A stretch of 64,000 nucleotides of DNA. Origin: Macrostomum lignano. Its lineage: Eukaryota. The stretch spans positions 124,001 to 188,000 of the forward strand of contig NIVC01000920.1 in the NCBI GenBank assembly GCA_002269645.1, given 5' to 3'. Made by a program: the position numbers and the translations under genes. Under the pieces are notes generated by a model that was given only the letters and a program-made list of their open reading frames with translations, did no database searches and was not told the origin of the DNA. This document shows, piece after piece, positions 1 to 64,000 of the stretch (positions are counted from its first letter, which is position 1; every line of letters begins with the position of its first letter).

Positions 1-2
1 TC

Positions 3-2489
3 TTGCTGGCCGGAGCGAGTCCCCAGTTGGCCAGCCGTGACGGCGTCCTGCCCGATGTGATGGCTCTGGCCCAGGGCCACACACTGACTGCAAGCTTGCT
101 CGGCAAGATGCGTCCAGAACGACGAGCGATCTGCGTGGAGCAGTTGGTACCAACACAGCGCCCGCTGCCCCGCATCAAGCTCAAGGTATTCGGCGACAGC
201 GCGTCCGGCAAGACGTCGCTGATAAGCAGTCTTCGGTCCAATGCCATCACCGGTTTCTTTAGGAAAAAGTTTAAAAGCCAGGACGAGGCGAACAGCCTTG
301 ACGAGGAAAGCCAGACGTTCTCTATGCGGTCTAGAACTATGCCTGTGGAGATGAACTTCGAAGCGGCTCACGAGGCTTATACAAAAGGAATCTATGTCCA
401 GAATGTTGGAATCACAGGAGCTGGAGAGTTTTCCGTTTGGGAGTTCTCAGGCTATCAGCCGTACTACCTTTTCTATGATCACTTCATCGGTGACACGTCT
501 TGCGTGCACTTAATATTATTAAACCTGATGGACAGTTTTGAGTTGATGCGCCAGAAAGTCATGTTCTGGGTGCACTTCGTCATGGGTCGCATTCCAGCCA
601 GGGAACCGCTGGGTTCTGTGGCAAGCCGAAGAGCATGGCTCGAATTGTCCTGGTGGGCACGCACAGCGACCGCGCCGCGGGACTGCGAAACCCGAGGGTC
701 TGCTGGAGAATCGCGACGCCGATCGCATCCTAGAGGAGGTGCTTGCGCTGACGCGCTACCGACTGGAAGTTTGCGATCGAGTATTCGTTGTAAACACTAG
801 CGAAGCGATGTCACCGGAAATGAAAGCCCTGCGCAGCCAGCTCGGAGACTGGCGCACCGAAATTCTGCGGCATTTGCCGTTTTCTAATGGTTTCTTAGAC
901 GTCGTCATTAGCCGCATCTCCGAGTGGGTTTGCAGCACCCAGTTTCCCGTATATACTTGGCAGCAGTTCGTGGAAACTGTCCGTAATAAGGTCAACCCAT
1001 TGTGCAGCGAGGACCACCTAAAGGACCTGATCCAGGAGCTGCAGTACACAGGGGAGGTCATCTATCTCGAGTCCGACGCAGGTCACGATATGATCGTGCT
1101 CAGCCCGCAGTGGCTGTGCTCCAGTGTTCTCGGCTTTCTTCTTTCGCAGGACAACATCTCTCAGGCGCGAGTCACTGGCAGCTTCACGGCGGACGACATT
1201 CAGTTCATGATTGCTGGCACCGAGGCCAATCAACTGCTGCGAATTCTGATTGCCCTTGATCTTTGCACACAGGTCGAAGTCGAAGATGAGGTCCAGTACG
1301 AGTTCCCCTGCCTAAACTTTCTTGACAGTGTCCGCGGCCTCTGGGAGAAGGAGCCACGCCACGACGCGTCAGTCTACGCTGGCATGCAGATGCGGGCGAC
1401 CAAGTCGCAGCTGGTGCACATTTTCCCTCGCCTGCAGTGCAGCCTGAGACGCAGCCTCAAAGTGGACAAAGAGGACGAGCAACATTCGCCGGTGCTTAGC
1501 GAAGCTGATCTGTTCCAGTGGCACCACGGCTCCAAGCTGTCACTGGCCGGTGTTGAGTGCATGCTGCGAATGGAGGAATGCGATCAGGTTAGTTTTGTCT
1601 TAAGGCATTGATACGCTGTATGAGCGTATAATTTATGCTCCTATGAGCACTTCAAGTTTTTCATGTACATTTCGAACTATCTGACCTGAAGCCTTTACCG
1701 TTCAAACAGGTTATCCGCCTTCGAGCTCGAGGACCTCGTCAACAGCTGCCGCTGCTGTTCGGCATCTACCAGGATATGGTCAATCTGATCGAGCAGACAA
1801 TTGAGGACACCTGCCCCAGCATGGAGTACGAGGTGTCCGTCCTGAGCCCTAAGGAGCTTCGTAATCATTCCAAGGTGGCGATTGCAGTGCCCCAAGGAGT
1901 GATTTTTCGTGCCATTGAGGACCAGCGGAACAGCGCGCCCTCCTCATCCGAGGTGATGGTGAACTTCGAGAACGGCCTCGTCCTGGAGAGCCTGGAGAGC
2001 CTTCTGTGCTTCGGCAACCGACAGCTGCTGACCCAGCTCACCCTGGGCCCGGATTTGCACCTGTCGTGTCTGAGGACGCCGTCCTTCCAGCGTCTGTGCA
2101 GCATGTTCGATCCGGTTGACCCTCTGGGCAAGGACTGGTGCCTGCTAGCCGTCAGGCTGGGCATGACGCACAGCGTCCCAAATATCGACAGCGGCAACGA
2201 GTGGCTGCGGAGTCGCACAGCTAAAATCCTAGACGAATGGGGCAAAGAGCCCGGCGGCACCATCGGGGCGCTGATCGGGATCTTCAAAGAGCTCGGACGA
2301 GCCGACGCGGCGGACTTGTTGATGGACTCGGCGCCGCTGTACCAGTACTCGCCAAACAAAGCCGACGACGCGGCTGGCGGAACCGGCACAGTCGGTGCAT
2401 CCGCTGATAGTGCAGTCGGAGCAGGCGCCGGGGCGGTTGAGTTGGATCAGGCCACGTGCGGCGGCTCGGGTTCAACTCTAAGCCGTTAA
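3..2489 (+). CDS. DAPK1: Death-associated protein kinase 1-like, 3' part (end of ankyrin region, ROC GTPase, COR, death domain); 5' end lies outside the window
   Basis: RIKLKVFGDSASGKT P-loop, SVWEFSGYQPYY ROC motif, and C-terminal death domain DPLGKDWCLLAVRLG...LGRADAADLL match DAPK1. Exons <3-1587 and 1710-2489 (GT-AG intron 1588-1709, phase 0). The frame needs +1 nt at GGG 611-613 (restores GFCGKPKSMARIVLVGTHSD) and +1 nt at CCC 691-693. Confidence 0.93.
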
Positions 2490-3589
2490 CAAATCGAGAG
2501 GCGACTTAACAAAGTCATCTTAACTCAATCTGAATTTAATTCTTATTTAAAGACGAATGCAGTTGATGGTTAACTTGTCTGTGCGTAAGAGCAAATCAAA
2601 TTGAGCGTGTTTGTATGCATGTACATGTACTTCTATCCACCTGAGGTTTTCCTACATTCGCTCCAGTAGACTGGCTCTTAGTCATCTATCGCTTTCTCCT
2701 GTAGATTCTAGAGTATTCATCATCAATCTACTATTATTCCGCTAGTGTATTCTCGATACCTACCATAAATCATTTGTGATTCAGTAAAGCAAACATTGTG
2801 ATTCATCATTCGTCCTTTTCAAGAAGCAGACTGACTATTTTGCCGATCTGTGCAATTTCATGTCGTTAGTTTTTTCGGTATCAAAACTCTGCTACACCAA
2901 CGACCTATCGCTAACTGTAATGACGCTAACGCGTATTTGTTACTTGCCTAAAACGGAATTTTTCGACAGCATTAACAACATAAAAAAACTTATGTTGAAT
3001 GTATTACTCGCAATCCTCCACTATGAGTAGTATTTGTCGCATAATATCTGTAAAGTATTTTTTCTGTCTAAACGCGAAAAACCTTCTGCATTCAGTGGAA
3101 CAACATTCTCAACTATGATAACTATGAAGTGAATTAATTATTCGAATATCGAATGTACTTTTTGTCGTCCACAAGTTTACACTTTTCTATTTCGTATTGC
3201 TTCACTTATAATACTGTAGCTGTGTGCGGCCTGTGTTAAGCCCGACGCGTTTTATCACTAGATATTATAACAAAAATCATGAAAAAGCACGGCTTTTGCT
3301 GAACGGAGTTTGTAAGGAGCTTGAAAAAACAAACTAAATAAATACGAGTAAATAAACTGTAGTATGAATATCATCATTTAAACAAAGTGAGTTTCAACAC
3401 GCTTTTTCGGAGCACACTTTTCATACCAATGGTTCGAAAATGCTCTTAAATTACAATTAAATTTAACAGTTGTGACGAATTGCTTTTTTCGAAAAGAAAC
3501 GAAATAAGAACCATTGGTGTGTATCAGCTTCTAAACTGCCTGGTTCGTCCAAGTGACCCGTTAAGTCCTTAGCGACTCAGCAGCTGGCC

Positions 3590-3760
3590 GACGAGATCAT
3601 CCGCGCCGAGTTGTACTGCCCACGCTACAGGCAACCCTACGGCTCGTAAAAGAGAGCAGAGGCGCTCACTTGGCGTTTTATCAACTGCCTGCTGGCTTGT
3701 GCCGGCTCCCCTGATTCGGTCACGCCGAAGACAGACAGCTGTGTCTACCAAAGTACATCG
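3590..3760 (+). mobile_element. Degenerate RTE-like non-LTR retrotransposon 3' fragment
   Basis: Translates as QLADEIIRAELYC... and is similar at DNA level to 35930-36060 (QLAGHIIRAESYCSQP), which resembles the RLAGHxxR C-terminal RT motif of RTE-clade LINEs. Confidence 0.4.
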
Positions 3761-3874
3761 GCACCCCGAATTTCTCGTTCCTTGATCAGGATTTTCAATG
3801 AGTATTCTTTTAAAAAAACATTGGATTTTACTGTCTTGCTTCATAGAAAAACGTTTATAAGAAGTTCCTATCCA

Positions 3875-4170
3875 TTATATATGATTGCAACTGCCTCGAT
3901 TGGGCGAGATGTACAACCGACAGCTCAGCCGCAGCCATTGCGCGGCGCATCTGAAGGCTGAGTACGGCTGTTCAGTTTAAGGACTGGGGGGGTCGCCACA
4001 CACCCTCAATTACCCCAGCTAATGCTGGGACCCACTTTACAGCTCGGTGAAGTGAAGCAATGCAGAGTTAAGTGTCTTGCTCAAGGATTCAAATTGTTCC
4101 AGTGGGATCGAGAATCGAACCCCCGACCTTCAAGTCGCAAGTCCGACGCTCTAACCACTAGGCTGCAACC
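3875..4170 (-). mobile_element. tRNA-derived SINE with CORE-like central domain (family A)
   Basis: Minus strand begins GGTTGCAGCCTAGTGGTTAGAGCG (A box) ... GGTTCGATTC (B box), then CCTTGAGCAAGACACTTAACTCT...CTGTAAAGTGGG resembling the MIR/CORE domain. Four copies in the window. Confidence 0.82.
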
Positions 4171-4201
4171 TTTCTCTTCCTATCCATGGAATAGCCATCT
4201 A

Positions 4202-4405
4202 CTTAGTCCTATCCTAGTCCTATCCTTAGTCCTATCCTTAGTCCTATCCTTAGTCCTATCCTTAGTCCTATCCTTAGTCCTATCCTTAGTCCTATCCTTA
4301 GTCCTATCCTTAGTCCTATCCTTAGTCCTATCCTTAGTCCTATCCTTAGTCCTATCCTTAGTCCTATCCTTAGTCCTATCCTTAGTCCTATCCTTAGTCC
4401 TATCC
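4202..4405. repeat. 12-bp minisatellite (CTTAGTCCTATC)n, ~17 copies
   Basis: Near-perfect tandem units read directly. Confidence 0.97.
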
Positions 4406-5861
4406 GCCTTTGGGTAGAGCAGCTCAGTGAAAAACGCGTCTGACCCCTGGAATTCCGTGTAAGGCCACACATTCATTTGGAGCTTGTGCACAAAAAATTG
4501 ACCGGGGATTGTCGTAATATTTTTTAGTGTTCACCCTGGTGAGCAGGTGAATGAGTAAGTACCTGAGTACAGTAACTGCCGCGCTCTTGTATGTGCTCAG
4601 GACTCAGGAGTCAAGCGGAAAGGTCAGAGTTGCCTCACCGCAATTCTCAGTTTAGCATTGAGCCCCATCAACTGTGCGTCGGTTTTAAGTGCTGTTTTAT
4701 AGCATTTTGCTACTCTGATCACCCGAAGGGCCAAATTCCGTAAAAAGCTGCAATATGCCGTAAATTAGTTGCACGCCACTGGGTATTTTTGTAACCCTCA
4801 AAACAGACAATAGGTGCTTAGATTTGGCCAGGATGTTCACCATTTTTATCGTCGGTGCTGCGATAAAAAACGGCATTGATAATGCGGCACGAGCCACCGT
4901 GGACGCCTGATCCGGATCAAGATTTATGAAGCTCTCACGATCCGATGGCGCATTCGAGATTGGGTCCCTGTCGAGCTGTTCCAAGTACGGACAAGGGAGG
5001 ACGGGGTTTGGCAGGGAGCGGACGCGGAAGAAGGGAAAGTAGGTTTAGCCGGGGCCTGATCGATGGCGCTGGCCCAAATCAGCAGTGATTAGTGTCTGAT
5101 TGCCAGTTAATTGAACGGAAGTCAAACTGAGATAGGAAAAAAAGGATAGAGAGATGGGAATATAGATGGAGCGGAGAGTCTGCGTGGGGGGAAGAGAGCC
5201 AGGAGAAGTGAAGTGCCCGCTGACTGCAGTCTCAGAGTGGCGAAGCTGTGGGCCAACTTCTGTCAGAGAGCGTCGCCGAGTGGGGGGAGCGAATTTTTTT
5301 CTCCTATCGCTAAGTAACTGACTGGCTGGTTGGGAGGCTTCTCCTGGGAGGTGGCGGCTCGCCCAGCACCGGATGAACGAAGTTAGCCGTGCGACTGATT
5401 TGGCAAGAAACGAATAAAGAGCCAGAAGGAACCCTGATGATGAGCTGGCGATGAAGATGGAGGTGTTGAAGAGTCTGGAGAGGCTGTGGGAAGACGTGTC
5501 GAAATCGGATGTCGAGAAGCGACTGCCAGCAAATATTGAGTGGAGTTCGCGGCCTTCCAGCTGCAGGAAATAAAGGCTGCTTTTGCCGCTTCCGAGTTGT
5601 CAAAAAACGAGAAAGCTTTACTCGCTGGTAGTAAGACTTGAGCGATTTTTAGGTGGCGAAGAGTTCCTTAATTGCCACGGTGCTCTCTTTTAGCCAATAG
5701 CAGAAGAGGCGGAAATATCTTCCCCTCGCATCCCAATCCCTTCCTCCAGCCCGATCGACCCCAGAAATTGTGCCTATCAGCATAAAAAAGGTCTCAGACA
5801 GAGCAAAGCTCAACTTTTTGCTGCTTTAGCTGGCAAGAAATTGCTGGAGCAGGAGAAACAA

Positions 5862-8800
5862 ATGCAAAAATTTGCCATTTTTCTGCTCATCGTCCAATTC
5901 GTCCTGCTGCCTCGCTGCTTTCATGGCCTCAGGCGACAGTTTCAGCATCAGCTGCAGCAACAGTCTGTCAAGGAGGTCCTTGCCGGATCATTAGTGAGGC
6001 TGCCGTGTCCCAGCGGTCGTAACATTGTCACCCCGAGTAAGACGCACCAGCAGCAGTTGCAGCAACGCCTCCCGCGGATCCAAACTCAATTGTTGTACGG
6101 TGAGAACTCCAAGAAACAGGTTCTACTGACTCGCTGGTCTCGAGTTGGCGATGATGCAGCAGTCTATGGTGTTGACGGCGCTGAGTCAGCAGCAGCAAAC
6201 GGAGCGCCGTTCGAGCGAAGGCGAGTTTTTTGGTCTGACGGTGGCGTTAAAATCGAGGATGTCCGCCCGGCCGACCAGGGTGTGTACGAGTGCCGCCTGA
6301 GCGTGGAGGCGCCACCGCCAAGGTCGGGTCAGCCGTTCGATGGGCAGCAGCCGATTGAGTTTGTGAAGTCAATGGCGGCGGTTTACTATGTGTTCGTGTT
6401 TGGTGAGTCTGGTTTGTAGTTGGAGTCTCTTGAGCAGCTCGAGAAAAGTGAACGGTTTTATGTTTAGCTTACAACTCTATATGCGACAGAAATTACCTGT
6501 CATCACTTAATTAATGTTAAACTAAGTTAGCTAAAATAGAAGAGGGGAGACAGGGAAAGATAGAGAAAATGAGAGAGGTGAGAGAGGGGAGAAAGGAGAG
6601 AAGAGAGAGAGAGAGGGAGAGAGGGGAAGAGAGCGAGGGAGAGAGGGGAAGGGTGAGAGGGAGAGAGGGGAAGAGAGCGAGGGAGAGAGGGGAAGAGAGC
6701 GAGGGAGAGAGGGGAAGGGAGAGAGGGGGAGAGGGGAAGAGAGCGAGGGAGAGAGGGGAAGAGAGCGAGGGAGAGAGGGGAAGGGAGAGAGGGGGAGAGG
6801 GGAAGAGACCGAGGGAGAGAGGGGAAGAGAGCGAGGGAGAGAGGGGAAGGGAGAGAGGGGGAGAGGGGAAGAGAGCGAGGGAGAGAGGGGAAGAGAGCGA
6901 GGGTGAGAGGGGAAGGGAGAGAGGGGGAGAGGGGAAGAGAGCGAGGGAGAGAGGGGAAGGGAGAGAGGGGGAGAGGGGAAGGGAGAGAGGGGGAGAGGGG
7001 AAGAGAGCGAGGGAGAGAGGGGAAGAGAGCGAGGGAGAGAGGGGAAGGGAGAGAGGGAGAGAGGGGAAGGGAGAGAGGGGGAGAGGGGAAGGGAGAGAGG
7101 GAGAGAGGGGAAAGGAGAGAGGGAGAAAGGGGAAGGGAGAGAGGGAAAGAGGGGAAGAGAGCGAGGGAGAGAGGGGAAGAGAGCGAGGGAGAGAGGGGAA
7201 GAGAGAGAGGGGGAGAGGGGAAAGGAGAGAGGGAGAGAGGGGAAGGGTGAGAGGGAGAGAGGGGAAGAGAGAGAGGGGGAGAGGGGAAGGGAGAGAGGGA
7301 GAGAGGGGAAAGGAGAGAGGGAGAGAGAGGAAAGGAGAGAGGGAGAGAGGGGAAAGGAGAGAGGGAGAGAGGGGAAAGGAGAGAGGGAGAAAGGGGAAGG
7401 GAGAGAGGGGGAAAGGGGAAAGGAGAGAGGGAGAAAGGGGAAGGGAGAGAGGGAGAGAGGGGAAAGGAGAGAGGGAGAAAGGGGAATGGAGAGCTAGCCA
7501 ATGAAGCAGGGCACACATGGGTAAAACATGGAGACAAAAAATTATAATAGCAAGAGAGAGAACATTTAGAGAACTCTGACGGCATTTCACTGAGTAATAC
7601 TGAAGAAATCGAGCCACGAGGAGAGAGGCAGCACGAGACGAAGAAAAAGAGGCCGAGAGGCAAGGCAAGACACTCGCCGATTGATATAGAGACTTGAAAT
7701 GTCACTCTGGACACGCGTCAAAGTTTGAAGCCCCAGTTCCAAGTTATGTTTGCCAGTCGGCTCTTTATACTAGCAGTTTAGTTGGAAAATATTCAGCACC
7801 GTCTGTTCTTCACTGAACACGCGGCACTAAAAAGCCGTGTGCATATGCGCCGTTCGGTGCGCACTACACGTACCAGTGATTTCTTGTCGTCTGACCTCTG
7901 TCTAATTTCCAACAGAAATCCAAGGGCGGTCCGGCGAATGAAGGACCAAATTTGCCTTCCATTTGTCAGCCTTACGGGAAAAATTAATTTTTACAATCTT
8001 TCGAAAGCTGAGTGATCACATGCCAGCTGGTTTTCATGTTGAAGTGAACGAAGACGCGGGAGTATAAGAAGTACATGTATGTGTACTTTTACATTTTTGG
8101 CTTGGAAGGCCGTAATATCATTTCATAAATACAGTACTGGAATGGATGGCTAATCTAGCCAGCATCACTGATGAAGGAATAGAATGGATTGCTAATCTAG
8201 CCAGTGTCGTGTCGTGGCTGGCTAGCCAAACTTGAGCCGCAAATGGGCGAGAGGTTGTTATTTATTGTAGTTGGCATTGCACATAGATGTACATGCAGAT
8301 ACGAGTAAAGCATCAGCTAATAGATTAGACGGTTAGGCATAAGCGTACATTGACAGACAGAGCAGGCGGGGAGAGAGCAAGCAGTCCTAAACTCAGCGCC
8401 AATAACAATTGGGGTGCAGCCCCACACTGCGCACTTCAAGTCAAGTCACGATACAACATCCCTCATCACCAACAGGAGACAGTCGGTCTGCGACCCCTTT
8501 GGTGACCTGCAGCTTCGTCGGGCTCCGGTGTAGCTTCTGCGGTGGTGCCTGCGTCTGGCCACTGGCTATCAGGTCCGGGTTCCGGCCGCCTTCGTCAGGG
8601 TTCCGGCCGCCTTCGTCAGGGTTCCGGTGCCGTCGTCAGGGCTCCGGCCGGCATCGTCAGGGTCCCGGCCGCTGTCGTCAGTGTTGTCCGTAACTTCCGC
8701 CCGGCTTGGACTCGGACCAAGCGCAGCTGATCCCGGTGTGCCAGCACAGGCCTGTCATCCTTGTCCCGGGTGACCACGGCCGTGTTGTGGCCGGCCTGTA

Positions 8801-11800
8801 CCACAAAGCGGACGGTCTCAGCCGGCCCTGGCCGCGACTGGTAGACGAGCCGCATCGGTGTCGAATTGGAGGGTCAGCGGACTTCGCAGCTGTCGCCCCA
8901 TAAGCGCAGATGGACTGCCACGCCCGTCGCTGCGGAGTGGCCCGGTAGTTAAGCAGCAGCTTGGCGAGGTACGCGTCGAACCGGCCCTGGTGCACGGCGA
9001 AGGCCCGCAGCCCCTTCTTGACGGTCTGGACCATGCGCTCGGCGCACCCGTTTGACTGCGGATGATACGGCGGCGAGTGCATCGGCGAGCAGCCGATCTT
9101 CTTGAGCCACTCGTGCAGCTGCTGGTCACGGAACTCCGGAGCATTGTCCGCCACCAAGGTATGCGGCACACCCAGGCGGGAGAAAATCAGGCGGAGTACC
9201 TTGATGACCGTCGTCGCGCTCTTGTCGGCAACAGGCACCGCTTCCGGCCAGCCGGAGAAGGCGTCCACCACAATGAGCAGCAGGCCGAAGCCGGGAACGT
9301 GAGCATGGTCCATGTGCACGCGTCTCCAGGGACCATCTTCAGCCGGCCAGGTGTGGCACGTTCTGGCAGGCATTGGACGGATCTCCGCGCATCGCTGGCA
9401 TTGCTTGACGAAGTTTTCGACGTCCTCGCAGTGACCCGCCACCAGGCTTCCAGCTTGAGTCGATTTCTTGTTGCTAGGGCACCGGAGTCGCGTGAGCCGC
9501 TCGCAGCACGTCTTGCCGCAGCCGGCTAGGCGGGACCACCAGGTCTCTCAGGCAGACGACCCCATTCTCCACTGAGAGCTGCTGGCGGACGGCTTTATAC
9601 GGTCGCTCCGCTCCTTGTTCCACGCATTGCTGCGGATCCTGCGCTTGACAGTACTGGATTACTGGAATGGATTGCTAATCTAGCCCGGAATAGAATGGAT
9701 TGCTAATCTAGCCAGCATCACTGATAAAGGAATAGGATATGAAGGATCTGGATTGCTAATCTAGCCAGCATCACTGAATCTGGATTGCTAATCTAGCCAA
9801 CATCACTGATGCTAATCTGCTAATCTAACATCACTGATTATAATGGATTGCTAATCTAGCCAGCATCACTGATGAAGGAATAGAATGGATTGCTAATCTA
9901 GCCAGCATCACTGATGAAGGAATAGAATGGATTGCTAATCTAGCCAGCATCACTGAAGGAATAGAATGGATTGCTAATCTAGCCAGCATCACTGATGAAG
10001 GAATAGAATGGATTGCTAATCTAGCCAGCATCACTGATGAAGGAATAGAATGGATTGCTAATCTAGCCAGCATCACTGATGAAGGAATAGAATGGATTGC
10101 TAATCTAGCCAACATCACAGATGAAGGAATAGAGTGGATTGCTAATCTAGCCAACATCACAGATGAAGGAATAGAGTGGATGGCTAATCTAGCCAACATC
10201 ACAGATGAAGGAATAGAGTGGATGGCTAATCTAGCCAGCATCACAGATGAAGGAATAGAGTGGATGGCTAATCTAGCCAGCATCACTGATGAAGGAATAG
10301 AGTGGATGGCTAATCTAGCCAGCATCACTGATGAAGGAATAGAGTGGATGGCTAATCTAGCCAGCATCACTGATGAAGTAATAGAGTGGATGGCTAATCT
10401 ATCGTCTCGGCAGTAAGATCATATCAATTTAATATGCAACTAGTTAATCTCGGCTCAGATGAAGAGGATCTGAGGCTCAACTCCGTGAGATATATTGATA
10501 TCACAATGATTTTGTTTTTTTGACAGATAGTCCAGCATGGCAGACATTTTCCACTCGCTTAGCCAGTCGATTAGCAGTTTCTAATAAAGCAAGCTGGCTG
10601 TAATTTCACTCTAGGCAAGCTTCTAAAGCCTTCATTGATCGGATACTGCATGGCCGGTTTGACTGGGATGAGAGATGCGAAGTGAATGTTTCTATCGATT
10701 CCCAGAAAGCTAGCAATGGCGCTCGGGCCTGTTATCTAAGATAGTAGTTCTCCTTTGTTACAAATTGTAGTCATGCTATGCTAGTAAGCTGAGAATGGAT
10801 ATAAATTATACAGCTGGTTCTTTCTCGCTTGCATTGACTGGATTTTGAGTCTGCCGACTGCGGCTGTTCCTCACTGACTTCACGGATCTCCGCTCCCTCT
10901 CTCCACGGATCTCCGCTCCCTCTCTCCACGGATTTCCGCTCCCTCTCTCCACGGATCTCCCTCTGTCCACGGATTTCCGCTCCCTCTCTCCACGGATCTC
11001 CGCTCCCTCTCTCCACGGATCTCCGCTCCCTCTCTCCACGGATCTCCGCTCCCTCTCTCCACGGATCTCCGCTCCCTCTCTCCACGGATCTCCCTCTCTC
11101 CACGGATCTCCGCTCCCTCTCTCCACGGATCTCCGCTCCCTCTCTCCACGGATCTCCCTCTCTCCACGGATCTCCGCTCCCTCTCTCCACGGATCTCCCT
11201 CTCTCCACGGATCTCCGCTCCCTCTCTCCACGGATCTCCCTCTCTCCACGGATCTCCGCTTCCTCTCTCCACGGATCTCCCTCTCTCCACGGATCTCCGC
11301 TCCCTCTCTCCACGGATCTCCGCTCCCTCTCTCCACGGATCTCCGCTCCCTCTCTCCACGGATTTCCGCTCCCTCTCTCCACGGATCTCCCTCTGTCCAC
11401 GGATTTCCGCTCCCTCTCTCCACGGATCTCCCTCTCTCCACGGATCTCCGCTCCCTCTCTCCACGGATCTCCGCTCCCTCTCTCCACGGATCTCCGCTCC
11501 CTCTCTCCACGGATCTCCCTCTCTCCACGGATCTCCGCTCCCTCTCTCCACGGATCTCCGCTCCCTCTCTCCACGGATCTCCCTCTCTCCACGGATCTCC
11601 GCTCCCTCTCTCCACGGATCTCCCTCTCTCCACGGATCTCCGCTTCCTCTCTCCACGGATCTCCCTCTCTCCACGGATCTCCGCTCCCTCTCTCCACGGA
11701 TCTCCGCTCCCTCTCTCCACGGATCTCCGCTCCCTCTCTCCACGGATCTCCCTCTCTCCACGGATCTCCGCTCCCTCTCTCCACGGATCTCCTCTCAATC

Positions 11801-14800
11801 TCTCCACGGATCTCCTCTCAATCTCTCCACGGATCTTCTCTTCTCTCTATGGATCTGCCTCTCCGCTCCCTCTCCCAGCCCTGTCAGGAAGGGGCAATGG
11901 AATGTGTCTGTATCAATGTTCATCTTAATCCTCCTTGATTAGCCAATTGCAAATCATGCAAATTCCGTATTTTCTCTTTCACTGAAAAGATTGCTGGCGG
12001 CAAGAAGGCAACGAGGCGCCAAAGCTTGACCTATCGGGATCCAATTTTTCTTCAGGCTACCGTTGTCTGGCTAACGAAGGCATCAAGCAGGAATGGCTTT
12101 TTGGCTTTCTCTCTTCTCCTAGTGACCGCACAGCAAGAGAGACGCGGCAAAATAAATAGGCACTATAGAGTGGGATTCGGGAGGGCCTATCGTAAATGGC
12201 ATTTGAGGTGCGACAAATCCCACAGCGACTGTGGTGTTAATTCCTTTCCTCCCTTCTCCCTCACTCTCTCCATCTCTTCCCGCACCGTCGGTGGTCTAGG
12301 AGAGGTCAAGCCAGAGCAAAGAAATTCGGCTGCCCTAAGGACTCTCTGGTTGGGGACCAATCAAGCCCCATGCTCCACCCCGCTGCTCCGGCTGAGGCAA
12401 TCTAATTGTCGGAGATTCTGTTAGACCTCCCCTGCTCCCCTGGCCTGCCGCCCTCGGGGGCTGACGCTCTGGCTTGAAAGCTTGCCAGATATTTTGTCCT
12501 GCAAGTCTCTTCATTGCTCTTCTTCGTGTCTCTTCATGTCCAGCTGTATGCATTGCTGAGGTTATTAGCTTAATTAGAATTATTGCGGCAATTATGGATT
12601 TGCTTCAGGTGGGGAAGAAAAATGAGATCCGTACCTCGTATGGAGTAGATGGGGTTTGAATAGAGGTGGAATCAATGAGGTTCAGGTATGGCTGGGATCA
12701 ATGAGGTGTAAGTAGGGCTGGGATCAATGGGGTTTAGTTAAGACTGGGATCAGTGAGGTTCAGGTAGGGCTGGGATCAGTGAGGCTCAGGTAGGGCTGGG
12801 ATCATGGGTGAGGCTCAGGTAGGGCTGGGATCAGTGAGGCTCAGGTAGGGCTGGGATCAGTGAGGCTCAGGTAGGGCTGGGATCAGTGAGGTTCAGGTAG
12901 GGCTGGGATCAGTGAGGCTCAGGTAGGGCTGGGATCATGGGTGAGGCTCAGGTAGGGCTGGGATCAGTGAGGCTCAGGTAGGGCTGGGATCAGTGAGGCT
13001 CAGGTAGGGCTGGGATCAGTGAGGTTCAGGTAGGGCTGGGATCAGTGAGGCTCAGGTAGGGCTGGGATCAGTGAGGTTCAGGTAGGGCTGGGATCAGTGA
13101 GGCTCAGGTAGGGCTGGGATCAGTGAGGTTCAGGTAGGGCTGGGATCAGTGAGGCTCAGGTAGGGCTGGGATCAGTGAGGCTCAGGTAGGGCTGGGACAA
13201 GTGAAGCTCAGGTAGGTTGGGACAAGTGAGACTCAGGTAGGTTGGGACAAGTGAGGCTCAGGTAGGCTGGGACTAGTGAGGCTCAGGTAGGTTGAGACCA
13301 GTGACGTCAATAAGATGTTGATTCCACTGTCAATCACCCATGAGCCGCTAATTCCCGCAGAGCCGCCCAGAATCCTGACCCAGCTGCAGCCGAGTTTCTC
13401 AGTGCAACGTCACTCAAAAATTCGGCTGACCTGCACCGTGACAGGCCGGCCATCCCCGGACAACATGTGGCTGCACAACGGTCGCCGGGTGCTGAACGAG
13501 AACGGGGTCAGCGTGTCAAGGTCGGGCACCCTGACGATTGAGCGAGTCACGGAGCGGCACGCCGGCCTGTACGAGTGCCTGGCGAGGAACAAAGTCGGAG
13601 AGGCGAGGGCGCACACGGCACTGCTGATTGATGGTGCGCGAATCCTGCTCACCACTGCTGCTTTTGCGAATATTAGCTGCGATGACTCCATGAGAGCCAA
13701 CCCGCACGGCACAGAGAGTGTACATGTCTGACGATTAGAAAGTTAGGGGCGCTGTACACTCCGTGTGAGCGTGTGTATGAGCGCGTGCCTGCGTACAGTG
13801 TTGGCACGCTTTTATGTGCTCAGAATTCAACGGAATGGGCGGAATTGCCTCACCGTCTTGGTTGTGGGCCGATGTCGTCGAAGGCGTTGCGGCAGAGTGG
13901 CCACAACCCTTTATAGTTTTTATTAGGCTCGAGTTAAGAGATCACTACTAAAGAGTAGCAAGGAAAGAATTTGAACCCAAATCCATCATATAGTCTTTGC
14001 AATATACAGTTGCACACTGATATAGTTAAACAGAACTTCCAACGCGTGCTTTCACGGCTTTCACGGTTGAGGTCCCGGCTCCTTGGCTGAGTTTGTCCGA
14101 AATTGTCAGAACTTGTCCGAACAATTTTTCTTGTGACTATCAGAGAAACTGTTACTAAAACTACTTGTAGTACTATTCGATTACGGAAGCTGCTAAAATG
14201 TAAGCCAGTAAGTTATAATGAACACTTTACTAAGATCTGCAGATTTGCACATTTAGAGAAAGCATAGTGCAAAAGTGGCGATTCATGAAATAACAAACCC
14301 CAGACTAAGAGCGAAAATCATGTAAAAAATGGGAGAACAATGCATTCAATGCATTGTCAGTGCATTTACTCAGCTTAGATCTGTTTTCCATCGCCCGCCG
14401 CGCAGGCGGTCCCGGCCGATACTCGCTCGAACTTCCGTCGAACATCACGCGGCGCCAGCGCCAGCGCGCCGAGTTGTCATGCGCCGCCGCCTATCCCGCC
14501 ACGTCTGCCCACGAGCCGATCTGGCTGAAGAACGGCAAAGACGTCCACCTGCTGCCCGAGCTGCTCCACAGATTCCTGATTGAGAACGGCTCTTTGATCC
14601 TGCCGACAGTGCTGAGTACCGACTCCGGATTGTACACCTGCCAGACCAGATTGAAGACTCAACTTGCGTCAAGTCGGAGAAGCTCCTCAGTCTACCTGAA
14701 CGTCGTCTACCAGCCGCAGTTTCCTGGCGGCCTGCAGCGGACACAGATTCTCACGGCTGGCCGGCCAGGGGCTGTGGAGTGTCCGGCCCGCTCTAACCCG

Positions 14801-17800
14801 CCTCCGGACGAGGTGCGCTGGACGCACAACTACAGCCAGGCCGGGCACAGCGCGGGCCGGCTGCTCCGCCTGCTGCCAACGGTGGAGCCGCGACACGCCG
14901 GGGTGTGGAAATGCCACGCCAGAAACCGGCTGGGATGGGGCAGCTGGAGTCCCGAGCTCAGAGTCTCCGTGCACGGTTAGCGCTTGTAATGTTGTACTGT
15001 ACTTGGCTGGTTGACAGGGCTGATCCTTACTTCCTTCTTTCCTTCTTCATATCTTCCTTTTTTCCTCAATTTCTACTCTCAGTAGTAGGATTGAACAGCG
15101 TCTCCGCCACAAACTTGGACCCCGCAGGGCAGCCAAACGCCGATCTGAGCGGCGGCGGCAACTCGCAAATCCAGCAGATGGCCGGCACCGACTGCGTCAT
15201 CTTCTGCGCCTCAGCCGACCCGGTCAATCCGACTGGATCGTCGGCTACGCCATTCGCCGTCCAGTGGTTCAAGGATGACAAGCCGATCAACTTTAGCGCA
15301 GTCGACGAAGGTCGAATTCGACTCAGCGACAACGGCCGGTTGCTGAGCATCGAACGGCTAGCACCGAAGGACTCCGGTAGATATCAGTGCCGAGCTGATG
15401 CTAACTACGGCGGCGGCGGCGGCTACTCGCTGACGCAGCTGCTGGTGGAAACTGCAGCGCGGCGACCGCCGTACAACCTCAGCTTGGCGATTCGCCGAGG
15501 CGGCGGCGGGCTGTCCGCTCAGCTGGCCTGGAATCCCGGCTACGATGCCCGGGGCCAGCTCAACTACGTTGTGTGGTTCCGAGCGATTGGCCAGACCGGT
15601 CGATGGAGTACAGTTAGGCAAGATTGGGCCGCTGTTTATAGCTATAGATACCGCTGTTTATGTTCAAAGCGAGGTGCAGCACCATCCAGCTTATTCATAT
15701 CACTATACGCTGCAAGAGGGGTTGTAGTCTAAGTGATTAGAGCGTCGGGATCATGATAGAAAAATCGGCGGTTTAACTCTGCATCACTTCAGTTCACCCA
15801 GCTGTAAAATGGGTGCCAGCATTAGCTGGGGTAATTGAGGGTGCGTGTGGCGACCCCCCAGTCCTTGGACTGAACAGCCATACTTCAGATTCGCTGCACA
15901 ATAGCTGCGGCTGAGCTGTCGGTTGCACATTGCCCATTGCACATTGGTGTAGTCAATTATTATTTATTATTATGCTGCTAGAATGGAATGGGGATCACTA
16001 CAGAGATAGGATTTCGATTAATCTGCACCCATCACCGGGTCCCAGTGGGATCCCTTGACTTGGGTGGTCCGAAGACGCAGCGGGGAGGCGAGCGTCGCCC
16101 ATTCCGCTAATCCCTGAGAAGCTCGCATAGGCTAGGGCGTGGGGCCGGTCCAAGGACTACTATGCGTTACTTTAGTTGTCCTTGGGCCGGTCAGGGAGGT
16201 CTGCCGGGCCTGTCTGCAGCGTGGTCTTCGGTGGGGAGGACGGAGGCTCGTTTGGTATCCCGGAAGAACCGGATGAGCCGTGGGATGTTGTCGGGCTGGC
16301 AGGCATCGTCCAGGGACGGGTTGGGCCCGATGGAATGTAGATGGTCACAGTTGAAGGCCGGGCAGTAGCAAACGAAGTGCTTAGTGTCTCTGTTCTCGAG
16401 GTTGCAGAAGGGACAGAGTTAACTCCGGCAGACGCCTCGGAGGAAACAATGCCTGGCAAAGCAACCGTGAGCTGTGAAGTTCACACAGTGAGAGCGCGGA
16501 TATATTTTGGATTTTGGTTCAAAAGGATTCTCCGCAGCTTGAGGGACGGGTTGGGCACTGCCACTCGGGATGGGCAACAGTCGGGAATGCCGTCCCATCT
16601 GTGTAGGTACAGGGTTAATGACCGCGGCGGGAATGGGGCCAGAGGCACGGGGCCAAGGAGCGAGCTGGAACTACCCGTCTACCCGGGATCCCACCAACCG
16701 CTTCGATTTAGACCAAAATTCTCAGCTTTGTTGATTGCACAACTCCCGTGACTCTCTCTCAAGAACTACGAGCTTATTGTTGACAGGGTGCCGATCCCCG
16801 GCTTCACTCGGGTGCGCGTCCTGGGCCTGCAGCCGCACACCAGTTACGAATTCTACGTCTCAGCCGTGAGCAGCAATGGTCATCAACTGCAGAGCGAGCG
16901 CCGCTACGCAGCCACCGGCAGCGTCTCGGACGTCAGCAAGGACGAAGCAGCGGATGATGACCGCCTGCCGAAGCCGCTGCCGCCGAGGCCGCCCATTCTG
17001 CTGACGCTCCAGCTTGGCAGCAGAGTAGGCAACAGCGGCGGTGGGGACGTCTGGCTGAGCTGGGAAGAGCAAGAGCCGTCTACAGACGGTGGCGGCAACT
17101 ATTCGGGAGGTCCAGTGCAGTACTACACAGTGCAGTACATCAGCGGTGCGCAAAGGCTATGAAATTCGTCAAGTTTGGGTGTATCCATGTCATGACGGGG
17201 TGGTTGCACAGAGTTGGGGTGGTTGCGCAGAGTTGGGGTGGTTGCACAGAGTTGGGGTGGTTGCACAGAGTTGGGGTGGTTGCACAGATTTTGGGTGGTT
17301 GCACAGAGTTGGTGTGTTGCCCAGAGTCGGGGTGGTTGCACAGATTTTGGGTGGTTGCACAGAGTTGGGGTGTTGCACAGATTTTGGGTGGTTGCACAGA
17401 GTTGGTCATCTGTGCAACGTCGAGATGTCCAAAAAAATCGAATCCCTCAGACTCCGCTGACGCAGACAAGTGGCGCGATCTCGAACTGGTGACACCACCA
17501 GAGAGCAGGAATCGTCACAGACTGCTGGCTCTTGGCAGTCGTCGACTCGCTCGCCTCGGCGCCAGTGCACCAGGAAAAATTCGACTCAGAATGCTGGCCT
17601 GCAGCTGGCTGGCCTGCAGTCTGCCTAGCAACTATCTGACGCTGGATCTAGCAATGCTGTCTAACGGTAAGAGTTCACTAAAATAATTCAATCATGCTAC
17701 TGGTCTACTATTCGCAAGTAGTTTGGTAACCAATATTTATTGCTAAATTTAATAAACAAAACTCTCAGCAGGCACAATTCTGGCAGCAAGCTCCAGTTCC

Positions 17801-18415
17801 GACGGTTCATCGGCGTCCGCCGCTGCTGCAGCCACCACCGTCATCTGGCTGTCACTGGGAGTCGCCGCCGCGGTTGCCGCCAGCTGCGGAGTGGCTGCTT
17901 TCGTTGTCGGTGCAGTCGCAGCAGCCTGGCGCCGACGCAGGAGACGCCGTCGTCTCGGCTGCAGCAGAAGTGGCTCGAGCGGCGCCGGCGGCGAGGTGGT
18001 CAGCGTCCACCAGGAGGATCTGGACAGCGTGGAGGATCCAGACGAGGCCATAATTGGTCGCGGACCGACGCGACGCCAGCAGCAGCAGCAGCAGAAGCAG
18101 CAACACCAGCAGCGGCGGAAGCTGCAGCGCTTGCATCGAAGGCTGCAGAGGCGACTGCAGCTGGCCAGGGCCGGGAGATCCGGCGAGGCTTCGACCGCTG
18201 CAACTGCGGATGAGGAAGTCGACGGTGTGGCGGTCAGTCTGAAAGAATTTCCACGCTATTCAAAGCCAGCGCAGGTGACCAGTAACTTTGTTAACCGTGA
18301 CAATCAATTGCAGGACCGGGTACCCGATGAGGCCTCAATCTGCCTGACCAGTTTTGACATACGTGAGTCTGGAAGCACTCCTACACAGGCATACGAGTAC
18401 ACAGAAGGACGCTAA
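5862..18415 (+). CDS. tutl: Turtle/IGSF9-like cell-adhesion receptor (signal peptide, 5 Ig, 2 FnIII, TM, cytoplasmic tail), ~1046 aa
   Basis: Phase-compatible exons 5862-6402, 13361-13633, 14406-14975, 15083-15617, 16787-17145, 17451-17666, 17769-18415 total 3141 nt (in frame). Ig C...W...YxC motifs, turtle-like CPARSNPP...HAGVWKC, FnIII WNPGYD...YVVWFR and GLQPHTSYEF, hydrophobic TM followed by RRRRRRRR. The last-exon end is less certain (possible donor at 18275). Confidence 0.85.
6545..7495. repeat. ~950-bp polypurine (GA-rich) low-complexity tract in intron 1
   Basis: Almost exclusively G/A on the + strand, built from GGGAGAGAGGGGAA-type units. Confidence 0.97.
8205..9650 (-). mobile_element. 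5'-truncated Gypsy LTR retrotransposon: frameshifted pre-integrase/H2C2 region, integrase, PPT and 3' LTR
   Basis: ORF 9442-8678 has GHCEDVENFVKQCQRC, WRRVHMDH, LIVVDAFSGWPEA, VADNAPEF and SPPYHPQSNGCAERMVQTVK (rve integrase). LTR 8205-8458 has imperfect inverted ends TGTTGTATCGTG...CACGACACGACA, preceded by purine-rich GGTGATGAGGGA. Confidence 0.92.
9655..10400. repeat. 42-bp minisatellite (GGATTGCTAATCTAGCCAGCATCACTGATGAAGGAATAGAAT)n
   Basis: ~14 regular units plus degenerate ones; 1.5 further units at 8131-8204. Confidence 0.96.
10878..11835. repeat. Mixed 23/18-bp minisatellite (CCACGGATCTCCGCTCCCTCTCT / CCACGGATCTCCCTCTCT)
   Basis: Two unit lengths interspersed over ~950 bp. Confidence 0.96.
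12670..13300. repeat. 26-bp minisatellite (GGCTCAGGTAGGGCTGGGATCAGTGA)n
   Basis: Tandem units read directly, degenerate at both ends. Confidence 0.96.
15718..15975 (+). mobile_element. SINE family A copy with internal deletion
   Basis: A-box head followed by a jump into the CORE-like segment; same 3' tail as 3875-4170. Confidence 0.78.
17198..17402. repeat. 19-bp minisatellite (GCACAGAGTTGGGGTGGTT)n in intron 5
   Basis: Tandem units read directly. Confidence 0.93.
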
Positions 18416-18435
18416 ATCTGCTTTTCAGCTTTCTA

Positions 18436-19050
18436 CTAGAAATCTAGTGCCCCCCCTTCGGGGCGCCCAATAAGCAAGGAGCAAAAATTATTCATGCAAT
18501 TCCATTTAAAAAGCACATTTTCTTAAGAACCGATTCTTTCTTCATCATTAATCGAATCGAATCACCTTATTCGATTAAAATTGTCATGGACAAAGATTCT
18601 TGCTATGAATCTCTTGCTTCGAAAAGTAACAAACGGACACAACAAAGTAAAGCCCTCACAAAGATAAGAGGCATTCCCCATAAATCAAAAGCATCCCCCA
18701 GACTGCAAGCATCCTCCCAAATAGCAAGCACCCCCAGATAGCAAGCATCCCTCAGATAGCAAGCATACCTCAGATAGCAAGCACCCCCAGATAGCAAGCA
18801 CCCCCAGATAGCAAGCATCCCTCAGATAGCAAGCATCCCTCAGATAGCAAGCATCCCTCAGATAGCAAGCATCCCTCAGATAGCAAGCATCCCTCAGATA
18901 GCAAGCATCCCTCAGATAGCAAGCATCCCTCAGATAGCAAGCATCCCTCAGATAGCAAGCATCCCTCAGATAGCAAGCATCCCTCAGATAGCAAGCATCC
19001 CTCAGATAGCAAGCATCCCTCAGATAGCAAGCATCCCCCAGATATACCTG
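18436..19050 (-). mobile_element. Non-autonomous Helitron-like element with internal 18-bp minisatellite
   Basis: Minus strand ends with a GC hairpin followed by CTAG|T at 18436. The internal (CAGATAGCAAGCATCCCT)n array and the adjacent unique segment are homologous to 41790-42427. Confidence 0.62.
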
Positions 19051-20059
19051 TATCCAGAAGGACGCTAAATCTGCTTTTCAGCTTTCTTTTAGAAGCAAGG
19101 ACCACTAGCGGTATAGCAGTATATGCTGCTAGTGGTCCTTGAGTAGGAGCGTAATAAATTCATAATATTTCACCTTCTGGACTTTAAAACTCCAAATTGA
19201 GGCAAGTATGTTTTTTATGGCACGATTTTCGAGTTCAGCACCCTTCCGCTTCAGCTTTTCATGTCAAGCGCTTGAAATTTGTAATTAAAACTGTCAAGAA
19301 TGGGGAGCCGTTAATCCTACTCTATAAAGGTATGCGAGTCAAATTAATCGCCTTCCAAATCGTTTCAGGTCACAGTCTCGAGACAAACGACTCTTGATCC
19401 ACGCCGTGCATCAGCAGTTGCGATTCAAAGTTATTATTTTAGACATTTCTATGTTTGTCTTTTTCTACAATTGTACTGATAATTTACATGGTATATACTA
19501 CTAGTATGCAAGTAGTGTAACTTTAGTAGTTTTTCCTGATTTCCAAGAAAGTGTGACTCCTAAATCGCGCTTAGTGACTATTTCGAGAGTAGTCACAGCT
19601 AATAGATAACTATTTTCAGTCGTAGCATACAGAGACATTGTATCCATGCACTTTTAATTGAAATTCTAAAGCCATTCGAGACACACGTCAAACATTTCAA
19701 TCATTTTCTAAATACAACAGTTTTAAAAGCACTCAATGGAACTGGTTGAGACACATTGTCGCAGACGTCCGTCACAAAGCTCAGGTTTTTTCTTAATTTA
19801 AACTCTTGGTACAAAGCAAAGATTTAAAATTAACATTACGAGCGTAAACTCTGCGATGTTTCAACAAATCTAACAAAATTTCTGGTGATATCGTAGCATG
19901 CTTGTTATGTTCAGAATTAAAATATAAGCCCGTGATTGAAAAATAATCATTGAAATTTTATGAGCCCCGATCATTTTTCGATTCACAGGTCCCCCTGTCT
20001 CATTCGTTGGCGCCCCTATCTCATAGTTGGCGCCATTATCTCATTGGTTGGCGCCCCTG

Positions 20060-20330
20060 TCTTATGGTTTGCGGCCCCTACCCCTGTCTCATGGTTTGCG
20101 GCCCCTACCCCTGTCTCATGGTTTGCGGCCCCTACCCCCCCTGTCTCATGGTTTGCGGCCCCTACCCCTGTCTCATGGTTTGCGGCCCCTACCCCTGTCT
20201 CATGGTTTGCGGCCCCTACCCCCCTGTCTCATGGTTTGCGGCCCCTACCCCCCTGTCTCATGTTTGCGGCCCCTACCCCCCCCCCTGTCTCATGGTTTGC
20301 GGACCCAACCCCCAACCCTACCCCTGTCTC
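20060..20330. repeat. 27-bp minisatellite (GCGGCCCCTACCCCTGTCTCATGGTTT)n
   Basis: Tandem units with variable C-runs. Confidence 0.93.
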
Positions 20331-20599
20331 GTAGGCCGCTGTATGCCTCGCTCAAGAGGAGGCGAAAGTTGAGGTCCTGTCATCCGTTGAGCTTGGTTAC
20401 CTCTTTCTCTTAATTTTTGGAGGCGTGCTACTTTTTAATGCGATGGGGGGCCCCTTCTGCTTGCGCCACTATCTCTTTCTTGTTAAACGAGGATGGGAAG
20501 ACGAGGGCAACCCGCGGATCAGCCGCAATATGTAAGGGGCTTATCTACCAGGGGCATATAGCCCAAACAGCCCATGCAGGTTGAGACCAGGACTCAAGG

Positions 20600-20985
20600 C
20601 CTGGTGAGAGTGCCTTATTGGATTTTTATCTTTTTTATTAGAGGCAGGGGGTTGTGTGCACCCTGGCGCACTTTAAGCGACATAGGCACACAACCGGCGA
20701 GAGGCATTACTGCCCTTTCCGCCGACTCCCCTGAGCAGGCACACAAGCGCGCGGATACGTACGCAGGCACACACTCACACAGGAGTGTACAGCGGCCCTA
20801 ACTTTATATTGTCGTTAGGCATGTACACTTCACTGCGCCTTGGGGGGGTAGGCTCTCAAGGCCGTTAATTGCACGAGCAGAGCCAAGCCGAGATTCCAAT
20901 TCAGCCCCAAATTAATGACTGCACTTGGAATCGAGCCTGGGTCGCTGGCACACCAGAGCAGCTGCGCTACCGCTGGGCTACGGCC
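20600..20985 (-). mobile_element. tRNA-derived SINE, family B
   Basis: Minus strand GGCCGTAGCCCAGCGGTAGCG (A box) ... AGGCTCGATTCC (B box). Body shared with 26030-26335 (+), a fragment at 13735-13830, and more distantly 34040-34250 and 4420-4695. Confidence 0.72.
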
Positions 20986-21748
20986 CCCTGTGCCTTATTG
21001 GATGCTACAAACCCAAGCCTATGGACTAAGACACCACCAACCCATAGTGGAATCAGGAACGGTGCAAGGACCGAATCCACCCAAGCCACCCACCAAGGAC
21101 AAAACCCGAGTGTGCGTGCGAAAAAAATTGGAAAATCTTTTGGAAATCTCTTTCGTGGTACTTCAATCGTACTACTCTAAATGGCCAGCGGCCCCTTGTA
21201 ATTAAGTAAAAAGTATTTAACAAAGTATTTTTACTACGCAAAAGTTCAACAGAACAGCGTGAAGAACCCAGTGGGACTTTTCCGTCCGCCCCGATGTCCG
21301 CCCGCGCCTCCGCTCTTTTTTGGGCGACGGCCGCCCCATGGAGCTACGTGACCTCCGCCCCGGCGTCCGGGGCGGCGCCGCTGGGCGGAGCCTGATAAAA
21401 TTTGCTCATGAGCCTACTATTAGTAGTAGAATTAGCACAAATTTCTTTTTTTGCTAATTTCGCTCAGCTTTTTTCACGATTTTTTTGCTCTCTGGATTTT
21501 TTCGATTTCGGGATATTAGCGATCCTTGGCTTCGTAATTGAGGCTATTAGAATAATTAAAAGACTTGTTCGCTTCATTTTGTTCCTGCTGGTGCAGGCAA
21601 CTCCGTAATGTATATTTAAGTCATAGTTCGCGTATTGAATTATTTGCAAGTATTTTAAGGCATTACAGCATTTTATAAGTAAGCGCAACAATTCTTGAAA
21701 AAGAAATTACAAATGAATATTAGCAAAATCAGGAGTGAAGTGCGTCGG

Positions 21749-21943
21749 CAGGGGTGGATTAAGGGGGCATTGGGACAGCCGCCCCCTCTTAAAATAGCTT
21801 GATAAAACATATTGTGCCCCAAGAACCTAAGTTGGCGCCCCTAAGCTTGATTTTCGCTCCCAGCACACATTTTCGCGCCCCTAGCTTAAAAATTGGCGCC
21901 CCACACTTGAACCCCCTAAAATGAAATTCTAGATCCGCCACTT
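21749..21943. mobile_element. Putative MITE with CAGGGGTGGAT...ATCCGCCACT ends
   Basis: Imperfect terminal inverted repeats and internal GGCGCCCC subrepeats; related ends at 27530-28058. Confidence 0.55.
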
Positions 21944-22188
21944 CGAGTCGGTTGTTAACTTTCCCCCACTTCAGCCAGCAACAGTAGCGGCCCGTGCAAC
22001 GATCAAAGTTTTTAAGCAAATATGGGAGCAAATAGCGATGTGAGGTCCTTCACCCTATTTTACCGACTTGAAACCCCGGACCTATGCATAACTAAGCAGC
22101 AACTCTTCTAAGCTGATTATCTTACAAAAAGCACCTTAATTAGCCTAGGCTTTGACATTTCTGATACTATTTTAACTATATTAAGCAT

Positions 22189-22521
22189 TTAATTGTTACT
22201 GTAGTCGGAGGGACATCGGAACTCATCGTCACTCGAACCCATCAAATCATCCATTTCTCGAACAGCTTTGTTCACATTCGCACTGCGGCGCTTTGCTGCC
22301 CTCTGCTGCTGAGAAGGAGCTGGCCGCTTCTGGGCCCGCTGCGGCGTAGCAGATGAGGTGGCCTGCGAAAGCCCGCTGGCTTGTGGAGTCGAGGCTGCGC
22401 TTCTTGCGCTGATTGAATTTGAAGGCGTCATGGCACCAATTGTGTTGCGGCGATGCGACCGCCCCGAGATCCGGTCAGCTCCGTGCCTCAGGTACTGCCG
22501 CACTTGGCTAGCGACCAGATC
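22189..22521 (-). CDS. Possible terminal coding exon of an unidentified gene
   Basis: Acceptor TATTCCAG at 22522, then 110 open codons with GC-rich, exon-like composition (DLVASQVRQYLRHG...VREMDDLMGSSDDEFR) and a stop at the AT-rich boundary. No upstream exons could be tied to it. Confidence 0.33.
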   Translation of the reverse strand, partial: DLVASQVRQYLRHGADRISGRSHRRNTIGAMTPSNSISARSAASTPQASGLSQATSSATPQRAQKRPAPSQQQRAAKRRSANVNKAVREMDDLMGSSDDEFRCPSDYSNN

Positions 22522-22920
22522 CTGGAATAGACAGAGAAGCGAACCGGTTTCACGGGCAACAACTACCAGCCTGGATCAATAGCCATACCGGAGCGCTGAT
22601 GAAAAATCTCCCCTATTGCTAGCTACCCAGCCCAAACCTTCACGTGACCTTAAACCGCAGCTGGGCATAGCCATGGCTGTAGTGAATGCAACCTTTGGGC
22701 TGCCCTCTTTCCAAAAGGAAGAATTTGCAAAAACAAAAAATTGGGCGGGAAAAACACGTTGAAGGAATGGGGGCGCATGCAGGAGATGAAGCAGGCTGTA
22801 TTTGTTGGAAAGCGAAAATTACTCCGGCTTAAGTGCAAAAACTATTTCTGGGCTTATGGCATAGCTTGAAGATGTTGCACTAAGTTGGTGCCAAAGGGAT
22901 TTGCTGATTCGAAAATTTGC

Positions 22921-23350
22921 AGAAGACGGCAGGGTTTGAGTGTCAGAAGACAGCAGGGTTTGAGTGTCAGAAGACGGCAGGGTCTGAGTGTCAGAAGACA
23001 GCAGGGTCTGAGTGTCAGAAGACGGCAGGGTTTGAGTGTCAGAAGACGGCAGGGTTTGAGTGTCAGAAGACGGCAGGGTCTGAGTGTCAGAAGACGGCAG
23101 GGTTTGAGTGTCAGAAGACAGCAGGGTCTGAGTGTCAGAAGACGGCAGGGTTTGAGTGTCAGAAGACGGCAGGGTTTGAGTGTCAGAAGATGGCAGGGTT
23201 TGAGTGTCAGAAGACGGCAGGGTCTGAGTGTCAGAAGACGGCAGGGTTTGAGTGTCAGAAGACAGCAGGGTCTGAGTGTCAGAAGACGGCAGGGTTTGAG
23301 TGTCAGAAGACGGCAGGGTTTGAGTGTCAGAAGACGGCAGGGTTTGAGTG
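22921..23350. repeat. 24-bp minisatellite (AGAAGACGGCAGGGTTTGAGTGTC)n
   Basis: ~18 units read directly. Confidence 0.96.
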
Positions 23351-24328
23351 CAAGATGATGCAAAGTTTGGTTTTGGAAGGTAAAGAAGTTAGTGACAGAA
23401 ATACTTCCGTTGGTTTTTGTATTCGCTGCGGTGCATGGTTACAAGCAATGGGCGATTAAAATTGTCTCTTTAACTAGCGGTCAAAAACATTCCAGTGTCT
23501 TTAAAGTTTTCAGCGGTGTAAAAGTTGGTGCCGAGCCATAAAAAAGTTACTCATACAGACCTTAATTAACACAGGTGGCCACAGCGAATTGTTTCTACTC
23601 TCGAGCCATTATTCATCTTTAGCAGCTTTTGGTCCCAAAAGCGCAGTTCGGCCCAACCGCGCTGTTGACACAGAATTTCTTCCTTCTCCCCTCCCAGCCT
23701 CCGACCCCAGAAATTCCTCCACAATGATCAGTTGCCTACTGCCCCTGCGTCACGGGATTCGTAATCGATTTTTCTACCCTGTAGAGTGGGAAAAAGAGGC
23801 AGAAGTGAAGGGGGTTCGAAGCACACTGCAGGCACACACGGAGGATTTCAAACGCTTAACCGACGATAATCTTCCAAAATAGGGGCAGGGAGTGGCAGAG
23901 GAGGCAAATACCGGGACAGAAATCGGCGACGCAAGCAGATTAGGATTCTGCAGCTGCTTCGCTTCCAGTGTGAAACATTGCCGCGGATGCTGAACAGATG
24001 ATGACTTGGTCAGCACAACCCCTGCAGAACCCCTCACCCAGACCTTGGCTTTGGAGGACGGACACGTTGGACCTCCTTCGCTCTATAGCGGATTTTGCAT
24101 GGAACCAATCGTAAACCAAATTCACCCATAGGCTAGCCTATGCCCCTCTATCCCTTTTTTCTGGCACCGACTTCCAGAGGCGGAGGCAGAGAGTCAGGTA
24201 TATACGCCAAGTAAAAATAGAACTTGCCTACAGGTCTACGAGCTCGTTCTGATTCAGCCGAAGAGCAGCTGCCTCTGTCCTCTAGAAATTATCCTCACGT
24301 TTTCTATCTACGACCTTATACTTGAAAA

Positions 24329-25264
24329 ATGCCATTCAAGGTAGGTACATGCTGTTTTTAACAAAAGTATTTTCATGTCGCATGCAGTGAACCTTTTTTT
24401 ACAACAACAAAAAACAGGCCCCGGAGACTGAGAAGTGCATCCGATGCACCAAGAGCGTCTACGCCGCCGAACGCATGGAAGCTGGAGGTCGAATCTGGCA
24501 CAAGATGTGTTTCCGTTGCAAGGAGTGCGACATGAAACTCAAGTGAGCCGGTGTACATAAGGGATGCAGTATCTTGTTTGCAAACGAAAAGTACTGAGAA
24601 AGGACATGAGTCACCCAAGACCAAACCCCTCTATCAATGTCGATCGCCTCTCCCTCCAGGCCTCACCCTCTCCCTTCAGGCCTCACCCTCTCCCTCCAGA
24701 TCTCGCCCTCTCTCCAGGTCTCGCCCTCTCTCTCCAGGTCTCGCCCTCTCTCTCCAGGTCTCCCCTCTCCCTCCAGGTCTCCCCTCTCCCTCCAGGTCTC
24801 CCCTCTCCCTTCAGGTTTCCCATATCGCTCCAGGTCTCCCCTCTCCATCTAGGTCTCACCCTCTCTCTCTCTCCAAGTCTTACCCTCCTCTCCCTCCAGG
24901 TCTCACAATCTCTCTCCAGGTCTCGCCCTCTCCCATCATGTCTAGCCCTCTCCCTCCAGGTCTCCCCTCTCCTTCCAAGTCTCCCCTCTCCTTCCAAGTC
25001 TCCCCTCTCCCTCCAGGTCTCCCCTCCCTCTTCCTCCACTTCAATATCCAATCCTATTCCTCCTTAGTAGTTCTTATCGCCGGTCCAGATAATAATTCAA
25101 ACCATGTGGGACCAAATTAAATAAGCATTTAAATCCCTCAAATCTAAAACTGGAACCCCCGCAGCCTGAACAATTACGCCCAGAACGAGGGCACCCTCTA
25201 TTGCAAGACCCACTACAACAAGATGGTCGTGGCGCTTAACAGCCAGACACCCAACTGCGCCTGA
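24329..25264 (+). CDS. Single-LIM-domain protein (muscle LIM protein / CRIP-like), 78 aa
   Basis: Exons 24329-24340 (MPFK), 24418-24542 and 25165-25264, all GT-AG, give [65 protein letters not shown]... with a complete C2-H-C-C2-C-H LIM consensus. It is missing from the ORF track because the exons are short. Confidence 0.9.
24655..25030. repeat. Pyrimidine-rich ~19-21-bp degenerate minisatellite in LIM gene intron 2
   Basis: CCCTCTCCCTCCAGGTCTC-type units. Confidence 0.9.
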
Positions 25265-26029
25265 TCATCGTTAACATCAACATGAGCGTATAATGCAAGA
25301 TCTGTATACGTAGAAAAACTATATGAAATACGAGCTAACGGAATGCGTTCGATGCACTTTAATGCTACATACGAAGTACATGTACATGTTATTAACTCTC
25401 AAATGAGTCTCAATCCTATGCACACTAACATGCATCGATTTAGAATACAAGCATGCATCTGTTTTATTGTTCGCAGAGAATTTGTTTCAAAAATCTACTT
25501 ATGGCTACGCGTCTTTTTTGCTCCCCCATATACAGCGGGAAAATAGACTAACTAGCATGCGACTACCTGACTCGTTGGTAATATAGGGAATAGTCTGTGC
25601 AAGTTGACATTGCATGCTCAAGAACTACAAGTACTGTCCAGTATTTTTATGCCATTGAGTGTATCATCGCAATGCAATCATTTTCCTTAGATATCCTCGT
25701 TTAGATTTTAGCAATTGCGACTTTTGGGCTAACAAACCGGACAGGACCCTTAGTTTATTTTAAACTAAACAAATCGTATCATTATTTATTCTGACCCCCC
25801 GCAGAGTTCAAAGATTCAAATGGACAGTCAATCAGCGACGATAAAAAGAGCAAGGAAGGAAAAGACCGCTAGGCTGGCTATATATGGGGTAGAGGGTACA
25901 CTAGAAAATCGATAAACCGCGTGGACTGCGACCGCCACCCCACAATCCCCTGTAGGCCATTAGGGTTGCGGGTTTGAAAGAAATAGGGGCTCAATAACTG
26001 ATGAAAAAAATCGATAAACTTCACCCTAC

Positions 26030-26335
26030 AAATGCGCGGCGCTCTGATGTGCCAGCCAGCGGCCCAGGCTCGATTTCAAAAGTACAGTCACATTAATTTG
26101 GGGCTAAATTGGAATCTCGGCTTGGCGATCTGCTCGTGCAATTAACGCCCTTGAGGGCCAACCCACAAGACACAGTGAAGTGTACACGTCTAACGATAAA
26201 TAAAGTCCAGGGCCACTGTACACACCTGTGTGAGTGTGTGCCTGTGCGTATGACTGCGTACGTGTCTGCGCGCTTGTGTGCCTGCTCAGGGGAGTCAGTT
26301 CTGTGACAATGTCGCTTAAGTGCGCCAATAAAAAG
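26030..26335 (+). mobile_element. SINE family B copy
   Basis: B-box GGCTCGATTTC and a body that is the reverse complement of 20660-20950. Confidence 0.7.
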
Positions 26336-26599
26336 AGACCAGAAAAAGGATTTAGACAATCGATGGTTGATGTTCAATGTGTATGAGACCCGTTTCAAAA
26401 TCTGCTCTTTTACTCTTTTAAGTAAAAAGTTTGTTTACCTATTATAGAATTTAGGGTATTTAGATTAGAAAGACAATGCTATATGATGTTTATGTATAGC
26501 ATGCATGCACAGTTTGTCAAGTTTACCGCGATATAAATGTCGTATTCAAAATATAATCTACCATTTGAATATAACAAAGCGTACAGTGTTATTTTCTAT

Positions 26600-26900
26600 A
26601 ATAGTAATAATTGATTACACCTGCCCTAATGGTCAGATGTGCAACCGACAGCTCAGCCGCAGCTATTGCGCGGAGCATCTGAAAGCTGCGTACGGCTATT
26701 CATTCCAAGGACTGGGGGGTCGCCACACACCCTCAATTACCCCAGCTAATGCTGGCACCCATTTTAAAGCTGGGTGAACTGAAGCAATGCAGTGTTAAGT
26801 AAGTGTCTTGCTCAAGGACACAAATTTTCCGAGTTGGTCGAGAATCGAACCTCCGACCTTCCAGTCGTGAGTCCGACGCTCTAACCACTAGGCTACAACC
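26600..26900 (-). mobile_element. SINE family A, near full length
   Basis: Collinear with 3875-4170, including A/B boxes and the CORE-like segment. Confidence 0.82.
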
Positions 26901-27554
26901 CCGCTATATTTTCTATGCTGTATTAATAAATGCTGCGCAGTGTTGTGCAATGTAGTAAAAGTAGTAGAAAAAAGATGGAAATGTTTTTAAGAAGCCAGCA
27001 TCCGTATAGTTTGGACAGAATAAATTCAAATGTAGTAAAGGACCGCTAGAAGTCATGGTTGTATCAAGACGTAACAGTCAGGTTCAATGGAAATTTAATA
27101 TGAAGGCCAAAAGTCACTTTAGATGCATGACCGAGATGAAATGAAAGTCGGTGATTTAGCAATTAATGGACGATTTCTTACCATTCCAAATCTATCCTTT
27201 GTTGCCTCCCCAACGGGGGGGACGAAGATTGCTAGTACTATATACTAAAAATGAACTGTTTCTGACTGCCTCCATGTGATTGATATCAGAAAATTTAAAG
27301 CCAAAAAACAGAAATTTCATACACCGTTAGTGTACTTTAAACGCAATTCAAATCAATCGTTCATTGATTTAACGCGAGTGTTACGTCCTATACTGATGCA
27401 ACCGTAACTGTTATAGTGGTCCAATATATCCAACCTCAAGAGGGATACATGGTCTTGAAAACTTTGGTCACACTATAAATGCAGGGGAATATTATTGAAA
27501 GTAAGAGAGTATGTCGACCGATCCTTATAGATTGGCGGATCAACGGCGGTCAAT

Positions 27555-27925
27555 AGGGTCAGCTGACCCCCCCCCCCGATGGCAAAATTACGTATCCAAT
27601 AGAGTTAGTTTCCAATGCGTCTTTTTTGGTAGTAGGAACCTCCCTAAGACATATCTAATTCATTTATGGTCCCCTAAGAAGCTCGTTTCTACAAACATTG
27701 TGAAGAATTAATAATGAAAACATTATAATAAACAAAACTAAACTTTAATAGAAACATTACTTATTCACCTTTTTGTAGAAACGAGCTTCTTAGAGGATCA
27801 TAATTGAATTGGATACGTCTCAATGACTTTCCTACAAAAAGAAATACGTATTGGAGACGTCCGATTTCCATAGGATACGTAATTTTGCTATCCACCCCCA
27901 GAAAATTGGGGGTGTCAGTCATGAC
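27555..27925. mobile_element. Foldback/MITE-like element with ~130-bp inverted arms
   Basis: GCAAAATTACGTATCC...CTAAGAAGCTCGTTTCTACA is mirrored by TGTAGAAACGAGCTTCTTAG...GGATACGTAATTTTGC around an AT-rich spacer. Confidence 0.7.
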
Positions 27926-29168
27926 CTCATGGAATTGTTTTGTTTGCCCTGTCATATTTATTGCTTAAAAGTATCTCAAGCTCGGAGCTTAAACTCACTG
28001 CGTATCCAGGGGGTCAAGGGGGTCGACTGGTCCCCTGGAAAATCCAGGATCCGCCACTACTTACGAGTACCTACTGCATACAGTCGTGTAAAAACACCCC
28101 GTCGAATAACAATTTTTTATGCCAGCTAGATCTATAACGCTGGGAAGATCTAAGATCTAAGAAAAAATTGTGTGAACCAATCGGCGCGCATCGAGAGGCA
28201 GAAGTTTGTTTTGTAACTCGTAGGAAGCGCTACAAAACTTCAAAGCTTGCGTATTGACATGACGTATTTTTAGCATTCGTAGATTTTTTAGCAGAATTTT
28301 TGGTTTTTTGCAGGCTATTGGACAACATTTTCAGTTACAGATTGGCATTTTGAAAGCTTCAGAAATTCGCCTCTGAAGTGCGGTGTTGTGTACATCCGCA
28401 GACCCATAATAGGCTACTTCTAGAAATATTTTCCCCACCTTAAAATAGCCATCAGTCCGTCTGTTGTCTGCTTGCCTAACCATAGGTATCTGTCAATGTG
28501 TAGACTTATTAGACATATCCAGCAACATAAGAATTTACATCTAGTTATGTGACACCCATCATGCAGAAATATCCTATTATTATAGTTAACTTAGCACAAC
28601 TATTCCTACCCCAAGAACAGAATTGAACGATTAAAAGTGTTCTGTTGATATAGAGTCACAGCCTGCTCATGCAAATTTTCGGTCGGTTTTAAGCTAGATC
28701 TTATATATTTTCACGGTTAAATGTTAACACATGTATACACACAAGCTGTGACAACCGAATTGCATAATTAGGTAGCTCGATTGCATTTCACTGCTGTTAA
28801 GCTCCAGTCCTCATTCCAGGCAGCAGAAGCAGTGACTGAAACACCCGGCCGCTACAGCATGGTATGTACTGTAAATAAACAGTACACTTAGTGACTTTCA
28901 CTTGACTACAAACTTCTCTGGAGATCAGCAAACACCAAAGGAGATGAGAGCTTTACTTAATCTGGAATAATGTAGAATCGCGTTATACAAAATATAAATC
29001 AGAATAAAAATGTATATTGCAAAGTCTATATAAAATGGAAAAGCCGACTAAGAAATAAAGCAGTCGTGACGTCAAAATATTCGGATTTAAATTACAAGGA
29101 AAATAGTATACTATCAGTAATCTTTAAAGCATTTAACGATTTTCAAATCGCATCTCAGTTCTTAAAAA

Positions 29169-29411
29169 TCACATTGACATGGGCTTGAAACTGACATCGC
29201 ATTTTTTGCAGTGCAGAGTCGGACTATCCGGCGAGATGCAGCAGCCGCCCAGCTTCACTCGACCGGCCTCGGCGCTGGCCATCAGTTCCGAGCTGGGCCG
29301 GCCATAGACTATGGGCACGATCACCGAGCTATCGGCGTTCAACTGATGGCCACATTGTGGACACGCTTCATCGCTTTCTGCAGATTGCTGCTGCCGCTTT
29401 TGTTCGCTCAT
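29169..29411 (-). CDS. Small zinc-ribbon protein A (CPxC...IVYGxP...LGGCC...HCxxC), 80 aa, intronless
   Basis: Clean ATG-to-stop ORF, GC-rich against AT-rich flanks. Its motif positions are conserved with the paralogue at 30025-30234. Confidence 0.8.
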   Translation of the reverse strand: MSEQKRQQQSAESDEACPQCGHQLNADSSVIVPIVYGRPSSELMASAEAGRVKLGGCCISPDSPTLHCKKCDVSFKPMSM

Positions 29412-30024
29412 TCCTACTTGTGAACTCCCTGAAAATTGGTTCAGGACGGCAATACTCGTAATAAACTAATGTACATGAAGACACTTATAAGCAGCGGGTC
29501 TCAAGGGCTGTTTGGGAGCGGGTCTCAACGGCTGTTTGGGAGAAACAGAGAAGGGATATCAAGATAACTTGAAACGCGTAAGAGGATAAACTCTGTATAA
29601 AATCCAATTTTAATATCAAAATAGACTTATTTGAAGTATCACAGATTTATAATTAAACACAAAGCAAAACATGTTTTAAAAAGCACAAAGGCAGAAACGC
29701 ATATTTAAAAAATAATGTACACGTAGATACGCTTATGTTCAAGAAAAAAGTTAAAAGTACACGAATATCCAAAGTATGGGAGCTTTGGTTTTCGTATATC
29801 TGCAATGAAAACAGTTTTTAAGCTTTAAAAAAGCATATAAGTTACTAAAAGTAGCGTAAAAACTGTTTCAAAGAATTATGCTCGTAATTCACGGAAAAGC
29901 GAAATTGTTCCATAAATTTCATAAATTCATTCTCTTACAGGCTGTGATGCTTGATCGATATTAGAGTTAAACAGTATAAAAATTGAACTGTACTTCGGCA
30001 TGAGTGGATTTTTTCCCCAAAATG

Positions 30025-30234
30025 TTACGGACGAAAATCGAATTTGCACGCTTTGCAGTGCTTGGTTGGACAATCGGGCGTTACGCAACAGCCGCCCAGT
30101 TTCACAGCGCCAGACTTGGCCTTCTCCATCAGTTGGTGGTTTGGTTTGCCATAGACTATGGACACCATGTGTTCTGAGCTGTTGCAGTTGGGACAGGAGG
30201 AACTCTCCTGCTTGTCTCGCTGCTTCTGATCCAT
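30025..30234 (-). CDS. Small zinc-ribbon protein B, 69 aa, intronless paralogue of A
   Basis: MDQKQRDKQESSSCPNCNSSEHMVSIVYGKPNHQLMEKAKSGAVKLGGCCVTPDCPTKHCKACKFDFRP; the ATG at 30234 is preferred over the track start at 30294. Confidence 0.8.
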   Translation of the reverse strand: MDQKQRDKQESSSCPNCNSSEHMVSIVYGKPNHQLMEKAKSGAVKLGGCCVTPDCPTKHCKACKFDFRP

Positions 30235-30923
30235 GATGATGCTATGAACCAGAGCTGGGGCTGCAACTGTTGGATTAACCCGAACCAATTGCATTGAAGA
30301 AAGACAGCATGATGCTATTTTTAGAATTACGTCAGTTTCTATATTTAAATCGGAAGTTAAATTCCTTTAGTTCGGAAATGGAAATCAGATTTCCGGATTA
30401 AAATGCGTGCATAGTATAACAGATTTCCACTTTACTATATTAAGTTTACATATAAGTTTATACTTGCTAATGAATTCAAATAGTTATTTATAGTTTGTTA
30501 CGGATTAAAAAAACAAAGGCAAAGGCGACCATAAAATTTAGCGATGAATGGACAGATTACCGTAGACTTTATTAGAGCGAATAAATATATTGCCGCTGGA
30601 TAGAAAAATTCATTTGAAAGAATAAGAAAAGTTTTCCTCACACTTCTATCATAGGGGAAGCTGCTAAATAAATTATCTGAATTAATGAGCAATTCAATAA
30701 CATGTTCAGAAACTGATATACCTGTGTCATCTGTATAATACGAATACTGCAAAATTAAAAATCGATATAAAATATAATAATTAGCAGAGCTAAAGCACTA
30801 GAGCAGAAAAACCGTTAGCGATTGGAAAAAGTTATGGCAAAATTCATGGAAATTCCATGGAAAATCCTGAAAACTTGACAAACAATGGTCAAGAAAGTTC
30901 AATTTTTCAACCCCGGAAAAAGT

Positions 30924-33900
30924 TCAAGCCTCCTCGGTGACGCCCATCACGTGCCGATTAAACCACAGCACGATGTCGACAAACACGCTGCTCTGAACTG
31001 GGACGCTGCTCATCGGATGGCAATCGTCAGGACACACCAGCAGCCTAGTTGGCACATTCCTCGCTCGCAGAGCCCGGTACAGCTCCCGACCCTGCTGCGG
31101 CGGCACCCGGAGATCCTTGAGTCCCACAGCGACCAGCGTCGGCGTGTTGACTTTGGACGCGTGCGACAGCGGAGACTTGGACCACAGCAGGGCCAGGGTC
31201 TCCGCGTCCAGCAGGCGGTCGTGGCTGAATGGCAGGCCGCTCTGCTCGTAAACCCAGTCGGGAATGTCGCTTCCGCCGACCATGGTGGCCAGGTTGATCA
31301 CCGGGTTGCGCAGCACGGCGGCTTTGAACATGCCGGGCCGCTGGCCAATCAGGTGGCCCCCGAGAAAGCCGCCGTGCGAGCCGCCAAACGCGGCGAGTTT
31401 CTCACCATCAAGACGAGGCAGCGCGGAGTTATCAGCGGACGAAGCCGACTCGGCCAGCGTCTCCTCCACTGCCTGAATGCAGTCGGACACGTCGCGCTCG
31501 CCAATGCCGCCGAGCAGGGAGTCGACGGTCGATTTGCCGAATCCGAGCGAGCCGCGGTAGTTGATCACCAGGACAGCGTAGCCGCACCTGGTTGAGGTAA
31601 GTATGCAGACTTGGGGAAACTCGCTCACCCGCTACCCACCTCACTCCCCGCCCGACACTAACCTCACTCCCTGCCCCGACACCCACCTCACTGCCTGCCC
31701 CGACACCCACCTCATTCCCTGCCCCGACACCCACCTAACTCCCTGCCCCGACACCCACCTCACTCCCTGCCCCGACACCCACCTCACTGCCTGCCCCGAC
31801 ACCCACCTCACTGCCTGGCCCAACACCCACCTCACTGCCTGCCCCGACACCCACCTAACTCCCTGCCCCGACACCCACCTCACTCCCTGCCCCGACACCC
31901 ACCTAACTCCCTGGCCCGACACCCACCTCACTGCCTGGCCCGACACCCACCTCACTGCCTGCCCCGACACCCACCTCACTCCCAGCTAACACAAAACAAA
32001 TCTATAGTGCACCTGGCTAGTCCGCAGACGTAGCGCATATAAGTAGCGGTAAACGATGTGTTAGGTCCGCCGTGCGGAAACGCGATCAACGGAAGCGGCA
32101 GCTCAGTGATTGCTGCTGGCTTCTCTTCGTCTCCCTTTTTGCTATCCTTCTTCTTAGACGAGCCAACTGGCCACACCAGAATCGATTCGAACAATTGATT
32201 CCCGAATTCGGGATGGGCCAATTTCGCCGTGTGCTGCTTCACCCGCCAGGCGATGTCGTTCAGCTTGAAGCAATCGGTCAGACAGGTCCACTTAATGTTT
32301 GAAGTCAGCGGCTTGCTTGCGTCAATGAATCCAGCGGCGATAAATGGCGGCACGTTTGGCGCGCTGGCCTCAACAACCAGCCAGTCGCGATGAAAGTCCA
32401 AGACTTTAGCGCTGCTCGCATCTGGCGGTAGCGGCAGCAGCTCGCCGATCTTGGTCTTGACGTCAATCGCCAGCAGGCAATCTTTGCTCCGATTGATGCT
32501 GCTAAGAACGACGGTGCGACAGTTGGAGGACCAGCAGCGAGACGGCAGGCTGTCGGCGTAAATTCCTGGAAAGCCTGCGCTGCCAGCCTGCGTAGGGAGG
32601 AATGGCGAGTCTGATTGCAGACAGAAACTGGCTTTGAGAGCCTGAGACTGGGCACTGATTACAGATGAGACTGAGGCACTGATTACAGCTGAGACTGAGG
32701 CACTGATTACAGCTGAGACTGAGGCACTGATTAGAGCTGAGACTGAGGCACTGATTGGAGCTGAAACTGAGACACTGATTAGAGCTGAGACTGAGGCACT
32801 GACTACAGCCTGAGACTGAGGGTCTGATTACAGCCTGAGACTGAGGGTCTGATTACAGTCTGTGACTAAGGGGTCTGATTACAGTCTAAGACTAAGAGGT
32901 CTGATTACAGTCTGAGACTAAGAGGTCTGATTACAGTCTGAGACTAAGACGTCTGATTACAGCCCGAGACTGAGGGTCTGATTACAGCCTGAGACTGAGG
33001 CACTGACTACAGCCTGAGACTAGGGGGTCTGATTACAGTCTGAGACTAAGGGGTCTGATTACAGTCTGAGACTAAGAGGTCTGATTACAGTCTGAGACTA
33101 AGGGGTCTGATTACAGCCTGAGACTAATGGGTCTGATTACAGCCTGAGACTAATGGGTCTGATTACAGTCTGAGACTAAGGGGTCTGACTACAGTCTGAG
33201 ACTGGGGGTCTCATTACAGCCTGAGACTGGGGCTCTGATTACAGCCGGAGACTGGGGCTCTGATTACAGCCGGAGACTGGGGCTCTGATTACAACCCTAA
33301 CACCCACCCCGCGATTACGCACCTGATTAACAAAATCGATAATGAACCGTATATCCTTTGTGGCCCAATCGCACCAGATGAGCCGTCTACACTGTTTATG
33401 CGGACCTGATGGCTCATTCTGCAGCCACACCAGCTGGGTCTGGCACGGGCTGAACCTGGGCGATGACACGGCTCGAGTATCGTGACCAATCACCGCGCAC
33501 TCTCCGCTGCGAAAGTCCAGATAGTAAATTGCGGACGGCCTCTGATTGCAATAGATTACACCCAGCTGATAGGGCAGCTCTTTGTAGCCAACAAAGACTA
33601 CGCCAGCGTCGTCAGGAGCCCAGCAAGGTTCCGTTGGCAGCACGCCGTCGGGTATGCCATCGTCAAGCACGGTGACGACCTCGGAGTCAACATCGAGAGT
33701 GCACAGCACTGGTCGCTTGTACTCGGATAGTTGCTCGCCAAAGTGTTCCACGCTATCATACTGCTTGCCAACTGATTTGGCCTCGCCAGGTCTGTGAAAA
33801 TATCAGACAGACAAAAACAATAGTAGATATTTTACAAGCCCAAATTCAGGACTCTAGAAATGTAAGTTAATAATGATGATTAATTGACTGCACCTGCCCA

Positions 33901-34916
33901 AATTGGGCTAGATGTGCAACCGACAGCTCAGCCGCAGCTATTGCGCGGCGCATCTGAAGGCTGCGTACGGCTGTTCAGTCCAAGGACTGGGGGGTCGCCA
34001 CACGCACCCTCAATTACCCCAGCTAATGCTGGCACCTAGCAGAGCAAGTCCCAGGTTCGATTCCTAATTTATATTTATCTGGCTATCGTGCACAAAAATT
34101 CATTTGGGGCTTCCGCAATTCTCGCCACCAAGGGTCAACCCGGGCCATTAGGCACCCAGTGTACACTGTCTGTGCCTAACGAACAGAAATTGAGCGTGTG
34201 CCTGATTACTCATCCGTGCAAGTGTTCAGTGGTCAGTTAAAGGTGCATGATGACTGCTTTAATCGCTACAGAATGTAAAAAACAACAACTTACTTCCCGG
34301 CGCTCTCTTCGCTAAACGCATCAGCGGCAAAGTAAGACGCATTCTTTGGCTGTTTCTTTTCGGCAACGTACAGCAGATGTCCCTCATTGCAGGACCACTG
34401 GCACGCGCCCAGCTCGGGACCGTACACCGCCCCGTGCTTGGCTTTCTCGCTCAGATCGATGCTCTTAATAAAACGGGACTCATTGTAGACGTGGACTACG
34501 AATTTATCGGCATTGTCACTGCCGGACCCTTCAGCTTTGAGCTTGAGCAGCACGGCCCGATGGTCGCCCCCGCTGCAGTAGACATCCCACAGGGTGGTCG
34601 GATCCCGCAGTACAGGATCCGAGTCAACCAGATCTCCAGTTGGCAGTACAACGGCAGTTTTCACCAGCGTGCGATTCTTTTGACTAGCCAAATCTTGCAC
34701 CTGATAGACGCACCGAGTTCTGATGGCGTCACTGAATGGATATTGAGGCAGCAGCTGGGCAGACTGGGGCACTGGATAGGCGGCCAGGTTAGAATAGACC
34801 TGAGCCACCTCCTTGGCTGGCTTCACAGATGACGGCTTCATCATCAAGCTGAGTGATTGCGAACCTGCGACTTCTGCTTTTTGCGAGGCGAAAAGAACGG
34901 AAGAAAATCTGAGCAT
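30924..34916 (-). CDS. APEH: Acylamino-acid-releasing enzyme (acylpeptide hydrolase, peptidase S9C), 776 aa
   Basis: Exons 34916-34294, 33791-33323, 32587-32013 and 31587-30924 (2331 nt, in frame, GT-AG). Motifs PHGGP, NYRGSLGFG, nucleophile GGSHGG, GLKDLRVP (Asp) and DDCHP (His). Confidence 0.95.
31640..31985. repeat. 24-bp minisatellite (CACCCACCTCACTCCCTGCCCCGA)n in an APEH intron
   Basis: Tandem units read directly. Confidence 0.95.
32640..33290. repeat. 24-to-26-bp minisatellite (CTGATTACAG core) in an APEH intron
   Basis: Period is 24 at the left (32653 to 32677) and 26 at the right (32901 to 32927). Confidence 0.93.
33868..34250. mobile_element. Abutting SINE fragments: family A 3' half (-) and family B-like head and body (+)
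   Basis: 33868-34036 matches the family A tail; CAGGTTCGATTCC B-box at ~34052. Confidence 0.68.
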
Positions 34917-35001
34917 GAAAATTATAATATAGTTGTTTTGCTAGTTGAGACCAAATCAAGGGTAGGATAATAGAGGAAAAAACGCCTCTAAGGAGCAGGT
35001 T

Positions 35002-35230
35002 CTAACTAAATCCACTGATGGGGAGGGGATTATAACTAAATCCACTGATGGGGAGGGGATTATAACTAAATCCACTGATGGGGAGGGGATTATAACTAAA
35101 TCCACTGATGGGGAGGGGATTATAACTAAATCCACTGATGGGGAGGGGATTATAACTAAATCCACCGATGGGGAGGGGATTATAACTAAATCCACTGATG
35201 GGGAGGGGATTATAACTAAATCCACTGATA
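35002..35230. repeat. 30-bp minisatellite just upstream of APEH
   Basis: (TCCACTGATGGGGAGGGGATTATAACTAAA) x ~7.5. Confidence 0.96.
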
Positions 35231-35929
35231 AGGGTGTAGAATCAAAAAAATAATATCTTGTAAGAGTCGAGAGTGTAAAAAAGTTAACGGAATTAGTTTT
35301 ACTTTGGAAGTGCGATGAATGTAGCTTTAAGTCAGGTTTATTTACGAATACCAAACATGGAGCTTTGAGAAATAAAGAAATTAATTTTATCTACTATTTT
35401 AGTCTCAATATAACTTTGATCAACAAAACTGATTTTCGAGAGAGGTTTGAAAACTCTATTGTTGAATAAAAAAGCAGCAGTACCAGTTATTTTACAACAG
35501 GTGCATCGAGAAAATGCACATCTTAACAACAGACTGCTCAATATGAAAATGCAGTTTTGAGACTATAAAATAGAACAAAAATAAAATAACAGGGCACTGT
35601 TTGACTTGGCCTTTTGATGAAAACTAAAGCACATTATTTCTGGCGTGAACTCGCCAAACGGGGAAGAAAGAACACAATTTGAATACAATATTCGGCACCA
35701 CAGCTGCAACTTGACGTGTGCCCAGAGTTTTAAGTGCCAATGTTATCGCGCTCTGTGGAAAAATATCATGACAGTAAAATTTTCTGGCTAGTAGTCTGCC
35801 AGATAATAGTTTGGTTCAGTCTCAATTCGATAAAAAGCAGTAACGCAAACAAGCTATCAATGCTGCATCATTTAAAAACAAAACACCACAGTATAACAGC
35901 AAACTGACGTGGCGTACGCTAGCAATTCA

Positions 35930-36060
35930 CGATCAGCGACGAGCGAAGTCACCAATGCGACACTGCATCGACTTCGCTGGCGAACCCAGCTAGCAGGCCA
36001 CATCATCCGCGCTGAGTCGTACTGCTCACAACCGGCGCAAGAGGTGCTACTACTAGCAAA
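35930..36060 (+). mobile_element. Degenerate RTE-like LINE 3' fragment
   Basis: QLAGHIIRAESYCSQPAQEVLLL; homologous to 3590-3760. Confidence 0.45.
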
Positions 36061-36283
36061 CAGTAAATTACGCTTATAGATATGCAGTTAAGAAAAAATT
36101 CAATACAATACGGAGAAAAAACGAATCCTGGTGATAGTTAATGTAGATTAAGAGACACTTCGATTATATAGACTAATTGTTTACTGATTTCTATTGCTAA
36201 TATTGCTAATATGCTGTACCTTAATATAATATGCATTAACACAAAAAATATACATTAAAAAATATGGCACAATTTTCTTTATA

Positions 36284-37645
36284 AAAGGGTGACCAAAAAT
36301 TTCTGCAACCTACTCTTCTGTACAGTCGTTTTGACTGCATCAAATGGAATTCGAATTCTACACACCGATGGTTAATTTTGTTATTAACTTGTGTGTCGAG
36401 CGTTGTTCAGATTCATGGATTAGTTTTAGTGTGGCTGAACTCCGACTATTTACAGTTTTCAGCTTCTGCATGGAACCTTCCAAAGACCCATATTCGCTTC
36501 TTATCTTTATGCGTATGCAGCTGGGCCAAAGAGCTGTGGACATCCAGGCCAATTTGGCTTCAGTCTTTTTCCTGAATCTGCACCGTCTTTTAACACCGTC
36601 GGGCGCTGGTTGCGCCACTTTTCCGACGGTCAATTGAGCGTCCAAGACAAGACCCTGTCTGGGCGACATTGAACATCCTTCATTGTGCGCGAGGATCAAA
36701 GCGTGACGCTGAGATTCCTTGCCTATGAGTTCGGTTTGAGCTATGGTAGCGCCCACAACATCATGCATGAGCAGCTTGGCCGCACAAAGACCTGCGCGTG
36801 TGCGCATTTGCTGACTGTGGCTGCAGATTTTCGAACCCAATGGCCCCAGAAGGTTGCCTGATGTCGTGACAGACGACAAATGGTGGATTTTCTTCTTCAC
36901 AATGAAGGACAAGCAGCCCAATGGGGTGTGGTTGACCAAAGATGAGCCCAGGCCTGAGATCGTGAAGATCAGTTTCAGAAGCAGGAAGAGGATGTTCGCC
37001 ATTTTCTTGAACTCTCAGGGTGTTGTGGCAGTGGGCATCCTTCCTGAGGGCAGCGCTGTGACTGCTAAGTATTACACCGAAACGATGCTGCCGGATGTGC
37101 TGCAGGAGAGGCGGCAGCAGGCAAGAACTTGGCATGTTGCCAGGCTGCTGCTGCACCACGACAATGCGGTATCGTACTGCTGCTGCAACTCAGGCATTTC
37201 TGGAGCAGCAGAGGGTTTCATTTGCTGCCCCACTAACTCTACTAGCCAGACCTCGCCCCCTGCACATTTTGGCTCTTCCAGAAGCTGAAGTCCGCAAGTT
37301 CTGGGAAGCCGTTTTCGCGCATTCAAGACCTGGCTCGAACGGTCAAAGCAGAACTGGAGAGGCTGCCCACATCGGAGTGCATACATGCGCAACCCTGGGA
37401 ATCACTCGGCTGTTTCTACTGGCAACTCACACATGTAAGTCGCTATTGGCTGAGAGCAGTCACCCCTAGGTTGCGCCCAAGCATGTCGGAGTGCCTCAGC
37501 TGCTTTCAGGTTTGGTGGATACAGCTGCAGCGATGCATAGAAGCATATTTCCCCTCATGAGGGGAAATACTTTTTGTGCAAAACTTTTTTCCTGGACATT
37601 TTAATTTTAGAAAAGTCACTTGCAGAACTTTTTGATCACCCCTTG
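36284..37645 (+). mobile_element. Full-length (~1.36 kb) decayed mariner transposon
   Basis: TIRs AAGGGTGACCAAAAATTTCTGCAA and TTGCAGAACTTTTTGATCACCCCTT, with TA on the left. Broken transposase with VVTDDKWW, LLHHDNA and PDLAPC remnants (mariner VTGDETW, HDNA, YSPDLAP motifs). Confidence 0.92.
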
Positions 37646-37663
37646 CATTTGCATTTGTTTTGT

Positions 37664-38785
37664 CTAACGATGTCGTTGCCGTTGACTGCAGTTAGTCGGA
37701 CCTGGCTGTTTCAGCATGCTGCGAAATCTTTTATGCTTCGCACGCGACAGATTTGGATATTTTGAAGGTCCCAGTTGCCAGCGTGGATCGAACCTTCGTT
37801 GATGCTTTTTTTGACCGCAGTGCTCAAATGTTGCTAGCAGAAATTTTTTAGCTAGAATCGGGCATGGCCGCTCAGGAGGCGCCTGCGTATCAGGTAGAGA
37901 CGGCAGTAATTCTTGAGCGACAATTGGCCCTGACCGCTCAGGAGGCGCCTGTGCATCGGGTAGAGACGGCAGTAATTCTCGAGCGACAATTGGCCCTGAC
38001 CGCTCAGGAGGCGCCTGTGCATCGGGTAGAGACGGCAGTAATTCTCGAGCGACAATTGGCCCTGACCGCTCAGGAGGCGCCTGTGCATCGGGTAGAGACG
38101 GCAGTAATTCTCGAGCGACAATTGGCCCTGACCGCTCAGGAGGCGCCTGTGCATCGGGTAGAGACGGCAGTAATTCTCGAGCGACAATTGGCCCTGACCG
38201 CTCAGGAGGCGCCTGTGCATCGGGTAGAGACGGCAGTAATTCTCGAGCGACAATTGGCCCTGACCGCTCAGGAGGCGCCTGTGCATCGGGTAGAGACGGC
38301 AGTAATTCTCGAGCGACAATTGGCCCTGACCGCTCAGGAGGCGCCTGTGCATCGGGTAGAGACGGCAGTAATTCTCGAGCGACAATTGGCCCTGACCGCT
38401 CAGGAGGCGCCTGCGTATCAGGTAGAGACGGCAGTAATTCTCGAGCGACAATTGGCCCTGACCGCTCAGGAGGCGCCTGCGTATCAGGTAGAGACGGCAG
38501 TAATTCTTGAGCGACAATTGGCCCTGACCGCTCAGGAGGCGCCTGTGCATCGGGTAGCTGCTGCTCAGAGGGCCAATCGTACTCAGACACAGCGTCCAAG
38601 GCTTCTATAGAAAAAAGTAGCCAGAGCGAAAATGGGTACAGAGACAGCCAATTGTACTCAGACACAGTATCCAAGACTTCTGTAGATAGAGATAGCCAGG
38701 GTTCCTGTGGCCATGGGTACAGAAGCGGGTCTTCCTCCGACTCCAACAATATTGGAGGATCTTCATCAGCAGGCTGGTCGGCCAT
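37664..38785 (-). CDS. Intronless orphan ORF (373 aa): acidic N-terminus, ~10.5 x 22-aa Pro-rich repeat, basic C-terminus
   Basis: The frame stays open through ~75 aa of non-repeat sequence before and ~66 aa after the 66-bp array. TTTCTTTTCAG acceptor 2 nt upstream of the ATG at 38785. Confidence 0.5.
   Translation of the reverse strand: MADQPADEDPPILLESEEDPLLYPWPQEPWLSLSTEVLDTVSEYNWLSLYPFSLWLLFSIEALDAVSEYDWPSEQQLPDAQAPPERSGPIVAQELLPSLPDTQAPPERSGPIVARELLPSLPDTQAPPERSGPIVARELLPSLPDAQAPPERSGPIVARELLPSLPDAQAPPERSGPIVARELLPSLPDAQAPPERSGPIVARELLPSLPDAQAPPERSGPIVARELLPSLPDAQAPPERSGPIVARELLPSLPDAQAPPERSGPIVARELLPSLPDAQAPPERSGPIVAQELLPSLPDTQAPPERPCPILAKKFLLATFEHCGQKKHQRRFDPRWQLGPSKYPNLSRAKHKRFRSMLKQPGPTNCSQRQRHR
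37868..38560. repeat. 66-bp tandem repeat, ~10.5 copies
   Basis: CCGCTCAGGAGG recurs at 37868, 37934 and onward. Confidence 0.97.
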
Positions 38786-40650
38786 GTCTGAAAAGAAATG
38801 GTAAACAAACCATACTTGCATTTCTTAGTTATTCCATTACTTTTATGCTCCAGAAGCTATATGAGATCATCTTTGCGATTGGGATTAATATTCAAGTTTA
38901 CACACTGTTTCCATAAAAAGGCTCAACTTAGGATAAATAAGTTTTCTATTGCTTGATTTTTTTAACACTGCAAAACCTAGCAATAGTTGGTTTACTCAAT
39001 GATAGTGAAGTCACAGCTGAACTTCTAGACTATAAATGTTCTGCCACTTGTCTAATATTATAGGCCAATATATTGAACCAGTTAAAAGTTAAGGCAATTG
39101 GTGATATACAATATAGATTAGGGATAATATGAACAAACATATCTTGATGCTGCATTTTTTATACCTAACAATCATACTTTGCACATTCAGTCCAGAGTGG
39201 GGAACAATTAAGTTTAAATTTAGAGTCACTTATTATAATTATTAATCATATATTTTTGATATTATATAATGATATATAGGTGCCAGTCATTTTATTGAAT
39301 ACCTGTTTGTCAAATGCAGTTTGTCATAATATTTGTTTCCATATCCAATTTCCAATTGGTGTCCATACCTAATGCATAAGTCATTTCTGGCCTATTGGCT
39401 TTTAGGTGGCAGCTAAATATCAATATATTATTGTTTAAGTAATTTATTATAAAGTTTAATTATTCTAACAAGGTTATTTTTTCTTAAGTAAAATAGTGGG
39501 TTAGCATTCAGTAAATAGGTGGCCAAAACATTAGTTGTAGGCTAGAATCATAGTGCCACTATAATAGCCATTATTTTTGTAAAACTTTACAATAAAGCTA
39601 CAATAAGTTACAAAAAAGTCAAGTAAAACTCTACAAATTGAAAAATCTCAGTTAGCTAAGTATTCATCTATCTAGTCCTTATGAATTATTAGGATTAGAA
39701 AGGCAGAGCCTAACAAAGCTGCCTCCTAAATTGATACTCAAAGGTAGCATCAACTACCATAGAGGTCAGTAGCAATGTTCCAATAAAAGCTTGTAGCAAA
39801 TTGCTAACATGATCCAGTGCTAGCAAGGAGTGGCAGCTTAGGCAAAAGTACTTATTTACCAAAATAAGTACAATGAACTAAGATCTGATAGTATTTGACT
39901 AACTGTCTTGACCTAGCAAACTTCAATTGACAAAATTTACAAACCTAAGTGGCAACTTATCTAGCTATCAATCTTTTAGTGCAAGCCTTTGGCTAGAGAA
40001 TTTCATGATTTCTGTTCTCTCTGTATTTTTTACAGGGTTCTATTTTCTTTTTTGTGTCCTACACTTTATCTTCTTTTACTTTTTGCATTTGATTTTTTAG
40101 AAAGACATATGAAGTAATAAAGCATGAACCCATTCAATATTAATGACATGGCCATTGGCACTCTATAAGATTTATTGACATGGCTGCTGTCTTTGTATAA
40201 AACATTTTATATTGAAGGAAGGCCCCACAGTACAAACATGGCCACCATGTCTAGAACCTTTAATATTATAGACATATTGGCCTCCATAGTCAGGATCATG
40301 TCAACTGTGTGCCAAAACATTTTTTAAATAAAAAAGATGTGTGCGCCATTCGCATAAAGAGATTTACCTTGTGCCAAATTTTAGTCAATTTTCTATACAC
40401 ACTAAATATACTTTTTTGATATAACTAATTTTTAAGACATAGCTAAAGTATAAGAAAATTAAAATAACATAGACAATAAAACAATTTAAAATAAAAATAT
40501 TTCATTCAAGTAATAAAAATGTTTTAAAATATGAAAGTTTTATCCTTAAAATTGATCTAATAGAGTTTTAATTTAAATATACATGTTTTAATCTTTTTAT
40601 ATTAAATATGCTGCATTCTAAACACTATGCAGCCTGCTCTATATTGCACT

Positions 40651-40920
40651 CATACATGCGCAACAGTCGGCCGAGTCGGCCGATCTGGCTGACCGATTTG
40701 GCGACCAACCAAGGAAGTCGCAAAAATGCCCACCCGAAAACACCCAGTAGTAGTACTAAGTAGCTGACGAGGCATTTTGGCTTAATAAGAAAGTCATAGT
40801 TACTCCTGCCATTTACCCAAAGTTGCGTTAATTTTGCTTTCATTTTTTTTCCAAGCAAGTCGCATTTTTGTTAAAACTTAGTCGCACGGCCGACCGAATT
40901 TTGGAGGTTGCGCATGTATG
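40651..40920. mobile_element. hAT-type MITE (270 bp), young copy
   Basis: 14-bp TIR CATACATGCGCAAC/GTTGCGCATGTATG; 8-bp TSD ATTGCACT at 40643-40650 and 40921-40928. Confidence 0.92.
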
Positions 40921-41789
40921 ATTGCACTGTGCATTGCAAACTGCACTGCTTGCGCTGATGTATTGAACTGAAAAGGCTTCTATACACTGGAATTTTCTAG
41001 GCAAAAGAGGACATCATCCTAAGTGTGGAGTGGCCTAGCTGTGTCTATAAATATAGAGCTAGTCTTTATTAGAGACATGGCCACTATTACTATCAGTTTT
41101 TGCATTATAGACATGGCTGCTATGTCTTTAAGAGTAAGAGTAGTATTAATAATAGGTACCCAATGGTTCATTCCTAGCTATGATATAGAATATTTCATTA
41201 AATTATTTTTTATTTGAATTTGAATCTTTTCTTATTTTCCTTCCTTCCTTTCTATATACTAAAAATGAGTTGTCTTTGGGTATACAATAGATTTTAAAAA
41301 ATGGCTCAAGCTCAAGTTTTCTTCTAACTTGCACCATTTGATCAGAAATTTTTCTGGGATGGCACATGCATGCTGGCTAAGAAATTGCTCAATGTTGAAG
41401 GGATTAAATATTCAAAAAACATGCTTTTTTGCAAAGGTCAAGCAAAATTTTTGACTTTAAATGCATTGTAAGAATGCTAGAGAAAAAACTGACTGACTGA
41501 ATTTATATTCTGATAAAGATTGCATTATAACAAGCTGAAAACAGTGCCAAAGAAATGCATATACAACTTGATAGAGCCACCATGTCAAACATTAAAGAGC
41601 TACCATGTCAAACATATACATGACTCCATGTCAAACATTAAAGAGCCACTATGTCAAACATAAAAGAGCCACCATGTCAAGCATAAAAGAGCTACCACAT
41701 CAAACATAACATCATTTCAAACGTAAAAAGAAGCATCATGGCAAATATAAAGAAGCCACTATAAAGCTAAGGAAATTGTTGCACTAGCT

Positions 41790-42427
41790 ACTTGCTATCT
41801 GATTGATGCTTGCTATTAGGGAGATGCTTGCTATTGGAAGGATTCTTGCTATCTGGGATAACTTGCTATTGGGGGATGCTTGCTCTTGGGAGGTAGAGGG
41901 TACTTGCTATCTGAGAGGGGGTTGCAGGCTATCTATAAGGATTCTTTGTATCTAGGGATGCTTGCTATCTAGGGTTGCTTGCTATTGGGAGATGCTTGCT
42001 ATCTGGGGTTGCTTATTATTGAGGGATACTTGCAATTTAATGGATGTTTGCTATCTGGGGGATGCTTGCTGCCTAGGATATGCTTGCTATTTGGAGGATG
42101 CTTGCTATCTGGGGTATGCTTGTTGTCTGGGGACTAGGGATGCTTGCTATTTGGGGGATGCTTGCTATCTGGGAGATGCTTGCTATCTGGGAGATGCTTG
42201 CTATCTAGGGGATACTTGCTATCTGGGGTATGCTTGCTATCTGGGGGATGCTTGCATGCTATCTGGGGATGCTTGCTATTGGGGATGCTTGATATTAGGG
42301 AGGCAAGAGGCTTTTTAGAGGGAATGTCTGTTGTCTTTATGAAGGCTCTATTTTGCTATCTTTTTGTTACTTGTAAAGAATAGAGATTCTATCCAGATGT
42401 CCCCCATTGGGAGGCAAAGATTGCTAG
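41790..42427 (+). mobile_element. Helitron-like element with degenerate 18-bp minisatellite (same family as 18436-19050)
   Basis: GATGCTTGCTATCTGGG units; ends with hairpin GTCCCCCATTGGGAGGC followed by AAAGATTGCTAG|T. Confidence 0.65.
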
Positions 42428-43419
42428 TTAGAGTTCAAAAATATGAAACAAATTAACAAATTAACAGTTTTATGTATAGTGGTATGCAATGAATGCACTT
42501 TAAAGGCCCCCTTGCATTATCATAGCTTTTTGACCATAGACATTTTCATGCTTTGAGCATGTAAAAATAATACTATTTTAAGAATTCTTGATATATCAGT
42601 ACAAAAATTTAAATGTTATAGAGATTTGTCATAGATAAATTAGGCTTACCTAGTTGCACTATTGCCAAACATTAAAATAATACCCTCATGTCATAAAGTG
42701 GCCATTGACTAGGCCTATAGCAGACAATTTTGTACTAGTATATATTATTTTATTATATTGTTAATTTGTTTCTTTTTATATTTTGGACTCTAAAAATAGA
42801 TAACCAAATTCAAGTAAAAAAAATTAAAGAACAATTTTATAGGTCAAGGTATACTTCATATATCAAGCATGCAACACAAAAAACTGACCAAGAAAGGCAT
42901 ATAGAATAGAGGATTATTTGTCAGAATAGCGCCAGGGTCAGGATTATATACTGCTATATACCATAACAAAAATTGTCTCCATAGCTCATTTATGCCAATG
43001 TATGCCAACAAACTTTATTATTGCATATAAAAATATGCCAAAATAAAAATGACAAATTATGACCAATATTAACAGCTTGCAGAATTTTAATATTTAAAAA
43101 ATTAATAATGTGGTTAAACTGGTAATGGTAAATTTTTTACTAAACTATATAAGATTAGTTCATTTTAACTATATTTGTTTTACTTTTAATTTCTTAGAAA
43201 AGTTAAACCCAGTTTTTTATTTTAGTTTTCCACAAGTGAAATTCTTCTTTTGGAGGAGAAAGGGGAAGAACTCCCATCACTGGAATTCCATTCCCTAAAA
43301 TTCCATGCCTTGAACCCCATTTTTCAATTTTTTTCTAAATTATTTACAAAACCTTTCAAATACCATAGTCTATATATTGTTTTCCATGTTTGCAAAAACT
43401 TACTGCCATTGTCCAGACT

Positions 43420-44070
43420 GTCGTGTCTCCTCTCTCCTCTCTGTGCTCTTATCATTACTCTCTTCTCTCATCTCTACTCTCTTATTTATCTCTTCCCCAT
43501 CGTCTTTTGTCTGTACCCTCTCCTATCTCCTCTCTCCTGTCTCTTCTCTTCTCTCTTTTTTCTCTTTTCCATTCTCTCTTCTCTCCTCTCCTCACTACTT
43601 TCTTGTCTTAACTCTCTTATCTCTGATCTTTTATCTCTCTCCTCTCTCCTTCTCTCCCTTCTCCTTTCACTTCTCTTTCCTCTCTTGCTCCTCTCATCTC
43701 TACTACCTTATTTATCTCTTCTCCCTGGTCTTTCATCTCTTACTCCCTACTGTCTCTTTTCTTCCCTCTTTTCTTATCTCTCCTCTCCTCTCCTCTACTC
43801 TACTCTCTCATCCCTCATCTCACTCTTCTTTCTCCTCTATTCTCTCCTCTTTTCTATTTCCTCTGTATGCTCTTTTCCTCCCTCTCTTCTCTCCTGTCTC
43901 CCTCTGCTATCTCATATCTCCCTCTCATCTTCTCTGTCCTCTTCTCTTTTCTCTCCCTCTTTATTCCCACCTTACTATCCTCTTTTCTTCCATTTATCAT
44001 CTCTAATCTCTCCTCTCTCATATCTACTCTTTTCTTCTAGCATCTTTCTTCTGTTTACTCTCTTTTCTGA
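43420..44070. repeat. Degenerate CT-rich low-complexity tract
   Basis: Almost entirely pyrimidine on the + strand. Confidence 0.93.
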
Positions 44071-44376
44071 CTGACTGAAGGTGCCAAATCTATCAAAATC
44101 CTCTCCTTGAAATAGAAATCTATCACAATCCTCTCCGTGAAACAGAAATCCATTAAAATTCTCTCCGTAAAACAGAACTTTATCTAATTCTTCTTATGAA
44201 TAAACTGAATTCCATTAAAATCCTCTCTGTTTAACAACAATCTATCAATACCATCTCTGTCAAGCTGCAATTCATTAATTTAATTATGATAAACAATATC
44301 TCCCTGAAATTGCATTGAAGCAGTCCATTGAGACTGCTTTCCATACTTAAAATATTCAAGTTAGAGGCATCAGTGG

Positions 44377-44400
44377 TTAGGGTTAGGGTTAGGGTTAGGG
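44377..44400 (+). repeat. Interstitial telomeric repeat (TTAGGG)4
   Basis: GG-TTAGGG x4-TTA read directly. Confidence 0.85.
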
Positions 44401-44814
44401 TTAACATTATTTTATCATTTTTTTCATTTTATTGCTATCCATAGCCTCTTTACTAGGCAATCACTGTGTACACTGAGCTCTATTGCCGCCACCCCCAACA
44501 TGGGGGTTTTAATTGAATTTTACTTAGAACATATGTCAGAAAGTTAAAAGAATGATTTTTCTTAAATGCTGTGCTTTTTTCATGTTTAAAGCAAGAAACT
44601 TATATACCCAAACTCTGCATTGCAAGCTCTTTCTAGCAATATAAGTCTCTCATCTTAAAGTTTAAAACTTGAATAACAGTTAGCATTTAAAATTTACCAA
44701 TTTCCAAATTGCTTGCCTGAGAGGCTTGCAAGTTTGTTCATTGAATTTCACTGCCCAGCTAATATACGGGGCCAATAATAAAACCAATTGAATCTTGACA
44801 CAGTCTTATCTAGC

Positions 44815-45108
44815 CATATATATGCAACAGTTGGCCAAGTCAGCCAATCTGGCTGACCAATTTGGCGACCAACCAAGGTAAGTGGCAAAAATTCCACCCA
44901 AATTAATACCAAAATAGTACTAAGTAGATGACAAGGCATTTTGCCTTAATAAAACCGTCTTAGTTACTCCTACCATTTATTCAAAGTAATGCTAACTTTG
45001 GTTTAGGGCTTCTTTTATATGTAAGTTGCATTTTTGGCCAAAAACTGTCACATTTTTGTTAAAACTAAGTTGCATGGCCGACTGAATTTTGGAGGTTGCA
45101 CATGTATG
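44815..45108. mobile_element. hAT-type MITE, second CpG-eroded copy
   Basis: Collinear with 40651-40920; 8-bp TSD TATCTAGC at 44807-44814 and 45109-45116. Confidence 0.9.
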
Positions 45109-46264
45109 TATCTAGCTGCTTACACTATACAACTGCTATGTACACTCAGCCTAAGCCTCCTGCCTATTCTGGGGGAATCATTAAATTTAATTGCCCCTCA
45201 ACATGGGGGTTATTTGCCTTGAACACAGAATATGTATACCCACACCCCCCCCCCAATACACAATGACCTGTGGGCAGAGGTTGCAGTGGCTATTTTTACA
45301 GACTGCAACCTTTCCACTGGAGAGGCAGAGTGGCCACAGAAGGGCCAAAGAAGGTTAAAAGCTGTTTTCTGCTTTTTTAGGGATTTTAAAATGTGAAAAT
45401 TGAAAATTAAAATAGCCTATAGCCTCTTCCAGAAAATTTGCAGTTTTCCTATATCAGTTTCGATGCTGAGTTGCCAGTAGTCTAAGATAAAAGTTGCAAC
45501 AAACAAACAGACAAACAACACATCAGTTTTAGTATTAGGAAAGATTTTTTTATAAAAAAGGCATTATAAAGGGCCAGCTATTCTTTCTTATCAGAATTTA
45601 GCTAGGCCTAATATAACTATATACATGGAGATTATTCCAAATTTAAACTTTATCATTTTTGTATGCTAATTGTATAGGGCGAAATCCAAAAACGTGGGAT
45701 AAAACGGTAAAACAAATCTGCGGACATTCGATGGAAAGTAATGTATCTAAAAAAGGTTTTTGAAAGATAGATATGTCTTTAGAAAATAGTTCTGGATAAA
45801 AACTATTGTTTTCATGCTTTGTATTGTTGAATAAATAAGAAAAAACCACAAAAAAGCATTTTGAAAGTCCGAGTTGACCGATTTGCAATTTTTTGTTTCA
45901 CTTTTTTTCATTATTAAACAATTAATTTTAAGACTTGTAGGCCTTAGAGAAGGCTAATTTTTTTACTAATTACAAAACAGAAAGTAATCTGTGTTTTACT
46001 TTTTATTCAATTCAAAAAGATGAAGTATTTCTAAGGATTTCAAAGTTTTTCTAAAACCATATAAACTCGCAAAAATTCATACTAATATAAAGTGCAAAGT
46101 TTGCCAGCAAACATCTTTTTCTAAAAGTAAATATATCGCTAATTCCTTGTTGCAAAATAATCTTTAAGTTGTTTTCTTTCATTTAAATATCAACTTATTT
46201 GTAATAGTATTTGTAATATGCCTATATTTAGACTTAAAAATTTTGGGTAAAAAATGGTACCACA

Positions 46265-46975
46265 AGATGTGAACCCGGCATCCAAATCAGATGCTTACTG
46301 TATGCTCATTAAGCGACGAAGAACAATGAAATTACACTAAAACATGTATCATCGCGGCGTGTATGCAGGAAAAAAAGAATTTTCCAAATCGCTTCAGTAG
46401 AAGCTGAGTAAAATGCAATTTTCCAATCCTTATGGGAATTCCAATGTGTTACCCGGCTTCCAAATCAGATGCTTACTGTATGCTTATTAAGCGACGAAGA
46501 ACAATGAAATTACACTAAGACATGTATCATCGCGGCGTGTATGCAGGAAAAAAAGAATTTTCCAAATCGCTTCAGTAGAAGCTGAGTAAAATGCAATTTT
46601 CCAATCCTTATGGGAATTCCAATGTGTTACCCGGCTTCCAAATCAGATGCTTACTGTATGCTTATTAAGCGACGAAGAACAATGAAATTACACTAAAACA
46701 TGTATCATCGCGGCGTGTATGCAGGAAAAAAAGAATTTTCCAAATCAATTCAGTAGAAGCTGAGTAAAATGCAATTTTCCAATCCTTATGGGAATTCCAA
46801 TGTGTTACCCGGCTTCCAAATCAGATGCTTACTGTATGCTTATTAAGCGACGAAGAACAATGAAATTACACTAAAACATGTATCATCGCGGCGTGTATGC
46901 AGGAAAAAAAGAATTTTCCAAATCGCTTTAGTAGAAGCTGAGTAAAATGCAATTTTCCGATCCTTACGGGAATTT
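46265..46975. repeat. 178-bp satellite, ~4 near-identical units
   Basis: CCCGGC recurs at 46274, 46452, 46630 and 46808. Confidence 0.96.
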
Positions 46976-48563
46976 GTATGTTTAAATAATAAACTTACGT
47001 TGAATACAATTTATTGCAAACGAACTCTACAAAATACACGTTGTCAAGAGTAACGAAAGTGATAAACAAATAAAACCTTAAAATAATGTTAAATATGTTG
47101 TAGAATTATAAAGTGTAACATTATAAGATAGTTAAAGTTAATAAAATACATTATTATAGCTTTTTAATCATTTTCATTAGACTCATTTTAGGTCGTAATT
47201 AAACTTACCGTTTTAACAAATCATTTTATTAAAAATAAAGCTATACGAAAATAATTTGTGCTTTAATAGACTTTTTTACTTTTTAAAAACATGAATAAAT
47301 TTATTTTATAGCTTTATTGCTTTCAAATTGCCAAAAAACGAATTTTCATAAAACTTGCCCCCGATTTTTGGATTTCCCCATAGATTGATTAGAGGTCAGA
47401 CAGGATTAAAATCTTTGGGCAAGATAGGGATCAGGAATAATTTTTTTCTTAGAATTGAGATTGGGATTTGGGAATCAGGATTAGGTCTTTTAGTGTATTG
47501 TAGTTTGTAGGTCCATATAAAGGTAAACAAAATTGAGCAAAAAATGTCAAGATCAAAAGTGAAATGCAACAAAAGTCAAAATTGATGCAAAGTTCTGTAA
47601 TGAACAAAGTAATAATGTAATAAATACAAGTTAAAAAAATACATTTAAGTAGGGGCCTAATCACTAATTCTATTAACTTTTGATCAAAAAACCTGTTCCT
47701 AGTTCTTGTATTTTTTAGGGTTGGGATCCTAGTCCCGTGAAAAATACAATTTTCCTCAGGATCCTAGGATTTTGGGATTGGGATCCCATCCAACCTCGAA
47801 GATTGATTACGACTCGGAACTTCTGTTCCCACCTACTATCTTGGCAATCTCTATATATGCCAAGCTGTATACCAAAAGGCACATATACATGCCCAATACC
47901 TGTCCGACCTGTCTGAACTGGACAGGTCAAATGGCTGCTGGCCAAGGTAAGTCACAAAATCAAAAATATGAAAAAGGAAAAATTGGAAGAAAGAAAGGAA
48001 AAGAAGAGAAAAGGAAAAGAAAAGAAGGAGAAGAGAAAAGGGAAAGAGGAGAGAGAAAAAGAAAGAGAAAAAGAAAAAAAGGCAAGAAAAGTCATTTACA
48101 AAGTGAAGATTAAGTTGCAATCAGGGGAACTAAGTTGCAATCAAGAGGAACTAAGTTGCAATTGGGAGAAACTAAGTTGCAATTGGGAGGAACTAAGTTG
48201 CAATTGGGAGGAACTAAGTTGCACCAGACAGGTGAAATTTGGAGATTGGGCATGTATGAGGGCACACTAGGCCAGGCCTCTCTGTACACCAAGTTGTATG
48301 CCAATGGTGTACTCTAGGTCTCTCTGTATGCTGGAATTTTTGTATGCTATCCTGAGTCTAGGAATAGCATATATGTTATTGGATTTAAAGTAGGCCTAGC
48401 TCAAGTGCTAGGCCTATTATTAATTTATTAATACTCTTTTAGAGCCAAAGAAAAAAAATGAATAAGGTTTTATCCATATGCATATTTAATTTAATTTGCT
48501 CTTTTTGCACAAAGCTCGATATTTACTTTTGGGATGAATTTTATCCTGGTCAGCTGGTCTATA

Positions 48564-49529
48564 GGATAGCCGGACTTCTTCAAGTTTATGTTGATAAAAT
48601 ACTTCCGATTTTTCGATTTTTCTAAAACTTGCATTGGAGACTTATGGGGCATCCAAAATTATAAAAATGCAAAAAAAAGTGTAGAAAATTACCTGTACAG
48701 TTGATGCAATCACGATTTACTCGATTCCCTATTCTCTTAATGATGTTCGGTGAGAAAAAGTTTCCACGAATACATTTTTGAAAGTGTATCCACTAGACTT
48801 TTAATCTAATAGCACATGTGCTAGAACTTTATTAGGCCAATTAAAGATGAGTAATAATATCTACAAATTAATATGCGATTGTCTTTTACGTTGGCTGATA
48901 ATAGTTTTTCAATTTAGTTATAATGCATAGACAGTGTGATGTCACTGTTCGCTTTTTTTAAAAACTGTCACGACCGGCTCAAGATCTTTGCACTATGGTC
49001 TTTTCACTGCACCCAGCCAAAGCAATGTTCGCAACTTTAAAGCATTTCGCTCCTCAAAACCAAATACTGTACAAGGCTAGATTACTAATTCTATTGTATT
49101 AAGGAAGTAACAGCACCTGATTTTGGTAAGCAAATTCATTTAGATAAAGTTATAGAATTCAACCAACTTCTGACATAATTATGTTGACTCTTTGGTGGAT
49201 TCTCTCTTTTCTCGTGTCGTGGAGTTACAACCTCTCCCCCCTATTAGAATTGGAATTTGTCAGCACAATCTTGAATAGGTCTCCATGCCTCTATTCAAGT
49301 TTATGTTGATAAAATCAATCCCCATGAAGAATCTCCCCACCCTAAAACCCCCTATTCCCCATGCCCCGGTGGTTGGTTTTAAGCTACATATAATTGGGTT
49401 AAAGCTACCTAAAAATGGAGCTCAAATTTGAAATCAGCACCATCAAAAACCCCTATAGAGACAAAATTATGATCCTATCAAAATTGAAACTATTTTATCA
49501 ACATAAACTTGAAGAAGTCCGGATAGCCC
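48564..49529. mobile_element. Non-autonomous TIR DNA element (~960 bp), superfamily undetermined
   Basis: 31-bp perfect inverted repeat CCGGACTTCTTCAAGTTTATGTTGATAAAAT (48570-48600 / 49492-49522), with an internal partial copy at ~49295. Confidence 0.75.
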
Positions 49530-50976
49530 TATTCTACTCTATACACTATATATTTGGCATCAAAGTAGGCCTAACATGTAACTCAAATAGATGACCCCAA
49601 AATGACTGTTACCAAAGTAGTGCCGGCATTCTTTTGTTATAGAAGACCCAAAAATGCGTGACTTTCGTAATGGAAGACCTATGGAAAAGGGGAAGAAATC
49701 AATCAAAAAATGAGCATTCACTAACAAAATGAAAGCGTAGCAAAAGTTAATTCCACACAAAGTTGTTATATTGTAATTGCAAGCGTTTATTCTACCAATC
49801 TCATACCCAGCCTGTCAAACTATAATACACTAGTGCCATGAGGTCATTGTGTATATACACTTTTGTTTTAGAAGACCGCAAAATAGGAATATTGCTTGTG
49901 GGTCTCGTGAAATGAAAGTAAGAAAGAAGCAGCGAGCTATCATACGCCAGTATTACTCGAGAGACACATTATCCCAGTTAATATCGAAGAGGCGTTGATT
50001 GCACATCATAGGTCATGGGTGCAATATTCAGTGGGTAGACCATGCAAAGTTACGGATGAAAGATACTTGTACAAGTACAAAAGATTCAGAAATGCATGAA
50101 AGCAGTGTGCGCAAGCACCCCCCTCACCTTCGAAAAAAAGACCCAACTCATTTCACCTAAGTATTTACAACACAGAGGTCTTGCATTACGAAAGTAAGAG
50201 ACCTTTATGTTAAACTTACTTCAGCGGAATTTCCAACAGGTAACCGACAATGAACATTGTGATGTCCATTGGGTGCAGCTTCGACCCCTCTATTGAATTT
50301 CTAGACCACAATAGATTGCTTTTCTTCCATATCCCCTACTTTCGTTTCGGAAGACCTTTAATGGATGCTTAACATTGTCGGTCTTTTAAAACAAAACTGT
50401 ATATATCAGACATTCATAGAAAATGTACCCAAGGCCAACACAGGAAAACAAATCATCTAAACCCTACGTTTCTGCAGCTTTTGTTGCTGCCACCCCTACT
50501 ACCTTCGTTTTGGAAGACCTTCAATGAAATAGTAGCTTGACGGTCTTCTAAAACGAAACTGTAATATAAACTGTAATAAAGGACACACAAAGCCATTAAG
50601 AATAAACAAACAAAACAATAGACAACAATATGTGAGCAGCTTCCTATGTTTTAGGCGGGTCTTCTTTTTCGAAACTGCCAGCTTCCTATTTGATACATAG
50701 AGGGTCTTCTAAAACGAAAGAATGCCGTAGTGCCTAGGACAAAAAATTGTAAATAACAAATAGGCCCTACATACATTCTAGGCCCTATAAACAGTTCAGA
50801 ATAACAAAGTCTAGTTAGGGCCTAGGCGTATTTGATATTGTTAATGTTAGCAATTAAAGCACCAGTATTATGCCATTAGGTTTGCAGCAGCAAGTAACAC
50901 ACCTTTACTTGATTGGTTGACAGTAGACAGCAGACAGGTAGGTTATTAGATAATTAGATAAATTAGTAGTAGTTTC

Positions 50977-53900
50977 GGTTACAGTCCATTTCGGCGAAAA
51001 ACCATTTCGGAGAATCGGCGAATGCAATGACCACTTCGGCGAACGATATGGCTAATATAGTTTATTTAACTTTATATAATTGGATTTTAAAAGTATTGAA
51101 TAACTACAACTCAAAATTAGGTGCTCAAAATTACTACAACTTTTATCGCCTTTGTTGTACTTTCTTAACACAGAATATAGTCAGTCCGCTCTTAATTAAT
51201 GTTCTATAATTTATGTTCTAATTCATATTGAATTTCAATTATATTCCATAATCTCAGATTTAATCCGTACGTAAGATTATTCGGAAATGCATGTAGTAAC
51301 AATTAAATGTACATATGTACTTAAAACGGGTTGCTTTCCCAACCGCTAAATCACCTACTTTCATAAACGTGAAACTTCATATCCGCGAAACTTCACAACC
51401 GCTAATTTTTTGCAGTCACTTTCATAAACGCGAAACTTCACAAACGCGAAACTTCACAACCGCTAAATCACCCACTTTCATAAGCGCGAAACTTCACAAA
51501 CGCGAAACTTCACAACCACTAAATGTCATTTACTTTCATAACCGCGAAACTTCACAACCGCTAAAAATTTTGCACATACTTTCATATACTGCAGTCTTTT
51601 TAGCGGTTGTGAAGTTTCGCGGTTATGAAGTTTCGCGGTTGTGAAGTTTCGTGTTTGTGAAAGTGACAGCAAAAAATTTAGCGGTTGTGAATTGTTTCGC
51701 GTTTATGAAATTTAGCGCTTATGAAAGTAGGTGATTTAGCGGTTGTGAACTTTCGCGGTTGTGAAGTTTCGCGTTTATGAAAGTGACTGCAAAAAAAAAA
51801 TTAGCGGTTGTGAAGTTTCGCGTTTGTGAAGTTTCGCGTTTATGAAAGCAAGTGCTTTTAGCGGTTATGAAATTTCGCGTTTGTGAAACCCACCCCTTAA
51901 AACGTCCACTTTTAAGTTCGAGTTCGACTTGTTTCGACTTTGACAGAGTTCGGATTTGTCAAAGTCGAACTCAAATCAGGAAAAAAATTGTGCCTTTAGT
52001 ACATATGCACTTTATTGGTTCCGAAATTACATGTACATGCATGTTATTACATGTAAATGTACATATAGAGCAGCAGGTATACAGCATACGAATTTTTGAG
52101 CTTACGTTTTATACACACGAGCTCGTAAAGCATGAGAATAGCATGAATTGTCAATTGCTGGGTAGCGCACGTATTCGTTATTACTGAAATGATCACGGCA
52201 CATTCAGTTTGCTACAGCCTATAGGCGTGCAGCAGCTGCGTAGCGGTACGCAGACCAGTTTCGTACTCTGCCCAGCGTGACGCAAACTTCATCTGGCGCT
52301 TGAGATAAGCTGCTCGTTCAACTCGTCGAGCAGCGCCTTGTGCTAACAATCGGCTCTCCACGAAGACCAGACGGGCCTCTTCATGAAGCAACCGGACCAG
52401 AAGGTAAAAGCTGGCAGCTGGCCTTGTTGAGCACGAGCGTTCAGTCTTAGCTGTGCCACCCTTCGACGTCGTTGTTAGTGCGCACACTTTCACCAAACAC
52501 AGAGAGGCTTTCGAGTGGGAATATGTCGCTGACTCGCTGGTGATCCACGTGTTCTGACAAAATGAAGTCAAATGAGTCAAATGCTATGTGTAAGAGAATT
52601 TACAGTGTAACTGACGACTTTAAAAAACATTTTTGGTTTTGAGTGTACAGTAGGGTGTACATACAAATTTTGAAAGGGCAACTATCTTTAGCAATTAATT
52701 GGATTTTACATTCATATATACAGTACTGTTTCAGGTACATTATAAATTCTGTAATAGATAGATTAATTACCTGAACATACATGTAGTTGCAAAGTGCCGT
52801 AAGCTGTGGCGAAGAAGCAGGTTGACCTGCGGCGGCCAGTGTTGCGCGCAAGCCGTAGAATTGCTGCTGCCATCTCGTGATGAGGCATAAATGGAAGCGC
52901 CATAAGTTTCCGACAGAAACTCTGGGTGTCGTCATCCGCCTTGCTTAGGCTTTGTACATATGACGCCAAACCGCCTGGGTGAAGTGAAAAACGCACTCCC
53001 CTGATGCGGCCGCCTGGATAAGTTTTACGCAAGGCTCGCCACAAGCTTCGGCCTCGTAATCAAGAATAAGTTTCTTAGGCCTGTCAGAAGGGAGAGTAGG
53101 TTTTTTAATCATAAAATTTTTTCTCATAACTAAAATTTGAGTTTTTGTTGGGTCGGTAGAATTGTACGCCTCGTACATGTATATAATAATGCTCTGTACA
53201 TACTTGCCCATGCACAGCATTACAGGTGGCAAAAATAGTACTTACGAAGCACATGAGATGAGCTCTTCAATAGCCTTCAGAACCTTGCGGTAATCCTTCC
53301 GTCGCTTGCCTGACATCAGCACAAACAGCAGAGGCACTTGCTTCCGATTTTCCTCATGGCCCATGATAAAAGCCTGGATGGTGTACAGCTGAACGAAGGG
53401 TTTTTTACCACGTGGAAAGTCTCATCCATGAACCAGTCTTGCGCTTGCGCAAGCATTGTTAGGCCTTCGTTCGTTGCAAAGATGATGCGGCGCCGAGCTC
53501 CCGAGTGAACATCTCTCTGCAGAAAACCTGCCGGCAGAGCGTTCTCCTGCAGTTCAAACTGAAGATCGTTTGGTTCCTCAGAGCGCTCGTTCTTACGCTG
53601 TCTATTTGCCGTACGTGCCAGAAGGTTGGGGTTCGGCATCGATGGCCCAGTCTGTGAAAGTTTAAAAGTTTGTTTTTTGTATACATTTATCTATACCTTT
53701 TAAAATAAAAACACTATATGGGCTTGGTTCGCTATGGACTCGATCCCAAGCCGCTGAACCAATGGAGAGAGGAGAAGGAAGAGAGGCGATCGAGAAGAGA
53801 GAGGAGAGAGGAGGGTGCAGAGATAAGAGAAAAGAGTAGAGAGGAGAGTGGATGGAGAATAAAGGAGAGAGGAGAGACGAGAGAGGAGAGTTGAGAGGAA

Positions 53901-54832
53901 AGAGAAGAGGGGATAGAGCGGATAGGAGAGATGCATGTAAGAGAGTAGAAAGAAGAGATTCTTCAAAGGCTACTAGTTCCCGGGATTGGAAATTCAGCGG
54001 GTTTGAAATCCGTGGGTTTTAACATCTTGTAGTATAATATATAGTGCACAATAATATACCCGAAACTCCTGCAGCACATCAAGCGTCTCTTCCTTTGCAA
54101 TCTGGACTGCAGATAGAAATGGATTCCACAATGCGCCGCTTCAGCCGCGCTCGCTCCACAGGCCTGTGGAGAGGCAAATGACACTGCAGAACGAAACGTT
54201 TGCTGAAGGCTTCTCCGCGCTGCACAACTGTTGCACTGCAAGTTTGGTGTCCATTGCGAAGTGCACTCCGCCAATATTTTTTTGCCTTTGACAAACTTGA
54301 ACTGGCCATCAACGACAAGAATGTCGCGATTCTTGGTCGAGCCGCTAGACACAATTTGAAACTCTGGAGCATGAGCGGGCCAAATTCCTTCTATAAGCTT
54401 GTGAGTCTAAGCCAAAGCAGCACAGTTAATTTTGCAAATTTTTATGCGCTATAGCACCCCCCACAGAGTCAACGCACGCTGCCGAGCAGGCGCGTAAAGG
54501 CTTCATTTGAATTGATAGTCTTGCAATATACTCCGTGCGTCTATCAGCACCTTCCCCAAAATGTGGCGATTAAGGCCTATGTCACACAAAATCACTTCGC
54601 AATTAGTTAAGGCGCTTTGGCACATATAGGTTTTATTAAGATTATTGCAGCTAGATCGATTAACTCAAATACAGGAAGCGGATATTAATTTCTCCGCCGG
54701 AGATAAACTCGTGCTAGCATTCCGTTGTCTTGTTTCGTTAAATAAATGTTTCGTTAAGTTCCACAGGCTTCGCCGAAGTGCATGGTCAAATTCATTCGCC
54801 GAAGTGGTCTTTCGCCGAAATGGTCAGCACCC
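50977..54832 (-). mobile_element. Phantom-like Mutator element (FLYWCH-like + MULE transposase, decayed) with sub-terminal repeats
   Basis: Ends GGTTACAGTCCATTTCGGCGAA / TTCGCCGAAATGGTCAGCACCC, flanked by a 9-bp TSD AGTAGTTTC/AGTCGTTTC. Transposase remnants at 52212-54352: WFMDETF, VPLLFVLMSGK, LDYE, CVFHFTQAVWR, RTNNDVEGWH, with stops and frameshifts. Confidence 0.88.
51329..51895. mobile_element. Foldback element nested in the MULE
   Basis: Inverted arrays of CGCGAAACTTCACAA; flanking duplication CTTAAAACG at 51320-51328 and 51896-51904. Confidence 0.85.
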
Positions 54833-55377
54833 AGTCGTTTCAGCGCCTGAATGGTCCTGAATGAAACATGCCCTGTGACTGTGACGTTGTCTTTGCCTCG
54901 ATCTCTTGTCAGTCGAGACACGCTTGACTGGCTGACAACTCATTTTGCGGCAAAATTAGTAACAGTTACTTCGGTAGTTATAGCTCGTAGTCATTTACTT
55001 ATTTACTTATACTAGTTACTTATTTACTAGTAGTTATAGTCATTTGGTGTAGTTCAGAGCTTTAACAATAGACGAATAGTGGGGAAGTGTATTTAGCTGT
55101 GCAGAACAGCTGGACCGTGGCTGGTCACCGTCCGTCCGTCCGGCATTCGGACAATATCTAGCAGCGCTACGCATTAAAACATTTAAAGTCATTTTAGCAT
55201 AGTATTCCCGGGAAAACTATTTGATTCTAAATTACAAGAATAAGTATTTATTTAAAAATACATTGTAGTGTTTCGTAAATAAGCGATTATAAATGCTTAA
55301 CAGCATTTGAATTTATCGGATGGTCCGACGGCTTCGGAAAGCTATCCATCACGTGTCACCGAATCATGGAATGCACG

Positions 55378-56724
55378 GGTCTACGACGTTTGCCTGCCGG
55401 ACGTTTGCCAGCCGACGTTTGCCTGCGAGGCTTTTGCCAGACGACGTTTGCCAGCCGACGTTTGCCTGCGAGACGTTTGCCAGCCGACGTTTGCCTGCGA
55501 GACGTTTGCCAACCGACGTTTGCCAGCCGACGTTTGCCTGCCGGACATTTGCAGGCGGCAATTGGTTAAAGAAGTATGCCCTCTCTAGGCTTACATGTAC
55601 TTGCATTTGAAAACTGTGGACACAGCACTAATCTAATTCCACCTCGCTCCCTACTACTGCTATTAAATATACAGGTTACTAACACTACTGTTCAGGCTTA
55701 TTGAAGTTATTGCTCTTGTCTGCCTAAATAGGAAGGTAAAAATACAAAATAGGAGTTTCCATCGTCACAGTTGGTGTCTATGTATTTCATGGAATGGCCC
55801 TTTCCATCTCAGTGGCCAAACAAGCTGAGTGTTTACAAGCTAGATGGGAAAAGACTCAGACATTCATAATGGTATTGGCCTAGTCTCGCCTATATATACT
55901 TAACTCAAAAGCCAAACTCTGCTTAACGGAGTTTGGCCATGACAGCGTGCACTTGACAAGCTGCATTGGAATTAATTCGCTTTTGGATCTCCCAATGAAC
56001 TGGGAAATATATAAGCCAGAATTATCGTTCAGCAGTTCTTTTATTTGCTCAAAACTTGACTCGCTGGAGATTCCCGATTAAATTTGCGTGTCTTCATTCG
56101 CAAATCAAAAATGAAACATCTCAAACTGGGAAAAGTGATACAAACTGTCAGAAGTAAACTTTATAATATTTTCACATTCAAAGAATTTGTTGTTAAACTA
56201 GATGCTAGATTGATGAACGGCATAATTTGTATAGATTTTGTTTTCGAACTTTTATACATGCGAACAACCGTCAAAAAGTTGGACTAAAAAAGGTTTTTTC
56301 AACCCGCTAAACTGCGAATATTTCAGTATCAAATTTTTCACTCACACTGACTTAATGTTGGCTGGCAAACGTCGGCTAGCAAACGTCCCGCAGGCAAACG
56401 TCGGCTGGCAAACGTCGGCTGGCAAACGTCGGCTGGCAAACGTCGGCTGGCAAACGTCGGCTGGCAAACGTCGGCTTGGCAAACGTCGGCTGGCAAACGT
56501 CGGCTTGGCAAACGTCCCGCAGGCAAATGTCGGCTGGCAAACGTCGGCTGGCAAACGTCGGCTGGCAAACGTCGGCTGGCAAACGTCGGCTGGCAAACGT
56601 CGGCTGGCAAACGTCGGCTGGCAAACGTCGGCTTGGCAAACGTCGGCTGGCAAACGTCGGCTGGCAAACGTCCCGCAGGCAAATGTCGGCTGGCAAACGT
56701 CCCGCAGGCAAACGTCGCTATCCC
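55378..56724. mobile_element. Foldback element with inverted GACGTTTGCCAGCC arrays and a ~790-bp unique spacer
   Basis: Arms ~55380-55570 and 56360-56720; flanking duplication GAATGCACG at 55369-55377 and 56725-56733. Confidence 0.87.
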
Positions 56725-57277
56725 GAATGCACGACGGACGTGGGTGCAGTTAGAATCGAGGTAAGGTACATCTTATTATGAATGAAGTTAGTCATAAGAT
56801 CGTCGCCATCGGATGTGAAACAGCGATCATCTCAAGCCTACATTATCATCGATGATATACCTTGTGTACAGACCCAAAGCGACACTAAATCTCTTCAAGC
56901 AACATTTCCTTCTAGTTATTTTTTCGTCTTCTTTTGCATTAGAGTGAATGACCATTTTGCATTGATAAATTATAGAGTAGAAAATATAGTAGGTGAAAGC
57001 ATACAAACCTTAGAGATTTAGTATATTTAGATGGTCCGGCACTGGCCGCATCTTCAATGTACATGTAGTTCGCGTTACATTGATTGGATTGACTTCTTAC
57101 CTAGCCTTACGTAACCTGATATTTTAAGCTAGCCTCATTGGCTAAGATTGCGGCTTCACCCCACCCACCCCAGCAAGCCTACCCAACCAACCAGCCAGAA
57201 CTGCACTAACTTCTTGATGGGAGAGCTGAATGCGCCTGTGTCTTATCATTCTAACTTCAAGCTGCAGCATTCAGATT

Positions 57278-57790
57278 GATGCGTCTAGAATGCGCGCTTG
57301 TGCCAGACTCATGCATTCAAGATGCGCGCTTGTGCCAGACTCATGCATTCAAGATGCGCGCTTGTGCCAGACTCATGCATTCAAGATGCGCGCTTGTGCC
57401 AGACTCATGCATTCAAGATGCGCGCTTGTGCCAGACTCATGCATTCAAGATGCGCGCTTGTGCCAGACTCATGCATTCAAGATGCGCGCTTGTGCCAGAC
57501 TCATGCATTCAAGATGCGCGCTTGTGCCAGACTCATGCATTCAAGATGCGCGCTTGTGCCAGACTCATGCATTCAAGATGCGCGCTTGTGCCAGACTCAT
57601 GCATTCAAGATGCGCGCTTGTGCCAGACTCATGTATTCAAGATGCGCGCTTGTGCCAGACTCATGTATTCAAGATGCGCGCTTGTGCCAGACTCATGCAT
57701 TCAAGATGCGCGCTTGTGCCAGACTCATGCATTCAAGATGCGCGCTTGTGCCAGACTCATGCATTCAAGATGCGCGCTTGTGCCAGTGCG
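57278..57790. repeat. 32-bp minisatellite (AAGATGCGCGCTTGTGCCAGACTCATGCATTC)n, ~16 copies
   Basis: Period of 32 read directly. Confidence 0.97.
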
Positions 57791-59283
57791 CGCTTGTGTC
57801 ACTGAGAGCAGTTAAAAAATGCGCGCTTTTGTCATGCGCGCTTAATCATACGTCTCAAGATTAAGGCTATAGTGCCAATAACTATGGTACTTAGTGATCC
57901 TTGTATGAACACAGCTAGAGCAGTAAACTCACGTAATTGGCAACAGATCGAGGCTGAATCCCGTGGGCAATGCAGTACGCCTGGGTAGGTTTGACAAGGT
58001 CTTATTTCTCTCTATTCAATGTTTCAGTGTGTGGTATCGCATTTGACTAGATTGAGACTTTGCAGTAAGAGACCGTATTTCCGGCTAGCGGAGAGCAAAT
58101 CAAAACGCAACAAAAACAGTAATAGCTATTGAAACTTTTGTAAAAGATTTTTTGCTCAAAATTGAGTATTCGTTATACAACTTATTTCTTTGTCCGAGTT
58201 AAATTGTTTCCTGTTCCACTCGAGCCTGGAATTGTGATGATTTTGAAATTTCATACGGATGGTAATAACTTGGTGGTCTCCAGGACGCTGGCATGGGTGA
58301 TGATCCTAACTCTGCCACTGTCAGCATTGGACTCATACTTTATATCTGCTTCCTTGCAGAATCTGATTGGTTTCCCATCTATTGACTACACGTAAATTTT
58401 GTTTTAATGAAATTCAAGTCTCAGAGCAAAGATAATAAGAATTCAGTTTTTATCGCTACTTTAAAATTTTCCGTAGCCAAGGCTATTTACAAGAGCATGT
58501 GCGCACCATAAATCAACTGCCGGGTATTTTGGCTGATAAGCATCATATTTTCCCCGTATGCAACGCCGCTCACATTCATCAATGCTACAAACTCATGAGG
58601 CTGGGTTGAGTCAATGGGTGAAGCCACACCACTACTGCTGCAGCCCCCATTCCATTCCTCTATCTATCTCCCTCTCCTTCCACACCATAGCCTCACGATA
58701 AGTGGTCTCACTGGCTGGGAGATTAGGTATGAGGCATGCCTGCGGGGGCTGAGCTACAGAGGCAGGTGGGAGGCTACAGGCTGCAGCTCAACTGCCAATC
58801 CCAAATTTGCGACGAGCAAAAAATCCCCCCCCCAGCATTCTCCGTAGAGGAGAGCCCTCATCCTTCGCCCAGCCCAGCATACTGCCGAGGTATCGACGGC
58901 TCAGCGTCGCGAAAGCAGAACACAGGGATATATAGATCCCCATCGGCTTCTACAAGAGAGAGAGAGAGAGTGCGAGAGACGCGGAGGCCCAATACGAACG
59001 CTCGATCGCTCACAGGCAGAAAATTTCTCCCACACCCCTGGGAGGAACTGCATGCAATTTTCTCCTGAAGGGGAGGCGTCGACAGAGGAACAAAAGAAAT
59101 TGCCAATAATAGCAAGCCTTCGTGCGTGCAGCTTAAAGCCAGCTGTTGGTTGTGCGATTTTAAACGCGGCAAAGCAGACTGTTGCTTCAACTGGTTGCTT
59201 TAAAAGTCTACAAATTTTGAGTTGGAGAGAGCAAGGAACCTACTTGCATAATATTCTGACCCCAGCGTCTGACACTTCTTCCA

Positions 59284-62200
59284 ATGACAACCAGCGGAAG
59301 CAAAAATATTGGCTGTGCAAAGCCGTTTTTACAACGTCAACAGTCGCAGCACCATCAGGCGGATGATGGGCGTCAACAAAGACCTCAGAGACGCTGCATT
59401 TCTGCCTACAGATTGTTGTCGATTGATCTGTACGACATTGAGCAGCGGATGAGCGCTGGCCACGGCGATCACGGCAGTGGCTACGACAGAGACCAACTGG
59501 TGCTGCTGGCTCGGCGATTTGCAGCTGGTTGCAGCGACGATGAGGACGGCGACGGGATGTCCGATGGTGAGCAATGCATGCAGTGTGGTGTGAGCGCGGG
59601 ATGTCCGATGGCATGGAAGGGGGAATGTGGAGGGGAATCCGAGGGAATGTGCAACGGTGAGCTATATAGGATCTGAGACCCAAATGATAAAGACTCAAAT
59701 GGGAACTTTTTTAGAAGAATCAATTTGCAGAAATAATTGGTCGATGCGATGTCCGCTATGGCGAGTCAAACAAACTGGGGGCTTTCAGAACAATAGCAGA
59801 TCAAGCAGTTGAGGTTGGTAGAGTTGCCATATAAAAAAATTGACATGATGGGCCAATGTGTCAAGCTGTCAGGCATGCAATGACGAGTGCCGCAGATAGG
59901 CATCAACCTGACAGAGCAGAATACCTCGACTGTTTGACGGTTGACGATTCATTTTAATTGACCTATTGTTGGAAGCTTAGATATTTATGACGGGAAAACG
60001 TTAGATTTTACTCTGCATTAGAATATACAATAGGATATACAATTAGGATATGCATTGGAATAAACACTGGGATTTTCAATTAGGATATACTTCAGTACAT
60101 TATAATATAAATTAGGATATACATTAGGATATACATCAGAAAATACTCAAATAGGGAGACGCATACGACTCCGCCATGAAAGTTTGTTTGTTAAACATCT
60201 CAACGTGATCACATCACTTAGGATTTCGAACGTTTGCCAAATCCCAGTGACACAGTGGACACACCCTAGCCTGTTAATCGCATGCTGCATGTCCACTGTC
60301 ACCAGAAGTTTTCCCAGAGCGCACAACCACAACTGCATACCCGTACAGCAATCCGATGTCAATGACGGATATGTATTTTTACATTGCACCGACGTTCAGT
60401 CGACGTACGACGTCATTATCTGTCGATGTACTGCAAAAGCACAAATTTGTCATCGAAGTCAATAGAGGTCCGGAACGTCGGCCAGATGTCGCCGACGTCG
60501 GATAGTAATAGCTGTATAGCTATAATTAATACTCTCGCTTCAGGCGTCCAGGACATCGATCTCGGCAGGTCGGCAGACCTTCGCAACGCAACAGCCGGCT
60601 GGCTGCCCCGCTCCCAGTCCATGCTCTCTCGACCGCAGCTGCGGCCGCGACAATCCTCCACCATGCTGCTGCTCCCGAAATCAGGCGCGCCAGCTTCAAC
60701 AACGGGGCCAACAGCCGAGGCCGACAATCTCAACCGGATTCGCTACCTAACAGCTTGTGCTCAGTTTGGCGCGAAGCCGTCTCAGAAATTCGTCAACTGC
60801 CTGGTTAAACAGTCGGCCATTGTGGAGCTGCGCGGCCTGCACCTGGGCCATAGTGGAGCCGCCGCTTGCGCCGCCGCGCTCAAGGTGAGAAGTTCCTGGA
60901 AGGAGTGAGTGCTCTCGCTTTATAGCGAGCTCAGCCATGACCCAGTATAGCAGATCAAGGGACTGGGCTTCTCTGAGGCCTCATCTGGCATTGATCTCAT
61001 ATTATATCATGGCCACAGAGTCTGGTCAAAATTCATCAAAGCAACTTCGCACGGATCTGCAGTGGACCTTCAGTTGGTTGACTGCAGCACAGCAGACGTT
61101 GGAATCAGCAACAGAAGCCGGTGTTCATCAATCAAATTGTCTCGGTTAAAACAGAAATCATTGCATGCCATACATACGAGAATCATGTAACGATTTGATA
61201 AGCACGCCTACTTGAGGGCCTACTTGAGGACGAGAGAAGTCAGGGCAGAGCTTGAAGTGTTGCTTGGCCTAAGACTGACACACTGGGGGGGAGTAGCCTC
61301 TTATGAATATGTACCATGGTATGCCCATGTTTCATTTCAGAGCCAGAAAGTACATTTATTTGGCATTAGCAATTCCTGTTCCAATTTTACTTTCAGTCAA
61401 TAACAAAAATTTCAAATACAATGGCGGGTTCTAATCGGCTTCGCGTGTGCCAGTCTGAGGTTTCTGAGATGTCAACTTCGCATTTAAGCACGAATTTAAT
61501 CACCTGGCTTGGAACTGTGTCTATCAGTTCACACCTGTCTCATTGTACAGCGCACTGAATGGATTAGTCAGTGCTTCTCTCTGCCAGCTTTCCACGATAT
61601 AGTATTCAGTTTGTAGAGAATTAAAAGTCACGGGAAAAATTTCTATTGAATTGGAAAATCTCAGAATCTAATATTGCTTGAACTTTTATAATTAAACTTT
61701 TAATTCGTGACGGACAGTAGGGATTGGGTTTTTCTGCCCGGTAACACAGGATAAAAATCGTGATTCCAGAACAATGCGCATCTTCGCTCGCTAATCCTCG
61801 AGGACAATGAGCTGCGCTGCCTCGGCTGCCAGCAGCTGCTGCCCATCGTTATGGACAATCCATTCCTCACTGAGCTGGTGAGTCAGTCACGCTGACGCTG
61901 GAGTCTTGCCCACCATCCTGAATGTACATACTGCCCTCAATGTACACACTGCTCTCAATGTACACACTGCCCTCAATGTACACACTGCCCTCAATATACA
62001 CACTGCCCTCAATGTACACACTGCTCTCAATGTACACACTGCCCTCAATGTACTCACTGCCCTCAATGTACACACTGCCCTCAATGTACACACTGCCCTC
62101 AATGTACACACTGCCCTCAATGTACACACTGCCCTCAATGTACACACTGCCCTCAATGTACACACTGCCCTCAATGTACACACTGCCCTCAATGTACACA

Positions 62201-63218
62201 CTGCTCTCAATGTACACACTGCCCTCAATGTAAGCAGTGTCCTCAATGTATACACCACCCCAAATATACACCGAAGCCACTCTCACACCACCCCAAATAT
62301 ACACTGCAGCCACTCTCACACCACCCCAAATATACACTAAGCCACTCTCACACCACCCCAAATATACACTGCAGCCACTCTCACACCACCCCAAATATAC
62401 ACTGAAGCCACTCTCACACCACCCCAAATATACACTGCAGCCACTCTCACACCACCCCAAATATACACTGCAGCCACTCTCACACCACCCCAAATATACA
62501 CTGAAGCCACTCTCACACCACCCAAAATATACACTGAAGCCACTCTCACACCACCCCAAATATACACTGAAGCCACTCTCACACCACCCAAAATATACAC
62601 TGAAGCCACTCTCACACCATCCCTAAATGAAGCAAAGCACTCCGAGCACAAATCAATCAACACCGAAAGTAAATCCATTTCGTTAAGATTTGACTCTGCC
62701 ACTCTTCAACCAACAGAGACTGATCAATAACGCCATCAACTTGAGAGGCCTGACCCAACTCACCGATGCTTTGATTAAAACTGGTAGCCTGAAAATTCTC
62801 GACCTCTCAGGTAAGTCTGAAAAGAACTGAAAGGGAAGGCATGCTTGAAGAGCCTTTCTTTTGTCTTGCACTTTGGCAAATAAAAGCCCGTTGAAAGAAG
62901 AGCCTATTTGAACTTCTCACCTCAGCTGCAATGCGTCGTTTTGTTTTAGGAAACCGATTCGAGGAGAAGTGCGGACTGCAGCTGCGAAGACTGCTTGAGG
63001 TAGAGGAGAAACTTTTTTTTAATTTAAGAAAAGTACTGGAGTAACAAATTTTGAGGGTCAAGCCTGCTCACACTGACACTGAGCTCAAAAGTATTTTAAT
63101 TACAGAGTGAAATGCCATATTTACCGTATTTTGCAGGAAAACCGGTCCATCGAGGAGCTGCACGTGGGGCATAACAACTTTAGAGAGAAAGGTACCATCG
63201 CGATCGCGTACGGATTAG
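59284..63218 (+). CDS. LRRC74: LRRC74-like RNI-type leucine-rich-repeat protein, 5' part (continues past the window)
   Basis: Phase-compatible exons 59284(or 59412)-59566, 60544-60884, 61770-61877, 62717-62810, 62950-62999 and 63137-63218 give YLTACAQFGAKPSQKF...LRGLHLGHSGAAACAAALKNNAHLRSLILEDN...LKILDLSGNRF...LHVGHNNF, the LRRC74 pattern. The start codon is uncertain. Confidence 0.85.
61920..62620. repeat. Adjacent 18-bp (AATGTACACACTGCCCTC) and 33-bp (CACTCTCACACCACCCCAAATATACACTGAAGC) minisatellites in one intron
   Basis: 18-bp array 61920-62232; 33-bp array ~62250-62620. Confidence 0.96.
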
Positions 63219-63359
63219 GTGAGACAGAAGATTAACTGACAATATGACTGACTGACTAACAGATTGATTAGCAGAAATGCAGGAAGACAGGTACACTACG
63301 ACATACTCGTATTTAATCGGATAAATCTTTAAGCGACACATCGACAAACACTAATACAG

Positions 63360-64000
63360 GAACCAGGTCAGGCATCAAGTCAGACACCGAGTAAGACATC
63401 AAGTCAGACACCAAGTCAGGCACCAAATCAGGCTTCAAGTCAGACACCGAGTCAGACACCAAGTCAGGCACCAAGTCAGGCACCAAGTCAGACACCAAGT
63501 CAGACACCAAGTCAGACACCAAGTCAGACACCAAGTCAGACACCAAGTCAGACATCAAGTCAGACACCAGGTCAGACACCAAGTCAGACACCAAGTCAGA
63601 CACCAAGTCAGACACCAAGTCAGACACCAAGTCAGACACCAAGTCAGACACCAAGTCAGACACCAGCTCAAGCATCAAGTCAGACACCAAGTCAGACACC
63701 AAGTCAGACACCAAGTCAGACACCAAGTCAGACACCAAGTCAGACACCAAGTCAGACATCAAGTCAGTCACCAGGTCAGACACCAAGTCAGACACCAAGT
63801 CAGACACCAAGTCAGACACCAAGTCAGACACCAAGTCAGACACCAAGTCAGACACCAAGTCAGACACCAAGTCAGACACCAAGTCAGACATCAAGTCAGA
63901 CACCAGGTCAGACACCAAGTCAGACACCAAGTCAGACACCAAGTCAGACACCAAGTCAGACACCAAGTCAGGCACCAAGTCAGACACCAGATCAAGCATC
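63360..64000. repeat. 12-bp minisatellite (CAAGTCAGACAC)n, runs to the window end
   Basis: Tandem units read directly. Confidence 0.97.

What the first reader, a model, noticed from the sequence alone, without database searches (positions are those of the whole stretch)
29169..30234. Tandem pair of intronless, bacterial-looking zinc-ribbon microproteins in an animal genome
Seen: two head-to-tail minus-strand ORFs (80 and 69 aa) share CPxC...IVYG[RK]P..[EQ]LM..A..G.VKLGGCC[IV][ST]PD[SC]PT.HCK.C...F[KR]P. Their N-termini and flanks have diverged, which implies selection on the protein. From recollection rather than a search, this CPxC/IxYGxP/LGGC/CxxC signature belongs to small uncharacterised prokaryotic and phage proteins, and I know no standard metazoan family with it. 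Inference: a horizontally acquired gene that was domesticated and duplicated between ordinary host genes, possibly a small metal-binding, redox or defence module. The two CxxC pairs plus the GGCC loop give 6 Cys that could bind Zn or an Fe-S cluster.
Basis: partly seen in the sequence, partly recalled or inferred. Interest (0 to 1): 0.82.

Follow-up and report, generated by a model that had tools for sequence, protein, structure and literature searches.

The report
Bacterial-type zinc-ribbon microprotein pair in flatworm
Two small intronless genes next to the APEH gene of the flatworm Macrostomum lignano encode members of a large, unnamed and almost wholly bacterial family of zinc-ribbon microproteins, so they are most likely an old bacterial gene transfer that the worm still transcribes; what the proteins do is unknown.

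Summary
ORF A (29169-29411, minus strand, 80 aa) and ORF B (30025-30234, minus strand, 69 aa) are paralogues: 57% identical over 47 aa, E 4e-22.

The window is Macrostomum lignano contig NIVC01000920.1. Three homeologous long-read contigs all carry APEH -> B -> A, which rules out contamination. GenBank annotates both genes from transcripts, as BOX15_Mlig010596g1 and g2. Each annotated 5' end directly follows an AG acceptor; A's matches the worm's spliced-leader motif. I infer a trans-spliced bicistronic unit.

An exhaustive HMMER search found 2421 related 50%-identity clusters. Every named hit is bacterial except a bdelloid rotifer protein. Phage hits are rare, and no Pfam, NCBIfam, PHROGs or PADLOC family or PDB fold matches.

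The family has five invariant Cys, not six: CPxC, GGC and CxxC. Models give a zinc ribbon with a beta-alpha-beta insert (pLDDT 78 and 82).

Horizontal transfer is well supported. Duplication inside the worm is not shown, because A and B are as far from each other as from bacterial members. Between homeologues A changed only synonymously (0 nonsynonymous, 2 synonymous), whereas B changed only nonsynonymously (6 and 0).

Function is unknown; my best guess is a metal-stabilised binding module. This is a solid new HGT case of moderate interest.

The parts
29169..29411 (-). ORF A coding sequence, 80 aa. The GenBank model BOX15_Mlig010596g2 runs 29169-29426 because its reading frame stays open up to the mRNA 5' end.
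   Evidence: It keeps every invariant residue of the family. The AF2 model has pLDDT 77.7.
30025..30234 (-). ORF B coding sequence, 69 aa. The GenBank-type model BOX15_Mlig010596g1 runs 30025-30264.
   Evidence: It keeps every invariant residue of the family. The AF2 model has pLDDT 81.5.
29429..29434 (-). TTTCAG immediately upstream of the annotated 5' end of the ORF A mRNA (first base 29428). Putative spliced-leader trans-splice acceptor.
   Evidence: Sequence. The 85-aa annotated product starts at the first full codon after this AG. The M. lignano SL acceptor motif is [T/C]TNCAG (PMC8629364). No SL reads were examined, so this is inferred.
30267..30272 (-). CAACAG immediately upstream of the annotated 5' end of the ORF B mRNA (first base 30266). 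Putative trans-splice acceptor that matches the motif only partly (CAG).
   Evidence: Sequence. The 79-aa annotated product starts two bases after this AG. Motif. Inferred.
29352..29363 (-). ORF A zinc knuckle 1, CPQC (Cys17, Cys20).
   Evidence: Invariant or near-invariant family columns.
29295..29312 (-). ORF A IVYGRP motif (residues 34-39): end of strand 1 and the following turn.
   Evidence: I, Y, G and P are invariant or near-invariant in the family. Strand 31-36 in the model.
29238..29252 (-). ORF A LGGCC motif (residues 54-58). Cys57 is invariant; Cys58 is variable in the family.
   Evidence: first C in 155/158 domains, second C in 77/158.
29199..29210 (-). ORF A zinc knuckle 2, CKKC (Cys68, Cys71).
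   Evidence: The last Cys is replaced by Asp or His in 11 of 158 family domains, as expected of a metal ligand.
30184..30195 (-). ORF B zinc knuckle 1, CPNC (Cys14, Cys17).
30085..30099 (-). ORF B LGGCC motif (residues 46-50).
30046..30057 (-). ORF B zinc knuckle 2, CKAC (Cys60, Cys63).
29493..29542 (.). 24-nt tandem repeat in the B-A spacer. There are 2 copies here and at least 4 in the homeologous loci. It accounts for part of the spacer length variation.
30924..34910 (-). Context: the upstream host gene APEH (acylaminoacyl-peptidase), 774 aa over about 4 kb, so it contains introns. It lies on the same strand, and its stop codon is about 660 nt before the ORF B acceptor.
   Evidence: (PF19283 APEH_N, PF00326 Peptidase_S9).
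24329..25264 (+). Context: the downstream host gene, a 78-aa LIM-domain protein on the opposite strand.
   Evidence: with coordinates converted from L001 14163-15098. The same neighbour is present in L029.

Best explanation
ORF A and ORF B are two real, transcribed, intronless genes of Macrostomum lignano. They encode cytosolic members (no signal peptide) of an unnamed and overwhelmingly bacterial family of small zinc-ribbon proteins.

The family signature is CPxC - (V/I)(V/I)PI(V)YGxP - helix - G.V.LGGC - P..hCxxC - aromatic. The gene or genes entered the flatworm lineage from a bacterium by horizontal transfer. This happened before the chromosome or genome duplications that produced the three homeologous copies now present. 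The genes have since taken on host-like GC content.

They are now expressed from one transcriptional unit downstream of APEH, and the two mRNAs are separated by spliced-leader trans-splicing at AG acceptors 17 nt (A) and 32 nt (B) upstream of the start codons.

The most likely mechanism is as follows. The two CxxC knuckles hold one structural metal ion, probably Zn(Cys)4. This clamps a small beta-alpha-beta insert whose invariant IxYGxP and LGGC residues form the functional surface. On this reading the proteins are metal-stabilised binding modules for a protein or nucleic-acid partner rather than enzymes.

Shown: the genes, their family membership, the taxonomic distribution, the linkage to host genes, and the three loci. 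Inferred from the annotation and the sequence: transcription, trans-splicing and the bicistronic unit. Inferred from conservation and models only: metal binding and the binding-module role.
For: Identity and linkage
- The window is GCA_002269645.1 contig NIVC01000920.1 of M. lignano.
- Three contigs of a PacBio/Canu assembly all carry APEH -> B -> A. LIM follows in the window locus (L001) and in L029. In L028 a retrotransposon lies downstream instead.

Family
- Exhaustive HMMER found 2421 representative clusters at E<=1e-3 and 97 at E<=1e-10.
- Identified organisms are Bacillota, Bacteroidota, Chloroflexota, Alphaproteobacteria, Thermodesulfobacteriota, Planctomycetota, Actinomycetota, Coatesbacteria, Fusobacteriota and Cyanobacteria.
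- Bacterial members carry signal peptides or lipoboxes, or are fused to OmpA, UDG, MobA-like NTP transferase, or DUF6794+WYL domains.
- The only other animal hit is Didymodactylos carnosus.

Expression
- Both genes are in the GenBank annotation. That annotation was built only from RNA-seq transcripts, which were cut at trans-splice and poly(A) signals.
- Both genes carry the same transcriptional-unit prefix, Mlig010596.
- Both partial coding sequences begin right after an AG. A's acceptor is TTTCAG, which matches the published motif [T/C]TNCAG.
- The spacers of about 590 and 660 nt are under the 1 kb operon threshold used for this species.

Constraint
- All six copies have intact reading frames.
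- ORF A differs between homeologues at 2 of 243 nt, both synonymous, against about 3.3% divergence in its flanks. About 8 differences would be expected, giving a hand-calculated Poisson P of about 0.014.
- Both paralogues keep every invariant family column.
- The ORFs are GC islands like host exons.

Fold and metal
- AF2 models have pLDDT 77.7 and 81.5 and the same topology.
- There are sub-threshold hits to many zinc-ribbon models, and both knuckles align to the TFIIS/RPB9 ribbon 1qyp.
- The last Cys is replaced only by Asp or His.
Against: - I examined no RNA-seq, SL-read, poly(A), Ribo-seq or peptide data. Expression and trans-splicing rest on the published annotation pipeline and on where the annotated 5' ends fall.
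- B's acceptor, CAACAG, matches the motif only partly. The L028 copy of A has lost its AG.
- The g-numbers in this nomenclature can also number gene copies. The bicistron inference therefore rests on the shared prefix alone.
- ORF B differs between homeologues at 6 of 210 nt. All six changes are nonsynonymous, and the rate equals that of the flanks. This fits relaxed constraint.
- My hand count for the 47-codon core of A versus B gives a dN/dS of roughly 0.5, which is only moderate constraint.
- No tree could be built because the script machine was lost. The donor lineage and the monophyly of A+B are therefore untested.
- I could check the taxonomy of only a small sample of the 2421 hits, so distant homologues in other animals are not excluded.
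- No conserved bacterial gene neighbourhood, no solved structure and no curated family gives a function.
- The tools return no model coordinates, so the metal-site geometry could not be measured.
Confidence: 0.72

Rival explanations
1. The pair was not duplicated in the worm. Instead it arrived as a ready-made bacterial two-gene cassette, and spliced-leader trans-splicing then allowed both cistrons to be expressed.
For: A and B are no closer to each other (57%, 67.8 bits) than A is to bacterial P0173 (61%, 66.6 bits) or B is to P0190 (55%). In the family alignments some bacterial members exceed the A-B identity. Adjacent paralogue pairs exist in bacteria: P0169 and P0211 lie 30 nt apart after ruvB and are 65% identical. 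No DNA similarity survives outside the coding cores.
Against: A and B share features that vary in the family. These are a polar N-terminal tail of similar make-up (M1, R6, Q9 and S13 align), PT.HCK before knuckle 2, and the C-terminal F(K/R)P. At 60 aligned positions the identity differences are within noise. The bacterial pair I found consists of lipoproteins of the GGC(M/I) type, not the leaderless GGCC type.
Confidence: 0.2
2. One or both genes are transcribed relics with no current function. The transfer was real, but ORF B in particular is drifting.
For: ORF B has 6 nonsynonymous and 0 synonymous differences between homeologues, at the same rate as its flanks. One of them, K61E, hits a position that is K or R in 68% of the family. 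If B is trans-spliced, the SL's own terminal AUG would open an out-of-frame upstream reading frame that overlaps B's start codon (sequence). No function or partner is known.
Against: Reading frames are intact in all six copies. Every invariant residue is kept in both genes despite deep A-B divergence at synonymous sites (my rough hand count gives dS of about 0.7). ORF A shows only synonymous change. The ORFs keep exon-like GC content within AT-rich spacers. Six differences are too few to separate drift from positive selection (P about 0.19 for 6 nonsynonymous to 0 synonymous under neutrality, hand-calculated).
Confidence: 0.2
3. The family is ancient and was inherited vertically in eukaryotes, then lost from nearly all sequenced animals.
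For: Two distant animals (a macrostomid flatworm and a bdelloid rotifer) and one marine eukaryote-metatranscriptome sequence (P0008) carry it. I could not inspect the taxonomy of most weak hits.
Against: This would need very many independent losses. The animal sequences are no closer to each other than to bacterial ones (46% against 45-55%). Bdelloids are well known for bacterial gene acquisition (established knowledge). The family's diversity, domain fusions and export signals are all bacterial.
Confidence: 0.05
4. The segment is bacterial contamination or an assembly chimera.
For: The protein family is bacterial and the genes have no introns.
Against: The same gene order, flanked by intron-containing APEH and by LIM or a retrotransposon, occurs on three separate long-read contigs of 83-749 kb. 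The copies are 97% identical and differ by their own indels. The spacers are AT-rich, minisatellite-laden DNA typical of this worm. The number of sigma-70-like promoter matches is not above chance.
Confidence: 0.01

Closest known systems
Classical Cys4 zinc ribbons (for example the TFIIS/RPB9 C-terminal ribbon in PDB 1qyp, ribosomal protein L37Ae/eL43, and Pfam Zn_ribbon_8 / the FmdB CxxC_CxxC_SSSS family)
   Same: There are two CxxC knuckles, the first being CPxCG. Each sits at a beta-hairpin turn, and an aromatic residue follows the second knuckle. Both knuckles align to 1qyp and L37Ae in the profile search. Of 94 family members, 44 hit Zn_ribbon_8 and 18 hit TIGR02605, all below threshold.
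   Different: About 45 residues lie between the knuckles. They form a conserved strand-helix-strand unit carrying IxYGxP and LGGC, which none of those families has. A fifth Cys is invariant. No hit reaches any curated cut-off, and Foldseek finds no PDB analogue (best E 1.4 and 2.4).
The unnamed bacterial family found here (for example P0173, P0190, WP_245546524.1 of Ilyobacter polytropus, and the N-terminal domain of ~190-aa Bacillota proteins)
   Same: The full signature, the length and all invariant residues are shared. Identity is 45-61% over the core. The worm proteins belong to the leaderless stand-alone form that keeps GGCC.
   Different: The worm genes are eukaryotic genes. They have AG acceptors, a host gene neighbourhood and host-like GC content. 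They also have polar Gln/Ser/Lys-rich N-terminal tails and an F(K/R)P C-terminus.
Rubredoxin and rubredoxin-like domains
   Same: The CPxCG-type knuckle is shared. JGI labelled one family member 'rubredoxin', and a few members hit rubredoxin-like NCBIfam models below threshold.
   Different: The knuckle order is reversed (CPxC comes first here). The spacing and the insert differ, and the rubredoxin aromatic core motif is absent. No hit passes threshold. Whether the metal is Fe or Zn is unknown.
Documented bacteria-to-animal gene transfers in small invertebrates (for example the many foreign genes of bdelloid rotifers)
   Same: The pattern is the same: a patchy animal distribution of a bacterial family, an intronless gene embedded among host genes, host-like base composition, and transcription. 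A bdelloid, D. carnosus, independently carries a member of this same family.
   Different: The recipient here is a macrostomid flatworm. The cargo is a roughly 70-80-aa microprotein of unknown function rather than an enzyme. There are two divergent copies that appear to be expressed as a trans-spliced bicistron.

Membership tests
Unnamed bacterial CPxC...IxYGxP...LGGC...CxxC microprotein family | Significant profile similarity over the whole domain | tested here: met
   A profile of A+B retrieves 2421 clusters at E<=1e-3. A 65-sequence family profile scores ORF A (as P0001) at E 1.1e-20, 91 bits.
Unnamed bacterial CPxC...IxYGxP...LGGC...CxxC microprotein family | All invariant or near-invariant columns present (C, P, C; I, Y, G, P; G; L, G, G, C; C, C) | tested here: met
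   Both A and B keep every one.
Cys4 zinc ribbon (structural class) | Two CxxC knuckles at hairpin turns that flank beta-strands | tested here: met
   The sequence, the AF2 secondary structure, and knuckle alignments to 1qyp and L37Ae.
Cys4 zinc ribbon (structural class) | Stoichiometric binding of Zn by the four knuckle Cys | not testable with these tools
   The only support is indirect: the last Cys is replaced solely by Asp or His in 11 of 158 domains. No model coordinates are available to measure geometry.
Pfam Zn_ribbon_8 / NCBIfam FmdB CxxC_CxxC_SSSS | Score at or above the curated gathering cut-off | tested here: not met
   ORF A scores 15.1 bits against a cut-off of 34.4, and 17.4 against 31.3. 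Family members are likewise sub-threshold.
Rubredoxin | CxxCG...CPxCG order with the rubredoxin core, and a score above cut-off | tested here: not met
   Only weak rubredoxin-like hits, at E 0.39 for A. The knuckle order is reversed (sequence).
Horizontally acquired gene in an animal | Relatives overwhelmingly non-metazoan, with no broad animal family | tested here: met
   Limitation: only a sample of hits carries an organism name.
Horizontally acquired gene in an animal | Physical linkage to bona fide host genes on long-read contigs | tested here: met
   Three contigs, each with APEH (which has introns) upstream, and LIM or a retrotransposon downstream.
Horizontally acquired gene in an animal | Phylogeny that nests the animal sequences inside a donor clade | not tested
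   The script machine was lost. I have only pairwise identities.
Horizontally acquired gene in an animal | Transcription in the host | tested here: inconclusive
   Both genes are in a purely transcript-derived annotation, but I examined no read-level data. Searches of supplementary expression tables found neither g1 nor g2; the only Mlig010596 entry was g9.
SL trans-spliced operon gene of M. lignano | mRNA 5' end directly after a [T/C]TNCAG acceptor | tested here: inconclusive
   A's acceptor TTTCAG is an exact match. B's CAACAG matches only CAG. SL-containing reads were not available.
SL trans-spliced operon gene of M. lignano | Same-strand neighbours less than 1 kb apart (repeat-adjusted) | tested here: met
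   About 660 nt from the APEH stop to the B acceptor, and about 590 nt from the B stop to the A acceptor. Threshold.
Known anti-phage defence proteins (PADLOC) or phage protein families (PHROGs) | A match to any model | tested here: not met
   0 of 94 members hit PADLOC. Three single weak PHROG hits, and none for ORF A.

The most novel reading that the evidence does not exclude
A bacterial two-gene cassette of a still-undescribed metal-binding microprotein fold was transferred intact into a flatworm. It survives as a spliced-leader trans-spliced eukaryotic operon, and the two divergent proteins work together, for example as a heterodimeric metal, redox or immunity-type module.

This would be a direct case of a prokaryotic operon being converted into an animal operon. 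It would also be the first experimental handle on a family of more than 2400 clusters that has no annotation.
Probability: 0.12. Interest if true: 0.75.

Novelty: new member of a known kind. Interest (0 to 1): 0.48.

Why it matters
Convincing bacteria-to-animal transfers outside rotifers, nematodes and arthropods are few. This one sits in a transgenic, RNAi-tractable model flatworm, so the function of the acquired genes can be tested directly.

The cargo is unusual. It is a roughly 70-80-aa microprotein from a very large bacterial family that has no Pfam or NCBIfam entry, no solved structure and no known role. A phenotype or a binding partner found in the worm would therefore also annotate thousands of bacterial genes.

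The apparent expression as a trans-spliced bicistron shows one way that promoter-less foreign genes can become expressed in animals that have operons. A bdelloid rotifer carries a member of the same family, which suggests that the family is readily kept after transfer.

Tried and rejected
- Curated libraries gave nothing above threshold: Pfam, NCBIfam, PHROGs and PADLOC.
- Foldseek of both models against the PDB gave no hit better than E 1.4. BFVD gave one uncharacterised phage protein.
- PDB sequence and profile searches matched only generic zinc knuckles.
- A single-sequence word-index search with ORF A returned only itself.
- The first genome scan failed because the 65-sequence alignment had no conserved 7-10-column stretch. 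A narrower alignment worked, but its pattern GxVKLGGCC[IVY] samples only part of the family.
- I rejected a phage origin: 1 of 50,697 phage records and no confirmed IMG/VR match. Plasmid carriage is negligible at 2 of 72,556 records.
- I looked for a conserved bacterial neighbourhood to infer function and found none for the stand-alone form. Only the ~190-aa Bacillota fusion sits in a repeated module: DUF6884, then the fusion protein, then PRiA4_ORF3, with Imm5_like following in L010. I judged the immunity-protein idea from those loci too thin to adopt.
- Literature and supplementary-table searches for Mlig010596 expression or orthologues found nothing usable.
- Rfam and a search for the SL sequence found nothing in the window.
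- The script machine was lost. There is therefore no tree and no formal dN/dS; the codon counts were done by hand.
- I rejected contamination or chimera because three syntenic long-read contigs carry the genes.
Full report
**1. What is in the sequence**

The minus strand carries two ATG-initiated ORFs head to tail.
- ORF A: 29169-29411, 80 aa.
- ORF B: 30025-30234, 69 aa from MDQK. An in-frame ATG at 30294 would extend it to 89 aa.

BLASTP of A against B gives 27/47 identities (57%), E 4e-22. Outside the coding cores the two units share no detectable DNA similarity. The N-terminal tails align only loosely. Both ORFs are GC-rich islands (A about 0.60, B about 0.50) in spacers of 0.27-0.32 GC. 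The last APEH exon next door is similar at about 0.65.

**2. Where the window comes from, and whether the genes belong to the animal**

The exact product of ORF A is recorded on contig NIVC01000920.1 (409,684 bp) of assembly GCA_002269645.1. NIVC is the Mlig_3_7 assembly of the flatworm Macrostomum lignano. Mlig_3_7 is a Canu assembly of PacBio reads.

On the minus strand the order is:
- APEH, 774 aa spread over about 4 kb and so containing introns (Pfam APEH_N and Peptidase_S9);
- then B, then A;
- then a LIM-domain gene on the other strand.

Two further contigs repeat the arrangement APEH -> B -> A: NIVC01002273.1 (83 kb, L028) and NIVC01000172.1 (749 kb, L029). LIM follows in L029, and an LTR-retrotransposon pol gene follows in L028. 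The three loci are about 97% identical and differ by their own indels. The B-A spacer is 0.6 kb here and 1.5-1.6 kb in the others. This fits the known redundancy of this assembly, which comes from duplication of the large chromosome. Contamination or a chimeric join is therefore excluded.

**3. Evidence for expression and processing (indirect)**

GenBank lists the homeologous copies of B as 'hypothetical protein BOX15_Mlig010596g1, partial' (PAA59357.1, PAA88890.1). It lists A as 'BOX15_Mlig010596g2, partial' (PAA59356.1, PAA88889.1).

The Mlig_3_7 annotation was built only from RNA-seq-derived transcriptional units. The TBONE pipeline cut these units into genes at experimentally mapped trans-splice and poly(A) sites, and ORFs were then called with TransDecoder. 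The name prefix is shared by transcriptional units that are at least 95% identical. A and B are far less similar than that, so a shared prefix implies that at least one transcriptional unit spans both genes. One caveat applies: g-numbers can also number gene copies.

The annotated products are 5'-partial, and each starts at the first full codon after an AG.
- A: ...AATTTTCAG|GG AGT TCA..., so the mRNA starts at 29428.
- B...ATCCAACAG|TT GCA GCC..., so the mRNA starts at 30266.

The published spliced-leader acceptor motif of this species is [T/C]TNCAG, placed exactly at the junction. A matches it exactly. B matches only CAG.

The same-strand spacers are about 660 nt (APEH stop to B acceptor) and about 590 nt (B stop to A acceptor). 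Both are below the 1 kb operon threshold used for this genome.

I therefore infer a trans-spliced bicistronic unit, possibly extending from APEH. I examined no read-level data. Supplementary expression and orthology tables from two papers contained neither gene.

**4. What the proteins are**

Neither protein reaches the cut-off of any Pfam or NCBIfam model.

I ran an exhaustive HMMER search with a profile of A+B against 1.84 billion cluster representatives. It returned 2421 proteins at E<=1e-3 and 97 at E<=1e-10. The consensus of 158 domains is:

CPxCgs..vvpIvYG.P..el.e.a..Gev.LGGC[C/V/I]i..d.P..hCk.C...[F/W]

Five Cys are invariant: CPxC, GGC and CxxC. The second Cys of GGCC is present in only 77 of 158 domains. 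The last Cys is replaced by Asp (9 domains) or His (2), which is the pattern expected of a metal ligand.

Most members are stand-alone proteins of 60-100 aa. Thirty-seven of 158 have N-terminal extensions of more than 30 aa, and many of these are signal peptides or lipoprotein leaders. Others are fused to OmpA, UDG, MobA-like NTP transferase or DUF6794+WYL domains. By eye, the exported members nearly always lack the second Cys of GGCC, whereas the leaderless ones, including A and B, keep it.

Members give many sub-threshold hits to generic zinc-ribbon models: Zn_ribbon_8 for 44 of 94, YjdM for 26, TFIIS for 15 and FmdB for 18. A family profile aligns both knuckles to the TFIIS/RPB9 ribbon 1qyp and to L37Ae.

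AlphaFold2 models built with about 100-sequence alignments have pLDDT 77.7 (A) and 81.5 (B). Both show the same layout: knuckle 1, strand, helix, strand, knuckle 2, terminal strand(s). Foldseek finds no PDB analogue, with best E-values of 1.4 and 2.4. In BFVD it finds one uncharacterised Caudovirales protein at TM 0.62.

The proteins are therefore zinc-ribbon variants with a distinctive conserved beta-alpha-beta insert. They belong to a large family that has not been curated or characterised.

**5. Taxonomic distribution**

Every hit that carries an organism name is bacterial, with three exceptions: the M. lignano proteins themselves, a protein of the bdelloid rotifer Didymodactylos carnosus, and one Coprococcus phage.
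- MAGs: Thermodesulfobacteriota, Deltaproteobacteria, Ktedonobacterales, Coatesbacteria, Planctomycetota and Actinomycetota.
- Twenty-six GTDB species genomes, mostly Bacillota, including the isolates Bacillus marasmi, Ureibacillus suwonensis, Paradesulfitobacterium ferrireducens, Clostridium paridis and Geosporobacter subterraneus. Bacteroidota, Chloroflexota and an alphaproteobacterium are also represented.
- Ilyobacter polytropus and Synechococcus elongatus replicons.

Phage carriage is marginal: 1 of 50,697 phage records, and no confirmed IMG/VR match with the pattern used.

The D. carnosus gene is also an intronless 72-aa ORF in AT-rich DNA. It lies about 5 kb from a gene for a microbial-type PARG. 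One further sequence comes from a marine eukaryote metatranscriptome catalogue (P0008).

A profile built from the eukaryote-derived sequences found no additional animals among 5.8 billion clusters.

The limits of this evidence are that most metagenomic hits carry no taxonomy, only the best 150 or 120 hits are listed per search, and I could not build a tree. Even so, the distribution is what horizontal transfer predicts and what a metazoan family does not.

**6. Selection**

*Between the window and the two other homeologues.* ORF A differs at 2 of 243 nt, and both changes are synonymous (AAG/AAA Lys, CAC/CAT His). Its flanks differ at about 3.3-4%. At the flank rate about 8 differences would be expected, which gives a hand-calculated Poisson P of about 0.014.

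ORF B differs at 6 of 210 nt. All six changes are nonsynonymous (R6P, E10K, M23V, T52S, D54N, K61E), and the rate equals that of the flanks. None touches an invariant column. K61E, however, falls at a position that is K or R in 68% of the family. Six nonsynonymous changes and no synonymous ones do not differ significantly from neutral expectation (P about 0.19).

*Between A and B.* My hand count over the 47-codon core gives about 30 nonsynonymous and about 16 synonymous differences. This corresponds to dN about 0.36, dS about 0.7 and a ratio of about 0.5. The estimate is rough because no script was available.

All six copies keep intact reading frames and every invariant residue. I conclude that A is under purifying selection and that B's recent history is ambiguous.

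**7. Was the pair duplicated in the worm?**

This is not established. A-B similarity (57%, 67.8 bits) is matched by A to bacterial P0173 (61%, 66.6 bits) and by B to P0190 (55%, 59.3 bits). Several bacterial members equal or exceed the A-B identity in the family alignments. Adjacent paralogue pairs also occur in bacteria: P0169 and P0211 lie 30 nt apart and are 65% identical.

In favour of an in-host duplication, or at least a common immediate ancestor, A and B share traits that vary in the family. These are the polar N-terminal tails, PT.HCK, and the C-terminal F(K/R)P.

In either case the pair predates the divergence of the three homeologous loci.

**8. Function**

The bacterial gene neighbourhoods of stand-alone members are not conserved. 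They include:
- toxin-antitoxin modules;
- AbiEii;
- an IS110 transposase;
- ruvB;
- ferritin and Fur genes in Ilyobacter;
- arrays of small unannotated ORFs.

In Bacillota the domain heads a ~190-aa protein with a DUF6438-like C-terminus (sub-threshold match). That protein sits in a module repeated across genera: DUF6884, then the fusion protein, then PRiA4_ORF3, followed in L010 by an Imm5-like gene. No PADLOC model matches any member.

From the anatomy, my best guess is as follows. The four knuckle Cys hold a structural metal, probably zinc. The invariant IxYGxP/LGGC surface binds a partner, and the fifth invariant Cys is either part of that surface or an additional ligand. The family's success both inside and outside the cytoplasm, and as an add-on to unrelated domains, fits a self-contained binding module better than an enzyme. 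This step is inference only.

**9. Comparison with known systems, and novelty**

Structurally the proteins are zinc ribbons. They fail the curated thresholds of every named zinc-ribbon or rubredoxin family, and they have an insert that those families lack.

As a genomic event this is a further case of bacterium-to-invertebrate gene transfer. I found no paper that mentions these genes or this family.

I rate it a new member of a known kind, with three attractive features:
- the recipient is an experimentally tractable flatworm;
- the cargo is a microprotein from a very large unannotated family;
- expression appears to use the host's trans-splicing and operon machinery.

**10. Verdict**

Four subsidiary claims are weak, unproven or inaccurate: the phage link, duplication in the host, selection on both copies, and a six-Cys ligand set. 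Function remains unknown.

Interest is moderate, at 0.48.

Noticed in passing
window 1-64000, e.g. 6587-7493, 10881-11836, 12667-13291, 32639-33293, 57290-57786, 63362-63989: The window is packed with minisatellite arrays: 50 TRF rows, periods of 12-178 nt, and up to 52 copies. These arrays account for the extreme GC and AT skews in several 2-kb bins. This is typical of the repeat-rich M. lignano genome.
   Followed up: partly
window 37664-38821 (-), with a repeat at 37868-38557: A 385-aa ORF (called as a 373-aa gene with no Pfam hit) consists largely of 10.5 near-perfect copies of a 66-nt (22-aa) unit. It is either a repeat protein or a repeat read as an ORF.
   Followed up: no
window 29493-29542; L028 and L029 upstream of ORF A: The 24-nt unit AGCGGGTCTCAACGGCTGTTTGGG in the B-A spacer has 2 copies here and at least 4 in the homeologous loci. 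The spacer is 0.6 kb here against 1.5-1.6 kb there.
   Followed up: partly
L028 11850-11873 (homeologue of window 29427-29440): In one homeologous copy the TTTTCAG acceptor in front of ORF A reads TTGCATG, so that copy may not be trans-spliced at the same site. The coding sequence is unchanged.
   Followed up: no
L028 17836-20240: Downstream of the pair, where the other two loci carry the LIM gene, one homeologue has an LTR-retrotransposon pol gene (1921 aa; RVT_1, RNase H, integrase).
   Followed up: no
L030 (Didymodactylos carnosus CAJNOK010006949.1) 7914-8132 and 1142-2897: The bdelloid rotifer carries its own intronless 72-aa member of the family in AT-rich DNA. It lies about 5 kb from a gene for a microbial-type poly(ADP-ribose) glycohydrolase (PARG_cat_microb). 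Both look like separate bacterial acquisitions.
   Followed up: partly
L008, L010, L014, L023 around 2570-5240: Bacillota of different genera share a near-identical layout: DUF6884 protein (463 aa), then a 190-aa zinc-ribbon + DUF6438-like protein, then a PRiA4_ORF3 protein (217-234 aa). L023 has a 1081-aa ORF in place of the DUF6884 protein. An Imm5-like gene follows in L010. The ORF coordinates are identical in two loci, which suggests a mobile or recently exchanged module.
   Followed up: partly
L036 6001-6564 (JGI metagenome 3300033146): A bacterial tandem pair of lipoprotein-type family members (85 and 91 aa, 65% identical) lies directly after ruvB. Tandem duplication of this gene is therefore not peculiar to the worm.
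   Followed up: partly
family sequences listed: Exported members (with a signal peptide or lipobox) almost always have V, I or M in place of the second Cys of GGCC. Leaderless members mostly keep GGCC. A small subgroup ends knuckle 2 with CKRD instead of CxxC.
   Followed up: no
window 30266-30234 and 29428-29411 (-): If the 35-nt spliced leader, which ends in AUG, is added at the inferred acceptors, its AUG is out of frame with both ORFs. It would open a 5-codon upstream ORF that ends just before A's start codon. It would also open a reading frame of about 37 codons that overlaps B's start codon, which could lower translation of B.
   Followed up: no
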